This document shows, one piece after another, positions 1-64,000 of a DNA stretch of 64,000 nt. The DNA is from a bacterium. Lineage in GTDB: Bacteria > Vulcanimicrobiota > JABDET01. The DNA is taken from the NCBI GenBank assembly GCA_021817145.1, contig JAKAVV010000006.1, positions 83,087 to 147,086 on the forward strand, in the 5' to 3' direction. How positions within the stretch are numbered: position 1 is the stretch's first letter; every line of letters begins with the position of its first letter. The notes under the pieces are model-generated. The model worked only from the letters and a program-made list of their open reading frames with translations, had not been told where the DNA came from and ran no database searches. The translations under genes and the position numbers were made by a program.

Positions 1-2
1 AG

Positions 3-1172
3 CGACGTTTCTTTGTGCGCCATGAGAACCTGCTGCCAGCACTCGACAATGAGTGCCGACTCTATCATTATCCCTACGCTCCTGTGGAGTTCAGACGCTT
101 GGCTCCGATCCTTATTACCAACGGCGGTCAAGCAGACTCCAAGACCGCAGAGGAGACAGGATTCTGGCTTTGCCCTGAATGCGGGAGGCATCAGCCTTAT
201 GATCCAAATGAAATGGAGCCAGCCCACGCCCGCACCAACGATACATGGCGGCAGAACCATTCCCGCATCTGCCAGGGCGAGCCAGAGAAATTTATGCTGT
301 CTTACCGGTTCCAAGCAGATTGCTTGATTCTTACCGTCCCCCACATACAAGATGAAATGCTTATCGGGAAAACCACTCTATCACCTCTGATAGTAACGCT
401 GGCTGAAGCATTGTTAGCCGGCGCGACAAACCTTCTTGAGCTTGAACCCCATGAGCTTGCCGCCTTCCCGAAAAAAACAGTGGGAAGAGAAAATGCTGCG
501 GAAATTGTATTTTATGAAACCGTTCCCGGAGGTGCGGGCTATGTTGAAGAAATGGCAAGGAGACTCCCCGAAGTTGCGGCAAAAGCCCGCAAAAGGCTGT
601 ACGAGCACGAATGCGCCAAAGCCTGCTATATTTGCTTAAAGCACTACAGGAATCAACGCTGGCATCCCTTTTTCGACAAAGATCGGGTACGCGATATTCT
701 GTTAACCCTGGCTAACACGCAGGCCGTCGACCCCGTGCCGATTTCGCCAGGGGCGGGCGCTAAAGCGCTTGGTGAAGCCCTTGAAGCCCGCAAAATTGAG
801 TTCGCCACAGGAAGAGCTCCCGGGCAATCAGGTCCGCAGTCACCGATAGAGGAGCGCCTTTTTCAAGCCCTTCAAAATTTGGATGGCGTTCCGCTCCCAC
901 AGCCGCAATACGAAATTCGAAACGGCGATGTGCTGATCACTGTACCCGATTTCGCTTATCCCGATTTGAAAATAGCAATTTTTTGCGATGGCTACGCGTT
1001 TCACGGAAATTCGGAAACCCTTGAATTGGACGCCAGAAAACGAAACTGGCTTCAGCGTGAAGGGTGGGCAGTCCTCACTTTTTGGGGAAAAACAATTAAT
1101 CACAACTCTGATGTTTGCGCGCGAGAGATTCAGGAAGTGTATCTTGCGAGATCGCGCAGAAAAGTGAGCTGA
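3..1172 (+). CDS. 5'-truncated DEAD/DEAH-type helicase C-terminus: DUF1998 (MrfA-like Zn-binding) plus DUF559/Vsr-like endonuclease domain; probable defence gene
   Basis: Frame is open from base 3. YETVPGGAGY and CAKACYICLKHYRNQRWH are typical DUF1998 motifs; SPIEERLF...PDFAYPDLKIAIFCDGYAFHG is a PD-(D/E)xK Vsr/DUF559-like motif. The helicase core is inferred to lie upstream of the window. Confidence 0.75.
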   Translation, partial: RRFFVRHENLLPALDNECRLYHYPYAPVEFRRLAPILITNGGQADSKTAEETGFWLCPECGRHQPYDPNEMEPAHARTNDTWRQNHSRICQGEPEKFMLSYRFQADCLILTVPHIQDEMLIGKTTLSPLIVTLAEALLAGATNLLELEPHELAAFPKKTVGRENAAEIVFYETVPGGAGYVEEMARRLPEVAAKARKRLYEHECAKACYICLKHYRNQRWHPFFDKDRVRDILLTLANTQAVDPVPISPGAGAKALGEALEARKIEFATGRAPGQSGPQSPIEERLFQALQNLDGVPLPQPQYEIRNGDVLITVPDFAYPDLKIAIFCDGYAFHGNSETLELDARKRNWLQREGWAVLTFWGKTINHNSDVCAREIQEVYLARSRRKVS

Positions 1173-1282
1173 GGCAAAACAAGGGTATTAATTCATGACT
1201 GCCACCTTTTCTAATTATCTTAAAAAAGTGGCAGCTTTGAAATGGAATGACCGGCAACTATGGCGTAGAAGATGTAAGAACA

Positions 1283-1327
1283 ATACAGGCTCTGCCGATG
1301 CAGCACTGGCGGAGAGAGAGGGATTCG
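1283..1327 (-). repeat. Copy 1 of 45-bp direct repeat containing the last 21 nt of tRNA-Ser plus downstream flank (att-like / tRNA-linked repeat)
   Basis: atacaggctctgCcgatgcagcactggcggagagagagggattcg; 1 mismatch to 1459..1503. Confidence 0.9.
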
Positions 1328-1443
1328 CCCTTTCAGTCGCTTCCGTCCTGGTCGCTCCTTCCAGGCTGGGCAATTTCCTTTCAGTCGCATCCTGCTCCTT
1401 ATTCCTCCCTATTCGGTCGGCGGAAATTGCCCGTTCGAATCCC
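1320..1443. repeat. Nested-palindrome insert between the two tRNA 3'-end copies
   Basis: Outer IR gggattcg(1320-1327)/cgaatccc(1436-1443); inner IR gggcaatttcc(1368-1378)/ggaaattgccc(1422-1432); hairpin cctgg/ccagg (1347-1365); DR cctttcagtcgc at 1329 and 1377. Confidence 0.85.
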
Positions 1444-1458
1444 ACGAGTTTAAGAAAG

Positions 1459-1503
1459 ATACAGGCTCTGCGGATGCAGCACTGGCGGAGAGAGAGGGAT
1501 TCG
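1459..1503 (-). repeat. Copy 2 of 45-bp direct repeat (overlaps tRNA-Ser 3' end)
   Basis: atacaggctctgcGgatgcagcactggcggagagagagggattcg; period 176 bp. Confidence 0.9.
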
Positions 1504-1577
1504 AACCCTCGAGAGAGTGTTTTGCACCCCCTACACGATTTCCAGTCGTGCCCATTCGACCACTCTGGCACCTCTCC
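1483..1577 (-). tRNA. tRNA-Ser(GGA)
   Basis: Reverse complement GGAGAGG...CACGA-CTGGAAA-TCGTG, long variable arm, GGTTCGAATCC T-loop, CTCTCC-G-CCA end. Confidence 0.97.
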
Positions 1578-1628
1578 AAAAAAGCCTGTTCTCTTTTTTT
1601 CTCCTTTGTCCTTTGATTTTTCAATCTT

Positions 1629-3308
1629 TTGAAAGGAGTGAAAAGATTGAAACACGAAAAAAGGGGTATGCCTGTAAAAAACGGTTTTAAGGATTTTGTT
1701 TCTCAATATGTTTCCGATACGTTCAAGCTTTCTCCAACGAATGCCACTGCCCTCGGGTTTCCTGGGTATGATGATCTTTTGGAAAGTTTTTCCCTTGATG
1801 CAAGAAAAGAAGCCCAACGAGTTTCTTCTCATTATTCCAGGGAATTAAATCGAATTTCCAAAAAAGATTTGTCTTTTCAAGATTTGATTGATTATTCTTT
1901 AATCCAGGTAGAATTAGCATATCATCAAATTTTTTACGAGGAGACAAAGTCATGGGAAAAAGATCCTGCTTTTTACCCTGAACTGATTTTATCGGCTGCT
2001 TACTATTTAATCGCCCGAGATCACCTCTCTAAAGAAAAAAGAGCGGTCTCCCTTTTGTCCAGGATGAAGCAGTCTCTGCGATTACTCGATGAAGCCAAAG
2101 AAAATCTTAAAAGACCGTCTCTTTATTTTTCAAAGGATTCTTTTGATGTTATTCAAGGAGGGATTCAGTTTTTTACCCAGTTTAATCCTGAAAAATGGGG
2201 AATTTCAAAAAAATTGCTGGGTGAGCTTGAGCAGGCGAAAAAAGCCCTTCTTCAAAAGCTTACAGAATATGAGAAATGGGTGAAGAATACGCTTATTCCA
2301 AGATCAAATGGAGGCTTTTCTGCTGGCCGGGCTGTTTATGAAAAGATTTTAAAAAAGTATCATCTTCTTCCTTATGACGCGGATGATTTGGATGAGATCG
2401 GCAGGGGGAATTTTTCGAGAGTTAAAGCTGAGATAAAAAGGCTTGCTCAAAAGATTGATCCTCATAAAGGCTGGCAGGAGATTTTACTGCAAAACTCTAA
2501 ACATCACCCAACCAGAGAGGGGTTAGTTTCAGCTTATCGGGATTCTGTTGATAAAGTGCGCGCTTTTCTTTTAGAGAAAAAGCTGGTTGGGTTTCCTAAA
2601 AGAGATTTTATGGAAGTGATTGAGACCCCACTCTTTTATCAACCTTTTCTCCCTTTTGCTGGCTATTCTGTTACCCCTCCTTTTCAAAAAACGGGAAATG
2701 GGGAGTTCTGGGTTACTCCTGTTCCATCTGGTCTATCCAAGAAAGAAGAGGAAGCCCGATTAAAAGAGCATGCTTATCATAAGATTCCTGTGATTGCTCT
2801 TCATGAAACTTATCCAGGGCATCATTTGCAGTTTTCATTTTTACGAGAGATCCCTTCCTCTTTAGTGAAGCGATCCGGCTCTTCTGTTTCGTGCGAGGGA
2901 TGGGCATTTTACTGCGAAGAAATGATGAAAGAAGAAGGATATTATGAGTCTCCATTGATCGAGCTTTCTCAAAAAAGAGATGAATTGTGGAGAATTGCCA
3001 GGGTTATTCTGGATGTTGGACTTCATGTAAAAAAAATGAAACCTGAGAAAGCGGTTTCTTTTTTGGCTGCGCAGGTAGGATTTCCAGAAGCCATGGCATG
3101 GGGGGAGATCAAAAGGTATATGAGGGATCCGGGGCAGCCTATCTCTTATTTTATTGGGAAGCACGAAATTCTTAAACTTCGTGAAAAGTACCGCAGGAAA
3201 GCAAAAGAAAAATTCAAATTGAAAGATTTTCATGATGCCTTTCTTCGGACAGGAGTTGTGCCGATAAGATTGGCAGAAAAATGCTTGCTCAACTCATCCG
3301 AAAGATGA
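1629..3308 (+). CDS. DUF885 family protein (metallopeptidase-like)
   Basis: HETYPGHHLQ, EGWAFYCE, RIARVILDVGLH, PGQPISYFIGK motifs; true start probably 1647 or 1668. Confidence 0.85.
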   Translation: MKGVKRLKHEKRGMPVKNGFKDFVSQYVSDTFKLSPTNATALGFPGYDDLLESFSLDARKEAQRVSSHYSRELNRISKKDLSFQDLIDYSLIQVELAYHQIFYEETKSWEKDPAFYPELILSAAYYLIARDHLSKEKRAVSLLSRMKQSLRLLDEAKENLKRPSLYFSKDSFDVIQGGIQFFTQFNPEKWGISKKLLGELEQAKKALLQKLTEYEKWVKNTLIPRSNGGFSAGRAVYEKILKKYHLLPYDADDLDEIGRGNFSRVKAEIKRLAQKIDPHKGWQEILLQNSKHHPTREGLVSAYRDSVDKVRAFLLEKKLVGFPKRDFMEVIETPLFYQPFLPFAGYSVTPPFQKTGNGEFWVTPVPSGLSKKEEEARLKEHAYHKIPVIALHETYPGHHLQFSFLREIPSSLVKRSGSSVSCEGWAFYCEEMMKEEGYYESPLIELSQKRDELWRIARVILDVGLHVKKMKPEKAVSFLAAQVGFPEAMAWGEIKRYMRDPGQPISYFIGKHEILKLREKYRRKAKEKFKLKDFHDAFLRTGVVPIRLAEKCLLNSSER

Positions 3309-5086
3309 AAAAAGATACTGAGGATCGTAGTCAGAGAGTTGTTTTTAGAAGTTTTTTAATTTTATTTTCGATTTTGCTTTTTATTAAACCCGCATGGAGC
3401 ACAGTGACTGTGTTTTCCAGAAGCGGGAATGTCTGGCTTGGAAACAAGCTGGTTTTAAGAACTCGCTCCAGCGGTAATGGAACCATTGTTGCGCAGCGTT
3501 TAAAACAGATTCTCTTGTATGGAATTACTGCTCCTCAAATTTGGATTGATAAATCGGGAAGAGATTATGTCCTTTATGCGAAAACAATCCCTGTGATTAG
3601 GGCTACTCTTCAAAGGGCTCGCTTAAATCACACTTCCCCTTTTTGGCTCGCCAGGATTTGGGCATCTCGGTTGAAATCAGCCCTTCTCTATGGATCGTAT
3701 TTAATTACACCTGAGACTTTTGTGGTTCCTTACAAAGATGACAAACAGCTTCCTGTGATGGGGCATTATTCGGGAAAGCTTTCTATACGAATAAGAAATA
3801 CTCAGGTTGTCCGCCTTGAAAATAAGGGCTTCCCTTACGTTTTAAAAGGCTTAAATCCAGGCAGAACCGAAATAAAAATCTCGGCAAACCATCTCGCAGC
3901 TTTCACGAATGTTTACGTGAAAGAATGGGCGGGATTTATTCCTGGGAAAATATCTTTGAGTCTGACAGGGAAAGAGATCCCAAGAGAATACCTGGAAAAA
4001 AAAGTTTTAAAACAGATTAATCGCTTAATTCCTCGGAAATCGGATACTCGATTAAGCTTGAGCCTTCCGAAAGCTCTTATCCCTGATCTTTTGAACTCTG
4101 GAGAAACTTCGGTGTTTCCAGTTAAGGCTTTTATACAGGGGCAGGGTTATCTGCCTGTAAAAGGAATGTTGAATTTTCAGATCAAAGATTATCCTTTTAC
4201 TCCTTTTCCTGCTGTTAATTTATTGGTGAGCAATAATCCCGAAGGATTTAGCGGTTCAGGTATTCTATTTAAAAAATCTTTTGAAACAGGTCCTGCTCGA
4301 TTCTTTTTCCATCATCAAAACAAAGGGGACCATTTGTATCGTTTTGATTTTTTAATAAAAAATCGCATGGAAAAACCAGTTAAAATTCAGGTTTTAGGAG
4401 GAGGAGCTGGACCTGCTTTCAGTGAAATTAATGTTGGTGAAAAAGCAGTTTATCGGTTTTTTTCCTCCTATATCAATGGATTGGGAGTAATCAGGAAATT
4501 GAACCCTGGTGAAACAATGGTGCTCTATACAAGAGTGGTTCCGCCTAAAGAATCGGTTTCAGGTATTTATCAAATAACTCCCTTTAATCACAATGTGGAT
4601 TTGCAGGTAGAAACACGGATTCAATATAATGGAAAATTAAATAATAAAATGCTTCCCCGTGAAGTGAAAGCGAAGAAGCCAAGAGGAATTTTTCCTAATC
4701 CAACGATTTACATAAAAGCCCGTTATATCATTGGGAAACATTATGCTTTTATTCATGTTGGCAAACGGTTAAGCTTGATGGATCCGGATTCCAGGAAGCC
4801 TGATTTTGGAGATTACGGCGCTTTTTATAAGATTAGAATTTCCATTTTTAACCCTTTCCCAGCGCTGAAGAAGGCGCAAGTTATGTTCTCCCCTGAAGGT
4901 GGTCCTGCGCGCGGCGTGTTTATTCTTGATCATAAGATATTAAAGCAGACTCCGATTGTTCAGCCATTTAATTCCTATCCTTTAATAACCATAAAAGTTA
5001 AGCCTCTGCAGAAAAAAGTAGTGGACGTGGAGACCATTCCAGAAGGAGGTTCTTCTTATCCTGTTGATCTGGTGGCTCAGCCATGA
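3281..5086 (+). CDS. Hypothetical exported/membrane-anchored protein, 601 aa
   Basis: Long ORF, N-terminal hydrophobic segment (FLILFSILLFIKPAWS), beta-rich body; overlaps next gene (ATGA). Confidence 0.7.
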   Translation: MLAQLIRKMKKDTEDRSQRVVFRSFLILFSILLFIKPAWSTVTVFSRSGNVWLGNKLVLRTRSSGNGTIVAQRLKQILLYGITAPQIWIDKSGRDYVLYAKTIPVIRATLQRARLNHTSPFWLARIWASRLKSALLYGSYLITPETFVVPYKDDKQLPVMGHYSGKLSIRIRNTQVVRLENKGFPYVLKGLNPGRTEIKISANHLAAFTNVYVKEWAGFIPGKISLSLTGKEIPREYLEKKVLKQINRLIPRKSDTRLSLSLPKALIPDLLNSGETSVFPVKAFIQGQGYLPVKGMLNFQIKDYPFTPFPAVNLLVSNNPEGFSGSGILFKKSFETGPARFFFHHQNKGDHLYRFDFLIKNRMEKPVKIQVLGGGAGPAFSEINVGEKAVYRFFSSYINGLGVIRKLNPGETMVLYTRVVPPKESVSGIYQITPFNHNVDLQVETRIQYNGKLNNKMLPREVKAKKPRGIFPNPTIYIKARYIIGKHYAFIHVGKRLSLMDPDSRKPDFGDYGAFYKIRISIFNPFPALKKAQVMFSPEGGPARGVFILDHKILKQTPIVQPFNSYPLITIKVKPLQKKVVDVETIPEGGSSYPVDLVAQP

Positions 5087-5595
5087 AACCGAGACTGAAA
5101 ATGAAGCTTTCTCGAAGAGGGATTACGATTCCTGAATTTGCTTTAGTTGCTGTGGTCTTTTTTGTATTGAGTTTGCTGGCTTTCCCTATGTACACCATCT
5201 ACGTGAATGCTCAGAGGAGAAAAGTCGCCATCCATGATATGAAAAAGATTGAAATGGCGATTCAGAGATTATATGAGGACACAGGCGCTTATCCACCAGG
5301 AGTTAAATTGGGCAGCGATCCAGATTTAGTGCACAACGAGGATAATATTCCAGATTGGCAGGGGCCTTATTTAAAACATTGGGTTCATGGACCTCCGGGT
5401 TGGACAGCTCCAGGAGCTCAAGGAGCTTATCAGTATCGGAACTTTTTTTATCACGGGTATCATATTGTTGTTTTGTGGTGTTATGGCCCAAATCTGACCC
5501 CTGAAGCCGATATTACAAAAGGACCCCCTGAAAAAGGGCATCCAGTGAACTGGGGGGATAATATTGTGAAGTATATTTTATACACTCGATATTAA
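5083..5595 (+). CDS. GspG-like pseudopilin / type IV pilin
   Basis: RRG|ITIPE prepilin site, hydrophobic helix, YEDTGAYP and WQGPYLK motifs. Confidence 0.8.
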   Translation: MKPRLKMKLSRRGITIPEFALVAVVFFVLSLLAFPMYTIYVNAQRRKVAIHDMKKIEMAIQRLYEDTGAYPPGVKLGSDPDLVHNEDNIPDWQGPYLKHWVHGPPGWTAPGAQGAYQYRNFFYHGYHIVVLWCYGPNLTPEADITKGPPEKGHPVNWGDNIVKYILYTRY

Positions 5596-5596
5596 T

Positions 5597-6739
5597 TCAA
5601 CTCTGCATTAAGGACAAGTACAGCTTTTCCAGTTTTTTAGCCATGAATGAATAGTGAAATTCTCTGCTCGTTTCTTTTGCTTCTTGACTCAGCTTTTCTC
5701 GCGCTGTATCATGGGTTAAGAGTTGAATAAAAGCTCTTGAAAAAGAATCTCTGTTTTCATCAGCGAGTATTCCGTTTTTTTTATGGGTGATAATCTCTTC
5801 TGACCAGGTAGATCGGAGCGCCAGAAGAGGAACCCCGGCTGCCATTGCCTCGAGTATAGATAAGGGGTTAACCTCTGATTTAGAAGCTGTTACAAAAATT
5901 TTTGACAGGGATAGGTAATCAGGCACCTGTTCATAAGGAATCATCCCTGTGAAGATAACGGATCGAGCCAGCCCTAATTTTTGCGCTTCTTGTTCCAGTT
6001 CAGCGCGAGAAACCCCGTCTCCTATTACCATCAGGCAGGCTTCAGAAATTTCTTGAACAACTGAAACGAAAGATTCTAAAAGGAAAGAAAGGTTTTTTTC
6101 AGGAGCCAGTCTTCCAATAAAAACGGAAACTTTCCTCCCCTCTAAATGATATTTTTCAAGGACTGATTTCCCGTCTTTCTTTTGAAATTGGGAGAGCGAA
6201 ATAGCATTTGGGATGACCTGGCATTTATCCTGAATCCCATACTGCAAGATCAGTTCCTTTATAGAAGGGGTGGGTGCAATAATGGCATCGCTTTTTTTTA
6301 AAAAATGAAGAATTTTGTTCTTGATAAAAGATTTAGATATAAATTGAGGGATTCCAAAGGGGGTGTAATGCAGATAGTCATCATATCGGGTATGAAAAGT
6401 GAAAACAAGAGGGATCTTTTGCTTATGAGCTAATCTGGCTCCTGTTTCTCCCAGTAAAAAGGGGTGCTGAGTATGAACCAGATCTAGATTCAGATTTTGA
6501 ATCTTTTTGTCAAGGGCAGGTTGAAAAGGAATGGCAAGAGGAAATTTTGCTGCAGGACCAAGAGCAATGGATGGATATCGAATAACGCATGGATCGCATT
6601 CCTTGAATCCAGGATACCCAGCTGTAATCACATAAGTTTCATGCCCTAATTCTTTTAATCCTAACCTCATAAAATCAATCGCTTTTACAACACCACTGAC
6701 CATGGGGTGATAGGAGTTTGAAAAAAAGCCTATTTTCAT
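5597..6739 (-). CDS. Glycosyltransferase family 4 (diacylglycerol glucosyltransferase-like)
   Basis: YHPMVSGV, HTQHPF, FIGRLAPEKN, SEVNPLSILEAMAAG. Confidence 0.9.
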   Translation of the reverse strand: MKIGFFSNSYHPMVSGVVKAIDFMRLGLKELGHETYVITAGYPGFKECDPCVIRYPSIALGPAAKFPLAIPFQPALDKKIQNLNLDLVHTQHPFLLGETGARLAHKQKIPLVFTFHTRYDDYLHYTPFGIPQFISKSFIKNKILHFLKKSDAIIAPTPSIKELILQYGIQDKCQVIPNAISLSQFQKKDGKSVLEKYHLEGRKVSVFIGRLAPEKNLSFLLESFVSVVQEISEACLMVIGDGVSRAELEQEAQKLGLARSVIFTGMIPYEQVPDYLSLSKIFVTASKSEVNPLSILEAMAAGVPLLALRSTWSEEIITHKKNGILADENRDSFSRAFIQLLTHDTAREKLSQEAKETSREFHYSFMAKKLEKLYLSLMQS

Positions 6740-6875
6740 CTTTTATCCACAAGGAGTTAAGGGACTGAATTGGAATGAAAGAAGCGGGATTTCATGATTG
6801 GTTTTTCCATATCGTGAAAAGATAATCCTTTTAAGACTCATGGGAGCATTAAAAGGGAAAATGGGGGATTAAGGG

Positions 6876-7058
6876 TTGGATACGTTTACCTTGTTAAAAT
6901 TACGTTTAGAAAACGAACGCTCTGTAAAAGCAAAAAGCCTGCCGCGATATGAGAATCCTGTTGAACAGGAACTTATGGAACGAGAGCTTGAACTTCTGGA
7001 GGCTCAAATTGGGTGGATTATGAAGATTCAAGAAAACAGCCCCTCTCTTCAGATTTGA
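6876..7058 (+). CDS. Small hypothetical protein (60 aa)
   Basis: TTG start after purine-rich SD-like run; fills the intergenic gap; helical composition. Confidence 0.4.
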   Translation: MDTFTLLKLRLENERSVKAKSLPRYENPVEQELMERELELLEAQIGWIMKIQENSPSLQI

Positions 7059-7108
7059 TTCACTTTCTTGAAGAGAGAGGCTGTGATTACCCTGTTCTGT
7101 TCACTTCT

Positions 7109-7489
7109 TTAGTGAATTGGGATTCTTTTAGGCTGCACCTTTTCTGATTTAGGGATGGTGAGAGTTAAAACTCCGTTTTCGTATTTGGCATTGATCTTTT
7201 CTTTCTCCAGATCGCCAGACAGCATAAAGGTTCTCGTATAATCACAGGTTTCTATTTCTTTGACTAAAGGTGTCCAGTTTTTAGGAGTATCCTGGCGATT
7301 TTGCCTTTTTCCTGTAATCGTTAATTCATCTCCGCGGACTTCCAGCTCAAGATCTCCTTTTTCAAGCCCTGGCATTTCAGCTTCTAAAATCACCTCTTTG
7401 TCTGTTTCTCTAATATTCACGTAAGGAGTCGCAAATCGAACTGGTTTTTGCGTATTGACTTTATTTTGGTCTTTTACAGCTAGCAGCAT
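7109..7489 (-). CDS. Hsp20/alpha-crystallin small heat-shock protein
   Basis: EAEMPGL, AKYENGVLTLTIPK. Confidence 0.93.
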   Translation of the reverse strand: MLLAVKDQNKVNTQKPVRFATPYVNIRETDKEVILEAEMPGLEKGDLELEVRGDELTITGKRQNRQDTPKNWTPLVKEIETCDYTRTFMLSGDLEKEKINAKYENGVLTLTIPKSEKVQPKRIPIH

Positions 7490-7513
7490 AATTTTATCTC
7501 CTCCTTTCCAGAA

Positions 7514-7990
7514 TTACTGCACGTTGACATTAATTTGTTTAGGTTTAGCTTCTTCTTTTTTAGGAAGCATAATTTCTAAAACCCCATTTTTATAATTGGC
7601 TTTCACTTGAGCTGCATCAACAGGTGAGGACAGAGTAAAAGCTCTGTGAAATGAGCCGTAAAATCTCTCTGTTCTGACATAATCTTCTTCTTTTGTCTCC
7701 TGGTCATTCTTCTTTTCTCCTCTCAGGATTAAAGTGTTGTCGTGAAGAGTTACCTCGATATCTTCTTTTTTCATTCCAGGAAGATCTGCTTTCACAATGA
7801 TCTGATCTTTGGTATCATAGATGTCAATAGCCGGACTCCACATTCCCTCTAAAAGTCCTGCGCTTTTTCCTGAAAATGCGGGAAGAGATAAGTTGAAAAG
7901 ATGATTCATTTCATCTTGAAGTTTTCCTATGGTTTGGAATGGGTCCATCCAGGTTTCTGTTTCTCTCCATGGCGCTAACTCATATTTCAT
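7514..7990 (-). CDS. Hsp20/alpha-crystallin small heat-shock protein
   Basis: WSPAIDIYD, ADLPGM, ERFYGSFHRAF, ANYKNGVLEIMLPK. Confidence 0.95.
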   Translation of the reverse strand: MKYELAPWRETETWMDPFQTIGKLQDEMNHLFNLSLPAFSGKSAGLLEGMWSPAIDIYDTKDQIIVKADLPGMKKEDIEVTLHDNTLILRGEKKNDQETKEEDYVRTERFYGSFHRAFTLSSPVDAAQVKANYKNGVLEIMLPKKEEAKPKQINVNVQ

Positions 7991-8189
7991 GATAAACTCC
8001 TCCTTTTTTTACTTTTTGTGTCCGGACACTTCTATTCTCTAAACTTATTATACCTAAAAACAAAAAAAATTAAACGGGTTTTTAAAAAAAATCCTTCCCA
8101 AATTAAACCCTGTTTTTATTAAATTCGAGAGTGGAAAGGGGGGCTGAGTTTTACAGGAGAACCCTTTGAATCAGTGAAATAGTGGGAAG

Positions 8190-9431
8190 ATGAATGCTCT
8201 TATCCTGGGAGACCGAAATGCGCAGAGGATTTTTTGGGGGCAGCTTATTTCTCAATCCTGTGATATGGTCATGTCAGTTGGAATTCTCTGGGTGCTTACA
8301 GTGCAGTTCAGCCCAAGATGGATCCCATGGTTTATTGGGATCGGAGCTGTCCCCCATCTTTTTCTATCCACTTATTCAGGAAAATGGATAAAAAAACATG
8401 GCGCTCTGCGAACCGTCACTGCAGCTGATGCTTTTCGCGGTCTCCTTTTCCTTGCTGTGGGATGGGGTATTCTTTATGTTCGAACCAGTTTTAAACTGCT
8501 GATGATTCTTCTTGCTTCTACTTTTGTGTCCAATACAGCAGGAGCCTTGTTTAATCCAGCGATTTTAAGCCTGCCTGTGGAGATGATGCCTCCTGGATTG
8601 AAAAGAGATAAGCTGACCGCCCTCCTGGATTCCTGTTTTTCATTTGGGAGTGTTTTGGGTCCGCTGGTCTCTGCTCTTGTTTATTCTGCTGTCGGCCTGG
8701 GAGGGCTTTTGATCGTGAATGGGATAAGCTACTTTTTCTCTGCTTTCCTTGCTTCAGGAGTTAAACTCAGTAAACGTATTGGAGAAGTTACTCCTGAATC
8801 TTTGGATGGGGGTGGTTCTTCAGCCTCTGAATCTGGATCAAGACCTAAATCTACTTTGCAAGTGCTGAAAAGCGAACCTGTTATTTTTGGAATGTTAGGA
8901 CGCTTTCTTCTCATCAATCTTTTTTTGGCCCCAATTATGGTCTTTATGCCGTGGTATGTTAAAAATGTTTACAAGATCGGGATCGCGGGACTGGCAGCCC
9001 TCGAAGTTTGTATTGGGCTTGGAACTCTGGCAGGGAGTCTTTTGCTTTCATTCACCCCTTTTCCCGGGTTCTCTGCATGGAAGAAGATTATGACTTCGGT
9101 ATGTGTGGCAGGATTAGCCTATCTTGCTTTCAGTTTTTCGAAGGGGCTTGTTTTTGGCTCTCTGTCAGTTGGAATTCTGGGTTTTTGTCTAGGGCTTGTC
9201 AATGTCATGATCTTAACTTTTTTCCAAAACAGCCCACAGCCTCAGGACGTGCCAGTTATTATGGGTGTGGTGAATTTAATCGGTGTGGCTTCTCTCCCTA
9301 TTTCAATGGGAATAGCAGGGGCGGTTATTGAATATGTCCCTGTGAAAAGTTTAGCGATTTCGTGCGCAGTGATCATGATTGCAGTCGCAGTTTCTTTTGG
9401 ATTCATTCCAGGAATCAGGAGGATTGCATGA
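8190..9431 (+). CDS. MFS transporter (DHA3/macrolide-efflux-like)
   Basis: About 12 hydrophobic segments; ADAFRG and FNPA motifs. Confidence 0.88.
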   Translation: MNALILGDRNAQRIFWGQLISQSCDMVMSVGILWVLTVQFSPRWIPWFIGIGAVPHLFLSTYSGKWIKKHGALRTVTAADAFRGLLFLAVGWGILYVRTSFKLLMILLASTFVSNTAGALFNPAILSLPVEMMPPGLKRDKLTALLDSCFSFGSVLGPLVSALVYSAVGLGGLLIVNGISYFFSAFLASGVKLSKRIGEVTPESLDGGGSSASESGSRPKSTLQVLKSEPVIFGMLGRFLLINLFLAPIMVFMPWYVKNVYKIGIAGLAALEVCIGLGTLAGSLLLSFTPFPGFSAWKKIMTSVCVAGLAYLAFSFSKGLVFGSLSVGILGFCLGLVNVMILTFFQNSPQPQDVPVIMGVVNLIGVASLPISMGIAGAVIEYVPVKSLAISCAVIMIAVAVSFGFIPGIRRIA

Positions 9432-10585
9432 TTGACTCTATCCAAATCCAACCGGCCAGCCTTAAGGATAGAGAGGAGTTGCTGAAGCTTTATTTTTTAA
9501 CTTATGGCAGAGATTATCCCCTGGCTTATGGCACAGATTCCCAAAAAATGACAGAGGCGATCAGCTCAGAAGAGTATGAATGGCTGACTGCTCGCGATCT
9601 GAAAAATGACTCTATCATTGGCTCTATTGTCTTTGAGTTAGATCGCCTGAATAAAGTGGGAAAAGCAGCTGCTCTTGTGGTTCATCCGGATTATCGAAAA
9701 GCTGGAATTGGCTCTCAGCTTTTAGCCAGAGGGAATGCCTTAATTGGTTCTGATGGGTTCCTTAATTCGATTTACACGACGACCCGAACTCAAAATATTG
9801 GGCCCCAGTTAATCTGCCTTCGCGAAGGGTATCTCCCTTTGGGGATCTTTCCCAATGCTCATAAACTGAAAACTTATGAAACAACGACCTTGATGGTAAA
9901 GTTTAAAGAAGGAGCTCTGGAGAAACGAATTTCAATAGAAAAGATCCCCCAGAAATTGATTCCTCTTTATGAAGTCGTAAGGGAAAGGCTTCCTGAAATT
10001 AATCTTCCTAAATGCGCAGAAATGTCAAATGGGATTTCAGGACGTCTGCCTCGGAAAGAAGTTTCCTTTGAGGCGATCTTTGCTCCCAATTATGTGCTGC
10101 GCAGGTTCAGATCCGATGTCATGGATCCACAAAATCAGTTTTACCCTTTTCACTCTCCCAACCTGCTTTTAGCAGAAGAAAATGGGAATATTGAGGTTTT
10201 CGCGTTTTTTAACAAATCAGATGGATACTGCACCTTGATCTCCTTTAATCCTCCGATTTATGAGCTTGAAGATGTGATTCCCGCCCTTTTAGACAAGCTT
10301 CATGGACTTGGGGTTTCTTATGTGGAAGTTTTGGTTGGAACAGATCGAATCCAATCCATTGAGGTTTTGCTGCGTTCTCAATTTCTCCCTTCTGCTCTTT
10401 ACCCTGCCATGAGGGAAGTAAAAGGGAGAACTTATGATTTTGTGGTTATGACTCGCACCATGGAGCCTCTCAATTTCCGCGGAATGCAGATTGAGCAGGC
10501 ATTTAAACCTTATATTGACCAATATGTGAATTTATGGAAATCAATGTATTTAGAAACCCTTGAGGTATTTAGAGATTATGAATGA
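9428..10585 (+). CDS. GNAT N-acyltransferase with long C-terminal extension
   Basis: LVVHPDYRKAGIGSQLL acyl-CoA motif A; ATG 9428 overlaps the MFS stop (ATGA). Confidence 0.8.
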   Translation: MIDSIQIQPASLKDREELLKLYFLTYGRDYPLAYGTDSQKMTEAISSEEYEWLTARDLKNDSIIGSIVFELDRLNKVGKAAALVVHPDYRKAGIGSQLLARGNALIGSDGFLNSIYTTTRTQNIGPQLICLREGYLPLGIFPNAHKLKTYETTTLMVKFKEGALEKRISIEKIPQKLIPLYEVVRERLPEINLPKCAEMSNGISGRLPRKEVSFEAIFAPNYVLRRFRSDVMDPQNQFYPFHSPNLLLAEENGNIEVFAFFNKSDGYCTLISFNPPIYELEDVIPALLDKLHGLGVSYVEVLVGTDRIQSIEVLLRSQFLPSALYPAMREVKGRTYDFVVMTRTMEPLNFRGMQIEQAFKPYIDQYVNLWKSMYLETLEVFRDYE

Positions 10586-11750
10586 GATTCAGGTTCCTGA
10601 TTCTGCGGCATTGAAAAGTGTCCAATCATTGTGCGAGATCAACACTCCTTATGATTGGACAGAGCGCTCTGAGAAGTTGTTTGCAGAAGGGATGAAAGAG
10701 ATTGTAAGCTGGCATATTCGAAACAATCGTTTTTTTCGAAGTTTGATGGAATCCCGAAGTTTTACCCCTGATCAGATTAAAAATTCTGATGACTGCGCTC
10801 ATATCCCCTTTGTTTTAGCAAATTATTTCAAAACTCATGAAGAGCTTTCAATACCAAAGGATCAGATTGTTCTGCATGCCACTTCCTCTGGAACCACAGG
10901 GCAGAAATCTCAATTTTTCTTTGATGATTGGACACTTAGGGCAACACAAAGAATGATTGACTGGATTTTTGGGTTTTACGGCTGGACTTCTCCAGATAAA
11001 CCCGCTAATTATCTTCTTTATTCTTATGAGATTGAGCCAGATTTAAAGCTTGGAACCGCTTATACTGACAATTTTCTCTGCAAGTATGCCCCTGTGAATC
11101 ATCTGTTTTATGCTCTCAGAAGAACAGGCTCTGGAACCCATGAATTTGATCTTTTTGGGTGTATTGAAAAACTGATCGAGTATTCAAAAACAAAGCTTCC
11201 AGTCCGTATTTTTGGTTTTCCCGCATTCCTCCATTTTACTCTGGAACGGATGCGAGCTTTGAGAATACCCAAGCTTGAGCTTTCTCCTGATTCTCTCGTG
11301 TTTTTAGGAGGAGGATGGAAAGGGTATGCAGACCAGCAGATTGATAAACGGGAATTGTATCACAGAGTGACAGAGCAGTTAGGGATTCCTGATCACAGAC
11401 TTCGGGATGGGTTTGGTTCTGTGGAGCACAGCATTCCCTATATTGAATGCGAGTCTCACGAATTCCATGTTCCAATCTGGTCTAGAGTTTATATTCGCGA
11501 TGTGAAAACCTTGACCCCTCTTCCAACAGGTTCAGAAGGGTTTCTGCAGTTTGTCACTCCAACAGTTACCTCTGTCCCAGCTTGCAGCGTTTTAATGGGA
11601 GATTTAGCTTCCTGGTATGAAGGAAGTTCTTGTCCTTGCCCTTTATCCACTCCGTATTTTGTGGTGCATGGAAGAGCAGGTATTTCAAAAAACAAAAGCT
11701 GCGCAGTCACTGCTGCAGAGATGCTGGGTAAAGAAAGGAGCGGCCCATGA
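10578..11750 (+). CDS. LuxE-family acyl-protein synthetase
   Basis: ATSSGTTGQKS, FGFPAF, GGGWKG, RDGFGSVEH, VLMGDLA. Confidence 0.88.
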   Translation: MNEIQVPDSAALKSVQSLCEINTPYDWTERSEKLFAEGMKEIVSWHIRNNRFFRSLMESRSFTPDQIKNSDDCAHIPFVLANYFKTHEELSIPKDQIVLHATSSGTTGQKSQFFFDDWTLRATQRMIDWIFGFYGWTSPDKPANYLLYSYEIEPDLKLGTAYTDNFLCKYAPVNHLFYALRRTGSGTHEFDLFGCIEKLIEYSKTKLPVRIFGFPAFLHFTLERMRALRIPKLELSPDSLVFLGGGWKGYADQQIDKRELYHRVTEQLGIPDHRLRDGFGSVEHSIPYIECESHEFHVPIWSRVYIRDVKTLTPLPTGSEGFLQFVTPTVTSVPACSVLMGDLASWYEGSSCPCPLSTPYFVVHGRAGISKNKSCAVTAAEMLGKERSGP

Positions 11751-14293
11751 GCCCTCAGATAAAACCGCATTTATGGCAGGGAAACTGGCTGGATGATTCC
11801 GAGCTCAAAGAGGCAGTTAAGAATTTGTCCCGTATGATTAAGGATGCTCTGCAAGCTCCTCTTGACACTCGATCATTGATTCAATCTTGCGATCGGTTAA
11901 GCCAGAAATTGAAGGATGAAAAAGGGGAAATTTACGAGGTCTTATTTAGAACTTTGATAAAGGGTTCTGACATGAACCCTCTAGAGATTTCCAATGGACT
12001 TTTAGAGATTTCCGAGTTTCTGAGAGGTGAAAATCTTGAGCAGAAGCTCAAGAGAGAGTTTGGGACAATAGATCCATTCAATTTTTCTCGCCCTGACCGA
12101 AGGTTTTCGGTGTTTGAGAAGTGGGCTCCACTTGGTTTTCTTGTCCATACTGCTCCCACAAATTCTTTCAGCGTTGGGGCTTTATCTGTTGTTGAGGGGT
12201 TGCTGGCAGGGAATGTGAATTTTCTCAAAACCGGCGGTTCTGATGGACTGTTTGCGCAGTCTTTTTTGAAATTTTTGATGGATCTTGATGTATCAGGACT
12301 GACAGCTTCTAAAATTTTTGTGTGCAGAATCTCTTCTCGAGATAAAGAGCTCTTAAAAGAGATCTTTTCTCATGCGGATGGAATTGCAGCTTGGGGCGGG
12401 GAAGAGGGTGTTGAAGGGGTTAGAGCTCTTGCTCCTCCACTTGCCCGATTTATTGACTGGGGTCCAAAAATTTCATTTGCCTATTTTGCCGCAGAAAATA
12501 TTGGAAATAGGGAAGAGATCTCCCGGTTTGCCTATGACTGCTGTTTTTTAGATCAGCAGGCTTGTTCCAGCCCTCAGTGTGTTTATGTGGAAACATCAGA
12601 TTCGAGAAAACTGAAAGAGTTTGCTCTCCAGCTTGGAGCAGAACTGGAAAAAATTTCTCCCAATATCCAGAAAAAGGATCCAGATATTCATGAACAGGCA
12701 GAGATTACTTCTGTGACAGAGCTCTGCCGCCTGGAATCCTGCTTTGGTTTAACTGAAGTACTCGAAGATCAAGATAAAAGTTGGAGGATTTTAATTGATC
12801 ATGCCAGCGCTTTAAGAGCTTCTCCGCTTTTTAGAACGATCTGGGTGAAACCGATTCAAAGGGATCGGATTCTGGAGACGTTTAGACCTTTTCGATTTTA
12901 TCTTCAAACAGCTGCTCTTTCCTGCAGTCTTAATTCTTTAGCTGAAATCAGCGAGGCTCTTGTCAGAGCTGGTATTCTTCGTATTACTCCTGTTGGGAAA
13001 ATGCTGGAAAGTTATTCAGGGGAGCCCCATGATGGAGTTTATGCTCTTCAGAGGTATGCTCGCAGAATCAGTTTGCAGCTGGATCAAAAAGCAGAAGGGA
13101 TCTCCACTTTTTCGGAGCTGACTCCAGTTCTGCGCAAGCCCCCTCAGGTTCGGATTATGAGTAAACAGGAGTTTCAATCAGCCCCTCTTGATCCAGAGCG
13201 CTCCCATCTTTATTTTAAAAGCGGAGGCTCTAGCGGGGATCCGAAACTTTCTGTTTTCAGTTATAATGAATATCACCTTCAGATGAAAGCAGGGGCAGAT
13301 GGGCTTTTTGCCGCTGGGCTTGATCCAGCAAAAGATCGATGTATGAATCTCCTTTATGCTGGAGGGCTTTACGGCGGATTTGTCAGTATATTTTCGGTTT
13401 TAGAGGATTTAAATGCGGTTCAATTTCCTATGGGGGCTCATCCTGATACAAGGATGGTGGCTGAAACAATTGCCGCGCATCAGGTGAATGTTCTTATTGG
13501 AATGCCCTCTTATTTGATTCAGCTTTTTATGCAGAATTCCGATTTTTTTAAAGAGCATCCAGTAGTAGAGAAGATTTTTTATGGGGGGGAACATTTTAAT
13601 GAAGTTAAAAAGCGGCATTTTAGAAATGTTTTTGGGGTAAAGATTATTCGTTCTGCTGCTTATGGGAGTGTTGATGCTGGCCCAATTGGGTTTCAGTGCC
13701 AATACTGTGAAGGGAGTGTTCATCACCTTTTCAGCGATCTTCATGTCCTTGAGATTTTAGATTTGAATCAAGATATCTCTGTGCCTGTTGGAGAACCTGG
13801 AAGAGTGGTTTTAACTTCTCTGGCTCGAGTGGGACAGAAATTGGAAAGGTATGAGATTGGAGATACGGCTCGGCTTCTGCCTGGAGAGTGCCCTTGTGGG
13901 CGCAGATCCCCTCGATTTGAGCTTCTGGGAAGACATGGGGATGTTTTCAGAATTGGGAGCATGTTCTTTAATTACGCAAAGTTTGAAAATATTCTTGCTG
14001 AGGAGTTGAATTACACAGGTGAACTGCAAATCTTTCTCCGATCAGGAAAAGGAATAGGGAAAGAAGAGCTGCATCTTCAGCTTTCAAAGGAGAGTGGGCT
14101 GGGGCGGGAAGATGTAAAGTTAGTAAAATCTGCGATTTTGGATGGATATCAAGATCTCAAGGAAGTGGTGGATAGGGAGAAAATTCTTGATTTTACCATT
14201 TCTCTGGTCCCTTCAGTGGAATTTCAGAGAATTCCTGGCAGCGGCAAACTGCGCAGGATTGTAGATGAAAGGCTGACACAGGAAATGAAATGA
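11747..14293 (+). CDS. LuxC-type acyl-CoA reductase fused to a C-terminal PaaK-like (phenylacetate-CoA ligase family) adenylation domain
   Basis: PLGFLVHTAPTN, AWGGEEG, DQQACSSPQ (catalytic Cys); then FKSGGSSGDPK, YGSVDAG, RYEIGD, GRHGD. Confidence 0.88.
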   Translation: MSPQIKPHLWQGNWLDDSELKEAVKNLSRMIKDALQAPLDTRSLIQSCDRLSQKLKDEKGEIYEVLFRTLIKGSDMNPLEISNGLLEISEFLRGENLEQKLKREFGTIDPFNFSRPDRRFSVFEKWAPLGFLVHTAPTNSFSVGALSVVEGLLAGNVNFLKTGGSDGLFAQSFLKFLMDLDVSGLTASKIFVCRISSRDKELLKEIFSHADGIAAWGGEEGVEGVRALAPPLARFIDWGPKISFAYFAAENIGNREEISRFAYDCCFLDQQACSSPQCVYVETSDSRKLKEFALQLGAELEKISPNIQKKDPDIHEQAEITSVTELCRLESCFGLTEVLEDQDKSWRILIDHASALRASPLFRTIWVKPIQRDRILETFRPFRFYLQTAALSCSLNSLAEISEALVRAGILRITPVGKMLESYSGEPHDGVYALQRYARRISLQLDQKAEGISTFSELTPVLRKPPQVRIMSKQEFQSAPLDPERSHLYFKSGGSSGDPKLSVFSYNEYHLQMKAGADGLFAAGLDPAKDRCMNLLYAGGLYGGFVSIFSVLEDLNAVQFPMGAHPDTRMVAETIAAHQVNVLIGMPSYLIQLFMQNSDFFKEHPVVEKIFYGGEHFNEVKKRHFRNVFGVKIIRSAAYGSVDAGPIGFQCQYCEGSVHHLFSDLHVLEILDLNQDISVPVGEPGRVVLTSLARVGQKLERYEIGDTARLLPGECPCGRRSPRFELLGRHGDVFRIGSMFFNYAKFENILAEELNYTGELQIFLRSGKGIGKEELHLQLSKESGLGREDVKLVKSAILDGYQDLKEVVDREKILDFTISLVPSVEFQRIPGSGKLRRIVDERLTQEMK

Positions 14294-14315
14294 TGGAGAC
14301 TGATGGGAATAGTGT

Positions 14316-15692
14316 ATGATGAGTGGACTGCAAAATAATCTGAAAGTTTATCATTGGAAAGAAATTGTGGATTGGGCAAGAGAAAATTCCCCTTTTTACA
14401 GGGAACTTTATCACGGCATTTTCCCAGTTGAAAAACTTTCTGATCTGCCGATTGTCAATCAAGATGATTTCTGGAAAGCGAACACAATTCAGAATAATCG
14501 AGTCTTAACCTCTTCAACCCTGGATGGAATTGTTTTTAAAAGCGGAGGAACAACAGGAAATCCGAAGTTTTCAGTTTTTACTCGTGAAGAGTGGAATGAC
14601 ATGGTTCATTTGTTTGGAGAAGGAATGAGTCAGGCTGGTATTTCTAAAGGGGACAGAGTCGGTAATCTTTTTTATGTTGGGGATCTGTATGGTTCATTTA
14701 TTTTTATTATGAGATCTTTAGAATCAGGACCTATTCCAGTTCTGCAGTTTCCGATTGGGGGAGGAACTTCTCTTGATACGATTTTAAAAACGGTGAATGA
14801 CTTTCAGATTAATGTTCTGGTTGGACCACCTACCACTCTTCTGAGCGCTGCTGCGTATTATCTTGAAAACCGCTTTTTGTATCCTGATATTCGTATTGAT
14901 AAAGCCCTTTATGGGGGAGAATCTATTTATTCGGATCAGAGAGAACAGCTGCTCACAGCTTTTCCTGGAGTAAAGATTCTATCTGTTGGGTATGCTAGTG
15001 TGGATGCAGGGCTATTGGGGTATGCCGCTAAAGATTGTCAGTTGGATGAACACAGAGTTTTTGCTTCTTCAGTCATTCTTGAGATTGTGGATGAAGAAAC
15101 AGGGCAGCCAATTGAAGAGGTTGGACATCCAGGAAAACTGACTGCTACCAGTTTGACAAGAAGATTGATGCCGATTATTCGGTATCCTGTTGGGGATCGG
15201 GCTGAATGGAAAGAGCCCTTTTCAGAAGAGAAAAAGGATCGGAAATTTTTGCTTTTAGGGCGTTCTGATGATGCTGCTCGCATTGGGCCTCTTTCTGTTT
15301 ATTATGAAGATATGAGAGAGATTATTGCCGCGGCTAATACTGGGGTTCCAATCACTGCCTTTCAACTTGTGGTCCGTCATTCGAATAAAAAAGATGGATT
15401 GATTGTGCGAATGGCGGTCTTACCAGAAGAGCTCCAGGACAGAGCTTTGCAAAGCCAGGAAAGTGGAGGCAAAGTTCAGGAAAGTCGAGAAAGCAGCGGC
15501 AGAGCTTCGAAGAAGTTAGACAAAGCTTGGGAAAAGATCCTGAATCTGTTTAATCAAGAGCGTTCCGCTTATCTGCAGGCAGTAGAGCGAGATTTGATTT
15601 ATCCAATGGCTGTGGAGTGGACCACTTCTGATCAAATGAAAATCAACTTGAGGACAGGAAAGCTGAAGCGAGTGATTGATCAGCGTAAATAA
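14316..15692 (+). CDS. PaaK/phenylacetate-CoA ligase family adenylate-forming enzyme
   Basis: FKSGGTTGNPK, GYASVDAG, IIRYPVGDRA, LLGRSDD. Confidence 0.88.
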   Translation: MMSGLQNNLKVYHWKEIVDWARENSPFYRELYHGIFPVEKLSDLPIVNQDDFWKANTIQNNRVLTSSTLDGIVFKSGGTTGNPKFSVFTREEWNDMVHLFGEGMSQAGISKGDRVGNLFYVGDLYGSFIFIMRSLESGPIPVLQFPIGGGTSLDTILKTVNDFQINVLVGPPTTLLSAAAYYLENRFLYPDIRIDKALYGGESIYSDQREQLLTAFPGVKILSVGYASVDAGLLGYAAKDCQLDEHRVFASSVILEIVDEETGQPIEEVGHPGKLTATSLTRRLMPIIRYPVGDRAEWKEPFSEEKKDRKFLLLGRSDDAARIGPLSVYYEDMREIIAAANTGVPITAFQLVVRHSNKKDGLIVRMAVLPEELQDRALQSQESGGKVQESRESSGRASKKLDKAWEKILNLFNQERSAYLQAVERDLIYPMAVEWTTSDQMKINLRTGKLKRVIDQRK

Positions 15693-15814
15693 GCTTCCCC
15701 TGGGATAAAAGATTCTGCTTCTAAAGAAATTGGACTTTCATATTGACAATCTCTTACGAAATGTATTGGTTAGGTGTGGGTAGCACCTCCTGCGTAAGGT
15801 GAGGGGTATCAATT

Positions 15815-16813
15815 TTGAAAAAATGTAAAAGAAGGATAAAATGGACTGGTGAAGAATTTACTCTTATGACTAACTCAGAACCACACATCAATCCAGAGCC
15901 ACGAACTGAACCACCCTCACACATTAACCTGCAGTTAAAGCCAACAGGAACAGAACCTAAACTCCAGGCAGAACTTAAACTCCAAACAGAACCTAAGCCG
16001 CAAGTCAAATCCTTCCTCTTCTGTTCTAAAGGATCTCAAGATAATCCCTGCTCCCTTATGAAAAATGGAACAAAAAAGCGAAAACCTAAAGGATTAACCC
16101 CTTTTGACCCTGATACCATTCGCGTCCAGCGGTACTACTGCAGAACCCACCAACGCTTCTTCACTGAAATCCCTTCTTCTCTTCTGCCCAGAGTCCACTA
16201 TACTGCCCCTGTTGTCACTTTTTCTCTCGATTATTTTATCTTCCCTAAATATTTAAAATACCGCAGAACCAAACATCTCAGCCGTGGGCGTGCGTGGAGA
16301 AAAGAGCCGAAGATTCATTCCACTTCGAAGTTGAGAGAGCAGATAATGAAGAATGAAGAGTTGAAGGAAGATCTGCTGAATCGGCTGGCTAAGCAGAGGG
16401 CAGTGCAGGCAGAAATGCGGGAAGAAGGGCAGAGTAATTTGCAGGAGCAGCTGCAGGGGCAGAGCAGCCTTGAGAGGCAGAGCAGTCAGGAGTTGGCAGG
16501 GCAGAGCAGCCTTGAGGGGCAGAGCAGTCAGAAGCTGGAGAGACAGAGCAGTCTCGAAGGACAGAAGGAGCAGCTTCCTTCACTTCCTCATCAGAGGACA
16601 ATTCGCAGATGGATAAGAGTGCTTTCAGCTGGATGGGATCATCTGCATAAAACCGTGGCTCGCTATTTTGATAAATGGTGGAATCTTTTTTGGTATCGGA
16701 CGAGAAGTGGGGTTTTTGATCTTTTTTCTCTGCAGTCTTTTCTGAATGGATTATCCTGGGAGGAGAAGAGGAGAGGATCCCCTTACTACTACGCTTTTGT
16801 TCGTTCCCCGTAA
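15815..16813 (+). CDS. DUF6431-like Zn-ribbon plus HTH protein with low-complexity repeat insertions
   Basis: C...C..KNG..RK...RVQRYYCRTH..FTEIPSSLLPRVHY and RTIRRW motifs; EPKLQ and GQSSLE repeats. Confidence 0.55.
   Translation: MKKCKRRIKWTGEEFTLMTNSEPHINPEPRTEPPSHINLQLKPTGTEPKLQAELKLQTEPKPQVKSFLFCSKGSQDNPCSLMKNGTKKRKPKGLTPFDPDTIRVQRYYCRTHQRFFTEIPSSLLPRVHYTAPVVTFSLDYFIFPKYLKYRRTKHLSRGRAWRKEPKIHSTSKLREQIMKNEELKEDLLNRLAKQRAVQAEMREEGQSNLQEQLQGQSSLERQSSQELAGQSSLEGQSSQKLERQSSLEGQKEQLPSLPHQRTIRRWIRVLSAGWDHLHKTVARYFDKWWNLFWYRTRSGVFDLFSLQSFLNGLSWEEKRRGSPYYYAFVRSP
15951..16004 (+). repeat. 18-bp tandem repeat, about 3 copies (EPKLQA-like)
   Basis: cagaacctaaactccagg / cagaacttaaactccaaa / cagaacctaagccgcaag. 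Confidence 0.85.
16425..16575 (+). repeat. Alternating 18/24-bp tandem repeats (GQSSLE / RQSSQELA)
   Basis: Recurrent ggcagagcag core followed by ccttgag or tcaggag/tcagaag. Confidence 0.85.
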
Positions 16814-17065
16814 AGGGATGGGTTGACCAGTCCATTTTGTTCGTAATCGTCAATTTTCCCAAACACGCCCCCCTTGCTGTATGGAATGTGCGCTGTAAGA
16901 TTGCTCCTTGTTGTCGTACCTTTTGCTGTGTGTGGCTGCTTTTTGCTGCTTTCAAATTAAGGATGTGAACTGATGGCGATCATTGTCCTGTTTCAAAAAA
17001 ATTGGACTTTTGTTGTTGAACCTATTAGTGGGTTCATTGATTTTTCACAGTTTGGCCAATCCAGT

Positions 17066-18760
17066 TTATTTTATTCTCTGCAGGATAGCCTCTTTTATGG
17101 TTTCTTTTCGAATCTCGATAAATCTTAAAAAATCATTTCTTTTCATGGCATCATAAGCTTTTTCTGAAATCAAGTGGGTTTGGAGGGTGGACAACAGCGT
17201 GGGTTCATTATGACCATGATTTTCTAAAAATAGAGGTAGGTATTCAGAAGGCTTTTTATCCCCTTTTTTATCTTTTCTGTAAGAGTTTGATTCTGATGAG
17301 ATTAAAGTGCGGTTTGCAATAAAGTCGACGTCTTTATCTTTGAATTTTGATTTAGGGAATATATGGTCATCTTCACAAGTCATTAGGTCGGCAGTTTGTC
17401 CTTTGAAGAAATCTTTAGCGCCTGCAAGAACGATAAGGCACATAATCCCACGATAAAGGGCTGATCTCTGTTCAGTAACATCCAGGTCTATTCGGTCAAT
17501 TGTGAGGTCAGTCATCCAGTCAGGAGGAGTATCTTGATCCAGCCATTTTTTCATCTCTTGAAAATCTTGGTAAGTTTTAGTATCTGTTGCCGAATCGTAT
17601 CGCTGAAGGAAAATATTGGACCAATACCAGCGGTCTAGTTTACGGTACATTGTTTCACCACCGCTGCGTTCTTCTACAGCATGAAGTAAGACAGCCAATG
17701 GAACAATAAGAGTGGAGTAAGGAATGAGGTTGCTTTTGATCGCACCATAGCCCCCTTTGGGGTTGGCAATTCTCTGCACAGCTTTTATGATATACTTCTC
17801 GGCTTTCTTCCATTGATCTTCAAAATGATTCTGGTTTAGACTATCCAGAGCATCCAGTATTTTCCCCTTTTTTGGTTCTTTGCCTTCCCAGAGAGTGATC
17901 ATTTTAAGTAGAAACTCCGGTTTGATCATTTTGCTCAGTTTCTCATCCAGCTCCTTATTTGCGCTGTTTTGAAAATTCTCCCATAGATTTCGAAGGAGAA
18001 TCTTTTTGGGGTACACTCGGGCTTGAACCAGATCGAAAAGAGACAATGAAATCCCTGTTCTGTTGATTCTTTCGAATATATTGACAATATCCTCTTGCCC
18101 TCTTTCAGATGCTAGAGAAACAACAGGAATCATGAATTTCTCGATACGCTGGTAAAGATTTTCGATATTTTTTTGGTCAGAATTATTCCAGATTTTCTGT
18201 TCGTTATACAACCAGCGATAAAAATCTCCAGAATCGCGTAAACGCGAAAAAGGGAGAGCTTCATAATTTTGGACAAGATCTTCATATTCCCTCATTCTTC
18301 GTTTATCACGAGTTGAGATTCCAATAACAGCATCATCAAGCTCCCCTTTGATCGCTTCTTTAAGGTTCAGAAAAAATTTGTGAGGATGGTTTGACCACTG
18401 CAGTGGTATATCCGGTTCATAAAGAACATAAAATAAAGAGCTGATTCTTTGCTGTCCATCCAGGAGAAGACGGACGGTTGTATGAGATTGAGGAACAGCA
18501 AATGGAATTTTATCATGCCCTTCCATCAGCCTGAATGGAAACATAGGCTGTTGAGTTTGTGTATCCAGCACCAAGAAAGTGCCAATAAAGTAACCCTGGA
18601 GGATTGATGAAAGCAGCTCTTCAATATCCTGCCTTTGCCAGACAAAAGAACGTTGAAATTCGGGAACAACCAACTTTCCTATAAAAGCTTCGCGAATCAG
18701 ATCAAAAAGACGCTCAGGGTTCGCTTTTGGAGCTTCAGAGGTTTGTTTAAGGGTTTGCAT
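17066..18760 (-). CDS. GmrSD-family (DUF262 + DUF1524/HNH) restriction endonuclease
   Basis: VPEFQRSFVW, LDGQQR, IFERINRTG, EDDHIFPKS, ANRTLIS..SN. Confidence 0.88.
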   Translation of the reverse strand: MQTLKQTSEAPKANPERLFDLIREAFIGKLVVPEFQRSFVWQRQDIEELLSSILQGYFIGTFLVLDTQTQQPMFPFRLMEGHDKIPFAVPQSHTTVRLLLDGQQRISSLFYVLYEPDIPLQWSNHPHKFFLNLKEAIKGELDDAVIGISTRDKRRMREYEDLVQNYEALPFSRLRDSGDFYRWLYNEQKIWNNSDQKNIENLYQRIEKFMIPVVSLASERGQEDIVNIFERINRTGISLSLFDLVQARVYPKKILLRNLWENFQNSANKELDEKLSKMIKPEFLLKMITLWEGKEPKKGKILDALDSLNQNHFEDQWKKAEKYIIKAVQRIANPKGGYGAIKSNLIPYSTLIVPLAVLLHAVEERSGGETMYRKLDRWYWSNIFLQRYDSATDTKTYQDFQEMKKWLDQDTPPDWMTDLTIDRIDLDVTEQRSALYRGIMCLIVLAGAKDFFKGQTADLMTCEDDHIFPKSKFKDKDVDFIANRTLISSESNSYRKDKKGDKKPSEYLPLFLENHGHNEPTLLSTLQTHLISEKAYDAMKRNDFLRFIEIRKETIKEAILQRIK

Positions 18761-18928
18761 GAGCCGTAATATTTAAGATTTCAATTTCGGCATGTTTTTT
18801 CTTTAACCTTCCCTGTCAGTATGTGATGTAAATCCACGCATTCATCCGACCTCGCGCATCTTGTTTTCTAACGGAATTTAGGAAAACTCCAAGGAAATTT
18901 TCCTGGGAGAAGGAAAATTAGGGGTATC

Positions 18929-20719
18929 TTGAAATCAGAAATTACCAGTATTTTGGCAACAGACTGCGGCTCAACCACAACAAAAGCGATTTTAATCGAA
19001 AAAAAAGAGGGGGAGTACAGACTCATTGTTCGTGGTGAAGCTCCTACAACAGTTGAAGCTCCTGTTGAAGATGTTACCCATGGTGTTCTGAATGCTGTTC
19101 GAGAAGTGGAAGAACTGGCAGGAAGACCTTTGTTGGAAAATGGACAGATCATAAAACCACAATTATCTGAAAAAGGAGTTGATCTTTATTTATCTACCTC
19201 AAGCGCTGGAGGTGGACTGCAGATGCTGGTTGCTGGGGTGGTTCTGGAAATTTCGGCTGAATCTGCTGCAAGAGCTGCCTTAGGGGCAGGGGCAATTGTC
19301 ATGGATGTGATTGCTGCAAATGATGGCAGAGTTCCTTATCAGAAGATTGAGAGGATTCGTTCCTTAAGACCTGACATGATTCTTTTGTCTGGAGGAATGG
19401 ATGGCGGGACTGTTTCCCATGTTGTTGAAGCAGCTCAATTGATTTCTGCAGCGGATCCAAAACCCAGACTTGGGGCAGGGTATGAGCTGCCTGTGATTTA
19501 TGCGGGGAATAAAGATGCGCGAGAAAATGTTAAACAGATTCTTGAAAACAAAACCGCTCTGCAGATTACTGAAAATTTGAGACCAACAGATAAAACCGAG
19601 AATTTAACCCCTGCCCGTCAGAGCATTCAATCTCTTTTTTTAGAGCATGTGATGGCTCATGCCCCTGGATATAGAACTTTAATGGAATGGACTGATGCTC
19701 CGATTATGCCCACTCCTGCTGCTGTAGGGATCATGATGCAGAAGATCGCTGAACAACATAAAATGAATGTTCTTGGGGCTGATATTGGAGGAGCAACAAC
19801 CGATGTCTTCTCTGTTTTTCACGGGATTTATCATCGGACCGTCAGCGCTAATCTGGGGATGAGTTATTCGATTTCCAATGTTTTTAAAGAGGCGGGATTT
19901 GAGAAGATTTTACAGTGGGTTCCTTTTGACTTAAATGAAAAAGAGTTGAGAAATAAGATTAAAAACAAGATGATTCGCCCTACCACAATCCCCCAATTAT
20001 TGGAAGAATTAATGATAGAGCAGGCTGTCTGCAGAGAAGCATTAAGGCTTTCTTTTGAGCAGCACAAACTGCTGGCTGTTGGATTGAAAGGGGTTCAGCA
20101 GGAGAGAAATATTTCCGATGCTTTTGCTCAAACTGAATCAGGAGAAACTTTAATAAAAATGATGAATTTAGATATGCTGATCGGGAGTGGAGGGGTTTTA
20201 AGTCATGCTCCTCGCCGCTCTCAAGCTGCTTTAATGATGCTCGATGCTTACCTGCCTGAAGGGATTACCTATTTGACAGTTGACAGCATTTTTATGATGC
20301 CGCAGCTAGGGGTTTTAAGTCAGGTTCACCCTGAAGCAGCCACTCAAGTTTTTGAAAAGGATTGTTTGATCTGGCTTGGTACCTGTATCGCCCCTGTTGG
20401 AGAAATGAAAGACAAGAAGCTTCTTGCAAAGATTCGTCTTCAATTTCCTGATGGAAAAAGTGAGGAGATGGTTTTGAATTTTGGAGAATTGAAAGCGATT
20501 CCATTAGGGGGAAAGGAAACCGCAAAAGTTTTTCTGCAGCCTGCTGCTGGAATTGACTGTGGAAAAGGGAAAGGGGCTTCTTTTGAGACAGAAGTAAAAG
20601 GAGGGGCTGTTGGTCTTATTTTAGATGGGAGAGGTCGTCCTTTTAATCTGCCAAAAAGCAGATCTGACAGAATGAATAAATTGAAAGAATGGAATTCCGC
20701 ATTGAATGTTTATCCATGA
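18929..20719 (+). CDS. GlmL/MutL-like (glutamate mutase L family) ASKHA ATPase
   Basis: ATDCGSTTTK, TSSAGGGL, DIGGATTDVF, RTVSANLGMSYS. Confidence 0.85.
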   Translation: MKSEITSILATDCGSTTTKAILIEKKEGEYRLIVRGEAPTTVEAPVEDVTHGVLNAVREVEELAGRPLLENGQIIKPQLSEKGVDLYLSTSSAGGGLQMLVAGVVLEISAESAARAALGAGAIVMDVIAANDGRVPYQKIERIRSLRPDMILLSGGMDGGTVSHVVEAAQLISAADPKPRLGAGYELPVIYAGNKDARENVKQILENKTALQITENLRPTDKTENLTPARQSIQSLFLEHVMAHAPGYRTLMEWTDAPIMPTPAAVGIMMQKIAEQHKMNVLGADIGGATTDVFSVFHGIYHRTVSANLGMSYSISNVFKEAGFEKILQWVPFDLNEKELRNKIKNKMIRPTTIPQLLEELMIEQAVCREALRLSFEQHKLLAVGLKGVQQERNISDAFAQTESGETLIKMMNLDMLIGSGGVLSHAPRRSQAALMMLDAYLPEGITYLTVDSIFMMPQLGVLSQVHPEAATQVFEKDCLIWLGTCIAPVGEMKDKKLLAKIRLQFPDGKSEEMVLNFGELKAIPLGGKETAKVFLQPAAGIDCGKGKGASFETEVKGGAVGLILDGRGRPFNLPKSRSDRMNKLKEWNSALNVYP

Positions 20720-20723
20720 GAAA

Positions 20724-21854
20724 ATGGGAAATTCTTATACCCCAGGATTAAAAGTTGCGAGGCGGATGGTGATCCGCAGAGAAAGAAGACTTCCTTTAAA
20801 AGGGGAAGTTCTGGTTTCATCAGGAGCGAAAGTGCAAAGTGATACTGCTGTCGCTAGAACTCATCTTCCTGGAAGCGTAGAATTAGTCAATGTGGCAAAT
20901 CCATTGGGAGTAGATCCAAAAGCTGTCCGAAAGTATTTGCTGAAAAAAGAAGGGGATAAGATCAGCCAAGGGGAGTTAATCGCTAAAAACCCAGGGCTGT
21001 TCGGGTTGTTTAAATCCGAGTTTTTTTCACCTATTTCAGGGTTTGTAGAAACAGTTTCTGATGCCACGGGAAAACTTACCCTTCGGAAAGAACCTGTTCC
21101 ACTTGAAATCAAAGCATACATTAGCGGAATGGTTGAAAAAGTCATTCCTGAACAAGGGGTTGTCATTAAAACTTATGGGGCTTATATTCAGGGGATTTTC
21201 GGTATTGGAGGGGAAACCTGGGGGGGTATAAAAAGCGCTGTTTCTGCTCCTGACAAAGTTTTGGATGAAGGGAATTTAAATGAAAGTTTTTCAGGAATGA
21301 TTGTTTTTGGTGGGAGTCTTGTTACTTTAAAGGCTCTTCAAAAAGCGGTTCGAGTTGGAGTAAAAGGGATTATTGTCGGCGGAATTGAGGATCAAGATCT
21401 ACGGGAATTTTTAGGGTATGATTTAGGAGCTGCTGTTACTGGCAGTGAAAACAAAGGGATTACCCTTGTTTTAACAGAGGGGTTTGGAGCGATTTCTATG
21501 GCTGAGAAAAGTTTTCAATTATTAAAAGAATCAGAAGGGAGATTGGGTTCAATTCATGGAGCGACCCAGATTAGAGCAGGTGTCATTCGTCCTGAGGTGA
21601 TTATTCCTTATAGTGAAGAAGGAATTCCAGAGAATGAGGTGGAGAATCAGAGTAAGGGTTTTGATTTGAGAGAAGGAAATCTTGTTCGAATTATTCGGGA
21701 TCCTTATTTCGGTTCTATAGCAAAAATAGTTTCTCTTCCATTAGAACCGCAGAGGATTCAAACAGAAGCAAAAGTTCGTGTGGCTGAAGTCATGCTCTTG
21801 GATGGAACCAGATGGGTTTTGCCGAGAGCCAATATCGAGAGGATTGAGGAATAA
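20724..21854 (+). CDS. Conserved hypothetical partner of GlmL-like ATPase
   Basis: MGNSYTPGLKV start, GAYIQGIFGIGGE, ATQIRAGVIRPE, C-terminal KOW-like VRIIRDPYFG; ORF track start 20706. Confidence 0.75.
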   Translation: MGNSYTPGLKVARRMVIRRERRLPLKGEVLVSSGAKVQSDTAVARTHLPGSVELVNVANPLGVDPKAVRKYLLKKEGDKISQGELIAKNPGLFGLFKSEFFSPISGFVETVSDATGKLTLRKEPVPLEIKAYISGMVEKVIPEQGVVIKTYGAYIQGIFGIGGETWGGIKSAVSAPDKVLDEGNLNESFSGMIVFGGSLVTLKALQKAVRVGVKGIIVGGIEDQDLREFLGYDLGAAVTGSENKGITLVLTEGFGAISMAEKSFQLLKESEGRLGSIHGATQIRAGVIRPEVIIPYSEEGIPENEVENQSKGFDLREGNLVRIIRDPYFGSIAKIVSLPLEPQRIQTEAKVRVAEVMLLDGTRWVLPRANIERIEE

Positions 21855-21867
21855 GAGATAGCGACGA

Positions 21868-23625
21868 TTATTCTTCATGCCAGTAAATAGTTCTAAACTT
21901 TCCAGTTGTGGGGAAAAAAGGGGGAGGAGATTGGGCAAGACGAGGGTCGTAATGCTTATTATTGGCATATCCTGACGTAATTTGAGTTTCTCCTGAGTAG
22001 GGATCCACTGTAAAAGTGCCAATTAAAGGATGATATACTGAAACAACCCCACCAAAAAGTTGAAGGGTTCCTGTTTGTCGTGTGTCATAATTTTGGGCAT
22101 AAAAATACCCATTTAATGACCCATCACTTTGTTTTGCTCCTGCATAAATATCCGCATAAATCATTAGATTGGGTGGAGCAGAATCTCCAATGATCACATT
22201 GGTTCCAATCAGTCCCAGCATATCTTGTGAATTTGTGGGGGGCTGTCCTGGTGTTGTATCTTGATAATCAATATTCCCATTAATGTATAAATTTCCGCTG
22301 GCTGCAATGGTGTATTTCCCTTGAACTGTTCCTGAGATTCCACCTCCTGAACTGCTTCCAATATTTCCATTCACAAAAATCGTTCCATTGGTTGTTCCTT
22401 GATAAACAGAATAGGAATTTGCATTTTGAAGAATCGTATTCCCTGTCATGATCTCTTGAGGTGTGTGAATTGGCTTTCCATTGACAATTGAACCTGGAGG
22501 AATGGTTACTGGATTAGAAGTAACATAAGTAATTTGGTACTGAGAAGTTCCCTGTGTCAGTGTCATCATTGAATTATTTGTATTTGGGGAACTACCCATT
22601 AATATTTGTCCAACACTTCCTGATACATAAATACCAGCCGCAGGTTTTGGATTTTTGCCTGCTTCTGGGGGTTGGGGTTTCCCTGTATTGACGTAAACCC
22701 CTGGAGCAGCAGGGAATCCACTTGAATTTCCCCAAGAAGCATTTTGGATACTTGAATATCCGGTTGGGAAAGGGATTGGTTTTGCTCCTGTGATTAAATC
22801 CGGTCTTCCACCTTTATAAATATCCTCGTAATCCCCTGGGATTGGGTTTCCACTGCTGTCATAAGGGGGTTGACCTCCAAGAGTATTTGCTCCATAATGG
22901 ACCGCATCAGGGTATTGTGGGCTAGGAGAAGCAGCGCTTGTGACTGTTGAAAGAAAAAAGGGTGAAGCAGTGATTGGAGTTCCATTACTGCTGCAGCAGG
23001 CTTGATTTTGATAATACCCCTGTGGAATATAGATATTCAAAGGTCCATTCGTAAAAATGGGACCGTCTTCTATGGTTATTCCTGCAACATACCAGTTTTG
23101 CTGCCCATCCGGAGTCGTTTCTGAATTGGTGAAAATAAGATACTCTCCAAAACTTTCTTGTTCAATCATAGAAACGATTTTTTTGCTGAATATTCCATCT
23201 GTTCCAGTGGACCGCAAAGTGTAACTTAATAAAGAACCTACGCTGTTTCCTGGACCAGGGGTTATGCTGACCTGATAATTCCAGGGGGCAAGAGGGCTGT
23301 CTGATGGGGAATCCAGCTCTTCAGGAATTTCATCAATCTCTCCATTTTGAACATCATCAGAAATCAGGGCTGAAGCGGTTTGGATCCCTGCATCTGCGGC
23401 AAATCTTGCTTGTATGTCATTTTTCTCTTTCATGATCACGGAGAAATTCGTTGGGAGAAGAACAAAAAGCGCGCTTCCCATGAAAAATAAGATAATCATC
23501 ATGAAAATGGAGAGCAGCAGAATACTCCCCCTGCTTCGTTTAGAGTGAACTGATACTTCACTTTTGAGGAAAGAAGAGAATCTGGTTTGCTGTGGATTGG
23601 ATTGTTTTATTTTGCCCAGCAGCAT
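21868..23625 (-). CDS. PilX-like pilus assembly protein (DUF4900-like)
   Basis: RGSILLL...TM helix, ARFAADAGI, DGPIFTNG, Gly/Asn-rich beta region, YDPRL..PPPFFP. Confidence 0.75.
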   Translation of the reverse strand: MLLGKIKQSNPQQTRFSSFLKSEVSVHSKRSRGSILLLSIFMMIILFFMGSALFVLLPTNFSVIMKEKNDIQARFAADAGIQTASALISDDVQNGEIDEIPEELDSPSDSPLAPWNYQVSITPGPGNSVGSLLSYTLRSTGTDGIFSKKIVSMIEQESFGEYLIFTNSETTPDGQQNWYVAGITIEDGPIFTNGPLNIYIPQGYYQNQACCSSNGTPITASPFFLSTVTSAASPSPQYPDAVHYGANTLGGQPPYDSSGNPIPGDYEDIYKGGRPDLITGAKPIPFPTGYSSIQNASWGNSSGFPAAPGVYVNTGKPQPPEAGKNPKPAAGIYVSGSVGQILMGSSPNTNNSMMTLTQGTSQYQITYVTSNPVTIPPGSIVNGKPIHTPQEIMTGNTILQNANSYSVYQGTTNGTIFVNGNIGSSSGGGISGTVQGKYTIAASGNLYINGNIDYQDTTPGQPPTNSQDMLGLIGTNVIIGDSAPPNLMIYADIYAGAKQSDGSLNGYFYAQNYDTRQTGTLQLFGGVVSVYHPLIGTFTVDPYSGETQITSGYANNKHYDPRLAQSPPPFFPTTGKFRTIYWHEE

Positions 23626-24234
23626 TTTTGCTCACCTCTTTTTTTGTGACTGTAATTTGCAGAGCATTTTCTTGAAGCCTGTCAAAATTAACTGAAGTGA
23701 CGAAATTGGCGATCAATTCGGGCTTATTGATCGTTAAATTTTCGTCCACATTGTATAAAACAACTTGATTCTTTAAAAGGCTTAAAACCATTTCCGTATA
23801 AAGCGGGTTTTTCGAATTAAAAAATAGATTTGCCCCTTCCTGCTTGCACTGCGCATAAAGCGGATCACTTGCATTATAGGGATGGGTGATTCCGCCGCAG
23901 GGTTCCCAAAATTCCACTTCTGAACCCGTTTCCCCCAGAATAGGGGTGGCAACAGCATCCTGATTGTCAGAAGGAGGGCAGGACTTTCCTAAAGCTTCTC
24001 TGATTTGCATTAATGCCAGTTTTGCCCCTTCTTGGGCTCCTATCATGTTTGTTCCCTGCCAGAATGCGTTTCTTAAAGAAATGTAAATCAAAAGAATAAT
24101 TCCTGTCATAAAAGCAGAAATAACCATGGCTGTTAAAAGCTCAAAAAGGGTGAACCCTTTTGTCGGGTTTTGGATTGGCAGACAGGAATGGCTGCCCTTT
24201 TTACGGCTGTCTTTGATACGCGACAAAAGTGACA
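23558..24234 (-). CDS. Prepilin-type minor pilin (PilW-like)
   Basis: KG|FTLFELLTAMVIS; start uncertain (ORF track 24298). Confidence 0.8.
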
Positions 24235-24659
24235 TCTCTTTCCGCTCCTTTTTCTTTCCAGAATACTTGGACTTTAATGACAGCAATATTTTGTTCATAA
24301 GAGCCTTGCCCCAGAAGAGAAATATGGATGTTTCTTGTAAAAGGGGAATTCACGGGAAAATTATTTGTGAAAGGTTGATAATTTAAGGGTCTTTGAATTT
24401 TAGGCGCGTCAAACAATCCTGAATCATCTTGATAAGAGTTTCCAACTTGAAGAGAGGGGCTGCCAAATGGAACTAAATTGTTGGTTGTAATCAGCCCTAC
24501 CAGAGTTTGGGCGATTTCGACGGCATTTCCCATTTGAGCTCCATGTTCCGCTCCCCTCAGTGTCCATAGATAAGTAGAGGCGACCCCAAGAATACCAATG
24601 GTTATGACCAGAAGAGCAGTCATGACTTCCAGCAGAGAAAATCCGTTTTCTTTTTTCAT
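24201..24659 (-). CDS. Prepilin-type minor pilin (PilV-like)
   Basis: NG|FSLLEVMTALLVITIGIL; C-terminal IKVQVFW. Confidence 0.85.
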   Translation of the reverse strand: MKKENGFSLLEVMTALLVITIGILGVASTYLWTLRGAEHGAQMGNAVEIAQTLVGLITTNNLVPFGSPSLQVGNSYQDDSGLFDAPKIQRPLNYQPFTNNFPVNSPFTRNIHISLLGQGSYEQNIAVIKVQVFWKEKGAERDVTFVAYQRQP

Positions 24660-24665
24660 AGAACC

Positions 24666-25991
24666 TCACAGGTGGCGAGCCAGGGTCAGCATAGGCATAA
24701 AAGCCGAAATGGCGATGAACAGAACGATCCCAGAAAGTCCGACCAGAAAACAGGGTTCAATCAGCTTTACCATCGTATCTAACTGCAGCTCTATTTCCTG
24801 TTCATAAATTTGGGATGCTTTTCCCATTAATTCAGGAAGTTTGCCTGAAGCTTCTCCTGTTCCAATGAGATCCAGAGCCAGTTTTGTCAATAATCCAGAG
24901 GATTGAAATGCCTCATGCACTCCTTCACCTTTTTTGAGGCAGTCCCCAACAGCTCCAATTTTATCGCAAAATACAGTATTGCCGGATACTTCTCCCGCCA
25001 GCTTGCAGGACTCCACAATTGGAATTCCATTTTCTATTAAGAATGATAGAGCAAAAAGAGAACGATAAATGTAAATTTTTAGAGCAAAGTTCCGCAGGCT
25101 GGGAGTTTTTAAAATCCATGAATCCAGTTTTTTTCTAAAAGAAGGGCGACCAAATAAGAAAAAATATAAAAAGATCAGGATAGCAGCTCCAGAAAGTATA
25201 ACGATTTTAAAAAATTCAGAATGAAAAATAGAAATGATAAAAAGTAGAAACCGAGTCGTAAGAGGCAGTTGAAAATGAAAATTCTGATAGATTGCCATTC
25301 CTTTTGGCAGCAGGTAACTCAAAAAAAAGAATAGTAAAAAGGAACTGACAACAGCAAGTGTAAAAGGGTAGGCTAGAGCCGCCGCAATCTTTTTCTTTAA
25401 AACAAGTTGTTTTTCGAGCATTTCAGCAATTTCTTGAAAACTCCGTTCCAATTTTCCAGAAGCCTCTCCGCTTTTAATGATCGCAAGGCAGACAGGAGGA
25501 AACAAGTTAGGGTGTTTTGCAATTGCTTGAGACAAAGGCTCTCCTTTTTGGACATGTTTGTTAATCTCTTTCAGGATTGAACTCAGATGAGGTTCTGAGG
25601 TTTGTTCAAGCAGGGTTAATCCTTGAACAAGAGGTAAGCCAGCATGCAGCATGACCCACATTTGTCTTGCGAAGTAGGTAGAGCTTTCATTGGAAATTTT
25701 ACCTTTCCAGATCTGCTCCGGTTTTTTAGAAAAAACGAGGTCAGGAATAACAGGCAGTTTCCAGTACGTTTTTTTAAGCTGTGTAACCGCGGGATTTTCA
25801 GGAACATCTTCAGGAGAAATCAGCTCGACTCGAACAATAGTTGGGAACTTTTTGTCCAGTTTTCGATAAGCTTGTTCAAGGGTCTTGGCTTTAATCATTC
25901 CATCGATGACCCGATCTTCCCAATCCATTGCCTGATAATGGAAATGCTGAAATTCTGCGTTTTGTTTTAGCAAACCAAACACAAAGCACAC
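24666..25991 (-). CDS. Type II secretion F / PilC platform protein
   Basis: FARQMWVMLHAGLPL, KSGEASGKL, GEASGKLPE, LIEP. Confidence 0.92.
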   Translation of the reverse strand: MCFVFGLLKQNAEFQHFHYQAMDWEDRVIDGMIKAKTLEQAYRKLDKKFPTIVRVELISPEDVPENPAVTQLKKTYWKLPVIPDLVFSKKPEQIWKGKISNESSTYFARQMWVMLHAGLPLVQGLTLLEQTSEPHLSSILKEINKHVQKGEPLSQAIAKHPNLFPPVCLAIIKSGEASGKLERSFQEIAEMLEKQLVLKKKIAAALAYPFTLAVVSSFLLFFFLSYLLPKGMAIYQNFHFQLPLTTRFLLFIISIFHSEFFKIVILSGAAILIFLYFFLFGRPSFRKKLDSWILKTPSLRNFALKIYIYRSLFALSFLIENGIPIVESCKLAGEVSGNTVFCDKIGAVGDCLKKGEGVHEAFQSSGLLTKLALDLIGTGEASGKLPELMGKASQIYEQEIELQLDTMVKLIEPCFLVGLSGIVLFIAISAFMPMLTLARHL

Positions 25992-26334
25992 TCCTCCTTG
26001 ATTAATTTACCGTATTCTTCAAATTTGTCAAGAGAGTTCACAAGAAATTAAAGATTTGTTTACAAGGATTTCATAAAACTTTCTTCTGTCTCTGCTGCAG
26101 TGCGATGCTGTTCTGGATTTCACTGTGGGCTTATTTGCCGCTGTCCTTGTTCAATGCTGAAAAGCTTGACACCGCTCATTTTCGAAAAATCTTTGTCTAG
26201 TGAAAAAATTGCGCAGCGCGCGCGATTGGCTGCTGCGGCAGCACTGTGTTAAACTAGTGTATGGAATGACAAAAATATAACGCAAAAAGGATAATTCCGA
26301 CTTTTAAGTAAACATTACACTTGGGTGATTCGTA

Positions 26335-27423
26335 ATGGAAAAATTAAGTTCTGAAGCAGTCCTTGAAGCTTTAAAATCAGTGAAAGATCCAGAGCTTGGA
26401 CGCGATGTTGTCAGCTTAAACATGATCAAAGATTTAAAAGTAAATCCTGATAATACGGTTAGCTTAACTCTTGAATTGACAACACCTGCCTGTCCGATTA
26501 AAGGAGAGTTTCAAAATGCGGTTCGACAGGCTGTTTTAAATGCAGGGGCAAAAGAAGCGGTTGTGAATCTTTCTTCCAATACAGGAAAAAGGAGCTTTTT
26601 CCCGATTGCAGGTCAGGAAGAGATTATCCCTGGAGTTAAAAACTCTGTTGCTGTTGCAAGTGGAAAAGGAGGGGTTGGAAAATCAACAGTAACAGCTAAT
26701 CTTGCCATGGCTTTGATTCAAGAAGGAGCAAAAGTCGGTATTTTAGACGCCGATATTTATGGGCCCACAATTCCTTTAATGATGAATATCAGTGAACAAG
26801 CTCCACAAGTTTTCAATGGAAAATTATCTCCTTTACTTCAGTATGACTGCAAAGTGATGAGTATGGGATTGATCCTTCCTAAAGGGGAAGCAGTTGTTTG
26901 GAGAGGTCCTATGGTGGCAAAAATGGTGCATGAATTTGTCAGCGCTGTGGATTGGGGGAATTTGGATTATCTTTTGATCGATCTCCCTCCTGGAACAGGG
27001 GATGCTGCTTTAACAGTGGCGCAGTTAATCCCTCTTTCAGGGGTTGTTATTGTGACAACTCCTCAAGAGGCTGCAACCAGAATTGCGACAAAAGCGATCA
27101 GTATGTTTGGAAAATTAAAAACTCCGATTTTAGGAATTATTGAAAACATGAGTTATTATGAGTGCCCTTCTTGTCATCATCAAGAAGAGATCTTTGGAAA
27201 AGGAGGGGGGGAAATGGCTTCACAAGAGAATAAAATTCCCTTTTTAGGGAAGATTCCTCTTCATCCTTTGATCAGAGAATCAGGGGATGAAGGGAAACCT
27301 GTTGTTATTTTTGACCCTTCTCTTGCGGCTTCTCGAGCCTTTAAAGAGGCTGCTGGGAAAATGGCGGGAAGATTAAGTGTTTTAAAAGCAGGGCTTTCAG
27401 TACAGACCCCTCTGACTGTGTAA
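26335..27423 (+). CDS. mrp: Mrp/ApbC/NBP35 Fe-S cluster carrier ATPase with N-terminal DUF59
   Basis: VKDPELG, ASGKGGVGKST, DADIYGP, DLPPGTGD, ENMSYYECPSC. Confidence 0.95.
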   Translation: MEKLSSEAVLEALKSVKDPELGRDVVSLNMIKDLKVNPDNTVSLTLELTTPACPIKGEFQNAVRQAVLNAGAKEAVVNLSSNTGKRSFFPIAGQEEIIPGVKNSVAVASGKGGVGKSTVTANLAMALIQEGAKVGILDADIYGPTIPLMMNISEQAPQVFNGKLSPLLQYDCKVMSMGLILPKGEAVVWRGPMVAKMVHEFVSAVDWGNLDYLLIDLPPGTGDAALTVAQLIPLSGVVIVTTPQEAATRIATKAISMFGKLKTPILGIIENMSYYECPSCHHQEEIFGKGGGEMASQENKIPFLGKIPLHPLIRESGDEGKPVVIFDPSLAASRAFKEAAGKMAGRLSVLKAGLSVQTPLTV

Positions 27424-27435
27424 AGGGGATCCCTT

Positions 27436-29376
27436 TTGGATAAAATTGCCTGGAATCCGACTGAAGATCAAGTAAAATCCAGCAGGATTTATTCTTTTAT
27501 GAAAAAGCGCGGGTTTGAAACTTATGATCAGCTTTATAAAAAAACAGTGCAAGATCCTGCCTGGTTCTGGGAGGTCTTTGTCGAGGATTTAAACCTGGAA
27601 TGGTATCAGTTATATCATAAAGTTTTAGAGATTCCTTCTAGCGGCTGGAAATGGGCGAAATGGTTTACCGGCGGAAAAATGAATTTGGTCCGAAATGCTT
27701 TAGATCGGCATGTTTTCAGTTCTAAGAGAAATCAATTGGCATTGATTTGGGAAGGGGAGGAAGGGAAAAAGGAAAAATTTTCTTACTTTGATCTTTACAA
27801 AGAGGTCTGCAGAACCGCGAATGGTTTGAAATCTCTTGGAATTAAAAAAGGGGATAGAGTCGGTATTTTTATGCCAATGACCCCTGAATGCGTGATTTCC
27901 ACTTTGGCTGTCTCTAAAATTGGAGCGATTTTTGTTCCTCTTTTTTCAGGTTATGGTTCTCAAGCCATTGCCGCAAGATTAAATGACTGCGAAGCAAAAC
28001 TTCTTTTTACATCAGATGGGTTTTACCGCAGAGGGAAACTGGTTTTGATGAAGCCAATCGCAGATGAGGCAATTGCTCTTTCTCCTTCTGTAAAACACTG
28101 CATTGTGCATCGAAGAACAGGGGAAAAGATTCTCTGGAGTAAAGACAGGGATTTAGATTGGCGTGAATTTTTAAATCAGTTCCCTGCTGCTTGTGTTACA
28201 GAGATCATGGATTCAGAAGATCCCTATATGATTATTTATACTTCGGGGACAACAGGAAAACCAAAAGGAACAGTTCATACTCACTGTGGCTTTCCTTTCA
28301 AAGCCGCGATGGATTTAGCCTATCATTTTGATTTAAAACCAGAAGATCTCCTTTTCTGGTTTAGTGACATGGGATGGATGATGGGACCTTGGGAAGTGGC
28401 TGGAGCTTTAACTCTTGGCAGCACTTTTTTTATTTATGATGGGGCTCCTGATTACCCTGATCCTGATCGGCTCTGGAGAATGATTGAAACTCATGGGATT
28501 ACAATGCTCGGATTATCTCCCACTGTGATTCGAGCGTTTATGAAATACCCTGCTGCATGGGTTGAAAAACGGGATTTATCTTCTCTTCGTGTTTTAGGTT
28601 CAACAGGAGAACCCTGGAATCCAGAAGCCTGGAATTGGTATTTCGAAAAAGTGGGAAAAAGAAAAGCTCCCATTATTAACTACTCAGGTGGAACTGAAAT
28701 TTCGGGTGGAATTTTAGCGTGCAGTTTTCTGCAGCCATTGAAACCTTGCTCTTTTGCTGGTCCAACCCTTGGAATGGATGCAGATGTGGTAAATGAGAGG
28801 GGGGAATCTGTGAAAGGGGAGGTCGGTGAGCTTGTGATCCGAGCTCCTTGGGTTGGAATGACTCGAGGATTCTGGAAAGATCCAGAGCGGTACGAAAAGA
28901 CTTACTGGTCTCGCATCCCTGGGATCTGGTTTCATGGGGACTGGGTTAAAATTGATGAGGATGGGTTCTGGTTTATAGAAGGGCGTTCTGATGACACGAT
29001 TAAAGTGGCGGGGAAAAGGATTGGTCCTGCTGAAGTGGAATCCGCTTTTACCAGTCATCCTTCTGTCTCAGAAGCAGCTGCCATCGGAATTCCTGATGAA
29101 TTAAAAGGAGAGGCGATCGTTTGTTTTGTGGTACTGAAACCAGGAATCATCCCTGATGAATCTCTGAGATCAGAATTGCGAAAAGCAGGGGGGAATTCTC
29201 TTGGGAAAGCAGTTGCTCCTCAAATGGTAAAGTTTGTGAAAGAGATTCCAAAAACTCGAAATGGAAAAGTCATGCGTCGAGTGATACGAGCAAAATATTT
29301 GGGATTAACCGATCTGGGGGATTTGTCAGGACTTGAGAGTTTGACAGCTTTAGAAGCGATAGAAAAAAGTTTTTAG
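27436..29376 (+). CDS. Acetate-CoA ligase-like AMP-binding enzyme
   Basis: IYTSGTTGKPKG, YSGGTE, WFHGD, GRSDDTIKVAGKR, PKTRNGKVMRR. Confidence 0.93.
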   Translation: MDKIAWNPTEDQVKSSRIYSFMKKRGFETYDQLYKKTVQDPAWFWEVFVEDLNLEWYQLYHKVLEIPSSGWKWAKWFTGGKMNLVRNALDRHVFSSKRNQLALIWEGEEGKKEKFSYFDLYKEVCRTANGLKSLGIKKGDRVGIFMPMTPECVISTLAVSKIGAIFVPLFSGYGSQAIAARLNDCEAKLLFTSDGFYRRGKLVLMKPIADEAIALSPSVKHCIVHRRTGEKILWSKDRDLDWREFLNQFPAACVTEIMDSEDPYMIIYTSGTTGKPKGTVHTHCGFPFKAAMDLAYHFDLKPEDLLFWFSDMGWMMGPWEVAGALTLGSTFFIYDGAPDYPDPDRLWRMIETHGITMLGLSPTVIRAFMKYPAAWVEKRDLSSLRVLGSTGEPWNPEAWNWYFEKVGKRKAPIINYSGGTEISGGILACSFLQPLKPCSFAGPTLGMDADVVNERGESVKGEVGELVIRAPWVGMTRGFWKDPERYEKTYWSRIPGIWFHGDWVKIDEDGFWFIEGRSDDTIKVAGKRIGPAEVESAFTSHPSVSEAAAIGIPDELKGEAIVCFVVLKPGIIPDESLRSELRKAGGNSLGKAVAPQMVKFVKEIPKTRNGKVMRRVIRAKYLGLTDLGDLSGLESLTALEAIEKSF

Positions 29377-32189
29377 GAAGATTCCTTTGTCAGCCAGGTT
29401 AACAGTTCTTCTGCTGTTTTTTCGAGATTGGCTTCCTTGATTTTTTCTCTGGCTGCTTCAGCTTGACTTTTTGAAAATTGAGGTTCTAGCCCATATAAGA
29501 TTTGAACTGCTTTGTTTTTCGTTTTTTGTTCGCTGGACGGATGGTTTGCGGAAAAACCAGCTAAAAGATACGCTTTCTCTTTCCCCTCTTTTTTCATAAA
29601 ACAGCTTGCAGCTGCAGCAAATACTCTTAAAATGATATGGTGAGCTTTAATTTTTAATGCGATTTCCAGAGCTTCTTTTAAACAGGTTAATCCTGCCGCA
29701 TCCTGGTTTATGTTGAGGAAGAGTAGTTCTCCTAAACCTGTAAGACAGATGGAGATTTCAAGCTGGGATTCGATTTTCCGAAACAATGCCAGGCTTTGCT
29801 TATAATAGGACTCAGCTTCCTTGTATTCTTGCAAATAAAAAGCGGTTTCTCCTAAATTTAAAAGGGCAATTCCTGCTATTTTATCATCCCTTATCTCTTT
29901 AAGAATGGAAAGGGATTTTTGATAAAAAACTTTTGCTTCCTCAAACTGTTCCATTTTGGCTTTGATGTTCCCAATATTTAAAAGAGAAATTCCTATGCTT
30001 CTCTGGTTTCCCAGTTCTTCTTTTATAACCAGGGCTTTTTCATAAAATAAAAGAGCTTTCTCGTTTTCTCCGAGGTCATCATAAAGATTCCCCAGATTAT
30101 TGTAGGCTTTTGATAGGCCTAATTTATCTTGTAATTTTTCTTGTATGCGCAGGTTCTTCAAGAAAAAAATTTCGGCTGCTTTGAATTTTCCCCTCTGCTC
30201 TTCAAGATTTCCAAGAACATTGAGACAGTACCCTTGTTCTGCAGAATTTTTTTCTTTTTGGAAAATAACAAGGCTTTTTTTAAGCCATTCTTCCCCTTTT
30301 TCGTATTGAGAGATCTGATTGTAAAGGGAACCCAATCTAGAGGCAAGGAAAGCATAGTTTTCTTTTTCATCAGGGGATTTATTTTTCATGAAGATCGAAA
30401 GAGCGGATTCGAACAGTTTAATCCCTTCCTGGTAAAAGCTTGAAAAGATAAAATAGTTGTGCAAGCTGAGAGCCAGCTCTGCCAACATTTTTGTTTTTTT
30501 ATTCCGAACCCCCCATTCCCAAGCCGACTTGAGATTTTCGTAATCTTCTCGAATCTCTTTTAAAGCAGCTGCCTGCTCTTTTCCTTTTAATTTTTCCCCT
30601 CTTTGTTTTAGGAATTGGAAGAAGTATTCAGCATGAGCTTTTTCGACCTGCTTTTTTTCTTTTTGGGTTAATTTTTTAAATCCGAATTCTCTTAAAATCT
30701 CATGAATCTCATATCTTCCTGAACCACTTTTTTGAATGAAAGATTGATCGGCTAAAGATAATAAAAGAGGAAGAGAAGCGAGAGCGATCTTTTCAGCTGC
30801 CTCTCTTTGGAATCCACTCTTAAAGATGGTAAGCTTTTTAAATCCTTCTTTTTCTTCCTCTGATAGAAGTTTCCAAGAGGATTCAAAAACAATCTGCATG
30901 CTTTTATGGTGAGCTTCCAATCCTGGTGATTGGGTAGAAAGGAGATCTAGATTTTTATCAATCTCTTCTGCAATCTCTTCACAGGATAAAACTCGAATCC
31001 AGGAAGCGGCTAGTTCAATTCCTAGAGGAGAGTTTTCAACAAGCCTGCAGATTTTAAGAACTGCTGATTTTTTACTGTCGTCTAGATTGAAATCAGGAAT
31101 TATGTTTCTGGCTTTTTGGAGAAAGAGTTGAATCGCGGAGTAATTTTCAAAATTCTCTGTTTTTTCATTTTCAGGGGACTGCAGCCCTTCCAGAGGAAAA
31201 CTGACTTCTCCTGGAACATTTAATCTGATTCTTGATGTGACCAGCTGCTTGAGTTTTGGGGCTTCTTTTAAGATTTCATGAACAAGATGGCTGTTTTGGG
31301 TTAAATGTTCAAAATTGTCAAAGATCTGGAGCGCTTCTTTGTCTTTCAAGTAATTGATGATTTGAGTTTTTTCTTCTGCCCCTTTCTGAAAGGTGTAGTT
31401 CATAGAAGCGGCAATAGCAGGAATAATCTGAGCAGGGGAATCTAAAGATACAAGCGGCACAAAAAATACGCCATCTTTAAATAGTTCCAGGTTTTCAGCA
31501 GCGGTTTGAATGGCAAGCCTTGTTTTCCCAACCCCTCCTGGACCAAGAATTGTGATCAATCTGCAGGAAGAATCTTGCAGCTTTTTTGAGAGCTTGAGCA
31601 GTTCCATCCCTCTTCCCACAAAAGGTGAGAATTGAACAGGGAGATTGTTGGGGTGAGAGGATAAGGATCTCAAGGGAGGAAATTTTTTTATCTGAAGACA
31701 TGGATGAATCAATTGGAATAAAGGGGTTGGTTCTTCTAAATCTTTTAATCTATGGGTTCCTAGATCTTCTAAAAAGGCTCCTGGAGGGAGTTTGCACTTG
31801 TGCGCAGCATCAGAGGATAATAGAATTTGTCCTCCCCAGCCGCAGGCAAGGATTCGGGCAGTGCGATTGACAGCAGGTCCAAAGTAGTTGTCCCCCCTTT
31901 TTTCAGCTTCTCCAGCATGGATGGCAATTCGAATCCTTACCTCTCCTAGTGAACCCCAGTTTTCTCCGGCAAATTTTTTATTCATTTCAACAGCAAATTG
32001 TAGAGGATCTCCTTTTTCAAAAATTGCAAAAATGCCGTCCCCTGTGTGAGAAACAAAAATTCCTTGGAAAGCCTTAAGCCCTTCTTTTAAAAGAGCATCA
32101 TGATGATCTAAGGCTTTTGCCATTTCATCAGGATGCTGCTCCCATTTTTTTGTGGATCCTTCAATATCAGTAAAAAGAAAGATTGGCAT
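29373..32189 (-). CDS. Class III adenylate/guanylate cyclase + NB-ARC-like STAND ATPase + TPR protein
   Basis: FLFTDIEGST, GDG, NYFGPAVNRTAR; GPGGVGKT, DNFEH; TPR repeats (AYNNLG). Confidence 0.92.
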   Translation of the reverse strand: MPIFLFTDIEGSTKKWEQHPDEMAKALDHHDALLKEGLKAFQGIFVSHTGDGIFAIFEKGDPLQFAVEMNKKFAGENWGSLGEVRIRIAIHAGEAEKRGDNYFGPAVNRTARILACGWGGQILLSSDAAHKCKLPPGAFLEDLGTHRLKDLEEPTPLFQLIHPCLQIKKFPPLRSLSSHPNNLPVQFSPFVGRGMELLKLSKKLQDSSCRLITILGPGGVGKTRLAIQTAAENLELFKDGVFFVPLVSLDSPAQIIPAIAASMNYTFQKGAEEKTQIINYLKDKEALQIFDNFEHLTQNSHLVHEILKEAPKLKQLVTSRIRLNVPGEVSFPLEGLQSPENEKTENFENYSAIQLFLQKARNIIPDFNLDDSKKSAVLKICRLVENSPLGIELAASWIRVLSCEEIAEEIDKNLDLLSTQSPGLEAHHKSMQIVFESSWKLLSEEEKEGFKKLTIFKSGFQREAAEKIALASLPLLLSLADQSFIQKSGSGRYEIHEILREFGFKKLTQKEKKQVEKAHAEYFFQFLKQRGEKLKGKEQAAALKEIREDYENLKSAWEWGVRNKKTKMLAELALSLHNYFIFSSFYQEGIKLFESALSIFMKNKSPDEKENYAFLASRLGSLYNQISQYEKGEEWLKKSLVIFQKEKNSAEQGYCLNVLGNLEEQRGKFKAAEIFFLKNLRIQEKLQDKLGLSKAYNNLGNLYDDLGENEKALLFYEKALVIKEELGNQRSIGISLLNIGNIKAKMEQFEEAKVFYQKSLSILKEIRDDKIAGIALLNLGETAFYLQEYKEAESYYKQSLALFRKIESQLEISICLTGLGELLFLNINQDAAGLTCLKEALEIALKIKAHHIILRVFAAAASCFMKKEGKEKAYLLAGFSANHPSSEQKTKNKAVQILYGLEPQFSKSQAEAAREKIKEANLEKTAEELLTWLTKESS

Positions 32190-32355
32190 ATTTTTCGTTT
32201 TTAAGTATGGTAAGAGATACTATTCTTTAATTCCATAAGAAATTCTATATTCTTGCATTATGGGGGATCATCCCCTGATTATCTGGATCAGTCAGCTTTT
32301 GTCCAGATGTACTCTTTGCTGGGAATTTCGGGACAAAATCTTTATCGCTCAATGT

Positions 32356-32388
32356 AAAAAAAGAAGGCTGTTTCACACAGCCCTCTTT
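32356..32388 (-). terminator. Intrinsic terminator of the HU gene
   Basis: Minus strand aaagagggctgt-gtgaa-acagccttc followed by a T-run. Confidence 0.75.
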
Positions 32389-32430
32389 CAATTATGATGC
32401 AGTAAAGCAGAAGGATAAACTTTTTTTCGT

Positions 32431-32736
32431 TTATCTCTTAGGAACAATCGCTTCTTTGCAAGCTTTAGCGACTCGGAATTTGACAACAGTTTTGGCGGGG
32501 ATTTTAATTGCTTCTCCAGTTTGAGGATTTCTTCCCATTCTTGCCTTTCGGTTTGCTTTTACAAGCTTCCCAATCCCTGGGACGACAAATTGTCCATTGC
32601 TTTTTGTTTCTTTAATAGCTAATGAAACTAATTCTTCTAAAAGTTCACTTACCTGTTTTTTTGTGGTTTCCACCTTTTCAGCTAAATGTGAAATGATTCT
32701 GCTTTTGGTCATTGTTTTGTTGTTTGATGAAGCCAT
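32431..32736 (-). CDS. hup: HU family DNA-binding protein
   Basis: PGIGKL...RKARMGRNPQTGEAIKIPAKTVVKFR. Confidence 0.96.
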   Translation of the reverse strand: MASSNNKTMTKSRIISHLAEKVETTKKQVSELLEELVSLAIKETKSNGQFVVPGIGKLVKANRKARMGRNPQTGEAIKIPAKTVVKFRVAKACKEAIVPKR

Positions 32737-32923
32737 AAGTCACTCTCCCTTGTTTTTAATTTTTTCCCTTTTGGGAAATGATTCAACACCTTGTATAAAA
32801 GCCTCTACCCTCCTTTCGTGATATGAAATATATGCGCTTTATGGCAAATTTGCCTTGATAAATGAAGATTCCTTCTAGAAAAAGGGCTTTTTAAAAGATT
32901 TTTTTAAAAAAAATAAGAAAAAA

Positions 32924-34138
32924 TCAAGAATGATGAGAGGCTTTTGTTTCCTGGAGCTTTGTCATTCCTGTAAAGGCTTGTTTAAATCCGTTCCAGTAAT
33001 CTTCTGTTTTTTGCGATTCCACCCAGGTTTGGGTAGTGGTTAATCCTTCCAAAATCAATTGGAATCCTTCTTCTTCTGCTTCTGCAAGTTTCAAGTTTTC
33101 TTCATTTTTAGGTGAGGCAGAGATTAACTTTTCTTTATCTGAAGAGAGGCGATTCAAGATGCTGACAGCTTTTTCTTTCGCTTGTTCTATAGCATGAAGC
33201 AGCTCTTGTTTGCTGACTTCTTCGTCTTGATAATCTTCTGCCAGATTGTGAATTCTGCCTAAATCTTTATATATTTTTGCTAGATTTCTGGAAAGGATCG
33301 GTTCTCCAGAAGCGGTTTCTCCTTCTTTTACATCTAAACCTGAAGAATAGGGGGGCTGATCTTGAAAAGGGAAAACAAAACTGCAGTAAACACATGTTTT
33401 TGCCCCCCCTGGATTGCGAGTTCCGCACCGAGGGCAGTTTTTCCCTTCATTTTTTGCGATTAAATCTAAGACTTTCTTGCAAAATTCATTGTATTCTTGA
33501 ATAAAAGATGCTAGTATTTTTAGGTTTTCTTGAACAGCGCGGTAGTTTTTCCCATTAAAGTCGTTTTGTATTTGTTTAAAAGTTTGGCGGGCGCTTTGGA
33601 GATCAGGCAGCTGGTTTTCTAGGGCTTCCTGCAGCTCAGAGTTCATTTCACAGGTTTGGATGATATGACGAAGGTTACGTCTGATCCCTTTAAAATGCCT
33701 TTCAAAAAGCGTTAATGTTTTTCCGAAAAAATCTTCTCCAATTTCTTGTTCTAAATGAGGAGCCGTATGAATTAGAATATTTAAAGGACCATCCTGAGAA
33801 GGAGAAGCAGCCATTTTTTCAAGAAAAAATTTGTTTATCTCAACAGTAATCTCTTCAAAAGAAGTTTCAAGAAGAGTTACCCCTTTTTCAAGCTCGGCTT
33901 CATGGCGGCTTAGTAAATACCCTTTTATTTGAGAAATCCCCTCTTTAAACTGAGAGAAAGCGGTTTTTAATTTAGGGAGTTCTTCTTCAAATCCAGGAGC
34001 AGCCCCTTCTTCAATTTGTCTTTCTGTCTGTGAACAGTCGGATTCAAGAAGGCTTAGATGGGCGGATAAGGTTTCATTTTCTACTTTCCCTTGTTTAATT
34101 TCATCACAAATCACGTAAAAGCTTTCGAATAAAGACAT
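32924..34138 (-). CDS. Hypothetical helical protein with central zinc ribbon
   Basis: CPRCGTRN...CVYC; E/L-rich helical flanks. Confidence 0.7.
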   Translation of the reverse strand: MSLFESFYVICDEIKQGKVENETLSAHLSLLESDCSQTERQIEEGAAPGFEEELPKLKTAFSQFKEGISQIKGYLLSRHEAELEKGVTLLETSFEEITVEINKFFLEKMAASPSQDGPLNILIHTAPHLEQEIGEDFFGKTLTLFERHFKGIRRNLRHIIQTCEMNSELQEALENQLPDLQSARQTFKQIQNDFNGKNYRAVQENLKILASFIQEYNEFCKKVLDLIAKNEGKNCPRCGTRNPGGAKTCVYCSFVFPFQDQPPYSSGLDVKEGETASGEPILSRNLAKIYKDLGRIHNLAEDYQDEEVSKQELLHAIEQAKEKAVSILNRLSSDKEKLISASPKNEENLKLAEAEEEGFQLILEGLTTTQTWVESQKTEDYWNGFKQAFTGMTKLQETKASHHS

Positions 34139-34258
34139 AAATGGATTATTCTAGAAGATTTTGAATTTTACTCCTTTTGAAACAAAAAAATCGCGGTTCT
34201 CCTTTTTCACACAAGAATGTCCGCGATTTTTGTTAAAAGGTCAATTGTCAGCAGTCGT

Positions 34259-34615
34259 TTAAATCGCTCCAGAGTTAATGGCTCCAAATACCTGAGACTG
34301 CATAGTTTGATCTTGCTGGAGATAAGTATTGGTTTGATTTTGGAAAGCCTGGTTCAATTTAGGTTGTGTTACAGCGCTTGCAATCCCGTTTCCTACCGCA
34401 TTTCCTGCCATGCTTCCTAACATTCCGCCGATCAGGGTGCCAACACCCGGAGATATCATTGTTCCAGCAATAGCGCCTAGAGCTCCTCCGCCCAGAGATC
34501 CCCCAATACTTCCAATCGTATGGGCTGTCTGAGCTGATTTAGCGGCTTTTAGAACTCCATAAGCTGGATCATTTTGAAGAGAAGTCCCTTGCAAAACATT
34601 TGGATTGATTGCCAT
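34259..34615 (-). CDS. Glycine-zipper small protein
   Basis: GGSLGGGALGAIAG...GTLIGGMLGSMAGNAVG (GxxxG repeats). Confidence 0.7.
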   Translation of the reverse strand: MAINPNVLQGTSLQNDPAYGVLKAAKSAQTAHTIGSIGGSLGGGALGAIAGTMISPGVGTLIGGMLGSMAGNAVGNGIASAVTQPKLNQAFQNQTNTYLQQDQTMQSQVFGAINSGAI

Positions 34616-34703
34616 TTTTACACCTCCATAATAACTTTCTTGTTCTTATTTTACCTGCAATTTCTGTTTTTGTCTAGGGGCAGTAGAAAGAATTTACAGA
34701 GAA

Positions 34704-35339
34704 TTAACAGACTTTTAACATTTTTTTCACCCACTCCTGAATTCCTAAGGGCAAAAGATGGTGTTCTTCTTCTTTAATTCGAGAATGAAGAGATAAAACT
34801 GTATCATGGGGTAGGATTGGAACAGCTTTTTTTGCCAGAACAGGTCCCTGATCCACTTTTTCTGTAACCAGATGAACAGTGCAGCCTGTCCATGACACCC
34901 CTGCTTCCAGGGCTAGGTTGACCGCGTTTTTTCCTCTAAAAATCCTGGAAATTGTCCCATCAGGAAGAGTGATTTCCTCTTTTTCAGCATCATCAGGGAG
35001 AAGAGAGGGATGAATATTGATAACAGCATCAGGAAAACAGGCTAAAAATTTAGCAGAAAGAATCCGCATAAAACCCGCTAATACAACTAATTGAACTTGA
35101 TGTTTTAAAAATTCATGGGCAAGGGTTTGATCGTAATTTTCTCTGTCTGAAAATTCTGCGGGATTTAGAGTTTTATAGGGAATTCCCGCTTTTTCCGCTT
35201 TTTTGAGAGCGGGAATTTCGGACTTATCAGAAGCCACTAAAACGATTTCAGCATTTAATTTTTTGTCTCTAACTGCGTCAATGACAGCCTGAAGATTGCT
35301 CCCTTCCCCTGAGACAAGGACACCTAGTTTAAGAGTCAT
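34704..35339 (-). CDS. purN: Phosphoribosylglycinamide formyltransferase
   Basis: SGEGSNLQA, LAGFMRIL, INIHPSLLP, GCTVHLV...DQGP. Confidence 0.96.
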   Translation of the reverse strand: MTLKLGVLVSGEGSNLQAVIDAVRDKKLNAEIVLVASDKSEIPALKKAEKAGIPYKTLNPAEFSDRENYDQTLAHEFLKHQVQLVVLAGFMRILSAKFLACFPDAVINIHPSLLPDDAEKEEITLPDGTISRIFRGKNAVNLALEAGVSWTGCTVHLVTEKVDQGPVLAKKAVPILPHDTVLSLHSRIKEEEHHLLPLGIQEWVKKMLKVC

Positions 35340-35355
35340 AGAATTTCGAAGAAAC

Positions 35356-36786
35356 TCAACATTTTGTGAGTTTTTGTTCAGGAATCAGGTCTGATGCTTT
35401 GTCCGCATTCAGAAAAATGGGGTATTTACCGGTTAAACAAGCTGCGCAAAAACCATTGGGATCAGAATTTTCACTCCTCTTTTTAAGCGCTGACTTAAAC
35501 AATCCTTCAAGAGTCAAATAATGAAGAGAATCAGCGCCTAGATAAGAACAGATTTGCTCCACTGTTTTATTATTAGCGATTAACTCTTCATAAGATGCCA
35601 TGTCAATTCCTAGATTGCACGGGTGTCGAATGGGTGGGGAGGTAATCCTTAAGTGCACTTCTTCTGCCCCTGATTCTTTTAATAGAGCCACAATTGCTTT
35701 GGTCGTATGCCCTCTCACAATGGAATCATCTACAACAATGACTTTTTTCCCATTCAACTGCTCTTTTAAGGGGTTGAATTTTAATCTGACCCCCATTTTT
35801 CTGAGTCTTTCTTCTGGCTGGATAAAAGTTCGCGCAATATAACGATTTTTAATAAGCCCTTCAAAAAAAGGGAGTTTGGATTCAAAGGCATATCCAATAG
35901 CTGATGGAACCGATGAATCAGGGATTGGCATGACTCCATCTGCCAGGATAAAGGATTCTCGAGCTAATTCCTGCCCCATACGGAAGCGGGTTTCATAAAT
36001 CAATTCATTATCAGAAATGCTGTCAGGTCTCATAAAATAAATTTTTTCAAAAATGCAAAATGATTTTTTGGCAGGGGCTGCAGAGGGGATGGTCTTTATT
36101 CCTGTTTTATCGATAATGACCCCTTCTCCAGGTTGGATCTCTCTGATGAAATCCGCGCCAATTGTCTGAAGAGCGCAGGATTCAGAGCTGATAACCCAGC
36201 CTGTGTCTCCGTTTTTGGACAGCTGTCCTAAACACAAAGGGCGAATTCCCTGTGGATCTCTGAACCCGATTAAACTGTCCTTTGTGCTCATCACAACAGA
36301 AAATGCCCCTGCGAGTTTTGAAATGGTATGTTTTAATCTTTCTTGAAGAGGTTTTCCGCTCAGAGAAGCAAAAATCTTTGCGATGATTTCACTGTCACAA
36401 GTCGTTTGAAGAGTTTCTCCATTTTCTATCAAATTTTTTCTTAAAAAGGGGTAATTGATAAGATTCCCATTGTGGGCAAGAGCCAGAGGACCGATATCGC
36501 TTTCAACTAAAAGAGGCTGCGCGTTCTGAAGGCTGGAATGCCCTGTTGTAGAGTAACGGTTATGCCCGATGCCAATAAATCCATTTAAATTCTCTAAAAT
36601 TTCTTCATTGAATACTTGTGAAACAAGTCCCATGTCTTTATAAAGGAAGATTTTTTCCCCATTTGAAACCGCTATTCCTGAAGACTCCTGTCCTCGATGT
36701 TGAAGAGCAAAAAGAGAAAAGTAAGTTAAATTGGCTGTATTTAAGCCTGGGGCATAGATTCCGAAAACAGCGCATTTGTCTTTCAT
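35356..36786 (-). CDS. purF: Amidophosphoribosyltransferase
   Basis: N-terminal DKC, LQHRGQES, GHNRYST, VDDSIVRG. Confidence 0.97.
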   Translation of the reverse strand: MKDKCAVFGIYAPGLNTANLTYFSLFALQHRGQESSGIAVSNGEKIFLYKDMGLVSQVFNEEILENLNGFIGIGHNRYSTTGHSSLQNAQPLLVESDIGPLALAHNGNLINYPFLRKNLIENGETLQTTCDSEIIAKIFASLSGKPLQERLKHTISKLAGAFSVVMSTKDSLIGFRDPQGIRPLCLGQLSKNGDTGWVISSESCALQTIGADFIREIQPGEGVIIDKTGIKTIPSAAPAKKSFCIFEKIYFMRPDSISDNELIYETRFRMGQELARESFILADGVMPIPDSSVPSAIGYAFESKLPFFEGLIKNRYIARTFIQPEERLRKMGVRLKFNPLKEQLNGKKVIVVDDSIVRGHTTKAIVALLKESGAEEVHLRITSPPIRHPCNLGIDMASYEELIANNKTVEQICSYLGADSLHYLTLEGLFKSALKKRSENSDPNGFCAACLTGKYPIFLNADKASDLIPEQKLTKC

Positions 36787-36930
36787 GATACTCTTTTTTG
36801 AATTTCAAGAGGCATCTATCAGGAACCTTCAAAAGGCTGACGGTTTTTTAACAATTTAGTTATTTATTTCTGTTTGATTTTCAGGTATTCTAAGAGTATG
36901 TTGCTGAGATAAAAAGAGATTAAGGAGGCT

Positions 36931-38679
36931 GTGGAGATGAAAATCGAGGCAGGAAAGAGTGAAAGATTAAAAACAGGGAAAATAGATAGAGCTGCTGCAG
37001 GCAGCGGCGCCGAACAGTCTGTATCTACAGTTGGCTTAAAAGGATCGGAATGCTCGGGTTTAAAAGGGGCGACTCGGATTGGATCTGCGCCTTCTGATGA
37101 GAAGTTTCAGGTAACTGTTCTTTTAAATCGAGCTGAGCCTTTAAAAATGTCAGGGGATGAAGTGCAGAGATTAACCCATAAGGATTTTGAAACAACTTAT
37201 GGAGCCAGCCCTAAAGATTTGGAAGCGGTCCGAGCTTTTGCTAAAAAGAACGGGTTGTCAGTGATTAAAACTGATTCTGCCACTCGAACCGTTGTTCTGC
37301 AAGGAAAAACGGAAGATTATAATAAAGCTTTTGGGGTTCAATTGGATTCTTATAAAACTCAAAAAGGGGAAATTTTTAGAGCTTATTCCGGAAAGGTTCA
37401 TCTTCCCAGTGCTCTTGCCCAAAAAGTTCAAGGGGTTTTCGGTTTAGAAAATCGTTCTCGCTTAAGAACTAATTTGCAATTTAAAGCCACTCCGAAAATT
37501 ATTGGACCTTTTTCTAAATCTCAAGTTGCTGGAAGTTACACCCCTCTTCAAGTCGCGCAGTTGTATAATTTTCCTAAGGGCACAAATGGAGCCGGTCAGA
37601 CGATTGGGATTTTAGAATTCGGCGGTGGATACACTCAGTCTAATATTCAGAATTATTTTAAGCAGCTGGGGATGCCAGCTCCAAATGTGAAATCAGTTTC
37701 TGTTGATGGAGCTAAAAATGCTCCTTCTGCTGGCAATGGAGCAGATGGGGAGGTTCAGCTAGATATAGAAGTGGCAGGGGCTGTTGCCCCAAAGGCAAAT
37801 ATTGTGGTTTACTTTGCTCCAAATGGTGAGCAAGGATTTATTGATGCCATTAATACAGCGATTCATGATAAGGTAAATCATCCGAGCGTGCTTTCCCTCA
37901 GTTGGGGAGCAGATGAAGGATCTTGGAGCCCTCAGGCTGTCCAAGCTTTAAATTCGGTTTTGAAAGAAGCAGCAGCCCTTGGGATTACGGTTTGCGTGGC
38001 ATCTGGGGATAATGGTTCATCTGATGGTGTGAATGACGGGAAAAATCATGTGGATTTCCCCGCTTCCAGCCCTTATGCTTTAGGCTGTGGTGGAACAAGT
38101 TTGCAGTCCAGCGGCGGGAAAATTACGAAGGAAACAGCTTGGAATAACGAGATTTTAGGAGGACTGCTGGGGGGTGGGGCTTCTGGAGGTGGTGTCAGCG
38201 ATGTCTTCCCTCTTCCTTCCTGGCAGAAGTCTGCTCATGTTCCTGCTCCCACAGTTAAAGGTGGAGGGCGTGGAGTTCCCGATGTGTCTGCTGATGCAGA
38301 TCCAGACACAGGATACGACGTGTTAATTGATGGGCAGCAAGGGGTTGTTGGTGGAACCAGCGCAGCTGCTCCGCTGTGGGCAGGTTTAATCGCCCGATTG
38401 AATCAAGGGTTAGGACACAATTTAGGATTTGTGAATCCACTGCTGTATAAAATTTATGGCTCTCCTCTTTATCATAAGGCTTTTCATGATATTACCCAAG
38501 GAAACAATGGAGCTTTTAAAGCCGGGGCTGGATGGGATCCAGTAACAGGGCTTGGTTCTCCTGATGGGGAAGGTCTTTTAGCCGCTTTAAAAGAGATGAA
38601 GACACCCTTTCGAGCCTCTAAGACCATCATTCAGAGAAGCGCAAAAAAAGAAGGAGGGATAAAAGAGACGACAGCTTGA
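36931..38679 (+). CDS. S53 family (kumamolisin/sedolisin) serine protease with prodomain
   Basis: EVQLDIE, ASGDNG, GRGVPDVS, GGTSAAAPLWAG, GWDPVTGLGSP. Confidence 0.95.
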   Translation: MEMKIEAGKSERLKTGKIDRAAAGSGAEQSVSTVGLKGSECSGLKGATRIGSAPSDEKFQVTVLLNRAEPLKMSGDEVQRLTHKDFETTYGASPKDLEAVRAFAKKNGLSVIKTDSATRTVVLQGKTEDYNKAFGVQLDSYKTQKGEIFRAYSGKVHLPSALAQKVQGVFGLENRSRLRTNLQFKATPKIIGPFSKSQVAGSYTPLQVAQLYNFPKGTNGAGQTIGILEFGGGYTQSNIQNYFKQLGMPAPNVKSVSVDGAKNAPSAGNGADGEVQLDIEVAGAVAPKANIVVYFAPNGEQGFIDAINTAIHDKVNHPSVLSLSWGADEGSWSPQAVQALNSVLKEAAALGITVCVASGDNGSSDGVNDGKNHVDFPASSPYALGCGGTSLQSSGGKITKETAWNNEILGGLLGGGASGGGVSDVFPLPSWQKSAHVPAPTVKGGGRGVPDVSADADPDTGYDVLIDGQQGVVGGTSAAAPLWAGLIARLNQGLGHNLGFVNPLLYKIYGSPLYHKAFHDITQGNNGAFKAGAGWDPVTGLGSPDGEGLLAALKEMKTPFRASKTIIQRSAKKEGGIKETTA

Positions 38680-38703
38680 TGAAGAGAGGATTCTGCTTCT
38701 TCT

Positions 38704-39084
38704 CTAATTTAACCCTGAATGCAGCATGCGATCTAGACGAGAAAGTAAAGTTAAGTAAGAGTAAATTTTCATAGTAGGAGGCTTTAAGATAACCCCTGTA
38801 AGGTATCCATTTTTATAAGGGGCGCTCCATACAATTTTTGCTCTTAGAGAAAGCAGGGACAACTGCGGCGCGCAAAACTGGATGATTCCCGCAGGAGCCG
38901 TTTTTTGGGGTAGAAATAGCTGCGCTCCTTCAGGACTGAGGTTTAAGATTCTTCCTCCTCCTGAGATCGGAACAGCGCATGGATGTCTCCAAAATTTCCT
39001 GTAAGGTTCAATTTTATAGTTTTTATCTTTTCTTCGAAAAATTTTTGTCCATAGACTCATACCTCTATTATAATTTATTATCAT
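38704..39084 (-). CDS. PilZ domain protein
   Basis: RKFWR (RxxxR) and NLSPEG (D/NxSxxG). Confidence 0.75.
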   Translation of the reverse strand: MIINYNRGMSLWTKIFRRKDKNYKIEPYRKFWRHPCAVPISGGGRILNLSPEGAQLFLPQKTAPAGIIQFCAPQLSLLSLRAKIVWSAPYKNGYLTGVILKPPTMKIYSYLTLLSRLDRMLHSGLN

Positions 39085-39145
39085 TTTTTTACAATTGCCA
39101 AGTTGTAACTTTTGTAAAAAAAATGTTAACTTTTAAAATTTCACC

Positions 39146-39174
39146 TTAACATTTGTTAACCATTGTGATATAAT
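39146..39174 (+). promoter_or_regulatory. Sigma70-type promoter
   Basis: TTAACA-17 bp-TATAAT with extended -10 TG. Confidence 0.6.
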
Positions 39175-39181
39175 GATTTTA

Positions 39182-39835
39182 ATGAAAACCAGAGTGATGA
39201 CCCGAGGAAAAGGTTTTACTTTAATTGAAATCATGGTTGTTTTAGCGATTGTGGGATTTCTGCTGGCAGTGGCAGTGGTGGATTACCACAGTCATTATTT
39301 AAGAACTCTTGATCAAACCACTTCAAGTATTCTTGCTTCTGACTTCGAATTTGCGAGTTCTAAGGCTAAACAGGCGGGAATAAATCAGCCTATTCAGTTT
39401 AATCTAAATAACAACTCTTTGGAAATTGTGAATTCCAACGGATCTATCGTAAAATCCACTCCTTTACCCCCTGATGTCCAAATCGGAGTTTCAGGATTCC
39501 AAAAAGGAAAACCTCCTGTCAATGGGGCTGATGTTTGCGTTTTCCCAACTGGTGAATGGATTGCTTTTTCTCCTAATGGGAGCGCTTCCAGTTCTTCTAC
39601 TGCCATGATTGCTGTTGCGACAGATGCGGATTGGAGAGTTATTTATATTCTGCCAACAGGGGCTGTTGTAGGACCGACTAGAAGCAATCTTTTGGCAAAT
39701 GGGGGTCCGAATTTCCTGCCTATGCCTGGGGGGCAGCAGGTGTCAGTTAATCTTCTGAATCAGCTTCAGCCCGCTACTTCTAACACGGATACAGGGTCTT
39801 TAATCCAAAAGATCAAGACCTCCTGGGGATTATAG
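39182..39835 (+). CDS. Prepilin-type pseudopilin (GspH/FimT-like)
   Basis: KG|FTLIEIMVVLAIVG; ORF track start 39173 overlaps the -10 box. Confidence 0.85.
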   Translation: MKTRVMTRGKGFTLIEIMVVLAIVGFLLAVAVVDYHSHYLRTLDQTTSSILASDFEFASSKAKQAGINQPIQFNLNNNSLEIVNSNGSIVKSTPLPPDVQIGVSGFQKGKPPVNGADVCVFPTGEWIAFSPNGSASSSSTAMIAVATDADWRVIYILPTGAVVGPTRSNLLANGGPNFLPMPGGQQVSVNLLNQLQPATSNTDTGSLIQKIKTSWGL

Positions 39836-41221
39836 AGGTAAAGAAATAAGAAAGGTTGTCCCTTCTCCAATCTTGCTTTTTACTGAGATGGAAGCTTGAT
39901 GCAGTTCAACCAGTTTCTTTACAATCGTTAAACCTAATCCACTCCCTTCTTTTCCTCTTTTATGATCTCCGAATTTTTGATATTCTTCAAAAATATGAGG
40001 AATATCTTCTTCTTTTATGCCTGTCCCTGTGTCTGAAATGGAAATTAAAAGGTTCCCTTTTTCAACAAGAGAAGAGATCGTGCTTCCACCTTTTTCCATG
40101 AATTTTACCGCATTGCCGAGGAGATTAATGAAAATTTGCTTTAATCTTTCATAATCAGCTCGAATCATGGGGAGTTTTTGCGGTATCTCAGATCTTAAAT
40201 AAAGTTTTTTTTCTCGATAGAGTGGAAGGATGGTTTGGACTGCTTCCTGTATGCATTCTTCAGGATCAATTTCCTGCCAGTTCAGCTTAAATTTCCCTGA
40301 TTCGATTTGGGTTAGATCCAGAAAATCGCTGATCAATGAAATTAAGTAATGGGCATTGGATTCAATTCTATGTATATCTGCTGCCTGCTGGCTGGTTAAA
40401 TCCCCGCTGATTCCATCCAGGAGACAGGAAGTGTAACCAATCATGGCATGTAAAGGGGTTCTAAGCTCATGGGAAGCGAATGCCAGAAACTGTCTTTTTA
40501 ATTCATTCGCTTTTTCGAGATCTGAAACAAGCGCTTCTTTCTCAAGTCTTAAAGCTTTTTCGAGTAAACTTAAAGTTTCGGCTTTTTGTTGATAGTTTTG
40601 CTCCACTTCTGAAATAAACCCGATTAAATAAGCTAGAATAGTAAAAAAAGCCATTTGTATCACAATGAGGGAAGTAGGGAACTGTGATACAATATTGGGG
40701 AGAAAAAGCAGAAAAAAAAATTCAATGAAGAAAAAATTGGCAACTGCAAAAAGGGAAGCGGTTCTTCCAAATAGAACCGCAAGGGTTGGAATCCCCAGGA
40801 ATAAAAGATTTCCCAGCAGCACAGATACGAAAATAATTGAAATCGTTGGAATAGAATGTGTGTTTAAAAGGATTTCTCCCCAAACAGCAGTTGAGATTAG
40901 ATCTATCATCATGAGTCCAACAGCTAGAGGAATCATGGGGATCTTCTCGACAAGGAGAACTCCAATGGTATTATAAACCAGGATCCAGAGGACTGCCAGA
41001 AAAACAAGTTCTGGTTTTTCAATGGGTGTGGAAACCCAATTTAAAGCGAAACCAGGGGCTTTTTCAAGAAGATGATTGACCCTCCATCTTTGAAAGAAGA
41101 GATACCCCAATACGAGAAGAGTTCCAAATGAGATCGCATAACGTAAAGCCGCAATTAAAATCTGTTTTTCTCTCTTAGAGTAGGATTCCCAGAAGTGGAG
41201 TGAATGTCTGCTCTTTTTCAT
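39830..41221 (-). CDS. Multi-TM sensor histidine kinase
   Basis: SHELRTPL, NLLGNAVKF, DTGTG, GSGLGL. Confidence 0.95.
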   Translation of the reverse strand: MKKSRHSLHFWESYSKREKQILIAALRYAISFGTLLVLGYLFFQRWRVNHLLEKAPGFALNWVSTPIEKPELVFLAVLWILVYNTIGVLLVEKIPMIPLAVGLMMIDLISTAVWGEILLNTHSIPTISIIFVSVLLGNLLFLGIPTLAVLFGRTASLFAVANFFFIEFFFLLFLPNIVSQFPTSLIVIQMAFFTILAYLIGFISEVEQNYQQKAETLSLLEKALRLEKEALVSDLEKANELKRQFLAFASHELRTPLHAMIGYTSCLLDGISGDLTSQQAADIHRIESNAHYLISLISDFLDLTQIESGKFKLNWQEIDPEECIQEAVQTILPLYREKKLYLRSEIPQKLPMIRADYERLKQIFINLLGNAVKFMEKGGSTISSLVEKGNLLISISDTGTGIKEEDIPHIFEEYQKFGDHKRGKEGSGLGLTIVKKLVELHQASISVKSKIGEGTTFLISLPL

Positions 41222-41907
41222 GGTTCAAATTTGTAACCTATCCCTCTAATGGATTGAATATACTCTTTCCCCGGAGAGAGCGCGGAAAATCGCTTTCTAA
41301 GATTGCGTATATGCAGATCCACAACCCTGAGTTCTCCTAAAAAATCGGATCCCCAGATTTGATCTAAAATCTGCTCTCTTGACAAAACCTCTCCTTGATG
41401 CTGCATAAAATGCTTTAAAAGCGAGTATTCGGTTACAGTCAATGAAGTCGATGCTTCCCCTATTTTCAAAGTTTGTTCTGAAAGGTTTAAAATCAACTCC
41501 CCAGCAGCTAAGATTGATGGAGCTTTTTTCTCATGGGCAGCAGCTTTTATTCGTCTTAAAAGAGCGCGTATCTGAGCCAGTAAGACCCTTGGATTAAAGG
41601 GTTTTGTTAAATAATCATCTGCCCCTAATTCAAGCCCTACCACTTTGTCTGTGTCATCCTGCCTAGCTGTGACAATAACAATTGGGAATTTTGCATTTTC
41701 TAATTTTTTCAATACTTCAAATCCGCTGATCCCTGGCAGATTCAGATCTAGAATCATTAAGTTGGGACTGAAAGAGGCAGCCAGCTTTAATCCTTGTTCT
41801 CCTGTTGGAGCAAGTTGAATTTCAAACCCTTCCTGTTTTAGATATCGTTCTAGAATTTCTCCAGCTTCTAGATCATCTTCCACAATTAAAATTTTCTGCT
41901 TGTCCAT
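41218..41907 (-). CDS. OmpR-family response regulator
   Basis: IVEDD, LDLNLPG, GADDYLTKPF, IRGIGYKF. Confidence 0.96.
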   Translation of the reverse strand: MDKQKILIVEDDLEAGEILERYLKQEGFEIQLAPTGEQGLKLAASFSPNLMILDLNLPGISGFEVLKKLENAKFPIVIVTARQDDTDKVVGLELGADDYLTKPFNPRVLLAQIRALLRRIKAAAHEKKAPSILAAGELILNLSEQTLKIGEASTSLTVTEYSLLKHFMQHQGEVLSREQILDQIWGSDFLGELRVVDLHIRNLRKRFSALSPGKEYIQSIRGIGYKFEP

Positions 41908-41996
41908 TGTACTTTGCTAGCTTTTATGAGCGAATTAGCTTTTCCTTCTAAGATGCAGCAGGAAGAAAATAAGAAGAAAGTTAACTTTCATTCCTT

Positions 41997-43043
41997 ATGG
42001 AAGAACAGGCAGGTTTTATTTCAGCTCTTCGCCGGCATCTCATTGAAAACTGGACTTCTTACGGTCTTCAAGGGAATCCTGCGGGATTGACTTATCGAAT
42101 TCGGCAGGCTCCAAAGGAAAGAGCTGCTGAAAAAGCTAGATTTACTGCCCTCTGGTTTCAAGAAAATCCAGAAGAACCCTGTATTGCCGCAAAATGGGTC
42201 TTAAATAAAGATTTGTTTTCGTCGATTGTTCAGGAGCATCATCATGCCATCTGGCTTTATGAAACGAAAAAGCTTCAGTTTCTTCCTGAACCTTTAGGAT
42301 GTCCAGAAATATTGGGAATTCCAATTTTAATTGAGAAAGCGGTTCAAGGGAGATCCTTTGCTCATTCTTTGATCGCTCTTGAAGCTGCTCAAGATTTGGG
42401 TAAAACCGATCAATATTTGAAAGAAATTTTACTGAAAGCTGAGGAGATTTTAAAACAAATTCAAGATCCTCTACAGCCTGTGACAAAGAGAGAAATTCTT
42501 GAAGATATCGATTCATATCTTTTAAAAACTCAAAAAATTCTAGAATGGGATGAGGAAAAGCCGCAAAAAATTAGAAGAATTTTAGACTCCTTTCCACTAG
42601 ACAGTGTTCCTGGCTCTGGGGAAACCTTTTTAATTGGCGCCTTTGCTCCGAAAAATGTTTTATCTGGAGCAAGTGGAACTTTTCTCATTGATCTGGAGTT
42701 TTCGAGAAGATCAAAGACCGCATTTTTTGATGCTTTTTCTTTTTCCAATTCTCTTTTTCATTTTTTTCATCAACAAATTAAAGAACAGCCTGATAAATTT
42801 GCTTTATCTTTTCAAAAAGAGATCTTGGAGGAACAGGGGAGATTGGGAAATTTAATTCAGAGATTTTTGAGTTTGCGTCAGATTCCAAAATCAGGGCAGG
42901 AATGGTACTGGTTGATTTATTTCTTAAATGAAATTGTCTGTCGGGATTCTATTTTTGAGATATTCCCTTCTTCTCATCGGCTCTTTTACAATCAAATGAT
43001 TGATCTTCTTGTCCAGGTCAGCGCAGCTCGCAGGAGTGTTTAA
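41997..43043 (+). CDS. APH/choline-kinase-fold protein, probably catalytically degenerate
   Basis: PEPLG..ILIEKAVQG; GAFAPKNV where HGDxxxxN is expected; LIDLEF. Confidence 0.55.
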   Translation: MEEQAGFISALRRHLIENWTSYGLQGNPAGLTYRIRQAPKERAAEKARFTALWFQENPEEPCIAAKWVLNKDLFSSIVQEHHHAIWLYETKKLQFLPEPLGCPEILGIPILIEKAVQGRSFAHSLIALEAAQDLGKTDQYLKEILLKAEEILKQIQDPLQPVTKREILEDIDSYLLKTQKILEWDEEKPQKIRRILDSFPLDSVPGSGETFLIGAFAPKNVLSGASGTFLIDLEFSRRSKTAFFDAFSFSNSLFHFFHQQIKEQPDKFALSFQKEILEEQGRLGNLIQRFLSLRQIPKSGQEWYWLIYFLNEIVCRDSIFEIFPSSHRLFYNQMIDLLVQVSAARRSV

Positions 43044-43061
43044 AAAGGAAACAGGTCATTT

Positions 43062-43577
43062 TTGTCGTATAATTTAACAGGAGGAGAAATGATGAAGAAG
43101 ATTCTTATTTTGTTTGCCGCTTTTTTCTTAACTTCCATCCTTGGTTTTGCCCAACCTAAGCAGTGGCGCGAGATTCAAAGAATATTTCATTCTCGTGGAG
43201 ATCTTCTTCCAGGAGGGATGCTCAGGTTTGAGTTTCCTAGAACAAATTTGAAAGTGACAGTGAATGGTGCTCCTGCTGATTTAAGCGCTTTAACAACCTG
43301 GTTTGAGTTTTCCCCTCCTTACCACAGAGCAAAAGTTAAAGGTTATCTTGTTATGCAGAAATCTGCCGCTTTTCCTGTTCGGATGAATCTTGCCAATACA
43401 GTCGGGTTCCATCATATTACAGAAACGATTATAAAAGGGTCTTCTCCTCCAGTGGCAGTGATTCGGTTCCATGGGGTAGGGAATCCCGCAAGACTAGCCA
43501 TTGACATTGATACTATTCTATTTTTTGACACCCATACACCTGGAATTCCAAGACCTTTTATTAAAGTGGTGAAGTAA
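43062..43577 (+). CDS. DUF1259 (LppY/LpqO-like) exported protein
   Basis: Signal peptide; GGMLRFEFPRTNLKVTVNG...TWFEF; likely start at MMKK. Confidence 0.6.
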   Translation: MSYNLTGGEMMKKILILFAAFFLTSILGFAQPKQWREIQRIFHSRGDLLPGGMLRFEFPRTNLKVTVNGAPADLSALTTWFEFSPPYHRAKVKGYLVMQKSAAFPVRMNLANTVGFHHITETIIKGSSPPVAVIRFHGVGNPARLAIDIDTILFFDTHTPGIPRPFIKVVK

Positions 43578-43647
43578 ATGACAGTACCATTTCTTGTTTG
43601 GAGAGGAAGGCTGTCATCCATGACTGCTGATTGGAGCGCCAACGAAA

Positions 43648-43920
43648 ATGCCTGTTTATGAATTTACCTGCCATTCCTGTCAAACGGATTTCGAATTACT
43701 GTGTCCTAGTGGGACAGAAGCGAAAGAAGTCAGATGCCCGAAATGCCATCAGAATCATTTAACTAAAAAGTTCTCTGTCTTCGGAATTGTTTCTAAAGGA
43801 GACATGACTGCTCTTGAAGGAGGATCTTGTTCTTCTGGGGCTTGTGATGGAGAACCTTGTTCTTCTGGTGCTTGTGATGAAAGTTTCGGCTGCGGCGCAT
43901 CCGGCTGCGGTTCTGAATAA
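43648..43920 (+). CDS. FmdB-family zinc-ribbon protein with Cys-rich tail
   Basis: MPVYEFTCHSC...CPKC; 30-bp tandem duplication in tail. Confidence 0.88.
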   Translation: MPVYEFTCHSCQTDFELLCPSGTEAKEVRCPKCHQNHLTKKFSVFGIVSKGDMTALEGGSCSSGACDGEPCSSGACDESFGCGASGCGSE

Positions 43921-43922
43921 AA

Positions 43923-45029
43923 ATGGGGGAACGGCCCCAAGTTCGTCCTGAAATACCTTTCTTAAACCGCTATATTCCTGGAAAGCCGATTGAGGAGGTT
44001 GTTCGCGAATTAGGGATCAGCCATGTTGTTAAATTGGCTTCCAATGAAAATCCTATAGGACCATCCCCTAAAGCGGTTCAAGCGGTTCAAAGCGCTCTTT
44101 CCCGTATTCATTTATACCCTGATGATGGGCAGTTTTCTTTAAAAAAAGCACTTTCAGAATTTCATCAGATAGATGAATCTCATTTTATTATTGGAAATGG
44201 AGCTGTCGAGATTATCAGAATGATCATGGAGGTTTTTCTAGAACCAGGAGATGAAGTTATTGCAGCAGCCCCTTCTTTTGCTATCTATAAGCAAGATGTT
44301 CGGCAAATGGGAGGGAAATTGATAGAAATTCCTCTGGATGAAACTTTTCATTATGATTTGGAAAAGATGAAAAAAGAGGTCAGTTTAAAAACTAAAATGG
44401 TTGTTTTATGCAGCCCTAACAATCCGACAGGGACGATCATAAGAAAAAAAGAGTTAGAGATATTTTTACAGAACTGCCCTCCTCATGTATTTGTCATTTT
44501 GGATGAAGCTTATTCTGATTTTGTAGAGGAAAATGATTTTCCTAATGGGATACAGTATGTTTTAAAAAAGTTCCCGATGATTGCGCTTCGGACACTTTCA
44601 AAGGTTTACGGATTAGCTGGAATACGGGTCGGATATGGGATTGTTTCTCCAGAAACAGCCCTTTATTTGAATCAGGTTAGAGTTTTATTTAATGTGAGCA
44701 GTCTTGCTCAGACAGCAGCAGCAGCTGCTTTAACCGATCAGGAACACTATCAGAAAACGAGAGAATTGATTTGGAAAGAGAAATTTTTTCTTTATTCTGG
44801 GTTTGAGAAGTTGAAAATAAGATATATATCAACCCAATCTAATTTTATTCTTATCTATGTTGGGAATGATTTGGAGTGTTTTCAATCTCTTTTAAGAGAA
44901 GGGGTTATTGTTAGACCTGGTTCTCAACTGTCAATGCCGGGTTGGATGCGAATCACAATCGGGAATCATGAAGATAATTTAATTCTTTTGGAAGCTCTTG
45001 CAAAGGTTTTGAATCAATGCAAAATTTAG
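43923..45029 (+). CDS. hisC: Histidinol-phosphate aminotransferase
   Basis: YIPGKP, KLASNENP, NNPTG, DEAY, RTLSKVYGLAGIRVGY. Confidence 0.93.
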   Translation: MGERPQVRPEIPFLNRYIPGKPIEEVVRELGISHVVKLASNENPIGPSPKAVQAVQSALSRIHLYPDDGQFSLKKALSEFHQIDESHFIIGNGAVEIIRMIMEVFLEPGDEVIAAAPSFAIYKQDVRQMGGKLIEIPLDETFHYDLEKMKKEVSLKTKMVVLCSPNNPTGTIIRKKELEIFLQNCPPHVFVILDEAYSDFVEENDFPNGIQYVLKKFPMIALRTLSKVYGLAGIRVGYGIVSPETALYLNQVRVLFNVSSLAQTAAAAALTDQEHYQKTRELIWKEKFFLYSGFEKLKIRYISTQSNFILIYVGNDLECFQSLLREGVIVRPGSQLSMPGWMRITIGNHEDNLILLEALAKVLNQCKI

Positions 45030-45490
45030 TTTTTCGAGAAGCGAAAGAATCGGATCTTCAGCAAGTGATTGATCTGGCTGTTGAAGCCATTGAGCACAGT
45101 CAGTCTCCTTTTAGAAACAGCTCCTTGGAAAGTATTAAAGATTACCGCCGCAGAGATCTCGAGCAGTTAAGAGCCCTTTATGCTCAGTCCCATGTTGGAA
45201 TTTTCGTCGCAGAAGAAAAAGGAGAGATTAAAGGGCATGTGATTGTTTTGTCAGGCATGAAAGCAGTTACTGGAGAACTTCAAGGATGGATTATTGATTT
45301 AAGTGTCAGACAAGAGCTTTGGGGAACTGGAGTGGCGCAGGAGTTAACCTTAATGGCTGAAGAATTTATTCGATCAAAAGGATTTCAGCATCTTGGTCTT
45401 GGAGTGACTTCTGCGAATAAAAGAGCGATCCGATTTTATGAAAAGATGGGTTATCTAGAAGAAAGGAAGCAGATGATAAAAAAGTTATAA
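45017..45490 (+). CDS. GNAT acetyltransferase
   Basis: LSVRQELWGTGVA; NKRAIRFYEKMGY. Confidence 0.9.
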   Translation: MQNLVFREAKESDLQQVIDLAVEAIEHSQSPFRNSSLESIKDYRRRDLEQLRALYAQSHVGIFVAEEKGEIKGHVIVLSGMKAVTGELQGWIIDLSVRQELWGTGVAQELTLMAEEFIRSKGFQHLGLGVTSANKRAIRFYEKMGYLEERKQMIKKL

Positions 45491-46995
45491 TGGATATTCA
45501 AGCAGGCTCCTCTTATATTTCAATTTCAGATTTAATTCGTGTCGCTCGAGAAAAGACAAAAGTCGGGCTTGACCCGGATGTTTTAAGAAAGGTAAAACGA
45601 AGCCGTTCTATTGTTGAAAAAGCCGTTTCTGAGAAAAAAGTCGTTTATGGAATTACAACAGGTTTTGGGAAATTGGCTGAAACTTTTATTCCTGCAGATA
45701 AGAATCAGGAACTTCAAAAAAACCTCTTATTGAGCCATGCGGTTGGAGTGGGTGATCCTTTGCCCGAGGAAGTTGTAAGAGGGATGCTGTTTCTCAGACT
45801 GCACAGTTTAGCCAAAGGATTCTCAGGGATCAGACCTGTTGTTTTAGAGTACTTGATTCGCTTTTTAAACGAAAACTGTCTGCCTGTTGTCCCTTCACAA
45901 GGTTCTGTTGGATCCAGTGGGGATTTGGCGCCTCTGGCGCATTTATCTCTCCCTTTAATCGGTTATGGTGAGGTTTTATTGAAAGGCAGGAGACTCCCTT
46001 CTGCAGAAGCGTTAAAATTGATTGGGTTAGAGCCTCTTGTTTTAGGAGCGAAAGAAGGGCTTGGTTTAATTAATGGGACTCAGGTTATGTCCACCCTTGG
46101 TTCCCTGGCAGTTTACGATATCGAAACTTTTTTTGCCGCGAGTTTAGCAGCAGCAGCCATGACTCTTGAAGCGACTTTGTCTTCAGATGCATTTTTGTCA
46201 AAAAAGATTCATCAAATCAGGCCCCATGAAGGGCAGTTATTTGTTTCTGAAAAGATGAGACAGTTGGTGGAAGGAAGCTCTTTAATTCTGTCTCATAAAA
46301 ATTCTCTGCATCGAGTTCAAGATGCGTATTCTATTCGGTGTATTCCACAAGTTCATGGAGCTGTTTGGGATGCTTTAAGATATGTGAAACAGGTTTTGGA
46401 AGTTGAAATCAATTCAGTTACAGATAACCCTCTTGTTTTTTCCGATGATGAGACCGTTGTCTCAGGAGGGAATTTTCATGGGCATCCAGTGGCATTGGCT
46501 CTGGATTTCTTGAAGATTGCTGTTACCAGTCTTTCTAATATTTCAGAGAGAAGAATTGAAAGACTGGTCAACCCGGCTTTAAGCGGCGGGCTGCCCGCTT
46601 TTCTAACGAAATATTCAGGACTTTGTTCAGGAATGATGATTTTGCAGTATACAGCAGCATCCCTGGTTTCAGAAAACAAGGGGTTAAGTCATCCCGCCAG
46701 CGTGGATTCTATTCCAACGAGCGCGAATCAGGAAGATTACAATTCAATGGGAACAACAGCAGCTCGTCATCTGGCTAAAATTACCGAGAATACTTTGCAA
46801 GTTATTGGCATTGAATTGTTATGCTCTGCTCAGGGGTTGGAATTTAGAAGGCCGCTTAAATTTGGCGCTGGAGTGGAAAAAGCTTACCGTAAGATTCGAG
46901 ATAAGATACCTGCTCTTGAACAGGATAGAGAGATGAAATCGGATCTGGAAAAGGTCGTGCTGTTAATTCGAAGCGGTGAATTATCTACCTTGTAA
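45490..46995 (+). CDS. hutH: Histidine ammonia-lyase
   Basis: VYGITTGFG, LLSHAVG (His-specific SH), GSVGSSGDLAPL, QDAYSIRC, GGNFHG. Confidence 0.93.
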   Translation: MDIQAGSSYISISDLIRVAREKTKVGLDPDVLRKVKRSRSIVEKAVSEKKVVYGITTGFGKLAETFIPADKNQELQKNLLLSHAVGVGDPLPEEVVRGMLFLRLHSLAKGFSGIRPVVLEYLIRFLNENCLPVVPSQGSVGSSGDLAPLAHLSLPLIGYGEVLLKGRRLPSAEALKLIGLEPLVLGAKEGLGLINGTQVMSTLGSLAVYDIETFFAASLAAAAMTLEATLSSDAFLSKKIHQIRPHEGQLFVSEKMRQLVEGSSLILSHKNSLHRVQDAYSIRCIPQVHGAVWDALRYVKQVLEVEINSVTDNPLVFSDDETVVSGGNFHGHPVALALDFLKIAVTSLSNISERRIERLVNPALSGGLPAFLTKYSGLCSGMMILQYTAASLVSENKGLSHPASVDSIPTSANQEDYNSMGTTAARHLAKITENTLQVIGIELLCSAQGLEFRRPLKFGAGVEKAYRKIRDKIPALEQDREMKSDLEKVVLLIRSGELSTL

Positions 46996-47637
46996 AATGT
47001 TTTTGGATGGGCATAGATCGTTTAAAATGCAGTTCTGACAGTCTGGTTTTTTAGCTTTGCAGACATATCGTCCATGAAGAAGAATGAGATGCCCCCCATC
47101 AATCCAGTCTTTTTTCGGGATTAATTTCATTAAGTCCTGTTCAATTTTTTCAGGGATGGTTTGCTTTGTTAACCCCAATCTCTGCGAGACTCGTGAAACA
47201 TGAGTGTCCACAACCACTCCTGATGGGATTCCAAAAGCTTCCCCAAGAACCACATTGGCTGTTTTTCGAGCGACTCCGGGAAGGGTGAGTAATTGTTCCA
47301 TGCTCTGTGGGACCTGATGATTAAATTCTTTTACTAGTTTTTCACTAGCTGCTTTAATGTTTTTTGCTTTGTTTTTATAAAAGCCGGTTGAATGGATTTC
47401 TTTTTCGAGAAGAGAGACAGGAGCCTTTGCCACAGCTTCTGGGGTTGGAAATTTTTTGAACAAACCGGGTGTAACCTGATTGACTCGTTCATCTGTGCAT
47501 TGAGCGGAGAGAATGACAGAAATGAGAAGTTCAAAAGGGTTTTTGTGGGTTAATTCACAGTGAGCTTCAGGTCTTTCTTTTTTAAGTCTTTTTAAAATTT
47601 CGGATACTTTTGATTTTATATTTTCTTCTTGAGGCAT
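46981..47637 (-). CDS. nth: Endonuclease III
   Basis: LSAQCTD, LPGVARKTANVV, VDTHV, C..KKPDC..C...CP Fe-S motif. Confidence 0.97.
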   Translation of the reverse strand: MPQEENIKSKVSEILKRLKKERPEAHCELTHKNPFELLISVILSAQCTDERVNQVTPGLFKKFPTPEAVAKAPVSLLEKEIHSTGFYKNKAKNIKAASEKLVKEFNHQVPQSMEQLLTLPGVARKTANVVLGEAFGIPSGVVVDTHVSRVSQRLGLTKQTIPEKIEQDLMKLIPKKDWIDGGHLILLHGRYVCKAKKPDCQNCILNDLCPSKNILQGR

Positions 47638-47780
47638 AATCGCTGGTTCTCTTCATTAAATTTATCTTCCTTCTCTTTGCTGCCTGAATCGTGCCTTTCG
47701 TTTTGCGTCGTGGAAGTTTGAGATTGGCGCAGAAGTGAAGGAATCACTCTCAAGTTAAAGAACAAAGAATGAGCTAATAT

Positions 47781-47855
<75 letters not shown>

Positions 47856-47875
47856 CATTTATCGGCAGCTGCGCT

Positions 47876-48640
47876 TTATTGAAAGATTTCCATTTTTTGA
47901 TGGATTGCGTCCAGATGGGCTGTTACATTCCCCACGGCTGATTCTAATAAGTTTGGATTTAGATCGCGATAAATTATTTTTACAATCTCTTTAGGATTCG
48001 TTATTCCTTTCTGCCAGCAGTTTAAAATTTCTTCATGCCGTTTTTTCCTGTGCTGGATAAGGGCGTCAATTCTTTCCACTGCATCTCCTTGAACCCCATG
48101 TCCAGGGAGAAGGATTGTGGGGTTTAAACTTCTCAAGCGGTAAAGTGAGCTCATATAATCTTTTAAGTTCCCATCCGGTGGATTAAGGGTTGTGCTTCCT
48201 TCTCCTAAAATTAGATCCCCGCTGAATAAGGTCCGTGCATCAGGCAAAAATAGACAGATGTGATCCGATGAATGTCCAGGAGTGTAGATCACTTGAAGGG
48301 TAAAAGAATCTACCTGTAAATTTTCTAGATCAGTCAGCTTTATATCTGGGTTCAACCAGGATTTATCAGATGCTGCAGTAAATGCCTTTGTTTCCTTTTT
48401 TAGCCACTGCGCCCCTCCAGAATGATCCAGATGATGATGAGTCAAGATGATTGTTTTTAATTCTCTAGTCTGGATATAGGTTAAAATGTTATTTAGATGC
48501 GATTCAATCAGAGGGCCAGGATCAATGACAAAACATTCTTTCTCTCCAAGAATGTATGTGTTGGTCCCTTGAAGAGTTTTGGGAGAAGGATTGGGCGCTC
48601 TGATGATCTGAATTGGAATGGGAGAATTTGTGAGATTCAC
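47876..48640 (-). CDS. MBL-fold metallo-hydrolase (LACTB2-like)
   Basis: GTNTY, THHHLDH, TPGHSSDH, FSGD, PGHG. Confidence 0.93.
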   Translation of the reverse strand: MNLTNSPIPIQIIRAPNPSPKTLQGTNTYILGEKECFVIDPGPLIESHLNNILTYIQTRELKTIILTHHHLDHSGGAQWLKKETKAFTAASDKSWLNPDIKLTDLENLQVDSFTLQVIYTPGHSSDHICLFLPDARTLFSGDLILGEGSTTLNPPDGNLKDYMSSLYRLRSLNPTILLPGHGVQGDAVERIDALIQHRKKRHEEILNCWQKGITNPKEIVKIIYRDLNPNLLESAVGNVTAHLDAIHQKMEIFQ

Positions 48641-49365
48641 AAGAGATGAATTTCTCCTTTTTCATCAACCCATGGCTTGCGAGGGATTTTAGGCTGTTTT
48701 TCTCCCCATTCTATCACTTCTTTTGTGGTTTTAAAGGGTGATAGTTCTTGAAGTGTTGTCATGGTTGGGAACATAAGAGAGATTTGATTTTTATGATACT
48801 GTTCAAGGGCTTTTTCTGGAGCAATCCAGGTCCCTTTGAGGATTTCTTTTCCATCTGGGGAGGGGGTTTGGTCATTTAATAGTTCAGTTATAAAGAAACG
48901 GGCGCTGAAGCGAGTTTTGAAAACTTCAGGTGTGATCCATTGGGAAAGATAGGTTAATTTTTCTGTAAGAAGTTTTAAATGGCGTTCTTTGACGATTTCC
49001 AAAAAAGATTTACCAGCAAGCAGAGATTCGCGCATTTTTTTTAAGTTTTCTGAGGAAAGATGATTTTCGCATAAAAGTATTCCCGCTTCCTCAAATAATT
49101 CTCGGATAGCAGAGATATAAAATCCAAGCAGTTCTTTTTCCACGGACTCCGGGAAAAGTTTCTGCCAATCAGGAAAGGGGAGATTAGAGGAATAGGAAAA
49201 CCATTCTGGATCTTGATCTTGCTCTTTAATTGTCCCTCCTGGAAAAACATAAGCTCCTCCCGCAAATTCAAGGCTTTTCGACTTCTGCAGAAGATAAGTT
49301 TTAAGCCCATCAGGAGTATCTTTTAGTACAATGACAGTAGAAGCAGGAATAGGTTTAACAGGCAT
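48637..49365 (-). CDS. NUDIX hydrolase (NUDT19-like)
   Basis: YVFPGG, AIRELFEEAG, WITP...RFSARFF. Confidence 0.92.
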   Translation of the reverse strand: MPVKPIPASTVIVLKDTPDGLKTYLLQKSKSLEFAGGAYVFPGGTIKEQDQDPEWFSYSSNLPFPDWQKLFPESVEKELLGFYISAIRELFEEAGILLCENHLSSENLKKMRESLLAGKSFLEIVKERHLKLLTEKLTYLSQWITPEVFKTRFSARFFITELLNDQTPSPDGKEILKGTWIAPEKALEQYHKNQISLMFPTMTTLQELSPFKTTKEVIEWGEKQPKIPRKPWVDEKGEIHLL

Positions 49366-49441
49366 AAAATAAATTTCAAAACCTCCAGAAGAGATCCTTT
49401 AAAGGGGTTTTTAAGTCGTTTTTAGAACAAAACATATATAT

Positions 49442-49624
49442 ATGGAAAATGAAGCGCCTCATCAATATTTAGTCCAGCAGTTTTCAGCTTTTGATGAAAA
49501 AGGGGATGGAGCATGGGTCTCTCTTAAAATGTTTTTGTCAAAAGAAGAAGCTGAAAAGTATGTGGCATTACAGTCAGGGTTAAAGTGCCGTGTTCTAGAA
49601 GTTCTCTGCCAGCCTACTCGCTAA
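49442..49624 (+). CDS. Small hypothetical protein (60 aa)
   Basis: ATG ORF filling the intergenic gap. Confidence 0.45.
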   Translation: MENEAPHQYLVQQFSAFDEKGDGAWVSLKMFLSKEEAEKYVALQSGLKCRVLEVLCQPTR

Positions 49625-49775
49625 TTTTGCGGCGCATTTAATCCACTGCCCCCTATTTTTTTAATATTTAAAAAATCCAGTTGCCCTTGTTTATCTCTCT
49701 GTTCTGCTTCTAAATAAATTAAACTTTTTAGGGTTGCGAAAATTGTATTGATAAAAAGTCACTAACCCCAATCTC

Positions 49776-50522
49776 TCAACGCACACTCCGCACTGCTGGT
49801 ATGTTTCCCTTTACGATCAGCCCAAGTTTTGAAGAGTAGCAAAGTTGTTTTAAATGATATTGGGAAGCAGATGGATCGCAAATCATAAATTGAGGTGGAT
49901 GGTTAGAGCCAGAGTATTGATATTCTGTTTTGGTTTTTGGATCCGTTACAGCTCCCTCCCAGTAAGGTTTATTGATATAAGTGGGAACTAAATTCTTTTT
50001 AAGCGCATTCAGTGGAAGCCATTTGCCTTTTGTGTCAGGGTAATTTCCATGGTGATCTCCGCTGTACATGATAAGGGCAGTAGCGATATTCTTTTCATTC
50101 GATTTTGCTTCTGATAAATAAGCGTACTCTTTAGACCTATTTGAGGGTATCGCGGTAATGAGAAAGGGAAGGAGAATAAGGATTAAGGAAAGACAAAGAG
50201 AAGCGCCATTCCATGCGAGTATGAATCTTCTTCCTGATGGATCTATGTTTTTTTTCTGCCGATACGCTTTCAAAAAACTCCAAAATGCTGGAATGTTTAG
50301 GAACGGAAGAAAAAAAATAGCTGAAAAAAGCCCTCCTGGCGCTGTCAGCATTCCAAGAACTAAAAGGCTGAAGATGATGACCAAAAAAATTCTAGGGGTT
50401 CGGATATATTGATTCAAAAATTGAAGTCCCTTGTGGGTTGACTCGTATCGAATCGAATAGAAAAACAAGAATGGATAACACAAAAACAGAAGAGGGATAT
50501 AGATGGTAAACAGTCTAATCAT
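49776..50522 (-). CDS. Multi-TM protein fused to a GspG/pilin-like globular domain
   Basis: About 4 TM segments then SEAKSNEKNIATALIMYSGDHHGNYP...LVPTYI; ATG 50522 lies 5 bp after the upstream stop. Confidence 0.65.
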   Translation of the reverse strand: MIRLFTIYIPLLFLCYPFLFFYSIRYESTHKGLQFLNQYIRTPRIFLVIIFSLLVLGMLTAPGGLFSAIFFLPFLNIPAFWSFLKAYRQKKNIDPSGRRFILAWNGASLCLSLILILLPFLITAIPSNRSKEYAYLSEAKSNEKNIATALIMYSGDHHGNYPDTKGKWLPLNALKKNLVPTYINKPYWEGAVTDPKTKTEYQYSGSNHPPQFMICDPSASQYHLKQLCYSSKLGLIVKGNIPAVRSVR

Positions 50523-50527
50523 AAGAG

Positions 50528-51442
50528 TCAATGACCTCCTTTGTAATATTGGAGGGCTGTTGTTTCTACGTTTATTGGCCAAAAGAGGAGAGATTTGGTT
50601 TCTAGCCCTGCGTTTCCAGAATAAAGATGATAATTTGTTCCTGAATCAATATTGTTTTTTTGCCCAATCCAGACGTAGGAAAGTTTAGGAAACTGCTTCA
50701 CCCATTGTTGATAAGGAACAATCTCAGGGGATTGATTTTTCCAGGGATCTAAAACAAGCCCCTCAGCTATTTTTCCTCCTTTTCTCGTTAGCAAAATGGC
50801 ATTGTGTTGAATGGGGGAATTCTGCCAATCTACAGGAGTCAACCTGATGTTTCTGGCGACCCAGTGACTGTCCCATTGTTGAGTATAATAAGACACTGCT
50901 TCTCCTGTTTTCAATTGAAGATTTTTACACCCTGTTGGAATATCTGCTGTCTCTTGGTTTTCCCATTTATTGTTAATCCACTGCAGCGGTTTTTTTAGAT
51001 TAAGGGAGGAATTAGAAAGGACAGATAGACCCTTGTTCGCAGTGGATAACCCAGCATAAGCTGGTCCATACTCAAGGTCTGTTCCTATTGTATGCAGTCC
51101 TTGTTTCAAGTCTGCCAGTGTTCCATCTTCTCCTGGATCTCCATTTTTATCAATAAATGAAGAAAGCAGATTGGAGTAATGGTTTAAGATGTCTCTCAGC
51201 TGTATTTTTGCGTTTTCTCGCCGATAGTTTTTATCCATGGGGGCTACACTGCGAATGTTGACCATCCTGGGATAAACAGTTTTTGTTTCTTTTGGCTGAT
51301 TGCTTGAGCTTTCATCTCTACCGCTTTTCTCAAACGTATCGATTGGAGCTGGCTGACTCTCTTTTTCCTTTTGTAAGTGGGTATTCTTTTTTGCTCTTTC
51401 CCTACCTGTTCCCACTTGAACCTTAATTTGATGCTGTATCAC
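50528..51442 (-). CDS. Hypothetical protein, possible papain/transglutaminase-like Cys-His-Asp enzyme
   Basis: Disordered N-terminus; TGC, QHNAILL, VLDPW. Confidence 0.5.
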   Translation of the reverse strand: MIQHQIKVQVGTGRERAKKNTHLQKEKESQPAPIDTFEKSGRDESSSNQPKETKTVYPRMVNIRSVAPMDKNYRRENAKIQLRDILNHYSNLLSSFIDKNGDPGEDGTLADLKQGLHTIGTDLEYGPAYAGLSTANKGLSVLSNSSLNLKKPLQWINNKWENQETADIPTGCKNLQLKTGEAVSYYTQQWDSHWVARNIRLTPVDWQNSPIQHNAILLTRKGGKIAEGLVLDPWKNQSPEIVPYQQWVKQFPKLSYVWIGQKNNIDSGTNYHLYSGNAGLETKSLLFWPINVETTALQYYKGGH

Positions 51443-51625
51443 TGTACACCTCCTCTATAAAGATGTCTCTATTCTAACACTCCCTTGTCAAATAAATGTC
51501 AAATGAATCGGGAATTTGTAAATTTTCTGCTGCGAAATTGTTAAATTAATGTAAATAATCATTTATCTTGCCTCTGAATAAATGATTGAAGGAGCAGAGT
51601 AGGGTGGGCTGGAAGGTAATGGATT

Positions 51626-52159
51626 ATGAAAATAAGTAAAATTCAGATCAGAGATATCCGTGAGCATTTGCTTATTCGGAAAGCGGAATACTCTGATCTT
51701 CCAATCATCACTGAAATTTATAATCATGCTGTCATGACCACAACAGCCACAATGGACACCCAGGAAAGAACAGAAGCTGAGGGAAATTTCTGGTTTAAGC
51801 TGCATGAAAATAAATATCCGGTTTTAGCGGCTGAATGGGATGGGATCATTTCAGGATGGGGTTCTCTCAGCCCCTGGTCAGATCGGATTGGTTATTCTAA
51901 AACAGTTGAATTATCGTTTTATGTGAAAGAAGAGTTTAGAGGCAGAGGGATCGGGAAAAAATTGATGGAAGCCCTTCTGGCAGAAGGGTGTAAGGCTGGA
52001 TTTCATTCCATTCTTTCCCGAATCACGGCGGATAATAAGATTAGTGTTGGGATTCATAAGATATTTGGATTTCGAGAAGTAGGGGTGTTAAGAGAAGTCG
52101 GGAGAAAATTTAATCGCTGGCATGATGTGGTTATTATGGAAAAAATCTTTCCCAAATAA
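51626..52159 (+). CDS. GNAT, phosphinothricin/methionine-sulfoximine acetyltransferase-like
   Basis: EIYNHAV, TVELSFYV, RGRGIGKKL, EVGRKFNRWHDV. Confidence 0.9.
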   Translation: MKISKIQIRDIREHLLIRKAEYSDLPIITEIYNHAVMTTTATMDTQERTEAEGNFWFKLHENKYPVLAAEWDGIISGWGSLSPWSDRIGYSKTVELSFYVKEEFRGRGIGKKLMEALLAEGCKAGFHSILSRITADNKISVGIHKIFGFREVGVLREVGRKFNRWHDVVIMEKIFPK

Positions 52160-52172
52160 GAACCTGAATAGA

Positions 52173-54443
52173 TTAATCCATCACAACTTGGGTGAGGTTC
52201 CCGAACGATTCTTGCATCAGGTTCATTAGGTTCCATAGAAATAAGATTCGGTTTTTTCTCAAATTTTCTTCAGGATCCATGACAAGGACTTTGTCGAAAA
52301 ATGAATGGATGGGGTTTTGAAAGCTTGAAAGCAGTTCAAACCCTTTCTGGGTTTCTCCCTTTTCAAGCAGGACAGTGATTTCCGACTTATGTTTTTGGAA
52401 ATGATCATAAAGGGATTTTTCTTCAGGGAAATGGAAAAGCTCTGGGTTTATTTTCAATTCGCTCAAAATCTCTGTTTGGGATTTTTCATTTGGATACTCT
52501 TCAGCCGTCTTTTTGATCATTTCTTCCGCTTCTTTCGATTTTAAAATATTGAAAACTCGAACCCATGCCTGCGTAAACTGGGGGAACTTTTCCTTTTCTT
52601 TTTCTCTTGTTGTTTCCAGAAATTTCGCTCGTTGAAAAGAATGGAAAGGTTTTTTTAAAATATATCTTGGTGTTGATTCTGTGAATACAGGAAGTGCGAA
52701 AAAATCTGACACGACTTTTTGTGTTGACTCACCCTGGCCAGAGACAGCTTGGTCAAAGGATCGAAAGAGATCGTACCTTATTCCTTCTGCTTTCCAGACC
52801 GTTTCACATCTATCTAGAATGAAATTTTCGAGTTCTAAACACCCGAACTGTTTCAGATTGAACCCTTGATTTCTGTACTGCTTTTCGGCTTCTGCTGTCA
52901 ATTCCATCAGGTCAATATTCAGTTCTTTTTCGATTATGATCTGCAGCAGCGCTGCAGCAGCTCTCCTCAGCCCAAGTGGATCAGATGATCCTTTTGGCTG
53001 GAGATTCAATCCAAAACACCCAACCAGTGTATCAATCCGATCCGCGATCCCTAAAACTGCTCCTGGCAGGGTTTTAGGATAAGAGTCTCCTTGATATCTT
53101 GGGAGATAATGGTCTAAAATCCCTTGGGATACAATTTCAGGATAACCTTCCAGCCGAGCGTATTCTTTCCCCATAACTCCTTGGAGTTCAGTAAATTCAA
53201 AAACCATCTGGGTGGTTAAATCGCATTTAGATAAATTCACGATATCAGGCAGGGTTTCCAACTGCTCTAAATTTTGAAGCTTTTTTGATAAATAATCGGT
53301 TAATACTTTCAGTCTTTCCACTTTTTGTTCCATGGTTCCAAGGTTTTTTTGAAAAACTAATTTTGAGAGGTCCTTCTGACGATTTAGCAGTTTTCTTTTT
53401 TTATCATTTTCAAAAAAGTACTGCGCATCTTTAAATCTCGCTTTTAGAACCTGTTCATTCCCTTTTCTGACCTCATCAATCCCTTCTGAATCTCCATTTC
53501 GGACAGCAATAAAATAAGGGAGAAGTTTGCCGTCCAGAGAGACAAGAGGAAAGTATCTCTGGTGATGCTGCATGACTGTTACTAAAACTTCTTCAGGGAG
53601 AGAAAGAAATTCAGGGGCGAAATTCCCGATAAATGCGGTTGGATATTCTACCAGCAGATTGACCTCTTCTATCAAGGTATTTGTAGGATAAACTTGAGCT
53701 GAAACTGTTTCAGCCAAATCTTTGATTTGAGTCTGAATTAAATCCATTCTCTTTTTTGTTTCAGGGATTACAAATCCTTTGTTCAATTTTTCTATATATT
53801 CTGAAGGGTGGTTGATAACAATAGGTCCCTTTGACAAAAAGCGGTGACCGAAAGTAATGCTGCTGCTTGCCAAATTTACTATTTTGAAAGGGATGATTTC
53901 GTTTTCGAATAATGCGACGATCCATCGGACAGGTCTTCCAAAAGTGAATTTCCCATCCCATTTCATGGCTTTTGGAAAGGTAAGGGCTTGAATGACTTCA
54001 GGAAAAATCTTGCTTAATAGAGTAGAGGTTAACTCTCCTTTTTCATGGACAGTGGCAAAAATATACGGTTTCCCTGAGAATTCTTTAATTTGCAGGAGAT
54101 CAAGAGATACTCCCTGGCTTTTAGCAAAACCCATAAGCGCATGACTTGGATTCCCATTGGAGTCATAAGCAGCCGATTTCGATGGCCCTTTGACTTCTTT
54201 TGTTTGGTCTGGCTGCTGGCTGATTAAGTTGTAAATCTGCGCAGTCAATCTTCTAGGAGTCCCTTCTACTGATAATTTTTCATAACTAAGTCTTTTTTCA
54301 GCCAGTTTTTTTTCAAAAAGCTGGCTGAGCTGCTCGCAAGCATCAAAGAAGAACTGTGGAGGCAGTTCTTCAGTTCCAATTTCAAGAAGGGCTGTCCCTG
54401 TTTCTTTCATGATGTCATGAATTTCTTTATTTTTCTCATCCAT
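52173..54443 (-). CDS. glyS: Glycine-tRNA ligase beta subunit
   Basis: LLEIGTEELPP, TPRRL, FGRPVRW, EFTELQG, GSSDPLGLRR, LRKNR. Confidence 0.96.
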   Translation of the reverse strand: MDEKNKEIHDIMKETGTALLEIGTEELPPQFFFDACEQLSQLFEKKLAEKRLSYEKLSVEGTPRRLTAQIYNLISQQPDQTKEVKGPSKSAAYDSNGNPSHALMGFAKSQGVSLDLLQIKEFSGKPYIFATVHEKGELTSTLLSKIFPEVIQALTFPKAMKWDGKFTFGRPVRWIVALFENEIIPFKIVNLASSSITFGHRFLSKGPIVINHPSEYIEKLNKGFVIPETKKRMDLIQTQIKDLAETVSAQVYPTNTLIEEVNLLVEYPTAFIGNFAPEFLSLPEEVLVTVMQHHQRYFPLVSLDGKLLPYFIAVRNGDSEGIDEVRKGNEQVLKARFKDAQYFFENDKKRKLLNRQKDLSKLVFQKNLGTMEQKVERLKVLTDYLSKKLQNLEQLETLPDIVNLSKCDLTTQMVFEFTELQGVMGKEYARLEGYPEIVSQGILDHYLPRYQGDSYPKTLPGAVLGIADRIDTLVGCFGLNLQPKGSSDPLGLRRAAAALLQIIIEKELNIDLMELTAEAEKQYRNQGFNLKQFGCLELENFILDRCETVWKAEGIRYDLFRSFDQAVSGQGESTQKVVSDFFALPVFTESTPRYILKKPFHSFQRAKFLETTREKEKEKFPQFTQAWVRVFNILKSKEAEEMIKKTAEEYPNEKSQTEILSELKINPELFHFPEEKSLYDHFQKHKSEITVLLEKGETQKGFELLSSFQNPIHSFFDKVLVMDPEENLRKNRILFLWNLMNLMQESFGNLTQVVMD

Positions 54444-54502
54444 CCTTTTTGCAGCAGGTTTTTCTTGAATTTCGATAAAAATCTAATGCAGGTAAGGTAT
54501 TT

Positions 54503-55546
54503 ATGGGAACTGAAGAAAATAAAGAAGATAAAGTTAAGATCAATATCACGACACCAAGAGATCCAAACTGGCTGGATCGTGTTTTTTCTGAAGAAAAAGC
54601 TGTTAAGAGATCAAACAAATCAGTTCTATTCCTTATCCTTGGATTCGTTCTGTTTTTAGGCGTGGGGACTGTTTTGGTTGTCTTAAAAAGAAAAGAAAGC
54701 ATTCTTCCTGTTAAAGGAACTCTGCGGGTTCCTCAACAGGTTCCAAGTCCAGAGCAGCCACTCCATACAGCCATTATTCCAAAGAAGAACCTGGTTCAGC
54801 TGCAGCAAATAAAGAAAAAGTCTGAGATGGAGGCAAAAAAATTGGAAGCGCTGCAGCGTCAACTAAAAAAAGAACGAGAGAAATTGAAGCTGATTGCCGA
54901 AAAGAAACGCGAAAATGAAAAAGCTTTGTTAGGTTCGTCCCCCAAAAAGAATTTGATGACTAGAAAAGCAAGAGAGGAAAGGCTTAAGAAGGAAAAAGAG
55001 TTAGCTGCCCTGCATCAAAAAAAGATAAAAGCTTTATTGATAAGAGAAGAGCAGCTGAAAAAAGAAGAAGCGCTCAAAAAATTAGAAGAAGAACGCATTA
55101 AAAAACAGAAGGAGTTGGCTTTCCTCCATCAAGAAAAAGTGAAAGCTTTGATGGAGAAAGAGGCGCAGCTGAAAAAACAGGAACAATTGAGGAAACAAGA
55201 GCAGCTTAACAAAGAGCTGCAGCTGAAAAAAGAAGAAGCCATTCGGAAGAAGGAACAGGAAGTAAAACGAGAGATTGTCACAAAACCTGTTATTGTTTCG
55301 CAGTGCGCTCCTCGATATCCGCAGTTCGAAAAAGATGAAGGTATTCAGGGGACTGTCCTGCTTTTAGTTGTGATTAGGAGCAGTGGAAAGGTGCAGAAGG
55401 TTAAAGTAAAAAAAAGTTCCGGAAATTTCGATTTGGATTATGCTGCTGTAGAAAGTGTAGAACAGTGTTGGAAGTTTGCTCCTGCCACTCAGAATGGAGT
55501 TCCTGTAAGATCTACCTTGTCCGTGCCGATTCGGTTCTCTTTGTAA
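54503..55546 (+). CDS. TonB/TolA-like energy transducer (TM anchor, long K/E coiled coil, TonB C-domain)
   Basis: PRYP...GIQGTV...SSGNFDLDYAAVESV..WKFAPA..NGVPV...VPIRFSL. Confidence 0.88.
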   Translation: MGTEENKEDKVKINITTPRDPNWLDRVFSEEKAVKRSNKSVLFLILGFVLFLGVGTVLVVLKRKESILPVKGTLRVPQQVPSPEQPLHTAIIPKKNLVQLQQIKKKSEMEAKKLEALQRQLKKEREKLKLIAEKKRENEKALLGSSPKKNLMTRKAREERLKKEKELAALHQKKIKALLIREEQLKKEEALKKLEEERIKKQKELAFLHQEKVKALMEKEAQLKKQEQLRKQEQLNKELQLKKEEAIRKKEQEVKREIVTKPVIVSQCAPRYPQFEKDEGIQGTVLLLVVIRSSGKVQKVKVKKSSGNFDLDYAAVESVEQCWKFAPATQNGVPVRSTLSVPIRFSL

Positions 55547-55636
55547 CAGCTTGCAGTGTAAGAACATTCAATTTGAACAGTTTATTATCAAGTGTTCACA
55601 TTTTTTTAATGGATAAAGATTTTATCTTGGGTTATA

Positions 55637-57259
55637 ATGACTCTTAAGACAGAGAGACGCCGAGAAAAGTTGGAGGATTGTATGGAACTAAAAAGATTAT
55701 TTTTGGGGAAGTCACTGCTTAGGCATCAGTCTCCTTTACCTCTAAAATCTGAAAATGGGATTGTAGAAGTTCGGCTTCCGAGCCAGCCTCGTGGAGTTTC
55801 TTTTTATGTGGCGGGAAATATTATTCCAGGACTTTCAAATGAATATACAATTGCAGTGAATCCTGAACATCCTGAACAGATTGCTGTTTCAGCGAATGAT
55901 TACAGCAGTCCAGGAAATGAACCTCAAGGGTATGTTGAGTCCAGTCAAGACACTGCGCAGAATTTTGTCCGATATAAAGTTCCTGAAAATCCGCGAACTC
56001 TTTGGCCAGTGAATGGGGATATGATTTTAAGGCCTAAACCAGGAGGAGGATTTTATGGTTCAGAAATGGCTTTTGCCTTTACCCCTCAAGATAACAATGG
56101 AATGAAAGTTTTTACGGTTAATCCTGATGGGAGTATTGATCCTAAAAGTGTCAAATGGGTTGTCAGACATTCTGGAACTGGGAATTCCAAGTCCTTTGAA
56201 GATAAGGATAATCTAGCAGTTGATCTGGATCCAGCTAGTAAAACTTATGGATGGAGAATTTTTACCAATACGCAATTTCATCCCAATGGAACCAGTCAAA
56301 TTAATCTTTATTTGATTGATCCTGAAAATCGCATTTCACAGCCTGTCAATATTACGAATCAAACGAACCAGAATGAAGTTCAGTGGTCTGCTCCTGTTTT
56401 TGGAAAAGGAGGGAGCATGGATGTGGCTTTTCGAGATTATAACACAGGCTGGATTTGCGATGCGCATTCACCAGGAGTTAATCTTTCCGCTCTAGCTGAT
56501 TCCTGGAAAGGGAAAATTCGAAAGTTTGTCAATTTTGGCAATTCAATGGCAAATAAACAGCAGAATTTAACTTTTAAGCCTGCTAAACCAATCGCTCCTA
56601 TTGTAAAACCGGTTGAAGAGTATTATCAGGAAAAGTATGGACCAGATTTTAGAGTTTTGTCAGCCCCTCAAATGGTGAGTAATCCAGCAGATGGGAGCCT
56701 TTATATGGTTTATGATGATGCGAAAAGCGGAAAATCCCAAACCTATTTGGTAAAAGGGGATGGGGAAGGAAACTGGAGCAAACCTTTAGCTGTTGGAGGT
56801 TCTGATATTGACCATTGGATGTCATCTGCTGCTGTGGATTCTAAATCTGGGATTGTGGCTGTGACCTATCGCGCTCTGCAGAGCGATGGGAACACCTATA
56901 TTCGGGAAGGGGTTCTTTCTTTTGATGGAGGAAAAACATGGACTGACCCTATCAATTTAAGTTATCATCCTTCTTTAAGAATGCAGGATGGGTTTCAAGG
57001 GAAGTTTGATGGGGATTATGAGGAAACAGGGATTGGCACAAAACAAGATTCACAAGGGAACACAATTTTATATCTTTATGCTCCTCATCAAGAAACCCCT
57101 TATGGAAAAGATGCCAGTGTGGCTTCTCTTCGTATTGGAACCCTTGTGGCGGATCTGCCAAAGCGGCTGCTAGAACAGGCAAAAAATGGAAATCAAGCCG
57201 CATCTGCGGCTTTAAGCGCAATCATAAAAGTTGGCGCTGAAAATGCGTCAGCCATCTAG
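55637..57259 (+). CDS. BNR/Asp-box beta-propeller protein (sialidase-like)
   Basis: SNEYTIAVNP, SFDGGKTW Asp-box, FDGDYE; likely start 55682. Confidence 0.7.
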   Translation: MTLKTERRREKLEDCMELKRLFLGKSLLRHQSPLPLKSENGIVEVRLPSQPRGVSFYVAGNIIPGLSNEYTIAVNPEHPEQIAVSANDYSSPGNEPQGYVESSQDTAQNFVRYKVPENPRTLWPVNGDMILRPKPGGGFYGSEMAFAFTPQDNNGMKVFTVNPDGSIDPKSVKWVVRHSGTGNSKSFEDKDNLAVDLDPASKTYGWRIFTNTQFHPNGTSQINLYLIDPENRISQPVNITNQTNQNEVQWSAPVFGKGGSMDVAFRDYNTGWICDAHSPGVNLSALADSWKGKIRKFVNFGNSMANKQQNLTFKPAKPIAPIVKPVEEYYQEKYGPDFRVLSAPQMVSNPADGSLYMVYDDAKSGKSQTYLVKGDGEGNWSKPLAVGGSDIDHWMSSAAVDSKSGIVAVTYRALQSDGNTYIREGVLSFDGGKTWTDPINLSYHPSLRMQDGFQGKFDGDYEETGIGTKQDSQGNTILYLYAPHQETPYGKDASVASLRIGTLVADLPKRLLEQAKNGNQAASAALSAIIKVGAENASAI

Positions 57260-58004
57260 ATTCCATTCAGGCATAACTTTGATTGAGGTTATGATCGCGA
57301 TTGCCATATTTGCTATTTTTTTAATCTCATTTTGGGAAGCGCCAAGGGCTTTTCATGAGTTTCTAGAGCAGAGTCAGAATCAAAAGGTTTGTTTGATGGC
57401 AAAACAGGCTTTACTGCGCATTCGTTCAGCTTCGAATTTGCCACCTGAAATTTTTAGAGTTCCTGCCGATAAAAGTGTGTATTTGAGTCATGTTCCTGTT
57501 CCAGGTTCAGTAAGAGTGTATTTTAATGGTCATAAAATCAAAACGCAAGATTTTTCCTATGAGATAGGTGGGCGTCAAATCCGTTTTTCTTCCAGTATGA
57601 TCGGAAAAACCGTGGTTGTGAACTATGCTGTCCCTTTTTTAGATTGGGAAAAAATTGCTGTGGTTCCTTTCAAAAAGTCTCATCGAATATATTTAAAGAA
57701 TATTCCTGTTTTAAGAGTTGTTTCTATTGAGAGGGCTGAAGGAAATCGGCTTCGGGAACTTTCTCCTCGGCAGTATCAGGTGAATCTAAAAAAAGGTTTT
57801 ATTGATTTTCCTTATCTTGGCGGAAAAGTGGTGGTTGTTCATTATTATGGGGGAAAAATCAATGGTTATCTGTCTGGAGCTTTTACTTCTGCAAATTTAG
57901 AAGTTAAAACTTTTGTTCCTACACCATGGAAATTCCTTCAATTAAGAATTATAAGAAAAGGGGGGAAAGATTGGATCAAATTTTTTACTGTAAAAAGAAG
58001 TTAA
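57231..58004 (+). CDS. Prepilin-type minor pilin with two internal beta repeats
   Basis: SG|ITLIEVMIAIAIF; likely start 57243. Confidence 0.8.
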   Translation: MALKMRQPSRFHSGITLIEVMIAIAIFAIFLISFWEAPRAFHEFLEQSQNQKVCLMAKQALLRIRSASNLPPEIFRVPADKSVYLSHVPVPGSVRVYFNGHKIKTQDFSYEIGGRQIRFSSSMIGKTVVVNYAVPFLDWEKIAVVPFKKSHRIYLKNIPVLRVVSIERAEGNRLRELSPRQYQVNLKKGFIDFPYLGGKVVVVHYYGGKINGYLSGAFTSANLEVKTFVPTPWKFLQLRIIRKGGKDWIKFFTVKRS

Positions 58005-58420
58005 AAGGGTTTACTTTAATTGAAATGATCATTACTGCCGGTATATTTTTTCTTGTTTTAAGCAGTATGCTGAGCCTAACCTTAAAAAGTTATCGCTTTT
58101 ATACAATCATTTTAAATAGGGAGAAAACTTGGCAGAATTTAGAGATAATGAGATTTAACATTGAAAGGATGGCAAAGCTTTCTTCTTCAGCCTTTATTAA
58201 TTCTAACAATCATGGAGTACGATTTTATCAAAAAGGTCAACCAGTGGAAGTTTATTTCAAAAATAATTTTCTTTGGGTGAAAAGGGGAGGGAAAGTTTCA
58301 AAATTTCCGAGTTCGAAAACTCCTCTTGAACAAGTTGATTTTGTTTTAGAACAAGGGTATTTAACCTGCCGCTTGAAAGCAGAAAAGATGAGTCAGTATT
58401 TTGAGGTCAAAATGCCGTGA
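57926..58420 (+). CDS. Prepilin-type minor pilin
   Basis: KG|FTLIEMIITAGIF. Confidence 0.8.
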   Translation: MEIPSIKNYKKRGERLDQIFYCKKKLKGFTLIEMIITAGIFFLVLSSMLSLTLKSYRFYTIILNREKTWQNLEIMRFNIERMAKLSSSAFINSNNHGVRFYQKGQPVEVYFKNNFLWVKRGGKVSKFPSSKTPLEQVDFVLEQGYLTCRLKAEKMSQYFEVKMP

Positions 58421-58629
58421 ATAAAAAGGGTTATGCACAAGGTTCTCTTCTGATTTTTGTTTTAGAGATTGTTACTTTCCTTACTATCCTTTCTTTTTTA
58501 CTGACAACCATCTATCTGTTTTCTAATTTTCAGCTTAAACAAGAAGTTAAGAGAACCCAGACTGAAATTTTAAAACATTCGGATCTACCGTATTTGCAGA
58601 GAGAAAAGGTTCTAAAAAGGAAGATGTAA
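58417..58629 (+). CDS. Small PilX/GspK-like N-terminal helix protein
   Basis: MNKKG + hydrophobic helix; overlaps the previous stop (GTGA). Confidence 0.55.
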   Translation: MNKKGYAQGSLLIFVLEIVTFLTILSFLLTTIYLFSNFQLKQEVKRTQTEILKHSDLPYLQREKVLKRKM

Positions 58630-58630
58630 A

Positions 58631-59809
58631 ATGGATCTGGGAATTTTTATCTTGGAATTTATCGGGTTCCTTTTCCTTTTGTATTTTTTCTATCGGGAAC
58701 AAGAAGCCCGTTTTGAATTTTTTTCTTTTCTCCTTGAGTTTTTAAAAAGGAATCTTTCTCTTCCAGATGCTGTAGATGCTGCAGCAGACAGAATAAGCCC
58801 ATCTTTATTGAAACAGCAGCTGTTTAACAAGGTTTATCCTGAAGTAAAAAATGGCAAATTATTGGGGGAAGCTTTGAAAAAAACAAGAGTAACCTGGCTT
58901 TTAATTTTCACTCTTATTTTAGGGGTTTGGTCAGGGTTTGGGCTCTTCTTTCTCCCTTTTGTATTAGGAATACTTTTCCCGAAACAAGAATTTGATTTTT
59001 TATCCAAGGCTGAAAAAAATGGTTTTCTTATAGAAGGGCTTGTTCTTCTTCAAGTAAAACGAAGCGGAGGAGGCAAATCTCTTGTTTCTGAGACTTATTC
59101 TATTGAATATTATGTTGGAGTTCTTATTATGCTTTTCCTTGCCAGCACTTTTATTGTGGGCTGGATTATGCCTACCTTTGTCAATCTTTTTGAAGGAATG
59201 GAAATTCAGCTGCCTTTTATCACCTCTCTTTTTCTTGCAGCTGCAAATTTATCAATGTCCCCTGTTCTCCTTTTTGTTCTGTTTCTGATATTTTCACTTC
59301 TGGGTGTTTCGCTTTTTACACCTTTTCTGGATTTTATTTTGATTCGAATTCCGTTTTTAGGAGAATTGATTCGATATCGAGAATTTTCTAGTTTAGCAAA
59401 TGGGCTTTCCACTGCCCTTAAGAAAGGGGCTGATTTAGATAAAACACTCGATTTTGCTGGTTCTTTGCTCAAGAATGCGGTGATTCAAAAGAGGTGGATG
59501 GAAGCTGTAAAAAAGATTAAAAAAGGGAAGACTTTTTCTGATGCCATTCAAGAAGCCATGAATCCTCCTGGATTTTTTTTTTGGATGATGAGTGTTGGTG
59601 AAAAAGCGAATCTGCTTCCAGAAGCGCTGCATGAGATTGCTGATTATTATTCGGAAGAAGTTTCTATTTTGATGCACAAGATTAAAAATCTCGGAACCGT
59701 TATCGCAGCTCTTTGTTTGGGAGCAGTGACAGCTTTTTTTGTTTTCTCTGTTTTTCTCCCTTTTATTCGTTTGGAAACCTATATGATGAATCATGTTGGA
59801 GGTTTTTAA
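58631..59809 (+). CDS. Type II secretion F family protein (atypical)
   Basis: LSLPDA, MPTFVNLF, VGEKANLLPEAL..IADYY. Confidence 0.85.
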   Translation: MDLGIFILEFIGFLFLLYFFYREQEARFEFFSFLLEFLKRNLSLPDAVDAAADRISPSLLKQQLFNKVYPEVKNGKLLGEALKKTRVTWLLIFTLILGVWSGFGLFFLPFVLGILFPKQEFDFLSKAEKNGFLIEGLVLLQVKRSGGGKSLVSETYSIEYYVGVLIMLFLASTFIVGWIMPTFVNLFEGMEIQLPFITSLFLAAANLSMSPVLLFVLFLIFSLLGVSLFTPFLDFILIRIPFLGELIRYREFSSLANGLSTALKKGADLDKTLDFAGSLLKNAVIQKRWMEAVKKIKKGKTFSDAIQEAMNPPGFFFWMMSVGEKANLLPEALHEIADYYSEEVSILMHKIKNLGTVIAALCLGAVTAFFVFSVFLPFIRLETYMMNHVGGF

Positions 59810-60848
59810 AGTGAATCAAGAACAGCTTTCTATTAAAGAGATTGTCCAGATTTCTCGCCAGTTAAGTTACTGTATCAAACTTTCGGTTCCTCTGCCTGAA
59901 GCCTTGAAACAGATTGAACAATCCTGTCCTGATAAAAGATTGGCTCAAATTTTAAAAGAGGTCTGTGATAAGATAAAAAAAGGGAAAGGACTTGGAGAAA
60001 GTTTTACGGGATATACTCACGGTGTTTTTCCCAAACTGCTTTCCTTCGGAGAAAAGCAGCATCAGCTTCAAAAAGCTCTGGTGGAAGTGATTTCACACTA
60101 TGAAGCTCAGGATAAATTGGAGGAGCAGATTAAGACAACTCTTTTCTATCCTTCCATTGTTTTTGTTGGAGCTTTGATATTATGGAGTTTCTTTGTTTTT
60201 TTTGTGTGGGGCAGAGTGGCTCCTTTTATTCTCCAACTGCCTCTGCCTTTATGGTTAGCCGATTTTTATAAACTGGTATCGGTCCTGGACACCCGGATTG
60301 TTTTCATTCCTCTTTTATTTGTTACAGCGATTTTTCTATTTTATGTCTGGAAAAAGAAGCTGTTTTATCCCATTTTTCTTTCTTTTTCATTTCTTTACCC
60401 TTCCCTTCGGAAAATGTATTTAAAAGCATGTAAAATAAAAATTTACAGAGTTCTCTCCCTTTTATTGGGGATGAATTATCCTCTTAGAAAAGCGATTGCC
60501 TGCGCAAAAGAAGTATCCACACTTCCCGAGTTTTCCACTGAACTTTCAGAAATAGATAGAAAGGTTGCAGGGGGTTCATCTCTGCAAAAAGCCATCTCTG
60601 AATCTAAAGAACTGCATACCTGGTTTTTAGGGACTGAAAATGACTCTGGTTCTCTTGTTCAGGATCCAGCAGAAGCTTTGAACTCTGCCAGTGAACTGCT
60701 CGAAAAAGAACTTTCTTTAACCTCTCAGATTTTTCTCGCTTATCTTGAGCCTTTTATGATTGCTGCAGCAGGAGTCGTCGTTCTTTTCGCCATTTGCGCT
60801 TTTTGGTTCCCTTTTTATCATTCAATAACTTATTTTTCAGCTCCATAA
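59793..60848 (+). CDS. Type II secretion F family protein
   Basis: RQLSYCIKLSVPL, GEKQHQL, LFYP, YLEP. Confidence 0.85.
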   Translation: MLEVFKVNQEQLSIKEIVQISRQLSYCIKLSVPLPEALKQIEQSCPDKRLAQILKEVCDKIKKGKGLGESFTGYTHGVFPKLLSFGEKQHQLQKALVEVISHYEAQDKLEEQIKTTLFYPSIVFVGALILWSFFVFFVWGRVAPFILQLPLPLWLADFYKLVSVLDTRIVFIPLLFVTAIFLFYVWKKKLFYPIFLSFSFLYPSLRKMYLKACKIKIYRVLSLLLGMNYPLRKAIACAKEVSTLPEFSTELSEIDRKVAGGSSLQKAISESKELHTWFLGTENDSGSLVQDPAEALNSASELLEKELSLTSQIFLAYLEPFMIAAAGVVVLFAICAFWFPFYHSITYFSAP

Positions 60849-60866
60849 ACTGGTTAATGAGAAAAC

Positions 60867-61928
60867 ATGGATAGTTTTAAAAAAATTGAGCAGCCTGATT
60901 CACTCAGTCTAATCGAGGAAAAAGCGCTTAAGTTTTCTCCGGATAAAATGGAAAAAGATCCAGAGTTTAAAGATTGGCTGGAAAAAATGAGCTTGGACGA
61001 TTTTGGAAATTTGCTGCATTTTTGTTTTTTTCTGGCAGTTTTCCAAAGAGCGAGTGATTTGCATTTTAAACCGTACGGGAATAAAGTATCGGTTTTACTT
61101 CGGAAACAGGGGGAGCTGCAAGAATTTTTCTCGTATGACATCGAATGGTATGAACCTCTGCTTCGCATCCTTAAAAACTGGAGCAATCTTCCCAGTTACA
61201 AATCTGGAATCCCTCTTGAAGGCAGACTCTGCTTCCCATTCCATTCAAAAGAACTGTTTGTAAGAACTTCTATTTTCCCAACAGTCCTTGGAGAAAAAGT
61301 CGCCTGCCGCATCTTGAATTTTAGGGAAAATCTCCTTTCTTTGGATGAGTTGGGAATGGAAGATTCTACCAAAAATTTCTACACTGAAATTTTGCGGAAA
61401 AAAAAGGGGATGGTTGTGATTTGCGGGTCGGCAGGAAGCGGCAAAACCACCACCCTTTATGCTTCTCTTCTCTGGCTCCTTCAGCAGTCAAGATTGAGGC
61501 AGAATATCTCAACTATTGAGGATCCTGTTGAGTTTATTATAGAAGAGTTCAATCAAACTGAAGTCAACCCATTTATTGGGCTTACTTTTTCACAAGGGCT
61601 TCGGAGTATTTTAAGGCAGGATCCCAATATTATTGCTGTTGGAGAAGTAAGGGACTCAGAAACAGCCCTTATGGCTGTTGAAGCAGGACTGACAGGACAT
61701 TTGATCTTCACAACACTGCATGCCCAGGGGACAAAACAGGCATTGACACGACTGCAGGAATTTGGGGCATCCTCTTCCACAGTTTCTATGGCTGTTACTG
61801 CTGTTTTATATCAGGAACTTGTTCCTAAACCCTGTCCAGAGTGCAAAAAAGAAGGCTGCAGTTTTTGCGGCTTTACAGGGCAGAAAGGGCTTACGGGAAA
61901 ATTTGAGCTGCTGGCTTTACAAGATTGA
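60867..61928 (+). CDS. Short GspE/PilB-family assembly ATPase
   Basis: ASDLHF, GSAGSGKTTT, EDPVE, LRQDPN..VGEVRD, TGHLIFTTLHA, CPEC..CSFC. Confidence 0.93.
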   Translation: MDSFKKIEQPDSLSLIEEKALKFSPDKMEKDPEFKDWLEKMSLDDFGNLLHFCFFLAVFQRASDLHFKPYGNKVSVLLRKQGELQEFFSYDIEWYEPLLRILKNWSNLPSYKSGIPLEGRLCFPFHSKELFVRTSIFPTVLGEKVACRILNFRENLLSLDELGMEDSTKNFYTEILRKKKGMVVICGSAGSGKTTTLYASLLWLLQQSRLRQNISTIEDPVEFIIEEFNQTEVNPFIGLTFSQGLRSILRQDPNIIAVGEVRDSETALMAVEAGLTGHLIFTTLHAQGTKQALTRLQEFGASSSTVSMAVTAVLYQELVPKPCPECKKEGCSFCGFTGQKGLTGKFELLALQD

Positions 61929-62458
61929 GAAGGTATGGGCAAGCCATCGAAGAAAAAGTTAATATGACTCAGAAAAGGAGCTTTTTTTGGGTTTTATTAT
62001 TTTTAACTTTGATCTTGCCCTTTTATGCTTTTGCTTTTGTGAAAAGGATAAAATATGAAGGGGAAAAATGGACTCTTTACATTAACTCTTATCACAATTT
62101 TTTCCTTTTGGGTCCGTGGGGGAAAAAGGCTGTTTTAATTGATCACCCTGTAAATCAGGCTTGGGGATCTGTTGGTTCTTTTGGGCTTGTTCTAATTTAT
62201 CGAAAAGGGGTTCAGTTCCGCTGGAAAATCGTATCAGGTTATAATGGGAAAGAAAAGGATGGCGGTCTTTTATTTTATGAGGGTCCTGACACTGGTTTTG
62301 TGAGGAGGATACAGATTTATCCTAGACTCCAAGGAGCTCTTGTAAAAGTTGTTTTTAACAATATTAAAGCCTTTTCAGGTGAAAAATATATTGTTTATTA
62401 TCTAGACACTCACAGTCACAAAACCATTATGAGAGAAGGGTTTATGAAGAGATCTTGA
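61925..62458 (+). CDS. Hypothetical exported protein
   Basis: Signal-like hydrophobic segment; continues the operon. Confidence 0.55.
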   Translation: MRRYGQAIEEKVNMTQKRSFFWVLLFLTLILPFYAFAFVKRIKYEGEKWTLYINSYHNFFLLGPWGKKAVLIDHPVNQAWGSVGSFGLVLIYRKGVQFRWKIVSGYNGKEKDGGLLFYEGPDTGFVRRIQIYPRLQGALVKVVFNNIKAFSGEKYIVYYLDTHSHKTIMREGFMKRS

Positions 62459-62569
62459 TTTTATCTGTAAAGAAGTGTGGAATTTTATCCTTCCTTATCC
62501 TGTGATGCTGATTCCCAAAATGCTGATTCCAAAAAAGGAAGAGGTGAAACTTTGTAAAATTGTCAAGTC

Positions 62570-64000
62570 ATGGCAAATCTTGAGTGGGAAAGCACGGATC
62601 GGATTTTACAAGAAAAAAGAGTTTTTTATCCGGATGAAAAGCTGGTTAAAGAATCCAATATCATGCAGTACATGAAAGCCAAAGGGTTTTCTAAATGGGA
62701 TGAATTTTATGATTGGTCTTTAAAATATCCCGAAATCTTTTGGAAAGAGATGGCAGAAGAACTCTTCTGGTTTAAACCCTGGGTTCAGCTTTTGGATTGG
62801 AGATTTCCTTATGCAAGATTTTATGTAAATGGGAAAACCAATATTTGTTATAATTGCCTTGATCGGTATATAGGAACCCCTGTCGAAAATAAGATTGCAA
62901 TCTATTGGGAAGGGGAGGATGGATTATCGCGAAGCACGACTTATAAAGAATTGTATGTTCAAGTCAACTCCCTGGCTATTGCGTTAAAGAGATTAGGAAT
63001 AAAAAAAGGGGACTGTGTCGGAATTTATATGCCTCGTATCCCCGAAATTTTTACGGCTATGCTTGCCTGCGCTCGAATTGGAGCTGTCCACTCTGTCGTA
63101 TTTTCCGCTTTTACCGCTAAAGCATTACAGGAGAGGCTGGAGGATGCAGAAACTAAAATTGTGATCACAGCAGATGGGTATTTTTACCGCGGGAAAAAGG
63201 TTCCTTTAAAATCAGTTGTGGATCAAGCGGTTCAGAAATGTCATTCTGTGAACTATACGATTGTGATGAAAAGAGCCAATATAGATTCTCCTATGCAGCA
63301 GGGGAGAGATTTCTGGTGGGATGACTTGATTAAAGAATCCAGTGGAACAGTTCCTTGCGAAGAGATGGACAGTGAAGATCCTCTTTACATTCTTTATACC
63401 TCAGGAACAACGGGTAAGCCTAAAGGGGCGGTTCATATTCAGGGTGGATACATGGTGGGAATTTATGCGACTTTAAAATTTATTTTCGATATTAAACCCC
63501 AGGATGTTTGGTGGTGTACTGCTGATCCTGGGTGGGTTACAGGGCACAGCTATGTTGTTTATGCTCCTCTTCTGCACGGAATATCCACTGTTTTTTGGGA
63601 AGGAGGAATGGATTACCCAGACCAGGGAATTTGGTGGAAGTTAATTGAAAAATATAAAGTGAATATCCTTTATACAGCTCCAACAGCGATTCGAGCTTTA
63701 ATGAGGTTTGGGGATCAGATTCCAGCGAAATATAATCTTTCCTGTTTAAGGCTGCTTGGAACTGTTGGAGAACCAATCAACCCTGAGGCATGGATCTGGT
63801 ATCGAAAAGTTACGGGTGGAAAACTCCCCATTATGGATACGTGGTGGATGACAGAAACAGGAATGCAAATGATCAGCCCTCTTCCTATAACCCCTTTGAA
63901 ACCAGGATCTGCAGCCCATCCTTTTCCAACCATAAAAGTCAGTGTGGTGAATAAAGAAGGAGAACCTGTTCCAGAAGGTCAGGGAGGGTATTTAGTGATT
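62570..64000 (+). CDS. acs: Acetate-CoA ligase (3'-truncated; missing from the ORF track)
   Basis: Hand translation MANLEWESTDRILQEKRVF...; NICYNCLDRY, YILYTSGTTGKPKG, WCTADPGWVTGH, VGEPINPEAW, DTWWMTETG. Confidence 0.93.
   Translation, partial: MANLEWESTDRILQEKRVFYPDEKLVKESNIMQYMKAKGFSKWDEFYDWSLKYPEIFWKEMAEELFWFKPWVQLLDWRFPYARFYVNGKTNICYNCLDRYIGTPVENKIAIYWEGEDGLSRSTTYKELYVQVNSLAIALKRLGIKKGDCVGIYMPRIPEIFTAMLACARIGAVHSVVFSAFTAKALQERLEDAETKIVITADGYFYRGKKVPLKSVVDQAVQKCHSVNYTIVMKRANIDSPMQQGRDFWWDDLIKESSGTVPCEEMDSEDPLYILYTSGTTGKPKGAVHIQGGYMVGIYATLKFIFDIKPQDVWWCTADPGWVTGHSYVVYAPLLHGISTVFWEGGMDYPDQGIWWKLIEKYKVNILYTAPTAIRALMRFGDQIPAKYNLSCLRLLGTVGEPINPEAWIWYRKVTGGKLPIMDTWWMTETGMQMISPLPITPLKPGSAAHPFPTIKVSVVNKEGEPVPEGQGGYLVI

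What the first reader, a model, noticed from the sequence alone, without database searches (positions are those of the whole stretch)
8190..15692. Luciferase-free lux-type operon: MFS exporter - GNAT - LuxE - LuxC::PaaK fusion - PaaK (candidate novel small-molecule pathway)
Seen: five co-oriented genes, with start/stop overlaps at 9428, 10578 and 11747 and a 22-bp gap before the last. Catalytic motifs look intact (LuxE TSSGTTG, LuxC DQQAC Cys, two PaaK SGG(S/T)(S/T)GxPK loops, GNAT motif A). No luxA/B/D in the window. Known: LuxE+LuxC reduce acids to aldehydes through acyl-AMP/thioesters; PaaK-family enzymes adenylate (aryl) acids; GNATs transfer acyl groups. Inference: three adenylating modules, a reductase, an acyltransferase and a dedicated exporter look like a compact NRPS-independent assembly line for an exported aldehyde/amide (signal or toxin), not bioluminescence. 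I do not know a characterised product for this arrangement.
Basis: partly seen in the sequence, partly recalled or inferred. Interest (0 to 1): 0.78.

Follow-up and report, generated by a model that had tools for sequence, protein, structure and literature searches.

The report
Leupeptin-type peptide aldehyde gene cluster
The five genes are real and form a compact operon, but it matches the already characterised leupABCD pathway that makes the protease inhibitor leupeptin without a non-ribosomal peptide synthetase; this copy is a divergent, uncharacterised variant from an uncultured mine-drainage bacterium.

Summary
Five co-oriented, translationally coupled genes lie at 8190-15692: MFS, GNAT, LuxE-like, LuxC::PaaK fusion and PaaK-like, with all the named motifs present.

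The Klebsiella michiganensis leupeptin operon has the same parts: MFS, leupA (LuxE-like), leupB (LuxC::PaaK fusion), leupC (PaaK-like) and leupD (GNAT). I fetched it with the published leupA/leupB primers.

- **Core enzymes.** The three core proteins match module by module: 49%, 37% and 40% identity over full length. Each ligase is closest to its positional counterpart.
- **Accessory genes.** The GNAT is a 385-aa two-lobed protein, where LeupD has 305 aa. The MFS is also not orthologous to the Klebsiella one.
- **Phylogeny.** The fusion protein falls in a deep sister clade (100/100 support). That clade spans several phyla and has no characterised member that I could find.
- **Conservation.** The same cassette recurs in Bdellovibrionales, Elusimicrobiota, Massilia and several metagenomes.

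Best reading, at about 0.8: an NRPS-independent pathway to an exported N-acyl peptide aldehyde protease inhibitor. Two ligases make the amide bonds and LuxE plus LuxC reduce the terminal carboxylate. The exact product is unknown. This is a new variant of a known kind, of moderate interest.

The parts
7991..8189 (+). AT-rich intergenic region between the divergent Hsp20 gene and the MFS gene; presumed promoter region of the operon
   Evidence: Sequence read. One weak sigma-70-like match lies at 8023-8051, but the number of promoter-like sites is no higher than in shuffles. No Rfam element found. The promoter role is inferred only.
8190..9431 (+). MFS transporter (413 aa), presumed exporter of the product
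   Evidence: Pfam MFS_1 4e-20; TIGR00900 H+ antiporter subfamily 6e-23, far below its curated cut-off. It is 40-41% identical to the MFS in the Elusimicrobiota and Massilia cassettes. It is not related to the Klebsiella leup-adjacent MFS.
9428..10585 (+). Two-lobed GNAT N-acyltransferase (385 aa); presumed N-acylation of the first amino acid
   Evidence: Pfam Acetyltransf_1 at aa 51-145; RKAGIGSQL acyl-CoA motif. AlphaFold model has pLDDT 80.8, and the secondary-structure order of the C-terminal half (aa ~214-344) resembles a second GNAT fold, which I read from the model and did not test. Foldseek top hits align about 165-170 columns and are amino-acid N-acetyltransferases (ArsN, phosphinothricin acetyltransferase) and SpeG. 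Full-length homologues occur in the L001, L002, L003, L007 and L008 cassettes. Only the N-terminal GNAT domain is remotely similar to LeupD.
10578..11750 (+). LeupA-like / LuxE-like acyl-protein synthetase (390 aa): adenylates the final carboxylate and carries it on Cys375
   Evidence: Pfam LuxE 4e-25. 49% identity over 373 aa to K. michiganensis LeupA, E 1e-131. Aligns to LuxE of the cryo-EM structure 7xc6 with the GGGWK loop and C-terminal Cys conserved. The roles of those residues are taken from PMC9157457.
11747..14293 (+). LeupB-like fusion (848 aa): N-terminal LuxC-type thioester reductase (aa ~1-450, Cys273) plus C-terminal PaaK-like amide ligase (aa ~470-848)
   Evidence: Pfam LuxC 4e-85 plus AMP-binding. 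37% identity end to end with K. michiganensis LeupB, E 3e-178; DQQACSSPQ, EPHDGVYAL and the P-loop are aligned. PDB hits are PaaK 4r1l for aa 490-752 and LuxC 7xc6_A for aa 123-443.
14316..15692 (+). LeupC-like stand-alone PaaK-family amide ligase (458 aa)
   Evidence: NCBIfam PaaK-family hits all fall far below the equivalog cut-offs. 40% identity over 447 aa to K. michiganensis LeupC, E 5e-92. It is closer to LeupC than to the LeupB ligase domain: 274 versus 99 bits.

Best explanation
This is a leup-type operon, an NRPS-independent pathway that builds and exports a short N-acylated peptide aldehyde of the leupeptin class (a serine/cysteine protease inhibitor). Proposed course: the GNAT N-acylates the first amino acid from an acyl-CoA. 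The two PaaK-family ligases (the stand-alone one and the one fused to LuxC) each adenylate a carboxylate and condense it with the amino group of the next amino acid, giving two amide bonds. The LuxE-like enzyme then adenylates the terminal carboxylate and loads it on its C-terminal Cys375. The acyl group passes to Cys273 of the LuxC domain and is reduced by NAD(P)H to the aldehyde. The MFS protein exports the product. Shown here: homology, module-by-module orthology to leupABC, intact catalytic motifs and conservation of the cassette. Taken from the literature: the homologous operons make leupeptins, using separate AMP-dependent ligases for the amide bonds and a reductase for the aldehyde. Inferred: which ligase makes which bond, the order of steps, the acyl group and the amino acids used here.
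For: The reference locus was fetched with the published leupA_f primer. The leupB_r primer lies exactly 1,235 bp away, as published. The K. michiganensis locus reads MFS, LuxE-like 375 aa, LuxC::PaaK 802 aa, PaaK-like 444 aa, GNAT 305 aa, matching the five leup components listed. Window versus Klebsiella: LuxE/LeupA 49%, fusion/LeupB 37% over full length, PaaK/LeupC 40%. Each ligase module pairs best with its positional counterpart, 273-274 bits against 99-104 bits for the cross pairs. Catalytic residues are conserved. The cassette recurs in Bdellovibrionales, Elusimicrobiota, Massilia, Sulfuricellaceae, Chitinimonas and metagenomes. Literature: leup operons of Klebsiella, Photorhabdus and Xenorhabdus make leupeptin and its Lys or homoarginine analogues. 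The pathway uses separate AMP-dependent ligases for amide bonds and a reductase for the aldehyde. The GNAT N-domain structurally resembles amino-acid N-acetyltransferases.
Against: There are no product data for this cassette or, as far as I could find, for any member of its clade. In the tree the fusion sits in a sister clade separated from the LeupB clade with 100/100 support and a long branch, although sampling was limited to the top hits of two queries. The GNAT is not a clear LeupD orthologue: only about 95-130 N-terminal residues align, with 90% hhalign probability. The MFS is unrelated to the Klebsiella one. No transcript evidence exists, since the metatranscriptomes of the same study hold none of the sampled words. 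The primary paper (Li et al. 2020) is not held in the library, so the enzyme roles come from secondary citations and from my own knowledge of Lux biochemistry.
Confidence: 0.8

Rival explanations
1. The cluster makes authentic leupeptin (acetyl- or propionyl-Leu-Leu-argininal), so it is simply another leupeptin producer.
For: The core architecture is the same and leupABC are orthologous. Branched-chain amino-acid transport genes lie next to two related cassettes: Branch_AA_trans in L009 and AzlCD in Klebsiella.
Against: Identity is only 37-49% and the protein sits in a deep sister clade. The GNAT is of a different type. Even among the characterised leup operons (Klebsiella, Photorhabdus, Xenorhabdus) the C-terminal residue varies between Arg, Lys and homoarginine.
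Confidence: 0.2
2. It is a fatty-acid reductase system, with LuxC/LuxE used as in lux operons or flagellin glycosylation islands. It would supply a fatty aldehyde or alcohol for a lipid or glycan modification, with the PaaK enzymes acting as acyl-CoA ligases.
For: Pfam LuxC and LuxE hits. LuxC/LuxE homologues occur in non-luminous contexts such as Aeromonas flagellin glycosylation islands.
Against: NCBIfam LuxC and LuxE equivalog scores (94 and 79 bits) are far below the cut-offs (750 and 550). The cassette has no ACP, LuxD, glycosyltransferase or fatty-acid synthesis gene. The closest characterised relatives are LeupA and LeupB, not LuxE and LuxC (versus 53, 54).
Confidence: 0.05
3. It is an aryl-acid pathway, in line with the first reader's hint. 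The PaaK-like enzymes would activate phenylacetate-like aromatic acids, which are reduced or amidated to an aromatic aldehyde or amide.
For: The best PDB and NCBIfam hits of the ligase modules are phenylacetate-CoA ligases.
Against: Scores are 60-76 bits against equivalog cut-offs of 646-700. No paa catabolic genes lie nearby. The orthologues LeupB and LeupC are reported to make peptide bonds.
Confidence: 0.05
4. The physiologically relevant product is not the inhibitor itself but a pyrazinone signal derived from the peptide aldehyde, as shown for the Leu-Arg pyrazinone of K. oxytoca.
For: Leupeptin-derived pyrazinones act as autoinducer-like signals in K. oxytoca and are produced from Photorhabdus leup operons.
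Against: No homologue of a leupeptin-cleaving protease was looked for or seen next to the cassette. This reading concerns the downstream fate of the product, so it does not exclude the main explanation.
Confidence: 0.15

Closest known systems
leupABCD leupeptin operon of Gammaproteobacteria (Klebsiella michiganensis/oxytoca, Photorhabdus, Xenorhabdus; Li et al. 2020, Angew Chem 59:17872)
   Same: It has the same five functional parts, including the unusual LuxC::PaaK fusion. The core order LuxE, fusion, PaaK is the same. LeupA, LeupB and LeupC are orthologous at 49, 37 and 40% identity, with reciprocal best pairing of the two ligase modules. Catalytic Cys and Lys residues and the P-loops are conserved.
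   Different: The GNAT here sits upstream of the LuxE-like gene. It is a 385-aa two-lobed protein, not the 305-aa LeupD, and only the N-terminal domain is remotely similar. The MFS belongs to a different subfamily. The fusion protein belongs to a multi-phylum sister clade. The host is an uncultured bacterium from mine-drainage, mine-tailings and sediment metagenomes. The product is unknown.
LuxC-LuxE fatty acid reductase of bacterial lux operons (Photobacterium phosphoreum, PDB 7xc6)
   Same: The two-protein chemistry is the same: adenylation, then a thioester on the LuxE C-terminal Cys, then a thioester on the LuxC Cys, then NADPH reduction to the aldehyde. The GGGWK loop and both cysteines align.
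   Different: There is no luxAB or luxD in the cassette. Scores are far below the NCBIfam equivalog cut-offs. LuxC is fused to a PaaK-like ligase. The substrate is presumably a peptide acid, not myristate.
PaaK-family ligases that form amide or ester bonds rather than CoA thioesters (for example AjiA1, PDB 6wuq, of benzoxazole biosynthesis)
   Same: The adenylate-forming fold is the same, and 6wuq and the PaaK-like ligases 6siw are among the PDB hits. That these enzymes act in biosynthesis without a carrier protein rests on my own knowledge.
   Different: Sequence similarity is low (E 6e-14 for 6wuq). Those enzymes act on aromatic acids, whereas here the substrates are presumably N-acyl amino acids or peptides.
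NRPS routes to peptide aldehydes in Streptomyces (antipain, chymostatin, flavopeptins, livipeptin)
   Same: The product class is the same: small peptide aldehydes that inhibit proteases, with the aldehyde made by reduction of an activated carboxylate.
   Different: Those pathways use carrier-protein-tethered NRPS modules and a terminal reductase domain. This cassette has no condensation, thiolation or NRPS adenylation domains.

Membership tests
leup-type (leupeptin) NRPS-independent peptide aldehyde BGC | LeupA: LuxE-like acyl-protein synthetase with an adenylation loop and a C-terminal acyl-accepting Cys | tested here: met
   49% identity over 373 aa to K. michiganensis LeupA. TSSGTTG, GGGWK and Cys375 are present and align to LuxE 7xc6_E.
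leup-type (leupeptin) NRPS-independent peptide aldehyde BGC | LeupB: a single polypeptide fusing a LuxC-type reductase to a PaaK-like ligase | tested here: met
   37% identity end to end to LeupB (802 aa), E 3e-178. DQQACSSPQ and the P-loop are aligned. Both domains pair with their counterparts.
leup-type (leupeptin) NRPS-independent peptide aldehyde BGC | LeupC: a second, stand-alone PaaK-like ligase directly downstream of the fusion | tested here: met
   40% identity over 447 aa to LeupC. It scores 274 bits with LeupC against 99 bits with the LeupB ligase domain. A 22-bp gap follows the fusion gene.
leup-type (leupeptin) NRPS-independent peptide aldehyde BGC | LeupD-type GNAT N-acetyltransferase (about 305-320 aa) | tested here: inconclusive
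   A GNAT is present but of another architecture (385 aa, two lobes). Only about 95-130 N-terminal residues align to LeupD: BLASTP E 5e-05 and hhalign 90%. No similarity was found between LeupD and the window-type GNAT of L008. A LeupD-type GNAT does occur in one cassette of the window's clade, L009.
leup-type (leupeptin) NRPS-independent peptide aldehyde BGC | Adjacent MFS transporter | tested here: met
   An MFS gene overlaps the next gene. It is not orthologous to the Klebsiella MFS, but it is conserved at 40-41% within the window's clade.
leup-type (leupeptin) NRPS-independent peptide aldehyde BGC | Falls in the same phylogenetic clade as experimentally characterised members | tested here: not met
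   In an IQ-TREE of 47 fusion proteins, the window lies in a multi-phylum clade. That clade is separated with 100/100 support from the beta/gammaproteobacterial clade holding K. michiganensis LeupB. Sampling was limited to the top hits of two searches.
leup-type (leupeptin) NRPS-independent peptide aldehyde BGC | Produces leupeptin or a leupeptin analogue | not testable with these tools
   This needs expression and LC-MS. No transcript data were found.
Bacterial lux fatty acid reductase (LuxCDE) / lux operon | LuxC and LuxE reach the curated equivalog scores | tested here: not met
   NF052251 LuxC scores 94 bits against a cut-off of 750. NF052244 LuxE scores 79 bits against 550.
Bacterial lux fatty acid reductase (LuxCDE) / lux operon | luxA/luxB luciferase and luxD acyltransferase in the operon | tested here: not met
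   None is present among the cassette genes or among the 20 ORFs scanned between 1629 and 34138. The whole genome was not searchable.
Phenylacetate-CoA ligase PaaK | Reaches the equivalog score and lies in a paa catabolic context | tested here: not met
   TIGR02155 scores 60 and 67 bits against a cut-off of 646. NF041878 scores 76 and 73 bits against 700. No paa genes were seen nearby.

The most novel reading that the evidence does not exclude
The window's cassette would represent a multi-phylum sister lineage of the leupeptin operon. Its marks are the LeupA/B/C orthologues plus its own two-lobed GNAT and its own MFS. This lineage would make a different, still undescribed N-acyl peptide aldehyde (or a pyrazinone derived from it). 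It would also be a widespread protease-inhibitor BGC class outside the Proteobacteria, largely annotated only as 'acyl-CoA reductase / phenylacetate-CoA ligase'. The 75%-identical relative that lacks the stand-alone ligase (L010) would then make a product one residue shorter. That would imply a 'one ligase, one amide bond' modularity.
Probability: 0.5. Interest if true: 0.55.

Novelty: new variant of a known kind. Interest (0 to 1): 0.35.

Why it matters
Leupeptin is one of the most widely used protease inhibitors, and its ligase-based, NRPS-free pathway has been characterised only in Gammaproteobacteria. This window shows that the same three-enzyme core, including the LuxC::PaaK fusion, exists as a conserved five-gene cassette in an uncultured mine-drainage bacterium. 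The cassette also occurs in Bdellovibrionales, Elusimicrobiota and Betaproteobacteria, and the fusion protein alone has named homologues in Actinomycetota, Obscuribacterales and Magnetomoraceae. The fusion family counts 434 clusters (at 50% identity) with E <= 1e-30. These cassettes carry generic annotations, so they are easy to miss when mining for natural products. The divergent clade is a source of possibly new peptide aldehyde inhibitors and of small, portable amide-forming ligases. For this particular finding the main result is deflationary: the pathway type is already known.

Tried and rejected
- **Whole-genome search.** A search of the window's own genome for luxAB, luxD or a second LuxC was impossible, because the genome search was shut.
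- **Primary paper.** Li et al. 2020 is not held by DOI or PubMed id. Enzyme roles therefore come from secondary citations.
- **Literature dead ends.** LuxC/LuxE mentions in PMC9301485 were only reporter primers. The flagellin glycosylation island LuxC/LuxE lead was rejected because those loci carry ACP, ketoreductase and glycosyltransferase genes that are absent here.
- **Longimycelium context.** The look-up for P0086 found no gene record.
- **RNA evidence.** Only metatranscriptomes from the same study turned up, and they held none of the sampled words. I did not lay reads.
- **Non-coding features.** Rfam found no riboswitch or leader. Promoter and terminator scans were no better than shuffles.
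- **GNAT searches.** A PDB sequence search with the GNAT gave nothing significant, so a model was built and searched by fold instead.
- **Organism.** NCBI labels of proteins at least 90% identical disagree between Eremiobacteraeota and Firmicutes, so the taxon is left open.
- **Not attempted.** I did not predict substrate specificity from pocket residues. No structure of a Leup ligase with substrate is known to me.


Full report
**1.

Five + strand ORFs lie at the stated coordinates:
- MFS, 8190-9431
- GNAT, 9428-10585
- LuxE-like, 10578-11750
- an 848-aa LuxC::PaaK fusion, 11747-14293
- a PaaK-like protein, 14316-15692

The junctions are ATGA overlaps at 9428 and 11747, an 8-nt overlap at 10578 and a 22-bp gap before the last gene.

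Pfam gives MFS_1, Acetyltransf_1, LuxE, LuxC plus AMP-binding in one protein, and AMP-binding. NCBIfam places both ligase modules in the PaaK/F390 neighbourhood, far below every equivalog cut-off. LuxC and LuxE also fall far below their cut-offs, at 94 against 750 bits and 79 against 550 bits.

- LuxE-like: TSSGTTG, GGGWK and a C-terminal Cys375
- LuxC domain: DQQACSSPQ with Cys273
- two P-loops, and the C-terminal GK lysines of both ligases
- the GNAT R-x-x-G-x-G motif

The LuxE-like protein aligns to LuxE of the cryo-EM complex 7xc6. The GGGWK loop and the acyl-accepting Cys are in register. The function of these residues is taken from PMC9157457.

**2. The arrangement is conserved, and it has a characterised relative**

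The fusion protein has more than 1,300 word-indexed homologues. In an exhaustive search it has 434 representatives (50% clusters) with E <= 1e-30. By my count of the lengths listed, most of the best 150 are full-length fusions of 780-915 aa.

Named sources include Bdellovibrionales, Obscuribacterales, Elusimicrobiota, an actinomycete, Sulfuricellaceae, Contendobacter, Magnetomoraceae and Massilia. The gene neighbourhoods show the same cassette:

| Locus | Source | Gene order |
|---|---|---|
| L001 | metagenome | MFS, GNAT, LuxE, fusion, PaaK |
| L002 | GCA_044226015.1 | MFS, GNAT, LuxE, fusion, PaaK |
| L007 | Bdellovibrionales | MFS, GNAT, LuxE, fusion, PaaK |
| L003 | Massilia | GNAT, MFS, LuxE, fusion, PaaK |
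| L008 | Elusimicrobiota | MFS, LuxE, fusion, PaaK, GNAT |
| L009 | Sulfuricellaceae | LuxE, fusion, PaaK, GNAT |

A full-text search then turned up a 2026 preprint that lists the five components of the Klebsiella 'leup' (leupeptin) BGC. [quoted passage not shown]

The leup operon was defined by Li et al. 2020 (Angew Chem 59:17872). It makes leupeptin and its Lys or homoarginine analogues in Klebsiella, Photorhabdus and Xenorhabdus. One paper gives it a MIBiG number. It is described as a non-NRPS pathway that uses separate AMP-dependent ligases for the amide bonds and a reductase for the aldehyde.

**3. Direct comparison with the reference locus**

I fetched the reference locus by scanning genome contigs with the published leupA_f primer. 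The scan returned one hit, K. michiganensis DSM 25444. The leupB_r primer lies exactly 1,235 bp away, as published. The full locus (L005/L006) reads MFS 419 aa, LeupA 375 aa (Pfam LuxE), LeupB 802 aa (LuxC plus AMP-binding, so the same fusion), LeupC 444 aa and LeupD 305 aa (GNAT).

| Window protein | Klebsiella protein | Result |
|---|---|---|
| LuxE-like | LeupA | 49% over 373 aa, E 1e-131 |
| fusion | LeupB | 37% end to end, E 3e-178 |
| PaaK-like | LeupC | 40% over 447 aa, E 5e-92 |
| GNAT | LeupD | only ~95 N-terminal residues, 26%, E 5e-05 |
| MFS | MFS | unrelated |

Each ligase module pairs best with its positional counterpart. The fused ligase scores 273 bits with the LeupB ligase domain against 104 bits with LeupC. 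The free ligase scores 274 bits with LeupC against 99 bits with the LeupB ligase domain. The two ligases therefore diverged before the lineages split and have kept separate roles.

The accessory genes differ. A profile comparison with LeupD reaches 90% probability over 129 columns.

**4. The accessory genes define a variant**

The window-type GNAT is conserved over its full length in L001, L002, L003, L007 and L008, at 28-62% identity. It shows no detectable similarity to LeupD outside the N-terminal domain.

Its AlphaFold model has pLDDT 80.8 and pTM 0.82. The secondary-structure order of the C-terminal half looks like a second GNAT fold, though I did not test that lobe by fold search. Foldseek top hits align about 165-170 columns and are amino-acid N-acetyltransferases (ArsN, phosphinothricin acetyltransferase) and SpeG. 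This fits N-acylation of a free amino acid.

The window-type MFS is likewise conserved within these cassettes, at 40-41% to L008 and L003. A LeupD-type GNAT, 27% identical over its full length, occurs in L009.

A maximum-likelihood tree of 47 fusion proteins splits them into two clades with 100/100 support:
- one clade of Beta- and Gammaproteobacteria that holds LeupB
- a multi-phylum clade that holds the window and L009

The sampling came from the top hits of two queries, so intermediates may exist. I found no characterised member of the window's clade.

**5. Context**

Proteins at least 90% identical to the window's occur in many assemblies. NCBI labels them either Candidatus Eremiobacteraeota or Firmicutes. 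The cassette DNA is found in mine-drainage, mine-tailings and sediment metagenomes from at least six studies. No transcript evidence was found.

The cassette is self-contained. Two divergent Hsp20 genes lie upstream. Downstream lie an IS-like ORF and a GmrSD nuclease gene. Its GC content is slightly higher than that of the flanks, 0.431 against about 0.417. Mobile-element genes flank the cassette in L002, L003 and L011, which fits lateral spread. No Rfam element or convincing promoter or terminator was found.

**6. Mechanism**

- **Shown here:** the homology, the conserved residues and the module pairing.
- **From the literature:** ligases make the amide bonds and a reductase makes the aldehyde. 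LuxE adenylates, self-acylates on its C-terminal Cys and hands the acyl group to the LuxC Cys for NADPH reduction.
- **Inferred:** the GNAT N-acylates the first amino acid. The free and fused PaaK-like ligases each add one residue. The LuxE-like enzyme and the LuxC domain reduce the terminal carboxylate. The MFS exports the product. Three adenylating modules then correspond to two amide bonds plus one reduction, as in a tripeptide aldehyde.

The residues and the acyl group cannot be read from the sequence. The characterised leup operons already differ in the C-terminal residue.

**7. Verdict**

This is a divergent, uncharacterised variant of the known leup-type peptide aldehyde pathway.

What remains of interest is moderate. 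The product is unknown, the GNAT and MFS are distinct, and the cassette is distributed far more widely than the Gammaproteobacteria in which it was characterised.

Noticed in passing
L010:3927-10452: The closest distinct relative (fusion 75% identical, JGI metagenome) has MFS, GNAT, LuxE and the fusion but no stand-alone PaaK ligase. A Sel1/TPR protein follows after 324 nt. It may make a product one residue shorter, or the ligase may be encoded elsewhere.
   Followed up: partly
Together with transposase or integrase genes next to the cassette in L002, L003 and L011, this suggests the cassette moves laterally.
   Followed up: partly
L008:12025-14208; L007:15434-16553: Protease genes lie close to two related cassettes. 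A Peptidase_M3 gene directly follows the GNAT in the Elusimicrobiota locus, and a Peptidase_C11 (clostripain-like) gene lies about 6 kb away in the Bdellovibrionales locus. They could be a target, an immunity function or a processing enzyme, or the proximity could be coincidence.
   Followed up: no
proteins P0361-P0438: A further set of 850-945-aa LuxC plus PaaK-type proteins is only 27-34% identical to the window's fusion and matches in two stretches. It may be a third, more distant lineage of such fusions.
   Followed up: no
window 26335-29376 and the cassette: NCBI labels for MAG proteins at least 90% identical to the window's disagree between Candidatus Eremiobacteraeota and Firmicutes/Bacillota. 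The lineage is uncultured and its taxonomy is unsettled.
   Followed up: no
window 29373-32189 (-): A 937-aa protein combines an adenylate/guanylate cyclase domain, NB-ARC and TPR repeats (a STAND-type signalling architecture).
   Followed up: no
L009:4534-5637; L005:12377-13389: Branched-chain amino-acid transport genes (Branch_AA_trans, AzlC/AzlD) lie next to the Sulfuricellaceae and Klebsiella cassettes. This fits leucine-rich products there. No such gene lies next to the window's cassette.
   Followed up: no

What the first reader, a model, noticed from the sequence alone, without database searches (positions are those of the whole stretch)
11747..14293. Reductase-first fusion: LuxC acyl reductase with a C-terminal PaaK-like ligase
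Seen: one 848-aa ORF with the LuxC half N-terminal and a complete PaaK-like half paralogous to the next gene (both have FKSGG, SVDAG where YGxTE is usual, and RYxxGD). Inference: a self-loading acid-to-aldehyde reductase, functionally analogous to carboxylic acid reductases but built from unrelated folds and without a carrier domain; the downstream paralogue may load a second substrate.
Basis: partly seen in the sequence, partly recalled or inferred. Interest (0 to 1): 0.55.

Follow-up and report, generated by a model that had tools for sequence, protein, structure and literature searches.

The report
LeupB-type reductase–ligase of leupeptin-like operon
The 848-residue reductase–ligase fusion is real, but it is a distant relative of LeupB from the known leupeptin (protease-inhibitor) operon, so it is a new member of a known carrier-free peptide-aldehyde pathway, not a new kind of enzyme.

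Summary
Window 11747-14293 (+) is one uninterrupted 848-aa ORF. It has a LuxC (ALDH-fold) reductase half with catalytic Cys273 and a PaaK-type adenylating half with every core motif. The ligase half lacks only the first ~55 residues of free-standing PaaK enzymes.

The architecture is neither rare nor new. More than 1500 protein clusters and at least 591 species genomes carry it, nearly always inside the cassette MFS / GNAT / LuxE-like / fusion / PaaK-like.

I recovered the characterised Klebsiella leupeptin operon from metagenome contigs, using the two published leupAB primers (exact 1,235-bp amplicon). It encodes LeupA = LuxE-like (49% identical to the window's), LeupB = the same LuxC::PaaK fusion (37% over the full length, E 6e-180), LeupC = PaaK-like (40%) and LeupD = GNAT.

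Most likely reading: the two PaaK-type ligases make amide bonds. The LuxE-like enzyme activates the final carboxylate on its conserved C-terminal Cys and hands it to the fused LuxC domain for NADPH reduction. The product is an N-acyl peptide aldehyde that the MFS pump exports. The "self-loading reductase" idea is less likely but not excluded.

This scan has met the same cassette at least 21 times on other DNA, with the same reading. Novelty: new member of a known kind. The product here is unknown. The GNAT (385 aa, apparently tandem) and the MFS differ from those of leup.

The parts
8190..9431 (+). MFS transporter (413 aa), probable exporter of the product
   Evidence: Pfam MFS_1 E 4e-20 and NCBIfam 2A0121 H+ antiporter. 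A homologue lies in the cassette in 50 of 80 loci. It is not similar to the leup-linked MFS of Klebsiella (E 0.66).
9428..10585 (+). GNAT acyltransferase, 385 aa from ATG 9428 (the ORF is open from GTG 9362), apparently a tandem GNAT
   Evidence: Pfam Acetyltransf_1 at residues 51-145 of the long ORF. The ATG at 9428 overlaps the MFS stop by 4 bp, and homologues are 383-390 aa. AF2 model pLDDT 87.9. The N-terminal domain matches GNAT structures; tandem-GNAT proteins 2wpw and 3tt2 match weakly over the full length. Only the N-terminal domain aligns to LeupD (hhalign 95%).
10560..11750 (+). LuxE-like acyl-protein synthetase (LeupA homologue); start is TTG 10560 or ATG 10578
   Evidence: Pfam LuxE E 4e-25. 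49% identical to Klebsiella LeupA. It aligns to P. phosphoreum LuxE 7xc6_E with GGGWK (the Lys238 equivalent) and Cys381 (the Cys364 equivalent). Both residues are invariant in 82 of 82 homologues. Its stop overlaps the fusion's ATG (ATGA).
11747..14293 (+). LuxC::PaaK-type fusion (848 aa), LeupB homologue; this is the finding
   Evidence: 37% identity over 847 columns to Klebsiella LeupB, E 6e-180. AF2 pLDDT 83.4, pTM 0.75.
11864..13063 (+). LuxC (ALDH-fold) acyl-thioester reductase domain, residues 40-439; catalytic Cys273 is the codon at 12563-12565
   Evidence: Pfam LuxC. Aligned to LuxC 7xc6_A with DQQAC on YDQQAC, so Cys273 corresponds to Cys296 in the paper's numbering (PMC9157457). C273, Q270 and N139 are invariant in 19 diverse homologues.
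13064..13213 (+). Linker plus the remnant of the PaaK N-terminal region (residues 440-489), with invariant K473 and F476
   Evidence: Mostly coil in the AF2 model. Invariant columns are listed. The alignment to P0002 begins here at P0002 residue 58.
13214..14290 (+). PaaK-type adenylating ligase domain (residues 490-848): P-loop 490-500, YGSVDAG 639-645, RYEIGD 701-706, CPCGR 715-719, hinge GRHGD 728-732, catalytic Lys834 (codon 14246-14248)
   Evidence: NCBIfam matches. PDB sequence matches to PaaK-family ligases. Foldseek to BT_0428 and PaaK1 with TMt 0.72, and also to NatL2, AjiA1 and ClxA. Motif conservation in 83 fused domains.
14316..15692 (+). Free-standing PaaK-type ligase (458 aa), LeupC homologue
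   Evidence: NCBIfam PaaK-type matches. 40% identical to Klebsiella LeupC. It forms a clade separate from the fused ligases (support 99). Present in 75 of 80 loci; the five without it have contigs that end just after the fusion.

Best explanation
P0001 is a LeupB-type bifunctional enzyme in a five-gene, NRPS-independent and carrier-free operon (MFS, GNAT, LuxE-like, LuxC::ligase, PaaK-like ligase). The operon most likely builds and exports a small N-acylated peptide aldehyde of the leupeptin type.

Proposed division of labour, which is inferred and not shown:
- The GNAT caps the first amino acid with an acyl group from acyl-CoA.
- The two PaaK-type ligases (the free one and the domain fused to LuxC) each adenylate a carboxylate and couple it directly to the amine of the next amino acid.
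- The LuxE-like enzyme adenylates the C-terminal carboxylate of the finished peptide acid and moves it onto its own C-terminal Cys381.
- That flexible tail delivers the acyl group to Cys273 of the LuxC domain.
- NADPH releases the product as the aldehyde, and the MFS pump exports it.

Shown here: the domain content, the catalytic residues, homology of each of the four enzymes to LeupA-D, and conservation of the cassette across phyla. Inferred: which ligase does which step, the substrates and the product.
For: (1) Identity of the comparator. The published primers leupA_f and leupB_r (PMC8283571) lie 1,235 bp apart in metagenome contigs L088 and L089, exactly the published amplicon. The genes behind them span about 5.83 kb, as published.
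(2) That operon encodes MFS, a LuxE-like protein, an 803-aa LuxC+AMP-binding fusion, a PaaK-like protein and a GNAT.
(3) Window versus Klebsiella: the fusion is 37% identical over the full length (E 6e-180), LuxE 49%, PaaK-like 40%, and the GNAT N-domain 26% (hhalign 95%).
(4) Tree. LuxE-like, free PaaK-like and fused ligase domains each form one clade (support 100, 99 and 90). The Klebsiella Leup proteins fall inside the matching clades, so the paralogues are ancient and orthologous to LeupA, LeupB-C and LeupC.
(5) Cassette conservation in 80 loci from Melainabacteria, Bdellovibrionota, Actinomycetota, Pseudomonadota, Elusimicrobiota and Bacteroidota: LuxE in 79, PaaK-like in 75, GNAT in 69, MFS in 50.
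(6) Catalytic residues are kept in all three adenylating proteins and in LuxC.
(7) Literature. [quoted passage not shown] 2020). LuxE passes the acyl group from its C-terminal Cys to the LuxC Cys (PMC9157457).
(8) LuxE-LuxC pairs occur without any fused ligase, so the reductive module is LuxE+LuxC and the ligase is an addition.
(9) Streptomyces roseus ATCC 31245, a leupeptin producer (PMC10548850), carries the five-gene cassette with the window's GNAT and MFS types (L070).
Against: No enzyme of this cassette type has been assayed here, and I could not read Li et al. 2020, so the step assignment rests on counting enzymes against bonds. The GNAT (385 aa, apparently tandem) shares only its first domain with LeupD, and the MFS is unrelated in sequence to the leup-linked one. 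Capping and product may therefore differ. Identity to LeupB is only 37%. In the congeneric genome G001 the free PaaK-like gene lies on another contig, so the operon is not fixed. LuxC enzymes can also accept acyl-CoA (PMC9157457), so a route through CoA made by the fused ligase is not excluded.
Confidence: 0.7

Rival explanations
1. Self-loading reductase. The fused PaaK-type domain adenylates the acid and passes it in cis to Cys273 of the LuxC domain. The LuxE-like protein and the free ligase then carry out the amide couplings.
For: The covalent fusion of a complete adenylating core with the reductase is kept in more than 1500 clusters, which suggests functional coupling between the halves. 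No carrier domain is present in any of the five proteins.
Against: The LuxE-like protein keeps the acyl-carrying C-terminal Cys and the GGGWK Lys in 82 of 82 cases and is translationally coupled to the fusion. LuxE lacks the C-terminal subdomain that amide- or thioester-forming ANL enzymes use (PMC9157457), which makes it an unlikely peptide ligase. Unfused LuxE-LuxC pairs exist. The fused domain's nearest structural relatives include CoA-independent coupling ligases NatL2, AjiA1 and ClxA; their chemistry is from my own knowledge.
Confidence: 0.12
2. CoA route. The fused ligase makes an acyl- or peptidyl-CoA thioester, as PaaK does, and the LuxC domain reduces it as an acyl-CoA reductase. The LuxE-like enzyme serves another step or is redundant.
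For: PaaK-family homology. LuxC accepts acyl-CoA as an alternative substrate (PMC9157457). RefSeq names these proteins 'acyl-CoA reductase'.
Against: This leaves one amide bond without a ligase in the leupeptin model and leaves the invariant LuxE Cys unexplained. The A5 motif carries Asp instead of Glu in all 83 fused and 77 free ligases, a clade-specific change shared with LeupB and LeupC that marks them off from the usual YGxTE motif.
Confidence: 0.1
3. The cassette is a lux-type fatty aldehyde (or other lipid aldehyde/alcohol) system unrelated to peptides.
For: LuxC and LuxE Pfam families. RefSeq attaches the GO term 'bioluminescence' to homologues.
Against: No LuxD family match in the 97%-complete genome. 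Identity to real LuxC and LuxE is low: E 1e-15 to 7xc6 chains, and scores far below the NCBIfam equivalog cut-offs (94 against 750 bits). Each protein is a much closer relative of LeupA-C.
Confidence: 0.05

Closest known systems
LeupB of the leupeptin operon (MFS + leupABCD) of Klebsiella michiganensis/oxytoca, also reported in Photorhabdus and Xenorhabdus (Li et al. 2020, Angew Chem 59:17872; cited in PMC8283571, PMC11480411, PMC11212599)
   Same: The same two-domain order, LuxC then PaaK-type ligase, collinear over the full length (37% identity, E 6e-180). The same catalytic Cys, P-loop, YGSVDAG, RYxIGD, CxCG, hinge and catalytic Lys. The same partners: a LuxE-like gene directly upstream, a free PaaK-like ligase, a GNAT and an MFS.
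   Different: 848 versus 803 aa. Gene order is MFS-GNAT-LuxE-fusion-PaaK here and MFS-LuxE-fusion-PaaK-GNAT in Klebsiella. The GNAT is 385 aa and apparently tandem versus 305 aa, alignable only in the first domain. The MFS is unrelated in sequence. The host is an uncultured lineage, not an enterobacterium. The product is unknown.
LuxC-LuxE fatty acid reductase of luminous bacteria (Photobacterium phosphoreum, PDB 7XC6; PMC9157457)
   Same: ALDH-fold reductase with the DQQAC cysteine. The partner synthetase has the GGGWK lysine and a C-terminal acyl-carrying cysteine. The chemistry is ATP- and NADPH-dependent acid-to-aldehyde conversion without a phosphopantetheine carrier.
   Different: Distant in sequence (phmmer E about 1e-15). 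No LuxD and no luciferase genes in the operon. An extra adenylating domain is fused to the reductase. The substrate is probably a peptide acid, not myristate.
PaaK-family adenylating enzymes: phenylacetate-CoA ligase PaaK1 (2Y27), BT_0428 (4R1L), and the CoA-independent coupling ligases NatL2 (6TM4), AjiA1 (6WUQ) and ClxA (9S3L)
   Same: The fold of residues ~470-848 (Foldseek TMt 0.72 to BT_0428, 0.70 to PaaK1, 0.62-0.66 to NatL2, AjiA1 and ClxA). Both the core and the C-terminal subdomain are present.
   Different: About 20% identity. Lacks the N-terminal ~55 residues. Asp replaces the usual Glu of the A5 motif. It is fused behind a reductase.
Carboxylic acid reductases (CAR; adenylation - carrier - SDR-type reductase)
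   Same: Net reaction: acid + ATP + NADPH gives aldehyde, with an adenylating domain and a reductase on one chain.
   Different: Opposite domain order. No phosphopantetheine carrier domain. The reductase is ALDH/LuxC-fold, not SDR. In the favoured reading the fused ligase does not feed the reductase at all. This is an analogy only.

Membership tests
LeupB-type LuxC::PaaK fusion (leupeptin-type pathway) | Single polypeptide with an N-terminal LuxC domain and a C-terminal PaaK-type ANL domain, collinear with LeupB | tested here: met
   Pfam on both proteins. BLASTP 37% identity over 847 columns, E 6e-180.
LeupB-type LuxC::PaaK fusion (leupeptin-type pathway) | Catalytic residues of both halves retained (LuxC Cys; ANL P-loop, A5, A8, hinge, A10 Lys) | tested here: met
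   C273, S492-K500, Y639-G645, R701-D706, G728-D732 and K834 are invariant or nearly so in 19 and in 83 homologues, and are aligned to LeupB.
LeupB-type LuxC::PaaK fusion (leupeptin-type pathway) | Operon partners: LeupA-like (LuxE), LeupC-like (PaaK-type ligase), an acetyltransferase and a transporter | tested here: met
   Window genes at 8190-15692. Identity 49% to LeupA and 40% to LeupC. The GNAT is related only in its N-terminal domain, and the MFS belongs to a different lineage.
LeupB-type LuxC::PaaK fusion (leupeptin-type pathway) | Phylogenetic placement of each adenylating protein with the corresponding Leup protein | tested here: met
   Quick ML tree of 66 rows gives three clades with support 100, 99 and 90, each holding the Klebsiella protein. 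The careful search did not finish.
LeupB-type LuxC::PaaK fusion (leupeptin-type pathway) | Product is leupeptin or another N-acyl peptide aldehyde | not testable with these tools
   Needs expression and mass spectrometry. [quoted passage not shown]
Lux fatty acid reductase complex (LuxCDE) | LuxC and LuxE at equivalog level, with LuxD acyl-transferase and luciferase genes | tested here: not met
   NCBIfam LuxC equivalog scores 94 bits against a cut-off of 750, and LuxE 79 against 550. No PF02273 (LuxD) match in the 97%-complete genome. No luciferase gene lies in the operon.
Phenylacetate-CoA ligase PaaK (equivalog) | Full-length match above the curated cut-off | tested here: not met
   TIGR02155 scores 60 bits against a cut-off of 646, and the match starts at profile position 82.
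Carboxylic acid reductase (A-T-R) | Phosphopantetheine carrier domain and an SDR-type terminal reductase | tested here: not met
   No PP-binding or NAD_binding_4 match in P0001 or its neighbours. The reductase half matches LuxC/ALDH.

The most novel reading that the evidence does not exclude
In this widespread cassette type (385-aa apparently tandem GNAT plus its own MFS, found from Melainabacteria-like MAGs to Streptomyces), the fusion could do something the enterobacterial leup model does not predict. One possibility is that the fused ligase hands its adenylate or product directly to the LuxC active site, a true carrier-free, single-chain acid reductase. Another is that the operon makes a new class of capped peptide aldehyde rather than leupeptin. 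The biochemistry of LeupB-type proteins has, as far as I could find, not been dissected in vitro.
Probability: 0.15. Interest if true: 0.6.

Novelty: new member of a known kind. Interest (0 to 1): 0.3.

Why it matters
Peptide aldehydes such as leupeptin are widely used protease inhibitors, and most are made by NRPS with a terminal reductase. The leup route builds them from free-standing ANL ligases and a LuxE/LuxC pair with no carrier protein. This window adds one more distant member. Together with the survey done here, it shows that the LeupB architecture and its cassette occur in at least 591 species across at least six phyla, including the classical leupeptin producer Streptomyces roseus. 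That breadth matters for genome mining, because RefSeq labels these genes only 'acyl-CoA reductase', some with the GO term 'bioluminescence'. It also matters for enzymology of carrier-free amide formation and reduction. The single finding is not itself a discovery of a new system.

Tried and rejected
Neighbourhoods were taken instead from the search for related loci and my own ORF/BLAST scripts.
- Li et al. 2020 is not held. Its enzymology is known to me only through one sentence in PMC11212599 and from memory.
- The Klebsiella primers do not match the Salmonella plasmid cassette. That cassette is a relative, not the same operon.
- The promoter/terminator scan of 7400-16200 gave nothing above the shuffled expectation.
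- Pfam finds nothing in the C-terminal 238 residues of the GNAT or in the C-terminal 175 residues of LeupD, even at E 10.
- Taxonomy of the host could not be named. The GlyS search gave only unnamed metagenome relatives down to 41% identity; the named hits lie at about 36-43% (Bacillota, Armatimonadota). Kinship is not reported for genomes reached through loci. I considered 'Melainabacteria' because the cassette's nearest relatives are Obscuribacterales MAGs, but this may reflect transfer of the cassette.
- The idea of a recent tandem duplication of the ligase was rejected: the fused and free ligases are deep, separate clades.
- A lux fatty-aldehyde system was rejected.
Full report
**1. The observation**

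Window 11747-14293 (+) is one open frame of 848 codons. Pfam places a LuxC domain at residues 40-439 (E 4e-85) and an AMP-binding domain at 468-689. NCBIfam models of the PaaK, F390-synthetase and DVU_1553 type match residues 490-842.

- FKSGGSSGDPK at 490-500
- YGSVDAG at 639-645
- RYEIGD at 701-706
- DQQAC with Cys273

The next gene (14316-15692, 458 aa) carries FKSGGTTGNPK, YASVDAG and RYPVGD. The fused ligase half and that gene's product are 31% identical (E 5e-45).

One correction is needed. The fused half aligns to the free paralogue only from the paralogue's residue 58, and it enters PaaK profiles at about position 82-95. It therefore lacks the N-terminal ~55 residues of free-standing PaaK-type enzymes. 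The adenylating core, the hinge and the C-terminal subdomain with the catalytic lysine (K834) are complete.

An AlphaFold model built on 19 homologues is confident (pLDDT 83.4, pTM 0.75). Its C-terminal half superposes on PaaK-family structures: TMt 0.72 for BT_0428, 0.70 for PaaK1, and lower for NatL2, AjiA1 and ClxA. Its N-terminal half matches LuxC of PDB 7XC6.

Sequence alignment to 7XC6 puts Cys273 on the catalytic cysteine of LuxC. This is Cys296 in the numbering of PMC9157457, 11 more than the position in the deposited chain.

**2. The fusion is not an artefact and not rare**

A search of the 5.8-billion-protein collection returned 1564 relatives among the candidates scored. The best 120 are all two-domain proteins; all but three (689-739 aa) are 806-899 aa. 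In an alignment of 19 diverse members the junction itself holds invariant residues (K473, F476), and the catalytic residues of both halves are invariant.

They include Obscuribacterales MAGs, Bdellovibrionota, many Streptomyces and Kitasatospora, Massilia, Elusimicrobiota and Bacteroidales.

**3. Surroundings**

The fusion sits in a tightly packed plus-strand operon:
- MFS transporter, 8190-9431
- GNAT, ATG 9428 to 10585 (4-bp overlap with the MFS stop)
- LuxE-like acyl-protein synthetase, to 11750 (its stop overlaps the fusion's ATG)
- the fusion
- the free PaaK-type ligase, after a 22-bp gap

In the 80 best loci from other genomes, counts by my own ORF calling and BLAST were:

| Partner | Loci with it | Note |
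|---|---|---|
| LuxE-like gene | 79 of 80 | The exception is cut by the contig start. It ends just upstream on the same strand in 78. |
| Free PaaK-type ligase | 75 of 80 | The five exceptions have contigs that end right after the fusion. |
| This GNAT type | 69 of 80 | |
| MFS | 50 of 80 | |
| All five genes | 48 of 80 | |

**4. What it is: the test against the leupeptin operon**

The enzyme set (one acyltransferase, three adenylating enzymes, one thioester reductase, one pump) and the presence of Streptomyces roseus ATCC 31245 among the loci suggested leupeptin, which is acetyl-Leu-Leu-argininal. I noted the idea, before consulting earlier findings.

The literature held here says three things:
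- Leupeptin in gammaproteobacteria comes from an operon leupABCD with an adjacent transporter. It spans positions 315,353-321,183 of K. oxytoca CAV1374 (PMC8283571).
[quoted passage not shown] 2020).
- The original paper itself is not held.

To get the sequence, I scanned metagenome contigs for the published primer leupB_r and found eight contigs. Seven hold both primers. In L088 and L089 they are 1,235 bp apart, the published amplicon size.

L088 encodes, in order:
- an MFS transporter
- a 378-aa LuxE-family protein (LeupA)
- an 803-aa LuxC + AMP-binding fusion (LeupB)
- a 446-aa PaaK-type ligase (LeupC)
- a 305-aa GNAT (LeupD)

The four enzyme genes span about 5.83 kb, as published.

Window proteins compared with these:

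| Window protein | Klebsiella protein | Result |
|---|---|---|
| Fusion | LeupB | 37% identity over 847 columns, E 6e-180 |
| LuxE-like | LeupA | 49% identity |
| Free ligase | LeupC | 40% identity |
| GNAT | LeupD | Only the N-terminal domain aligns (26%; profile comparison 95% probability) |
| MFS | leup-linked MFS | No significant similarity |

The Asp is invariant in all 83 fused and 77 free ligases examined.

**5. Paralogy is ancient**

I built a maximum-likelihood tree of 66 LuxE-like, free and fused ligase sequences from 22 cassettes. This was the quick search; the careful one did not finish. Each type is a single clade (support 100, 99 and 90).

The Klebsiella and Salmonella-plasmid proteins lie inside each clade. 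The window's three proteins are each sister to those of two Obscuribacterales MAGs. The fused ligase and the next gene are therefore old paralogues, orthologous to the LeupB C-half and to LeupC. They are not a recent duplication, and the cassette has largely been inherited or transferred as a unit.

**6. How it most likely works**

Established knowledge (PMC9157457): LuxE adenylates the acid and moves it to a cysteine in its flexible C-terminal tail. It delivers the acyl group to the LuxC cysteine, and NADPH releases the aldehyde. LuxE lacks the C-terminal subdomain of other adenylate-forming enzymes and uses a lysine in a GGGWK loop.

The window's LuxE-like protein aligns to LuxE with both that lysine and the tail cysteine (Cys381) in place. 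Both are invariant in 82 of 82 cassette homologues.

LuxE-LuxC pairs without any fused ligase also exist. Examples are a Chloroflexota plasmid, and a Streptomyces europaeiscabiei plasmid where the pair lies next to YcaO and DUF692 genes.

I therefore read LuxE + LuxC as the reductive module. The two PaaK-type ligases are the amide-bond formers, which for leupeptin matches the count of two peptide bonds. The GNAT supplies the N-acyl cap and the MFS exports the product.

This assignment is inference. The self-loading alternative and a route through CoA are not excluded; I give them about 0.12 and 0.10.

**7. Differences from leup, and variants**

- The gene order differs: the GNAT comes first here and last in Klebsiella.
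- The GNAT of this cassette type is 385 aa. It is modelled with pLDDT 87.9 as two alpha/beta halves. The first half is a clear GNAT, and the whole matches tandem-GNAT proteins weakly.
- This GNAT type is shared by the Melainabacteria-like, Bdellovibrionota, Massilia and Streptomyces cassettes.
- S. roseus ATCC 31245, confirmed as a leupeptin producer in PMC10548850, carries this cassette type on NZ_LFML01000044.1 (L070). Identities to the window are 45% for the fusion, 56% for LuxE and 40% for the free ligase.
- Within the window's own phylum a second, more distant family occurs: GNAT - LuxE - LuxC fused to a full-length PaaK-type ligase, about 894 aa and 30% identical, with no second ligase nearby in the stretches fetched.
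- In the congeneric genome G001 the block MFS-GNAT-LuxE-fusion (75-83% identical) lies in different flanks. The free ligase (69%) is on another contig.

**8. Host**

The genome is 2.66 Mb in 42 contigs, 97% complete, with about 40% GC in this window. I could not name it. A housekeeping protein (GlyS) has only unnamed metagenome relatives down to 41% identity; the named hits lie at about 36-43%.

**9. Verdict**

Its core claim does not hold, because the fusion is the LeupB architecture of a known pathway and the probable loader of the reductase is the neighbouring LuxE-like enzyme.

The same cassette has been flagged at least 21 times in this scan on other genomes, and the follow-ups seen reached the same reading. 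I confirmed that reading here with an independent sequence test. Novelty: new member of a known kind. Interest: modest.

Noticed in passing
L070 (Streptomyces roseus ATCC 31245, NZ_LFML01000044.1), about 4836-12502 of the locus: The classical leupeptin producer carries the full PaaK-like / MFS / GNAT / LuxE / LuxC::ligase cassette. A 2020 preprint attributed leupeptin in this strain to an NRPS cluster. The passages of the published 2023 version that I retrieved no longer describe that knock-out. This cassette is a candidate for the Streptomyces leupeptin genes.
   Followed up: partly
L085 5680-11438 and L084 5680-10557 (Salmonella enterica IncF plasmids CP054717.1 and CP053580.1): Conjugative Salmonella plasmids carry a leup-like operon: LuxE-like, an 802-aa LuxC::ligase, a PaaK-like ligase, and in CP054717 a GNAT. 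It is sister to the Klebsiella leup genes in the tree but does not match the published Klebsiella primers.
   Followed up: partly
L102 4792-9792 (G008) and L101 7531-10209 (G020), same phylum as the window: A second, distant family of the same architecture: GNAT - LuxE - LuxC fused to a full-length PaaK-type ligase (about 894 aa, 30% identical). No second ligase lies nearby in the stretches fetched. It may be a shorter version of the pathway with one amide bond fewer.
   Followed up: partly
L103 7309-13510 and L104 5750-7072 (congeneric genome G001): In the sister genome the MFS-GNAT-LuxE-fusion block lies among unrelated neighbours, and the free PaaK-type ligase (69% identical) is on another contig. 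In the window a DUF6431 insertion element (15727-17010, described by an earlier finding) lies directly after that ligase.
   Followed up: partly
L095 1-7359 (Streptomyces europaeiscabiei plasmid NZ_CP109155.1): An unfused LuxE-LuxC pair lies directly downstream of YcaO-like, MBL-fold and DUF692 genes. This suggests a LuxE/LuxC reductive module recruited to a RiPP-like cluster.
   Followed up: no
window 9428-10585: The cassette's GNAT has a conserved C-terminal half of about 200 residues with no Pfam match, even at E 10. It is modelled as a second GNAT-like alpha/beta domain. LeupD's C-terminal 175 residues are likewise unassigned and do not align to it.
   Followed up: partly
window 45490-46995 and 18929-20719: The same window holds a histidine ammonia-lyase (HutH, E 1e-206) and a GlmL-family protein. 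They are not linked to the operon.
   Followed up: no

Follow-up and report, generated by a model that had tools for sequence, protein, structure and literature searches.

Between a luxE-like gene and a GmrSD gene, the 64,000-nt stretch of DNA analysed here (the window) contains a lone gene for a zinc-ribbon and helix-turn-helix (HTH) protein, surrounded by four copies of the motif AAAWTGGACT. A sequence-only reading took the segment for a mobile or invertible cassette without a transposase, the product of which would bind the four sites as its own ends. What is this segment, and how did it come to lie here? All four sites were present where that reading had placed them, at 15727(+), 15838(+), 16829-16838(-) and 16999(+), and a fifth match was found at 62065(+). 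The motif is enriched in the window, with 5 matches observed against 1.16 expected and 5 or more in none of 100 shuffles. Genome-wide the frequency check gave a divided answer: the bare motif occurred 47 times in the 2.66-Mb genome, or 1.13 per 64 kb, which is the chance rate, whereas its extended forms AAAATGGACTGGT (n = 19) and AAATTGGACTTT (n = 11) were strongly enriched. The outer pair, read earlier as a 12-bp direct repeat, turned out to form one of 16 nt with 94% identity (15723-15738 and 16995-17010). The inner pair is indeed a perfect 13-mer inverted repeat, extending to 41 nt at 71% complementarity.

The four sites are parts of two different things. All 19 genomic AAAATGGACTGGT 13-mers, the inner pair included, fall within copies of one multicopy repeat. 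The outer-left site lies elsewhere, in a separate 14-copy intergenic repeat, which is outside the multicopy element and is found in a degenerate version in the allele that lacks the insertion. Taking the four as one set of end sites was thus mistaken, and the inner 13-mers are not the ends of the element, being subterminal or internal to its core (Table 1). Members of the 14-copy repeat precede unrelated accessory genes, and direct pairs 1.2 and 4 kb apart surround cargo on contigs C20 and C21. The outer repeat was also considered as an IS inverted repeat; this was rejected because the genes behind its 14 copies are unrelated and no partner in inverted orientation turned up. The TGT-plus-box layout of the 14-copy repeat resembles IS21-type ends.

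Table 1. Features of the polymorphic insertion and its borders, in window coordinates.
Feature	Position	Strand	Remarks
14-copy intergenic repeat member	15711..15741	+	Consensus TGTTCTGCTTCTAAAGAAATTGGACTTTTATGGGGGATAAAA...; holds outer-left site AAATTGGACT
Polymorphic segment, 1317 nt	15728..17044		Close strains carry 25 nt, GAATTTGAAGTTTTCATTGGGGTTG, instead
Insertion-only 20 nt	15742..15761	+	Absent from other copies and from empty allele
Multicopy element core	15762..16899	+	From copy comparison and metagenome depth step
Sigma-70-like promoter match, TTGAAA-16-TAAAAT	15815..15842	+	Predicted; 10/12 consensus match only
DUF6431-family gene	15815..16813	+	332 aa with TTG start
Left 13-mer AAAATGGACTGGT	15838..15850	+	Putative operator or protein-binding site; conserved among copies
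Three 18-nt tandem repeats	15951..16004	+	Pro/Glu/Lys-rich N-terminal insert; vary between copies
Three 42-nt tandem repeats	16446..16571	+	(QSSLEGQSSQ..) low-complexity insert between zinc ribbon and HTH
Spacer position	16814..16815		Site of a 230-330-bp AT-rich spacer in most other copies
Right 13-mer AAAATGGACTGGT	16826..16838	-	Non-coding
Second box GGGAAAATTGACG	16849..16861	-	About 22 nt from right 13-mer
Insertion-specific tail	16900..17044	+	From comparison with copies and empty allele

Because two near-identical strains have only 25 nt in place of the 1317 nt of the window, the stretch between the luxE-like and GmrSD genes is polymorphic for insertion of the cassette. This empty allele was found in assemblies L025 and L030, the flanks of which are 99.8% identical to those of the window, and the empty joint was also recovered from metagenome runs X1 and X8. 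All genomes are metagenome assemblies and may contain chimeric junctions, a caveat from which the two window junctions are exempt because unitigs run across them. Genome G001 was uninformative as a source of the empty site, since its luxE-like gene has 72% amino-acid identity but it has neither GmrSD nor synteny. In the window copy, 5-bp TTCAT or 16-bp repeats are possible target duplications, but the insertion has taken the place of 25 nt. Against a module moved in trans, the reading preferred below, stand this replacement, the lack of an unambiguous target duplication at the window, and the 20 and 145 nt that are not shared with other copies. Within the 145-nt tail, a GCTG-rich stretch is common to the copies on C39 and C14 up to about 16950, followed by the outer-right site AAAAAAATTGGACTTT at 16995-17010 and a terminator-like hairpin at 17017-17036.

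BLASTN of the genome detected 4 complete copies of the element and over 10 partial ones, and many of these copies break contigs. About 9 left ends, about 13 right ends and one internally deleted derivative were counted; the shorter, internally deleted form lies on contig C28 (53687-54011). Summed metagenome depth was 500-2800 on the element and 65-90 in its flanks (8-26x), with steps at 15762/63 and at about 16899-16939. None of 40 relatives carries the gene, including G001, a sister species of the same genus, and all database matches above 75% identity come from the same lineage. In one acid-mine-drainage species the module has multiplied to about a dozen copies, whereas its sister species carries none. 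The proposal of a transposase-less mobile cassette between the lux-like operon and GmrSD is borne out by the other copies and by the strain-variable insertion, and the opposite case of a conserved single-copy gene does not apply.

The core is 1.14 kb long in the window copy and 1.4-1.5 kb in most copies. The AT-rich spacer occurs in three unrelated versions, and the copies in the window and on C39 are without it; an Rfam search with two element copies, spacer included, gave no significant match. The left terminus TGTAYTGGTTAGG, beginning TGTAYTGG, is common to 4 or more contexts in assemblies and to about 6 in metagenomes. Right ends are more varied: that of the window copy's subfamily is ...GCGCTGTAAG, other subfamilies stop near the equivalent of 16884, and one has ...GGTACA with homology running beyond. 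The two-box layout AAAATTGAC / AAAATGGAC is present at the right end only, and by resemblance only it recalls the IstA-binding repeats at the ends of resident IS21 elements. The right 13-mer is invariant in all 11 right ends that retain the site, while adjacent bases vary; two internally deleted copies have lost it. Attempts to define termini or target duplications from the junction micro-repeats TGTA, AATGT and CGCTGTA were abandoned, because various readings were compatible with some of the copies and no reading with all of them. A search for the empty site of the C32 copy returned only spacer-deletion variants, and scans for related loci in public genome contigs (single protein; alignment A3) and in metagenome contigs (single protein) returned nothing.

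We then examined the encoded protein. It contains a CCCH zinc ribbon, LLPRVHY, an RTIRRWI HTH and a C-terminal PYYY, together with two low-complexity inserts; the copy number of the 42-nt tandem repeats behind one of these is variable and is much higher in the C6 copy. Most copies have TCG at the position of the TTG start, and the ATG at 15866 (315 aa) may therefore be the real one. The sequence-only reading had called the product DUF6431-like and devoid of a recombinase. No recombinase or other catalytic domain was found in the ORF or its homologues by Pfam, NCBIfam, PDB sequence search or Foldseek. Family membership was obtained through homologues only: the window ORF scored 18.7 bits (E 0.0016) against DUF6431 (Pfam PF20020), below the gathering score of 26.6, and genome copies scored about 20 bits. 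By phmmer, proteins P0030-P0037 match the window protein at E 1e-15 to 9e-4, and three of them exceed the DUF6431 cut-off (P0037, 38.6 bits; P0033, 27.9; P0032, 27.8). The distant homologues share the CCCH ribbon and the LLPRxHY, KTxxRWI and PYHY motifs, and C71, H74, LLP, HY and T..RW are invariant in the alignment. By this transitive homology and the common ribbon and helix residues, the ORF is classed as a divergent DUF6431-family protein. Foldseek against PDB, queried with an AlphaFold2 model of P0037 of moderate quality (pLDDT 70), gave no match at E <= 0.001 and a best TM-score of 0.2, and a profile search of a 5.8-billion-protein set yielded no further named relatives. Between copies, pN/pS was 0.06 in the zinc-ribbon core and 0.13 in the HTH/C-terminal core, indicating purifying selection. 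Metatranscriptome contigs cover 16004-16793 and do not cover the flanks.

The homologues place the gene in an IS21 setting. As the sequence-only reading stated for DUF6431-type proteins, the gene is found beside transposase and ATPase genes: in 3 of the 5 distant homologues with context, it is part of an IS21-type unit or adjoins one, and is oriented divergently from istA-istB. The P0033 gene is part of a 3175-bp IstB-IstA-DUF6431 unit that was found in three different contexts, and the P0035 and P0037 genes are likewise divergent from IstA. Solo DUF6431 genes were also seen in other organisms, on repeat-like contigs of about 1.2 kb (L015, L023). A matching 13-mer pair was sought in the canonical IS (L022) without success. 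Within the genome itself, most module copies are cargo of defective resident IS21 elements with intact TGTAG...CTACA ends. The C19-type composite has the order IRR-IstB' / module / IS630' / IstA'-IRL. The C19 composite is flanked by a clean 6-bp TGCAAA target duplication, which is missing from those on C5 and L019 (1 of 3). The module itself holds no second ORF and no rve match, IstA occurring only as fragments outside it. Among the assembled genome contigs there is no intact IstA or IstB, only fragments, and a search of the genome for an autonomous partner with the same ends gave none. In strains L017 and L018, chimeric copies connect different flanks; copies recombine with each other, rearranging the chromosome.

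On the basis of these results, we lean towards a non-autonomous module that derives from a DUF6431-type IS21 element, is moved in trans and is reshuffled by recombination. This assigns a family to an element that the sequence-only reading could not name. The accessory-gene arm of a three-gene IS21-type element would have come loose and then multiplied. Its protein probably binds the two conserved inverted 13-mers. The left one overlaps the -10 hexamer of the predicted promoter, and its position across the promoter or 5' end of the gene suggests autoregulation; the right one, downstream of the stop codon, would adjoin an IS21-like two-box end. Breakage and joining of DNA would be carried out by a DDE transposase and an ATPase supplied in trans. 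Against such a trans-mobilised module count the fragmentary state of every assembled IstA and IstB, the target duplication seen at only one of three composites, the sub-threshold Pfam score of the window ORF, and element ends that lack clean inverted repeats and vary on the right from one subfamily to another.

Among known systems, the DUF6431-carrying IS21 units (DUF6431, IstA-type rve transposase and IstB AAA+ ATPase, as in the 3175-bp unit of L020-L022) have a homologous accessory protein with the same layout of CCCH ribbon, LLPRxHY, HTH and PYHY. There, too, the 3' end of the gene is near the element end (59 bp, versus 86 bp in the spacer-less window copy), and a AAATGGAC-type box lies within that end. 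The window element differs in having no istA or istB, in its size (1.1-1.5 kb for its type versus 3.2 kb), in having its left end at a new terminus, 53 bp 5' of the ORF, and in a protein with two low-complexity inserts and 32-42% identity over the ribbon-HTH core. Our literature search found no description of three-gene DUF6431/IstA/IstB units. Like other non-autonomous IS derivatives (MITEs, mini-IS and trans-mobilised IS21 deletions), the module is multicopy and strain-polymorphic, has no transposase, has given rise to a shorter deletion derivative and for the most part sits within a defective IS21 with intact inverted repeats, in one case with a 6-bp target duplication. Unlike them, it keeps an intact, selected protein-coding gene, and at 1.1-1.5 kb, without clear terminal inverted repeats of its own, it departs from MITEs, which by criterion are non-coding and shorter than about 800 bp. 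IS1 InsA and proteins of the TniQ/TnsD type are zinc-finger and HTH accessory proteins that bind to the ends of an element or to its target and either regulate transposition or direct it. The DUF6431 protein would resemble them in function only, as no sequence or fold relationship was detected.

Could recombination alone account for the locus? The module would then not be transposed as such: recombination at flanking repeats (homologous, site-specific or through short homology), involving the 14-copy TTCTGCTTCTAAAGAAATTGGAC... family and other element copies, would spread and remove it like a gene cassette, and otherwise it would travel only as a passenger in an IS21 composite. The filled and empty alleles do differ by a replacement with borders in or beside AAATTGGACTTT repeats, the 14-copy repeat does pair around cargo, strains do have chimeric copies and swapped flanks, and the right boundary is fuzzy. 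We nevertheless consider this unlikely, because at least 4-6 unrelated contexts without the 14-copy repeat have this sharp left end in common, simple recombination between the two direct repeats of the filled allele would not yield the empty allele as found, and purifying selection in many copies is hard to square with a passive passenger. Inversion is scarcely credible. The perfect 13-mers bracketing the ORF could serve as crossover sites between which it flips, but neither strand-changing nor circular-excision joints were seen in contigs of four DNA metagenomes, every copy has the same internal orientation relative to its ends, and no invertase is encoded.

The remaining alternatives give the protein a larger part. 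It might belong to a domesticated family of host DNA-binding paralogues, for instance a silencer of mobile DNA, with the repeats as operators; the selection on the protein, the promoter-like site over the left 13-mer, the transcript signal and the adjoining defence genes (GmrSD) are in line with this. Such a role is improbable for a gene that comes and goes among 99.8% identical strains, is missing from the sister species, and exists in more than ten near-identical copies that have conserved non-coding ends, break contigs and include a deletion derivative, a population signature of a selfish repeat rather than of a host regulon. An autonomous element, in which the DUF6431 protein, alone or with host factors, rearranges DNA at AAAATGGACTGGT or TGTAYTGG-type ends as a new small recombinase or transposase, seems highly improbable. 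The protein is the sole gene of a multiplied module with a defined left end, is under strong selection as cis-acting transposases are, carries invariant His/Tyr motifs (LLPRxHY and PYHY) and has solo relatives on repeat-like contigs; its core is only about 190 aa of zinc ribbon and HTH, however, with no catalytic domain detected, and three of five relatives with context pair it with a classical DDE transposase and ATPase. We also hold it quite unlikely that the module is either an IS parasite recruiting the IstA/IstB of an unrelated resident IS21 to its own ends, or a minimal autonomous element with a catalytic DUF6431 protein. If that were true, a gene for a DNA-binding subunit would have left a three-gene IS21-type transposon together with its own binding sites and would now propagate by itself, and the likeness of the AAAATGGAC boxes to the box AAATTGGAC of the 14-copy repeat and to the distant DUF6431-IS end would mark a conserved recognition code, which would also steer insertion beside such boxes, as here.

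To our knowledge, DUF6431 proteins, accessory components of a widespread group of IS21/Mu-like elements, are unstudied. The present species amounts to a natural experiment, in that only the DUF6431 component and its flanking sites have been multiplied and maintained by selection; the pattern points to a role in cis, either in transposition or in controlling it. AAAATGGACTGGT provides a concrete 13-bp candidate binding site. For the lineage, the element has practical weight, as it breaks assemblies and mediates rearrangements between strains, and it lies at the border of a variable region of defence genes.

BLASTN revealed that positions 15762-16899 form a dispersed repeat, in line with the sequence-only reading, which had proposed a mobile or invertible cassette around a lone gene. 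This repeat, a module of 1.1-1.5 kb, is multicopy, species-specific, and strain-polymorphic, and its sole gene (ORF 15815-16813) encodes a selected DUF6431-family DNA-binding protein. Copies and related features are collected in the table.

Features of the DUF6431 module, the 14-copy repeat, and their IS21-type contexts
Feature	Location	Description
Inner AAAWTGGACT pair	15838-15850 (+), 16826-16838 (-)	perfect 13-mer AAAATGGACTGGT
Outer AAAWTGGACT pair	15723-15738, 16995-17010	16-nt direct repeat, 94% identity
Full module copies	C19, C32, C5	91%, 90%, 87% identity to the window copy (BLASTN)
Partial module copies	C21, C6, C27, C23, C28, C37, C14, C13, C7, C39	at or near contig ends
Internally deleted derivative	C28:53687-54011	about 325 bp
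AT-rich spacer	e.g. C19:48371-48703, C32, C27	230-330 bp, between stop codon and right 13-mer
Filled segment		20 nt unique sequence, 1138-bp core, 145-nt tail
Hairpin in the 145-nt tail	17017-17036	terminator-like; the tail also holds the second AAATTGGACTTT
42-nt tandem repeat	16446-16571; e.g. C6:6650-7584	encodes QSSLE(G/R)QSSQ(E/K)L; about 1 to >7 units across copies
Ribbon core		pN/pS 0.06; 12 codons with synonymous variation only, 3 with amino-acid change
HTH/C-terminal core		pN/pS 0.13; 10 codons with synonymous variation only, 6 with amino-acid change
14-copy repeat, window members	15711-15741; about 49702-49730 (C1:132788)	consensus TGTTCTGCTTCTAAAGAAATTGGACTTTTATGGGGGATAAAA...; the first contains the outer-left site
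14-copy repeat, remaining 12 loci	C1:56183, C11, C14, C20 (two), C21 (two), C27, C30, C37 (two), C40	
IS21 composites	C19:47025-49403; C5:28214-30642; L019:4506-6888	defective IS21 with intact TGTAG...CTACA ends
Module/DDE_3 chimera	C28:53687-54471	left end, codons 114-171, and right end fused in frame to DDE_3; 234 aa
3175-bp unit of P0033	L020, L021, L022	IstB (PF01695) and IstA (rve, Mu-transpos_C_2) share a strand; the DUF6431 gene runs divergently from istA on the opposite strand
lux-like operon	11747-15692	848-aa fusion of LuxC with an AMP-binding (acyl-protein synthetase-like) domain; then a second luxE-like gene, 458 aa

Four DNA metagenomes (mine drainage, tailings, and sediment) served to examine the insertion in the window. 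Contig depth summed to 65-90 in the flanks versus 500-2800 over 15763-16939. Both junctions were spanned by unitigs at flank-like depth (15698-15811 and 16870-17085), which rules out an assembly chimera for the arrangement in the window. The empty-site allele sought by the sequence-only reading was found in metagenome runs X1 (21.9x) and X8 (12.2x), where 15727 is joined to 17045 with 25 other letters between, and in the assemblies L025 (GCA_027421825.1) and L030, which encode an identical GmrSD protein, have flanks 99.8% identical to the window, and place GmrSD 81 bp from the luxE-like gene. The empty allele reads ...TTCTGCTTCTAAAGA-GAATTTGAAGTTTTCATTGGGGTTG-TCACAG... and includes one degenerate copy of the 14-copy repeat; the filled allele has 1317 nt in place of its 25 nt. 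The outer borders proposed earlier thus agree roughly with the polymorphic unit, but the event was more than a plain insertion flanked by a target duplication, the candidate duplications being a 5-bp TTCAT repeat and the 16-bp repeat, neither compelling. Within the insertion-specific tail, TGATGGCGATCATTGTCC...AAATTGGACTTTT (16968-17012) is similar to an end of the resident IS21 (its outer 13 nt, TGTAGGCGATCAT) with a box after it, and may be a decayed solo IS21-type end.

Comparison of copies gave a recurrent left end. In independent contexts (window, an IstB remnant, C23, and C28a) the copies start at TGTAYTGGTTAGG (window 15762), and loose ends of metagenome contigs showed further contexts broken at 15762/15763. 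Right ends split into subfamilies: ...GCGCTGTAAG (16899) is common to the window and C19-type copies, those of C32, C27, and C23 part ways after ...CTGCTGTCTGG (equivalent of 16884), and those of C39, C14, and C23b run on into a GCTG-rich tail, which the window matches in part (to about 16950). No clean terminal inverted repeats could be defined from these ends. Most copies carry an AT-rich spacer, in three unrelated versions at one shared position, with no Rfam match or conserved ORF; the window and C39 copies lack it. In the metagenomes, spacer-less forms occurred alongside spacer-bearing ones.

A motif search of the window confirmed the four AAAWTGGACT sites recognized around the ORF and added a fifth at 62065, against 1.16 expected; none of 100 shuffles reached five. 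Across the assembly (2.66 Mb, 42 contigs, 41% G+C) the 10-mer occurs at the chance rate (47 matches, 1.13 per 64 kb), unlike its extended forms, which exceed it. The 13-mer occurs 19 times, always within module copies, several as inverted pairs 1.0-1.3 kb apart, and AAATTGGACTTT 11 times. A 41-nt inverted repeat, 71% complementary, encloses the inner 13-mers. The right 13-mer is non-coding and invariant in 11 of 11 right ends keeping the site, with variable neighbouring bases, and is missing from C28a and C23b, the two copies with an internal deletion. A promoter-like match, TTGAAA-16-TAAAAT, has a −10 hexamer that overlaps the left 13-mer. The TTG start of the window ORF is TCG in most copies, so the ATG at 15866 may be the real start, which would put the left 13-mer in an operator-like position.

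The four sites do not form one set of element ends, as had been proposed, because the outer-left site is a member of the separate 14-copy repeat. This repeat has a sharp 5' border, and unrelated accessory genes lie downstream (restriction-modification, toxin-antitoxin, glycosyltransferase, DUF488), HigBA-like and HipA genes among them. Also written TGTTCTGCTTCTAAAGAAATTGGACTTTTATGGGGGATAAAAATTGTATGG..., it often precedes a conserved, RBS-containing leader of some 60 nt. One copy adjoins the 3' end of a tRNA. Cargo of 1.2 and 4 kb is enclosed by two direct pairs. The repeat may represent the terminus of a family of cargo-carrying IS21/Mu-like transposons, a site of cassette recombination, or a promoter that is mobile.

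The module protein matches DUF6431 below threshold. A search of 5.8 billion proteins yielded no relatives other than ones above 75% identity, which all belonged to the same lineage; the gene was found in 0 of 40 related genomes, same-genus G001 included. Exhaustive phmmer recovered seven distant relatives (118-215 aa) with 32-42% identity across the ribbon-to-HTH stretch, three of which score above the DUF6431 gathering threshold. Conserved in the alignment are, in order, C-x7-9-C ... C-x2-H, LLPRxHY, KTxxRWI, and a C-terminal helix that ends with PYHY. Two additional low-complexity inserts, encoded by tandem repeats of 18 and 42 nt, are present in the window protein; like the 42-nt repeat, the Pro/Glu-rich one of 18 nt varies among copies. 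Searches by fold and sequence found no relative of solved structure, and there was no NCBIfam name. Copies differ by 6-15% in DNA, and amino-acid changes fall nearly all in the low-complexity parts; together with the low pN/pS, this shows that the protein is functional and under selection in many copies. In one metatranscriptome, contigs cover 16004-16793 and none of the flanking genes, a weak indication given the many copies of the element and possible DNA carry-over.

Relatives of the module gene belong to IS21-family elements. That of P0033 is contained in a unit present in three different contexts, whose end is 59 bp past the DUF6431 stop codon. The P0035 and P0037 genes are also divergent from an IstA-type gene; those of P0032 and P0030 are solo. 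The DUF6431-side end of the canonical unit (outside inward GTGTTGAAGATTTCATTTTCAAATGGACCCAC...) and the 14-copy repeat (TGTTCTGCTTCTAAAGAAATTGGAC...) both start with TGTT and, about 17-20 nt further inward, carry an AAAT(T)GGAC box; boxes of this kind occur twice at the right end of the module (AAAATTGAC and AAAATGGAC, with a spacing of about 22 nt). These boxes offer a lead to a possible shared recognition motif.

The resident IS21-like element has classical ends (IRL TGTAGACGATCATCAAATTTGATCCCC..., IRR ...GGGGTCAATTCTAGATGATCGCCTACA) and no DUF6431 gene, and all assembled IstA and IstB are fragments. Two subfamilies were distinguished by IstA N-termini (MITMYRWHK and MITIYTWQ), neither with an intact istA-istB pair assembled. 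Most local module copies are cargo of defective IS21: the commonest context, seen on C19, C5, several contig ends, and strain L019, is a 2.4-kb composite of IRR-IstB (C-terminus), module, IS630-type DDE_3 fragment, and IstA fragments-IRL, in which module and IS630 fragment replace the IS21 interior. On C28, a deleted module is fused to the catalytic domain (DDE_3) of a transposase of IS630 type, a chimera also present as database protein P0025.

The ORF lies between a LuxC-AMP-binding fusion and luxE-like acyl-protein synthetase and a GmrSD-type nuclease. The former constitute a lux-like operon for fatty-acyl reduction, in an acid-mine-drainage bacterium that is not luminous; L018 shows an upstream LuxE. 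Comparison with strains L018 and L028, right of 16899 and near 20700, showed a variable island downstream of the operon: GmrSD is replaced by HTH_3/BrnT toxin-antitoxin genes in one strain, and a HicA-type toxin pair is inserted beside a MutL-like gene in another.

Module copies also recombine among themselves. L018 has the same left junction as the window (98.6% identity across 5.9 kb), its copy has a C5-like 3' half and spacer, and its right flank continues as C28:57513 onward (99.95%); in L017, the left flank of C32 is connected with the right flank of C21. The copies act as recombination substrates, although some joins could be artefacts of metagenome assembly. Such joins fit a rival reading, cassette exchange by recombination only. 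On C19, a perfect 6-bp duplication, TGCAAA, lies around the composite, whereas two other composites have no duplication. At least the C19 unit moved by IS21-type transposition, with IstA/IstB presumably supplied in trans.

Three other explanations were weighed. The ORF contains no recombinase domain, upholding what had been read from its motifs, which speaks against an element made autonomous by a catalytic DUF6431 protein, a reading that the solo relatives would fit. Selection on the gene would suit a domesticated regulator family, and strain polymorphism speaks against it. The inverted 13-mers would suit an invertible segment, against which stands the uniform internal orientation of the copies relative to their ends. 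Transposition in trans has as its main weaknesses the lack of clean termini, the replacement-type junction at this locus, and the lack of an intact assembled transposase. For the preferred reading, movement in trans, we infer that the DUF6431 protein would bind the 13-mers for autoregulation and end recognition, and that a DDE transposase would move the solo module.

Non-autonomous derivatives of IS elements are a familiar kind. A full-text literature search for DUF6431 returned no paper about the family, as judged by title and abstract. What is new here is not a category but a stand-alone DUF6431 module that has kept its selected gene and multiplied without a transposase.
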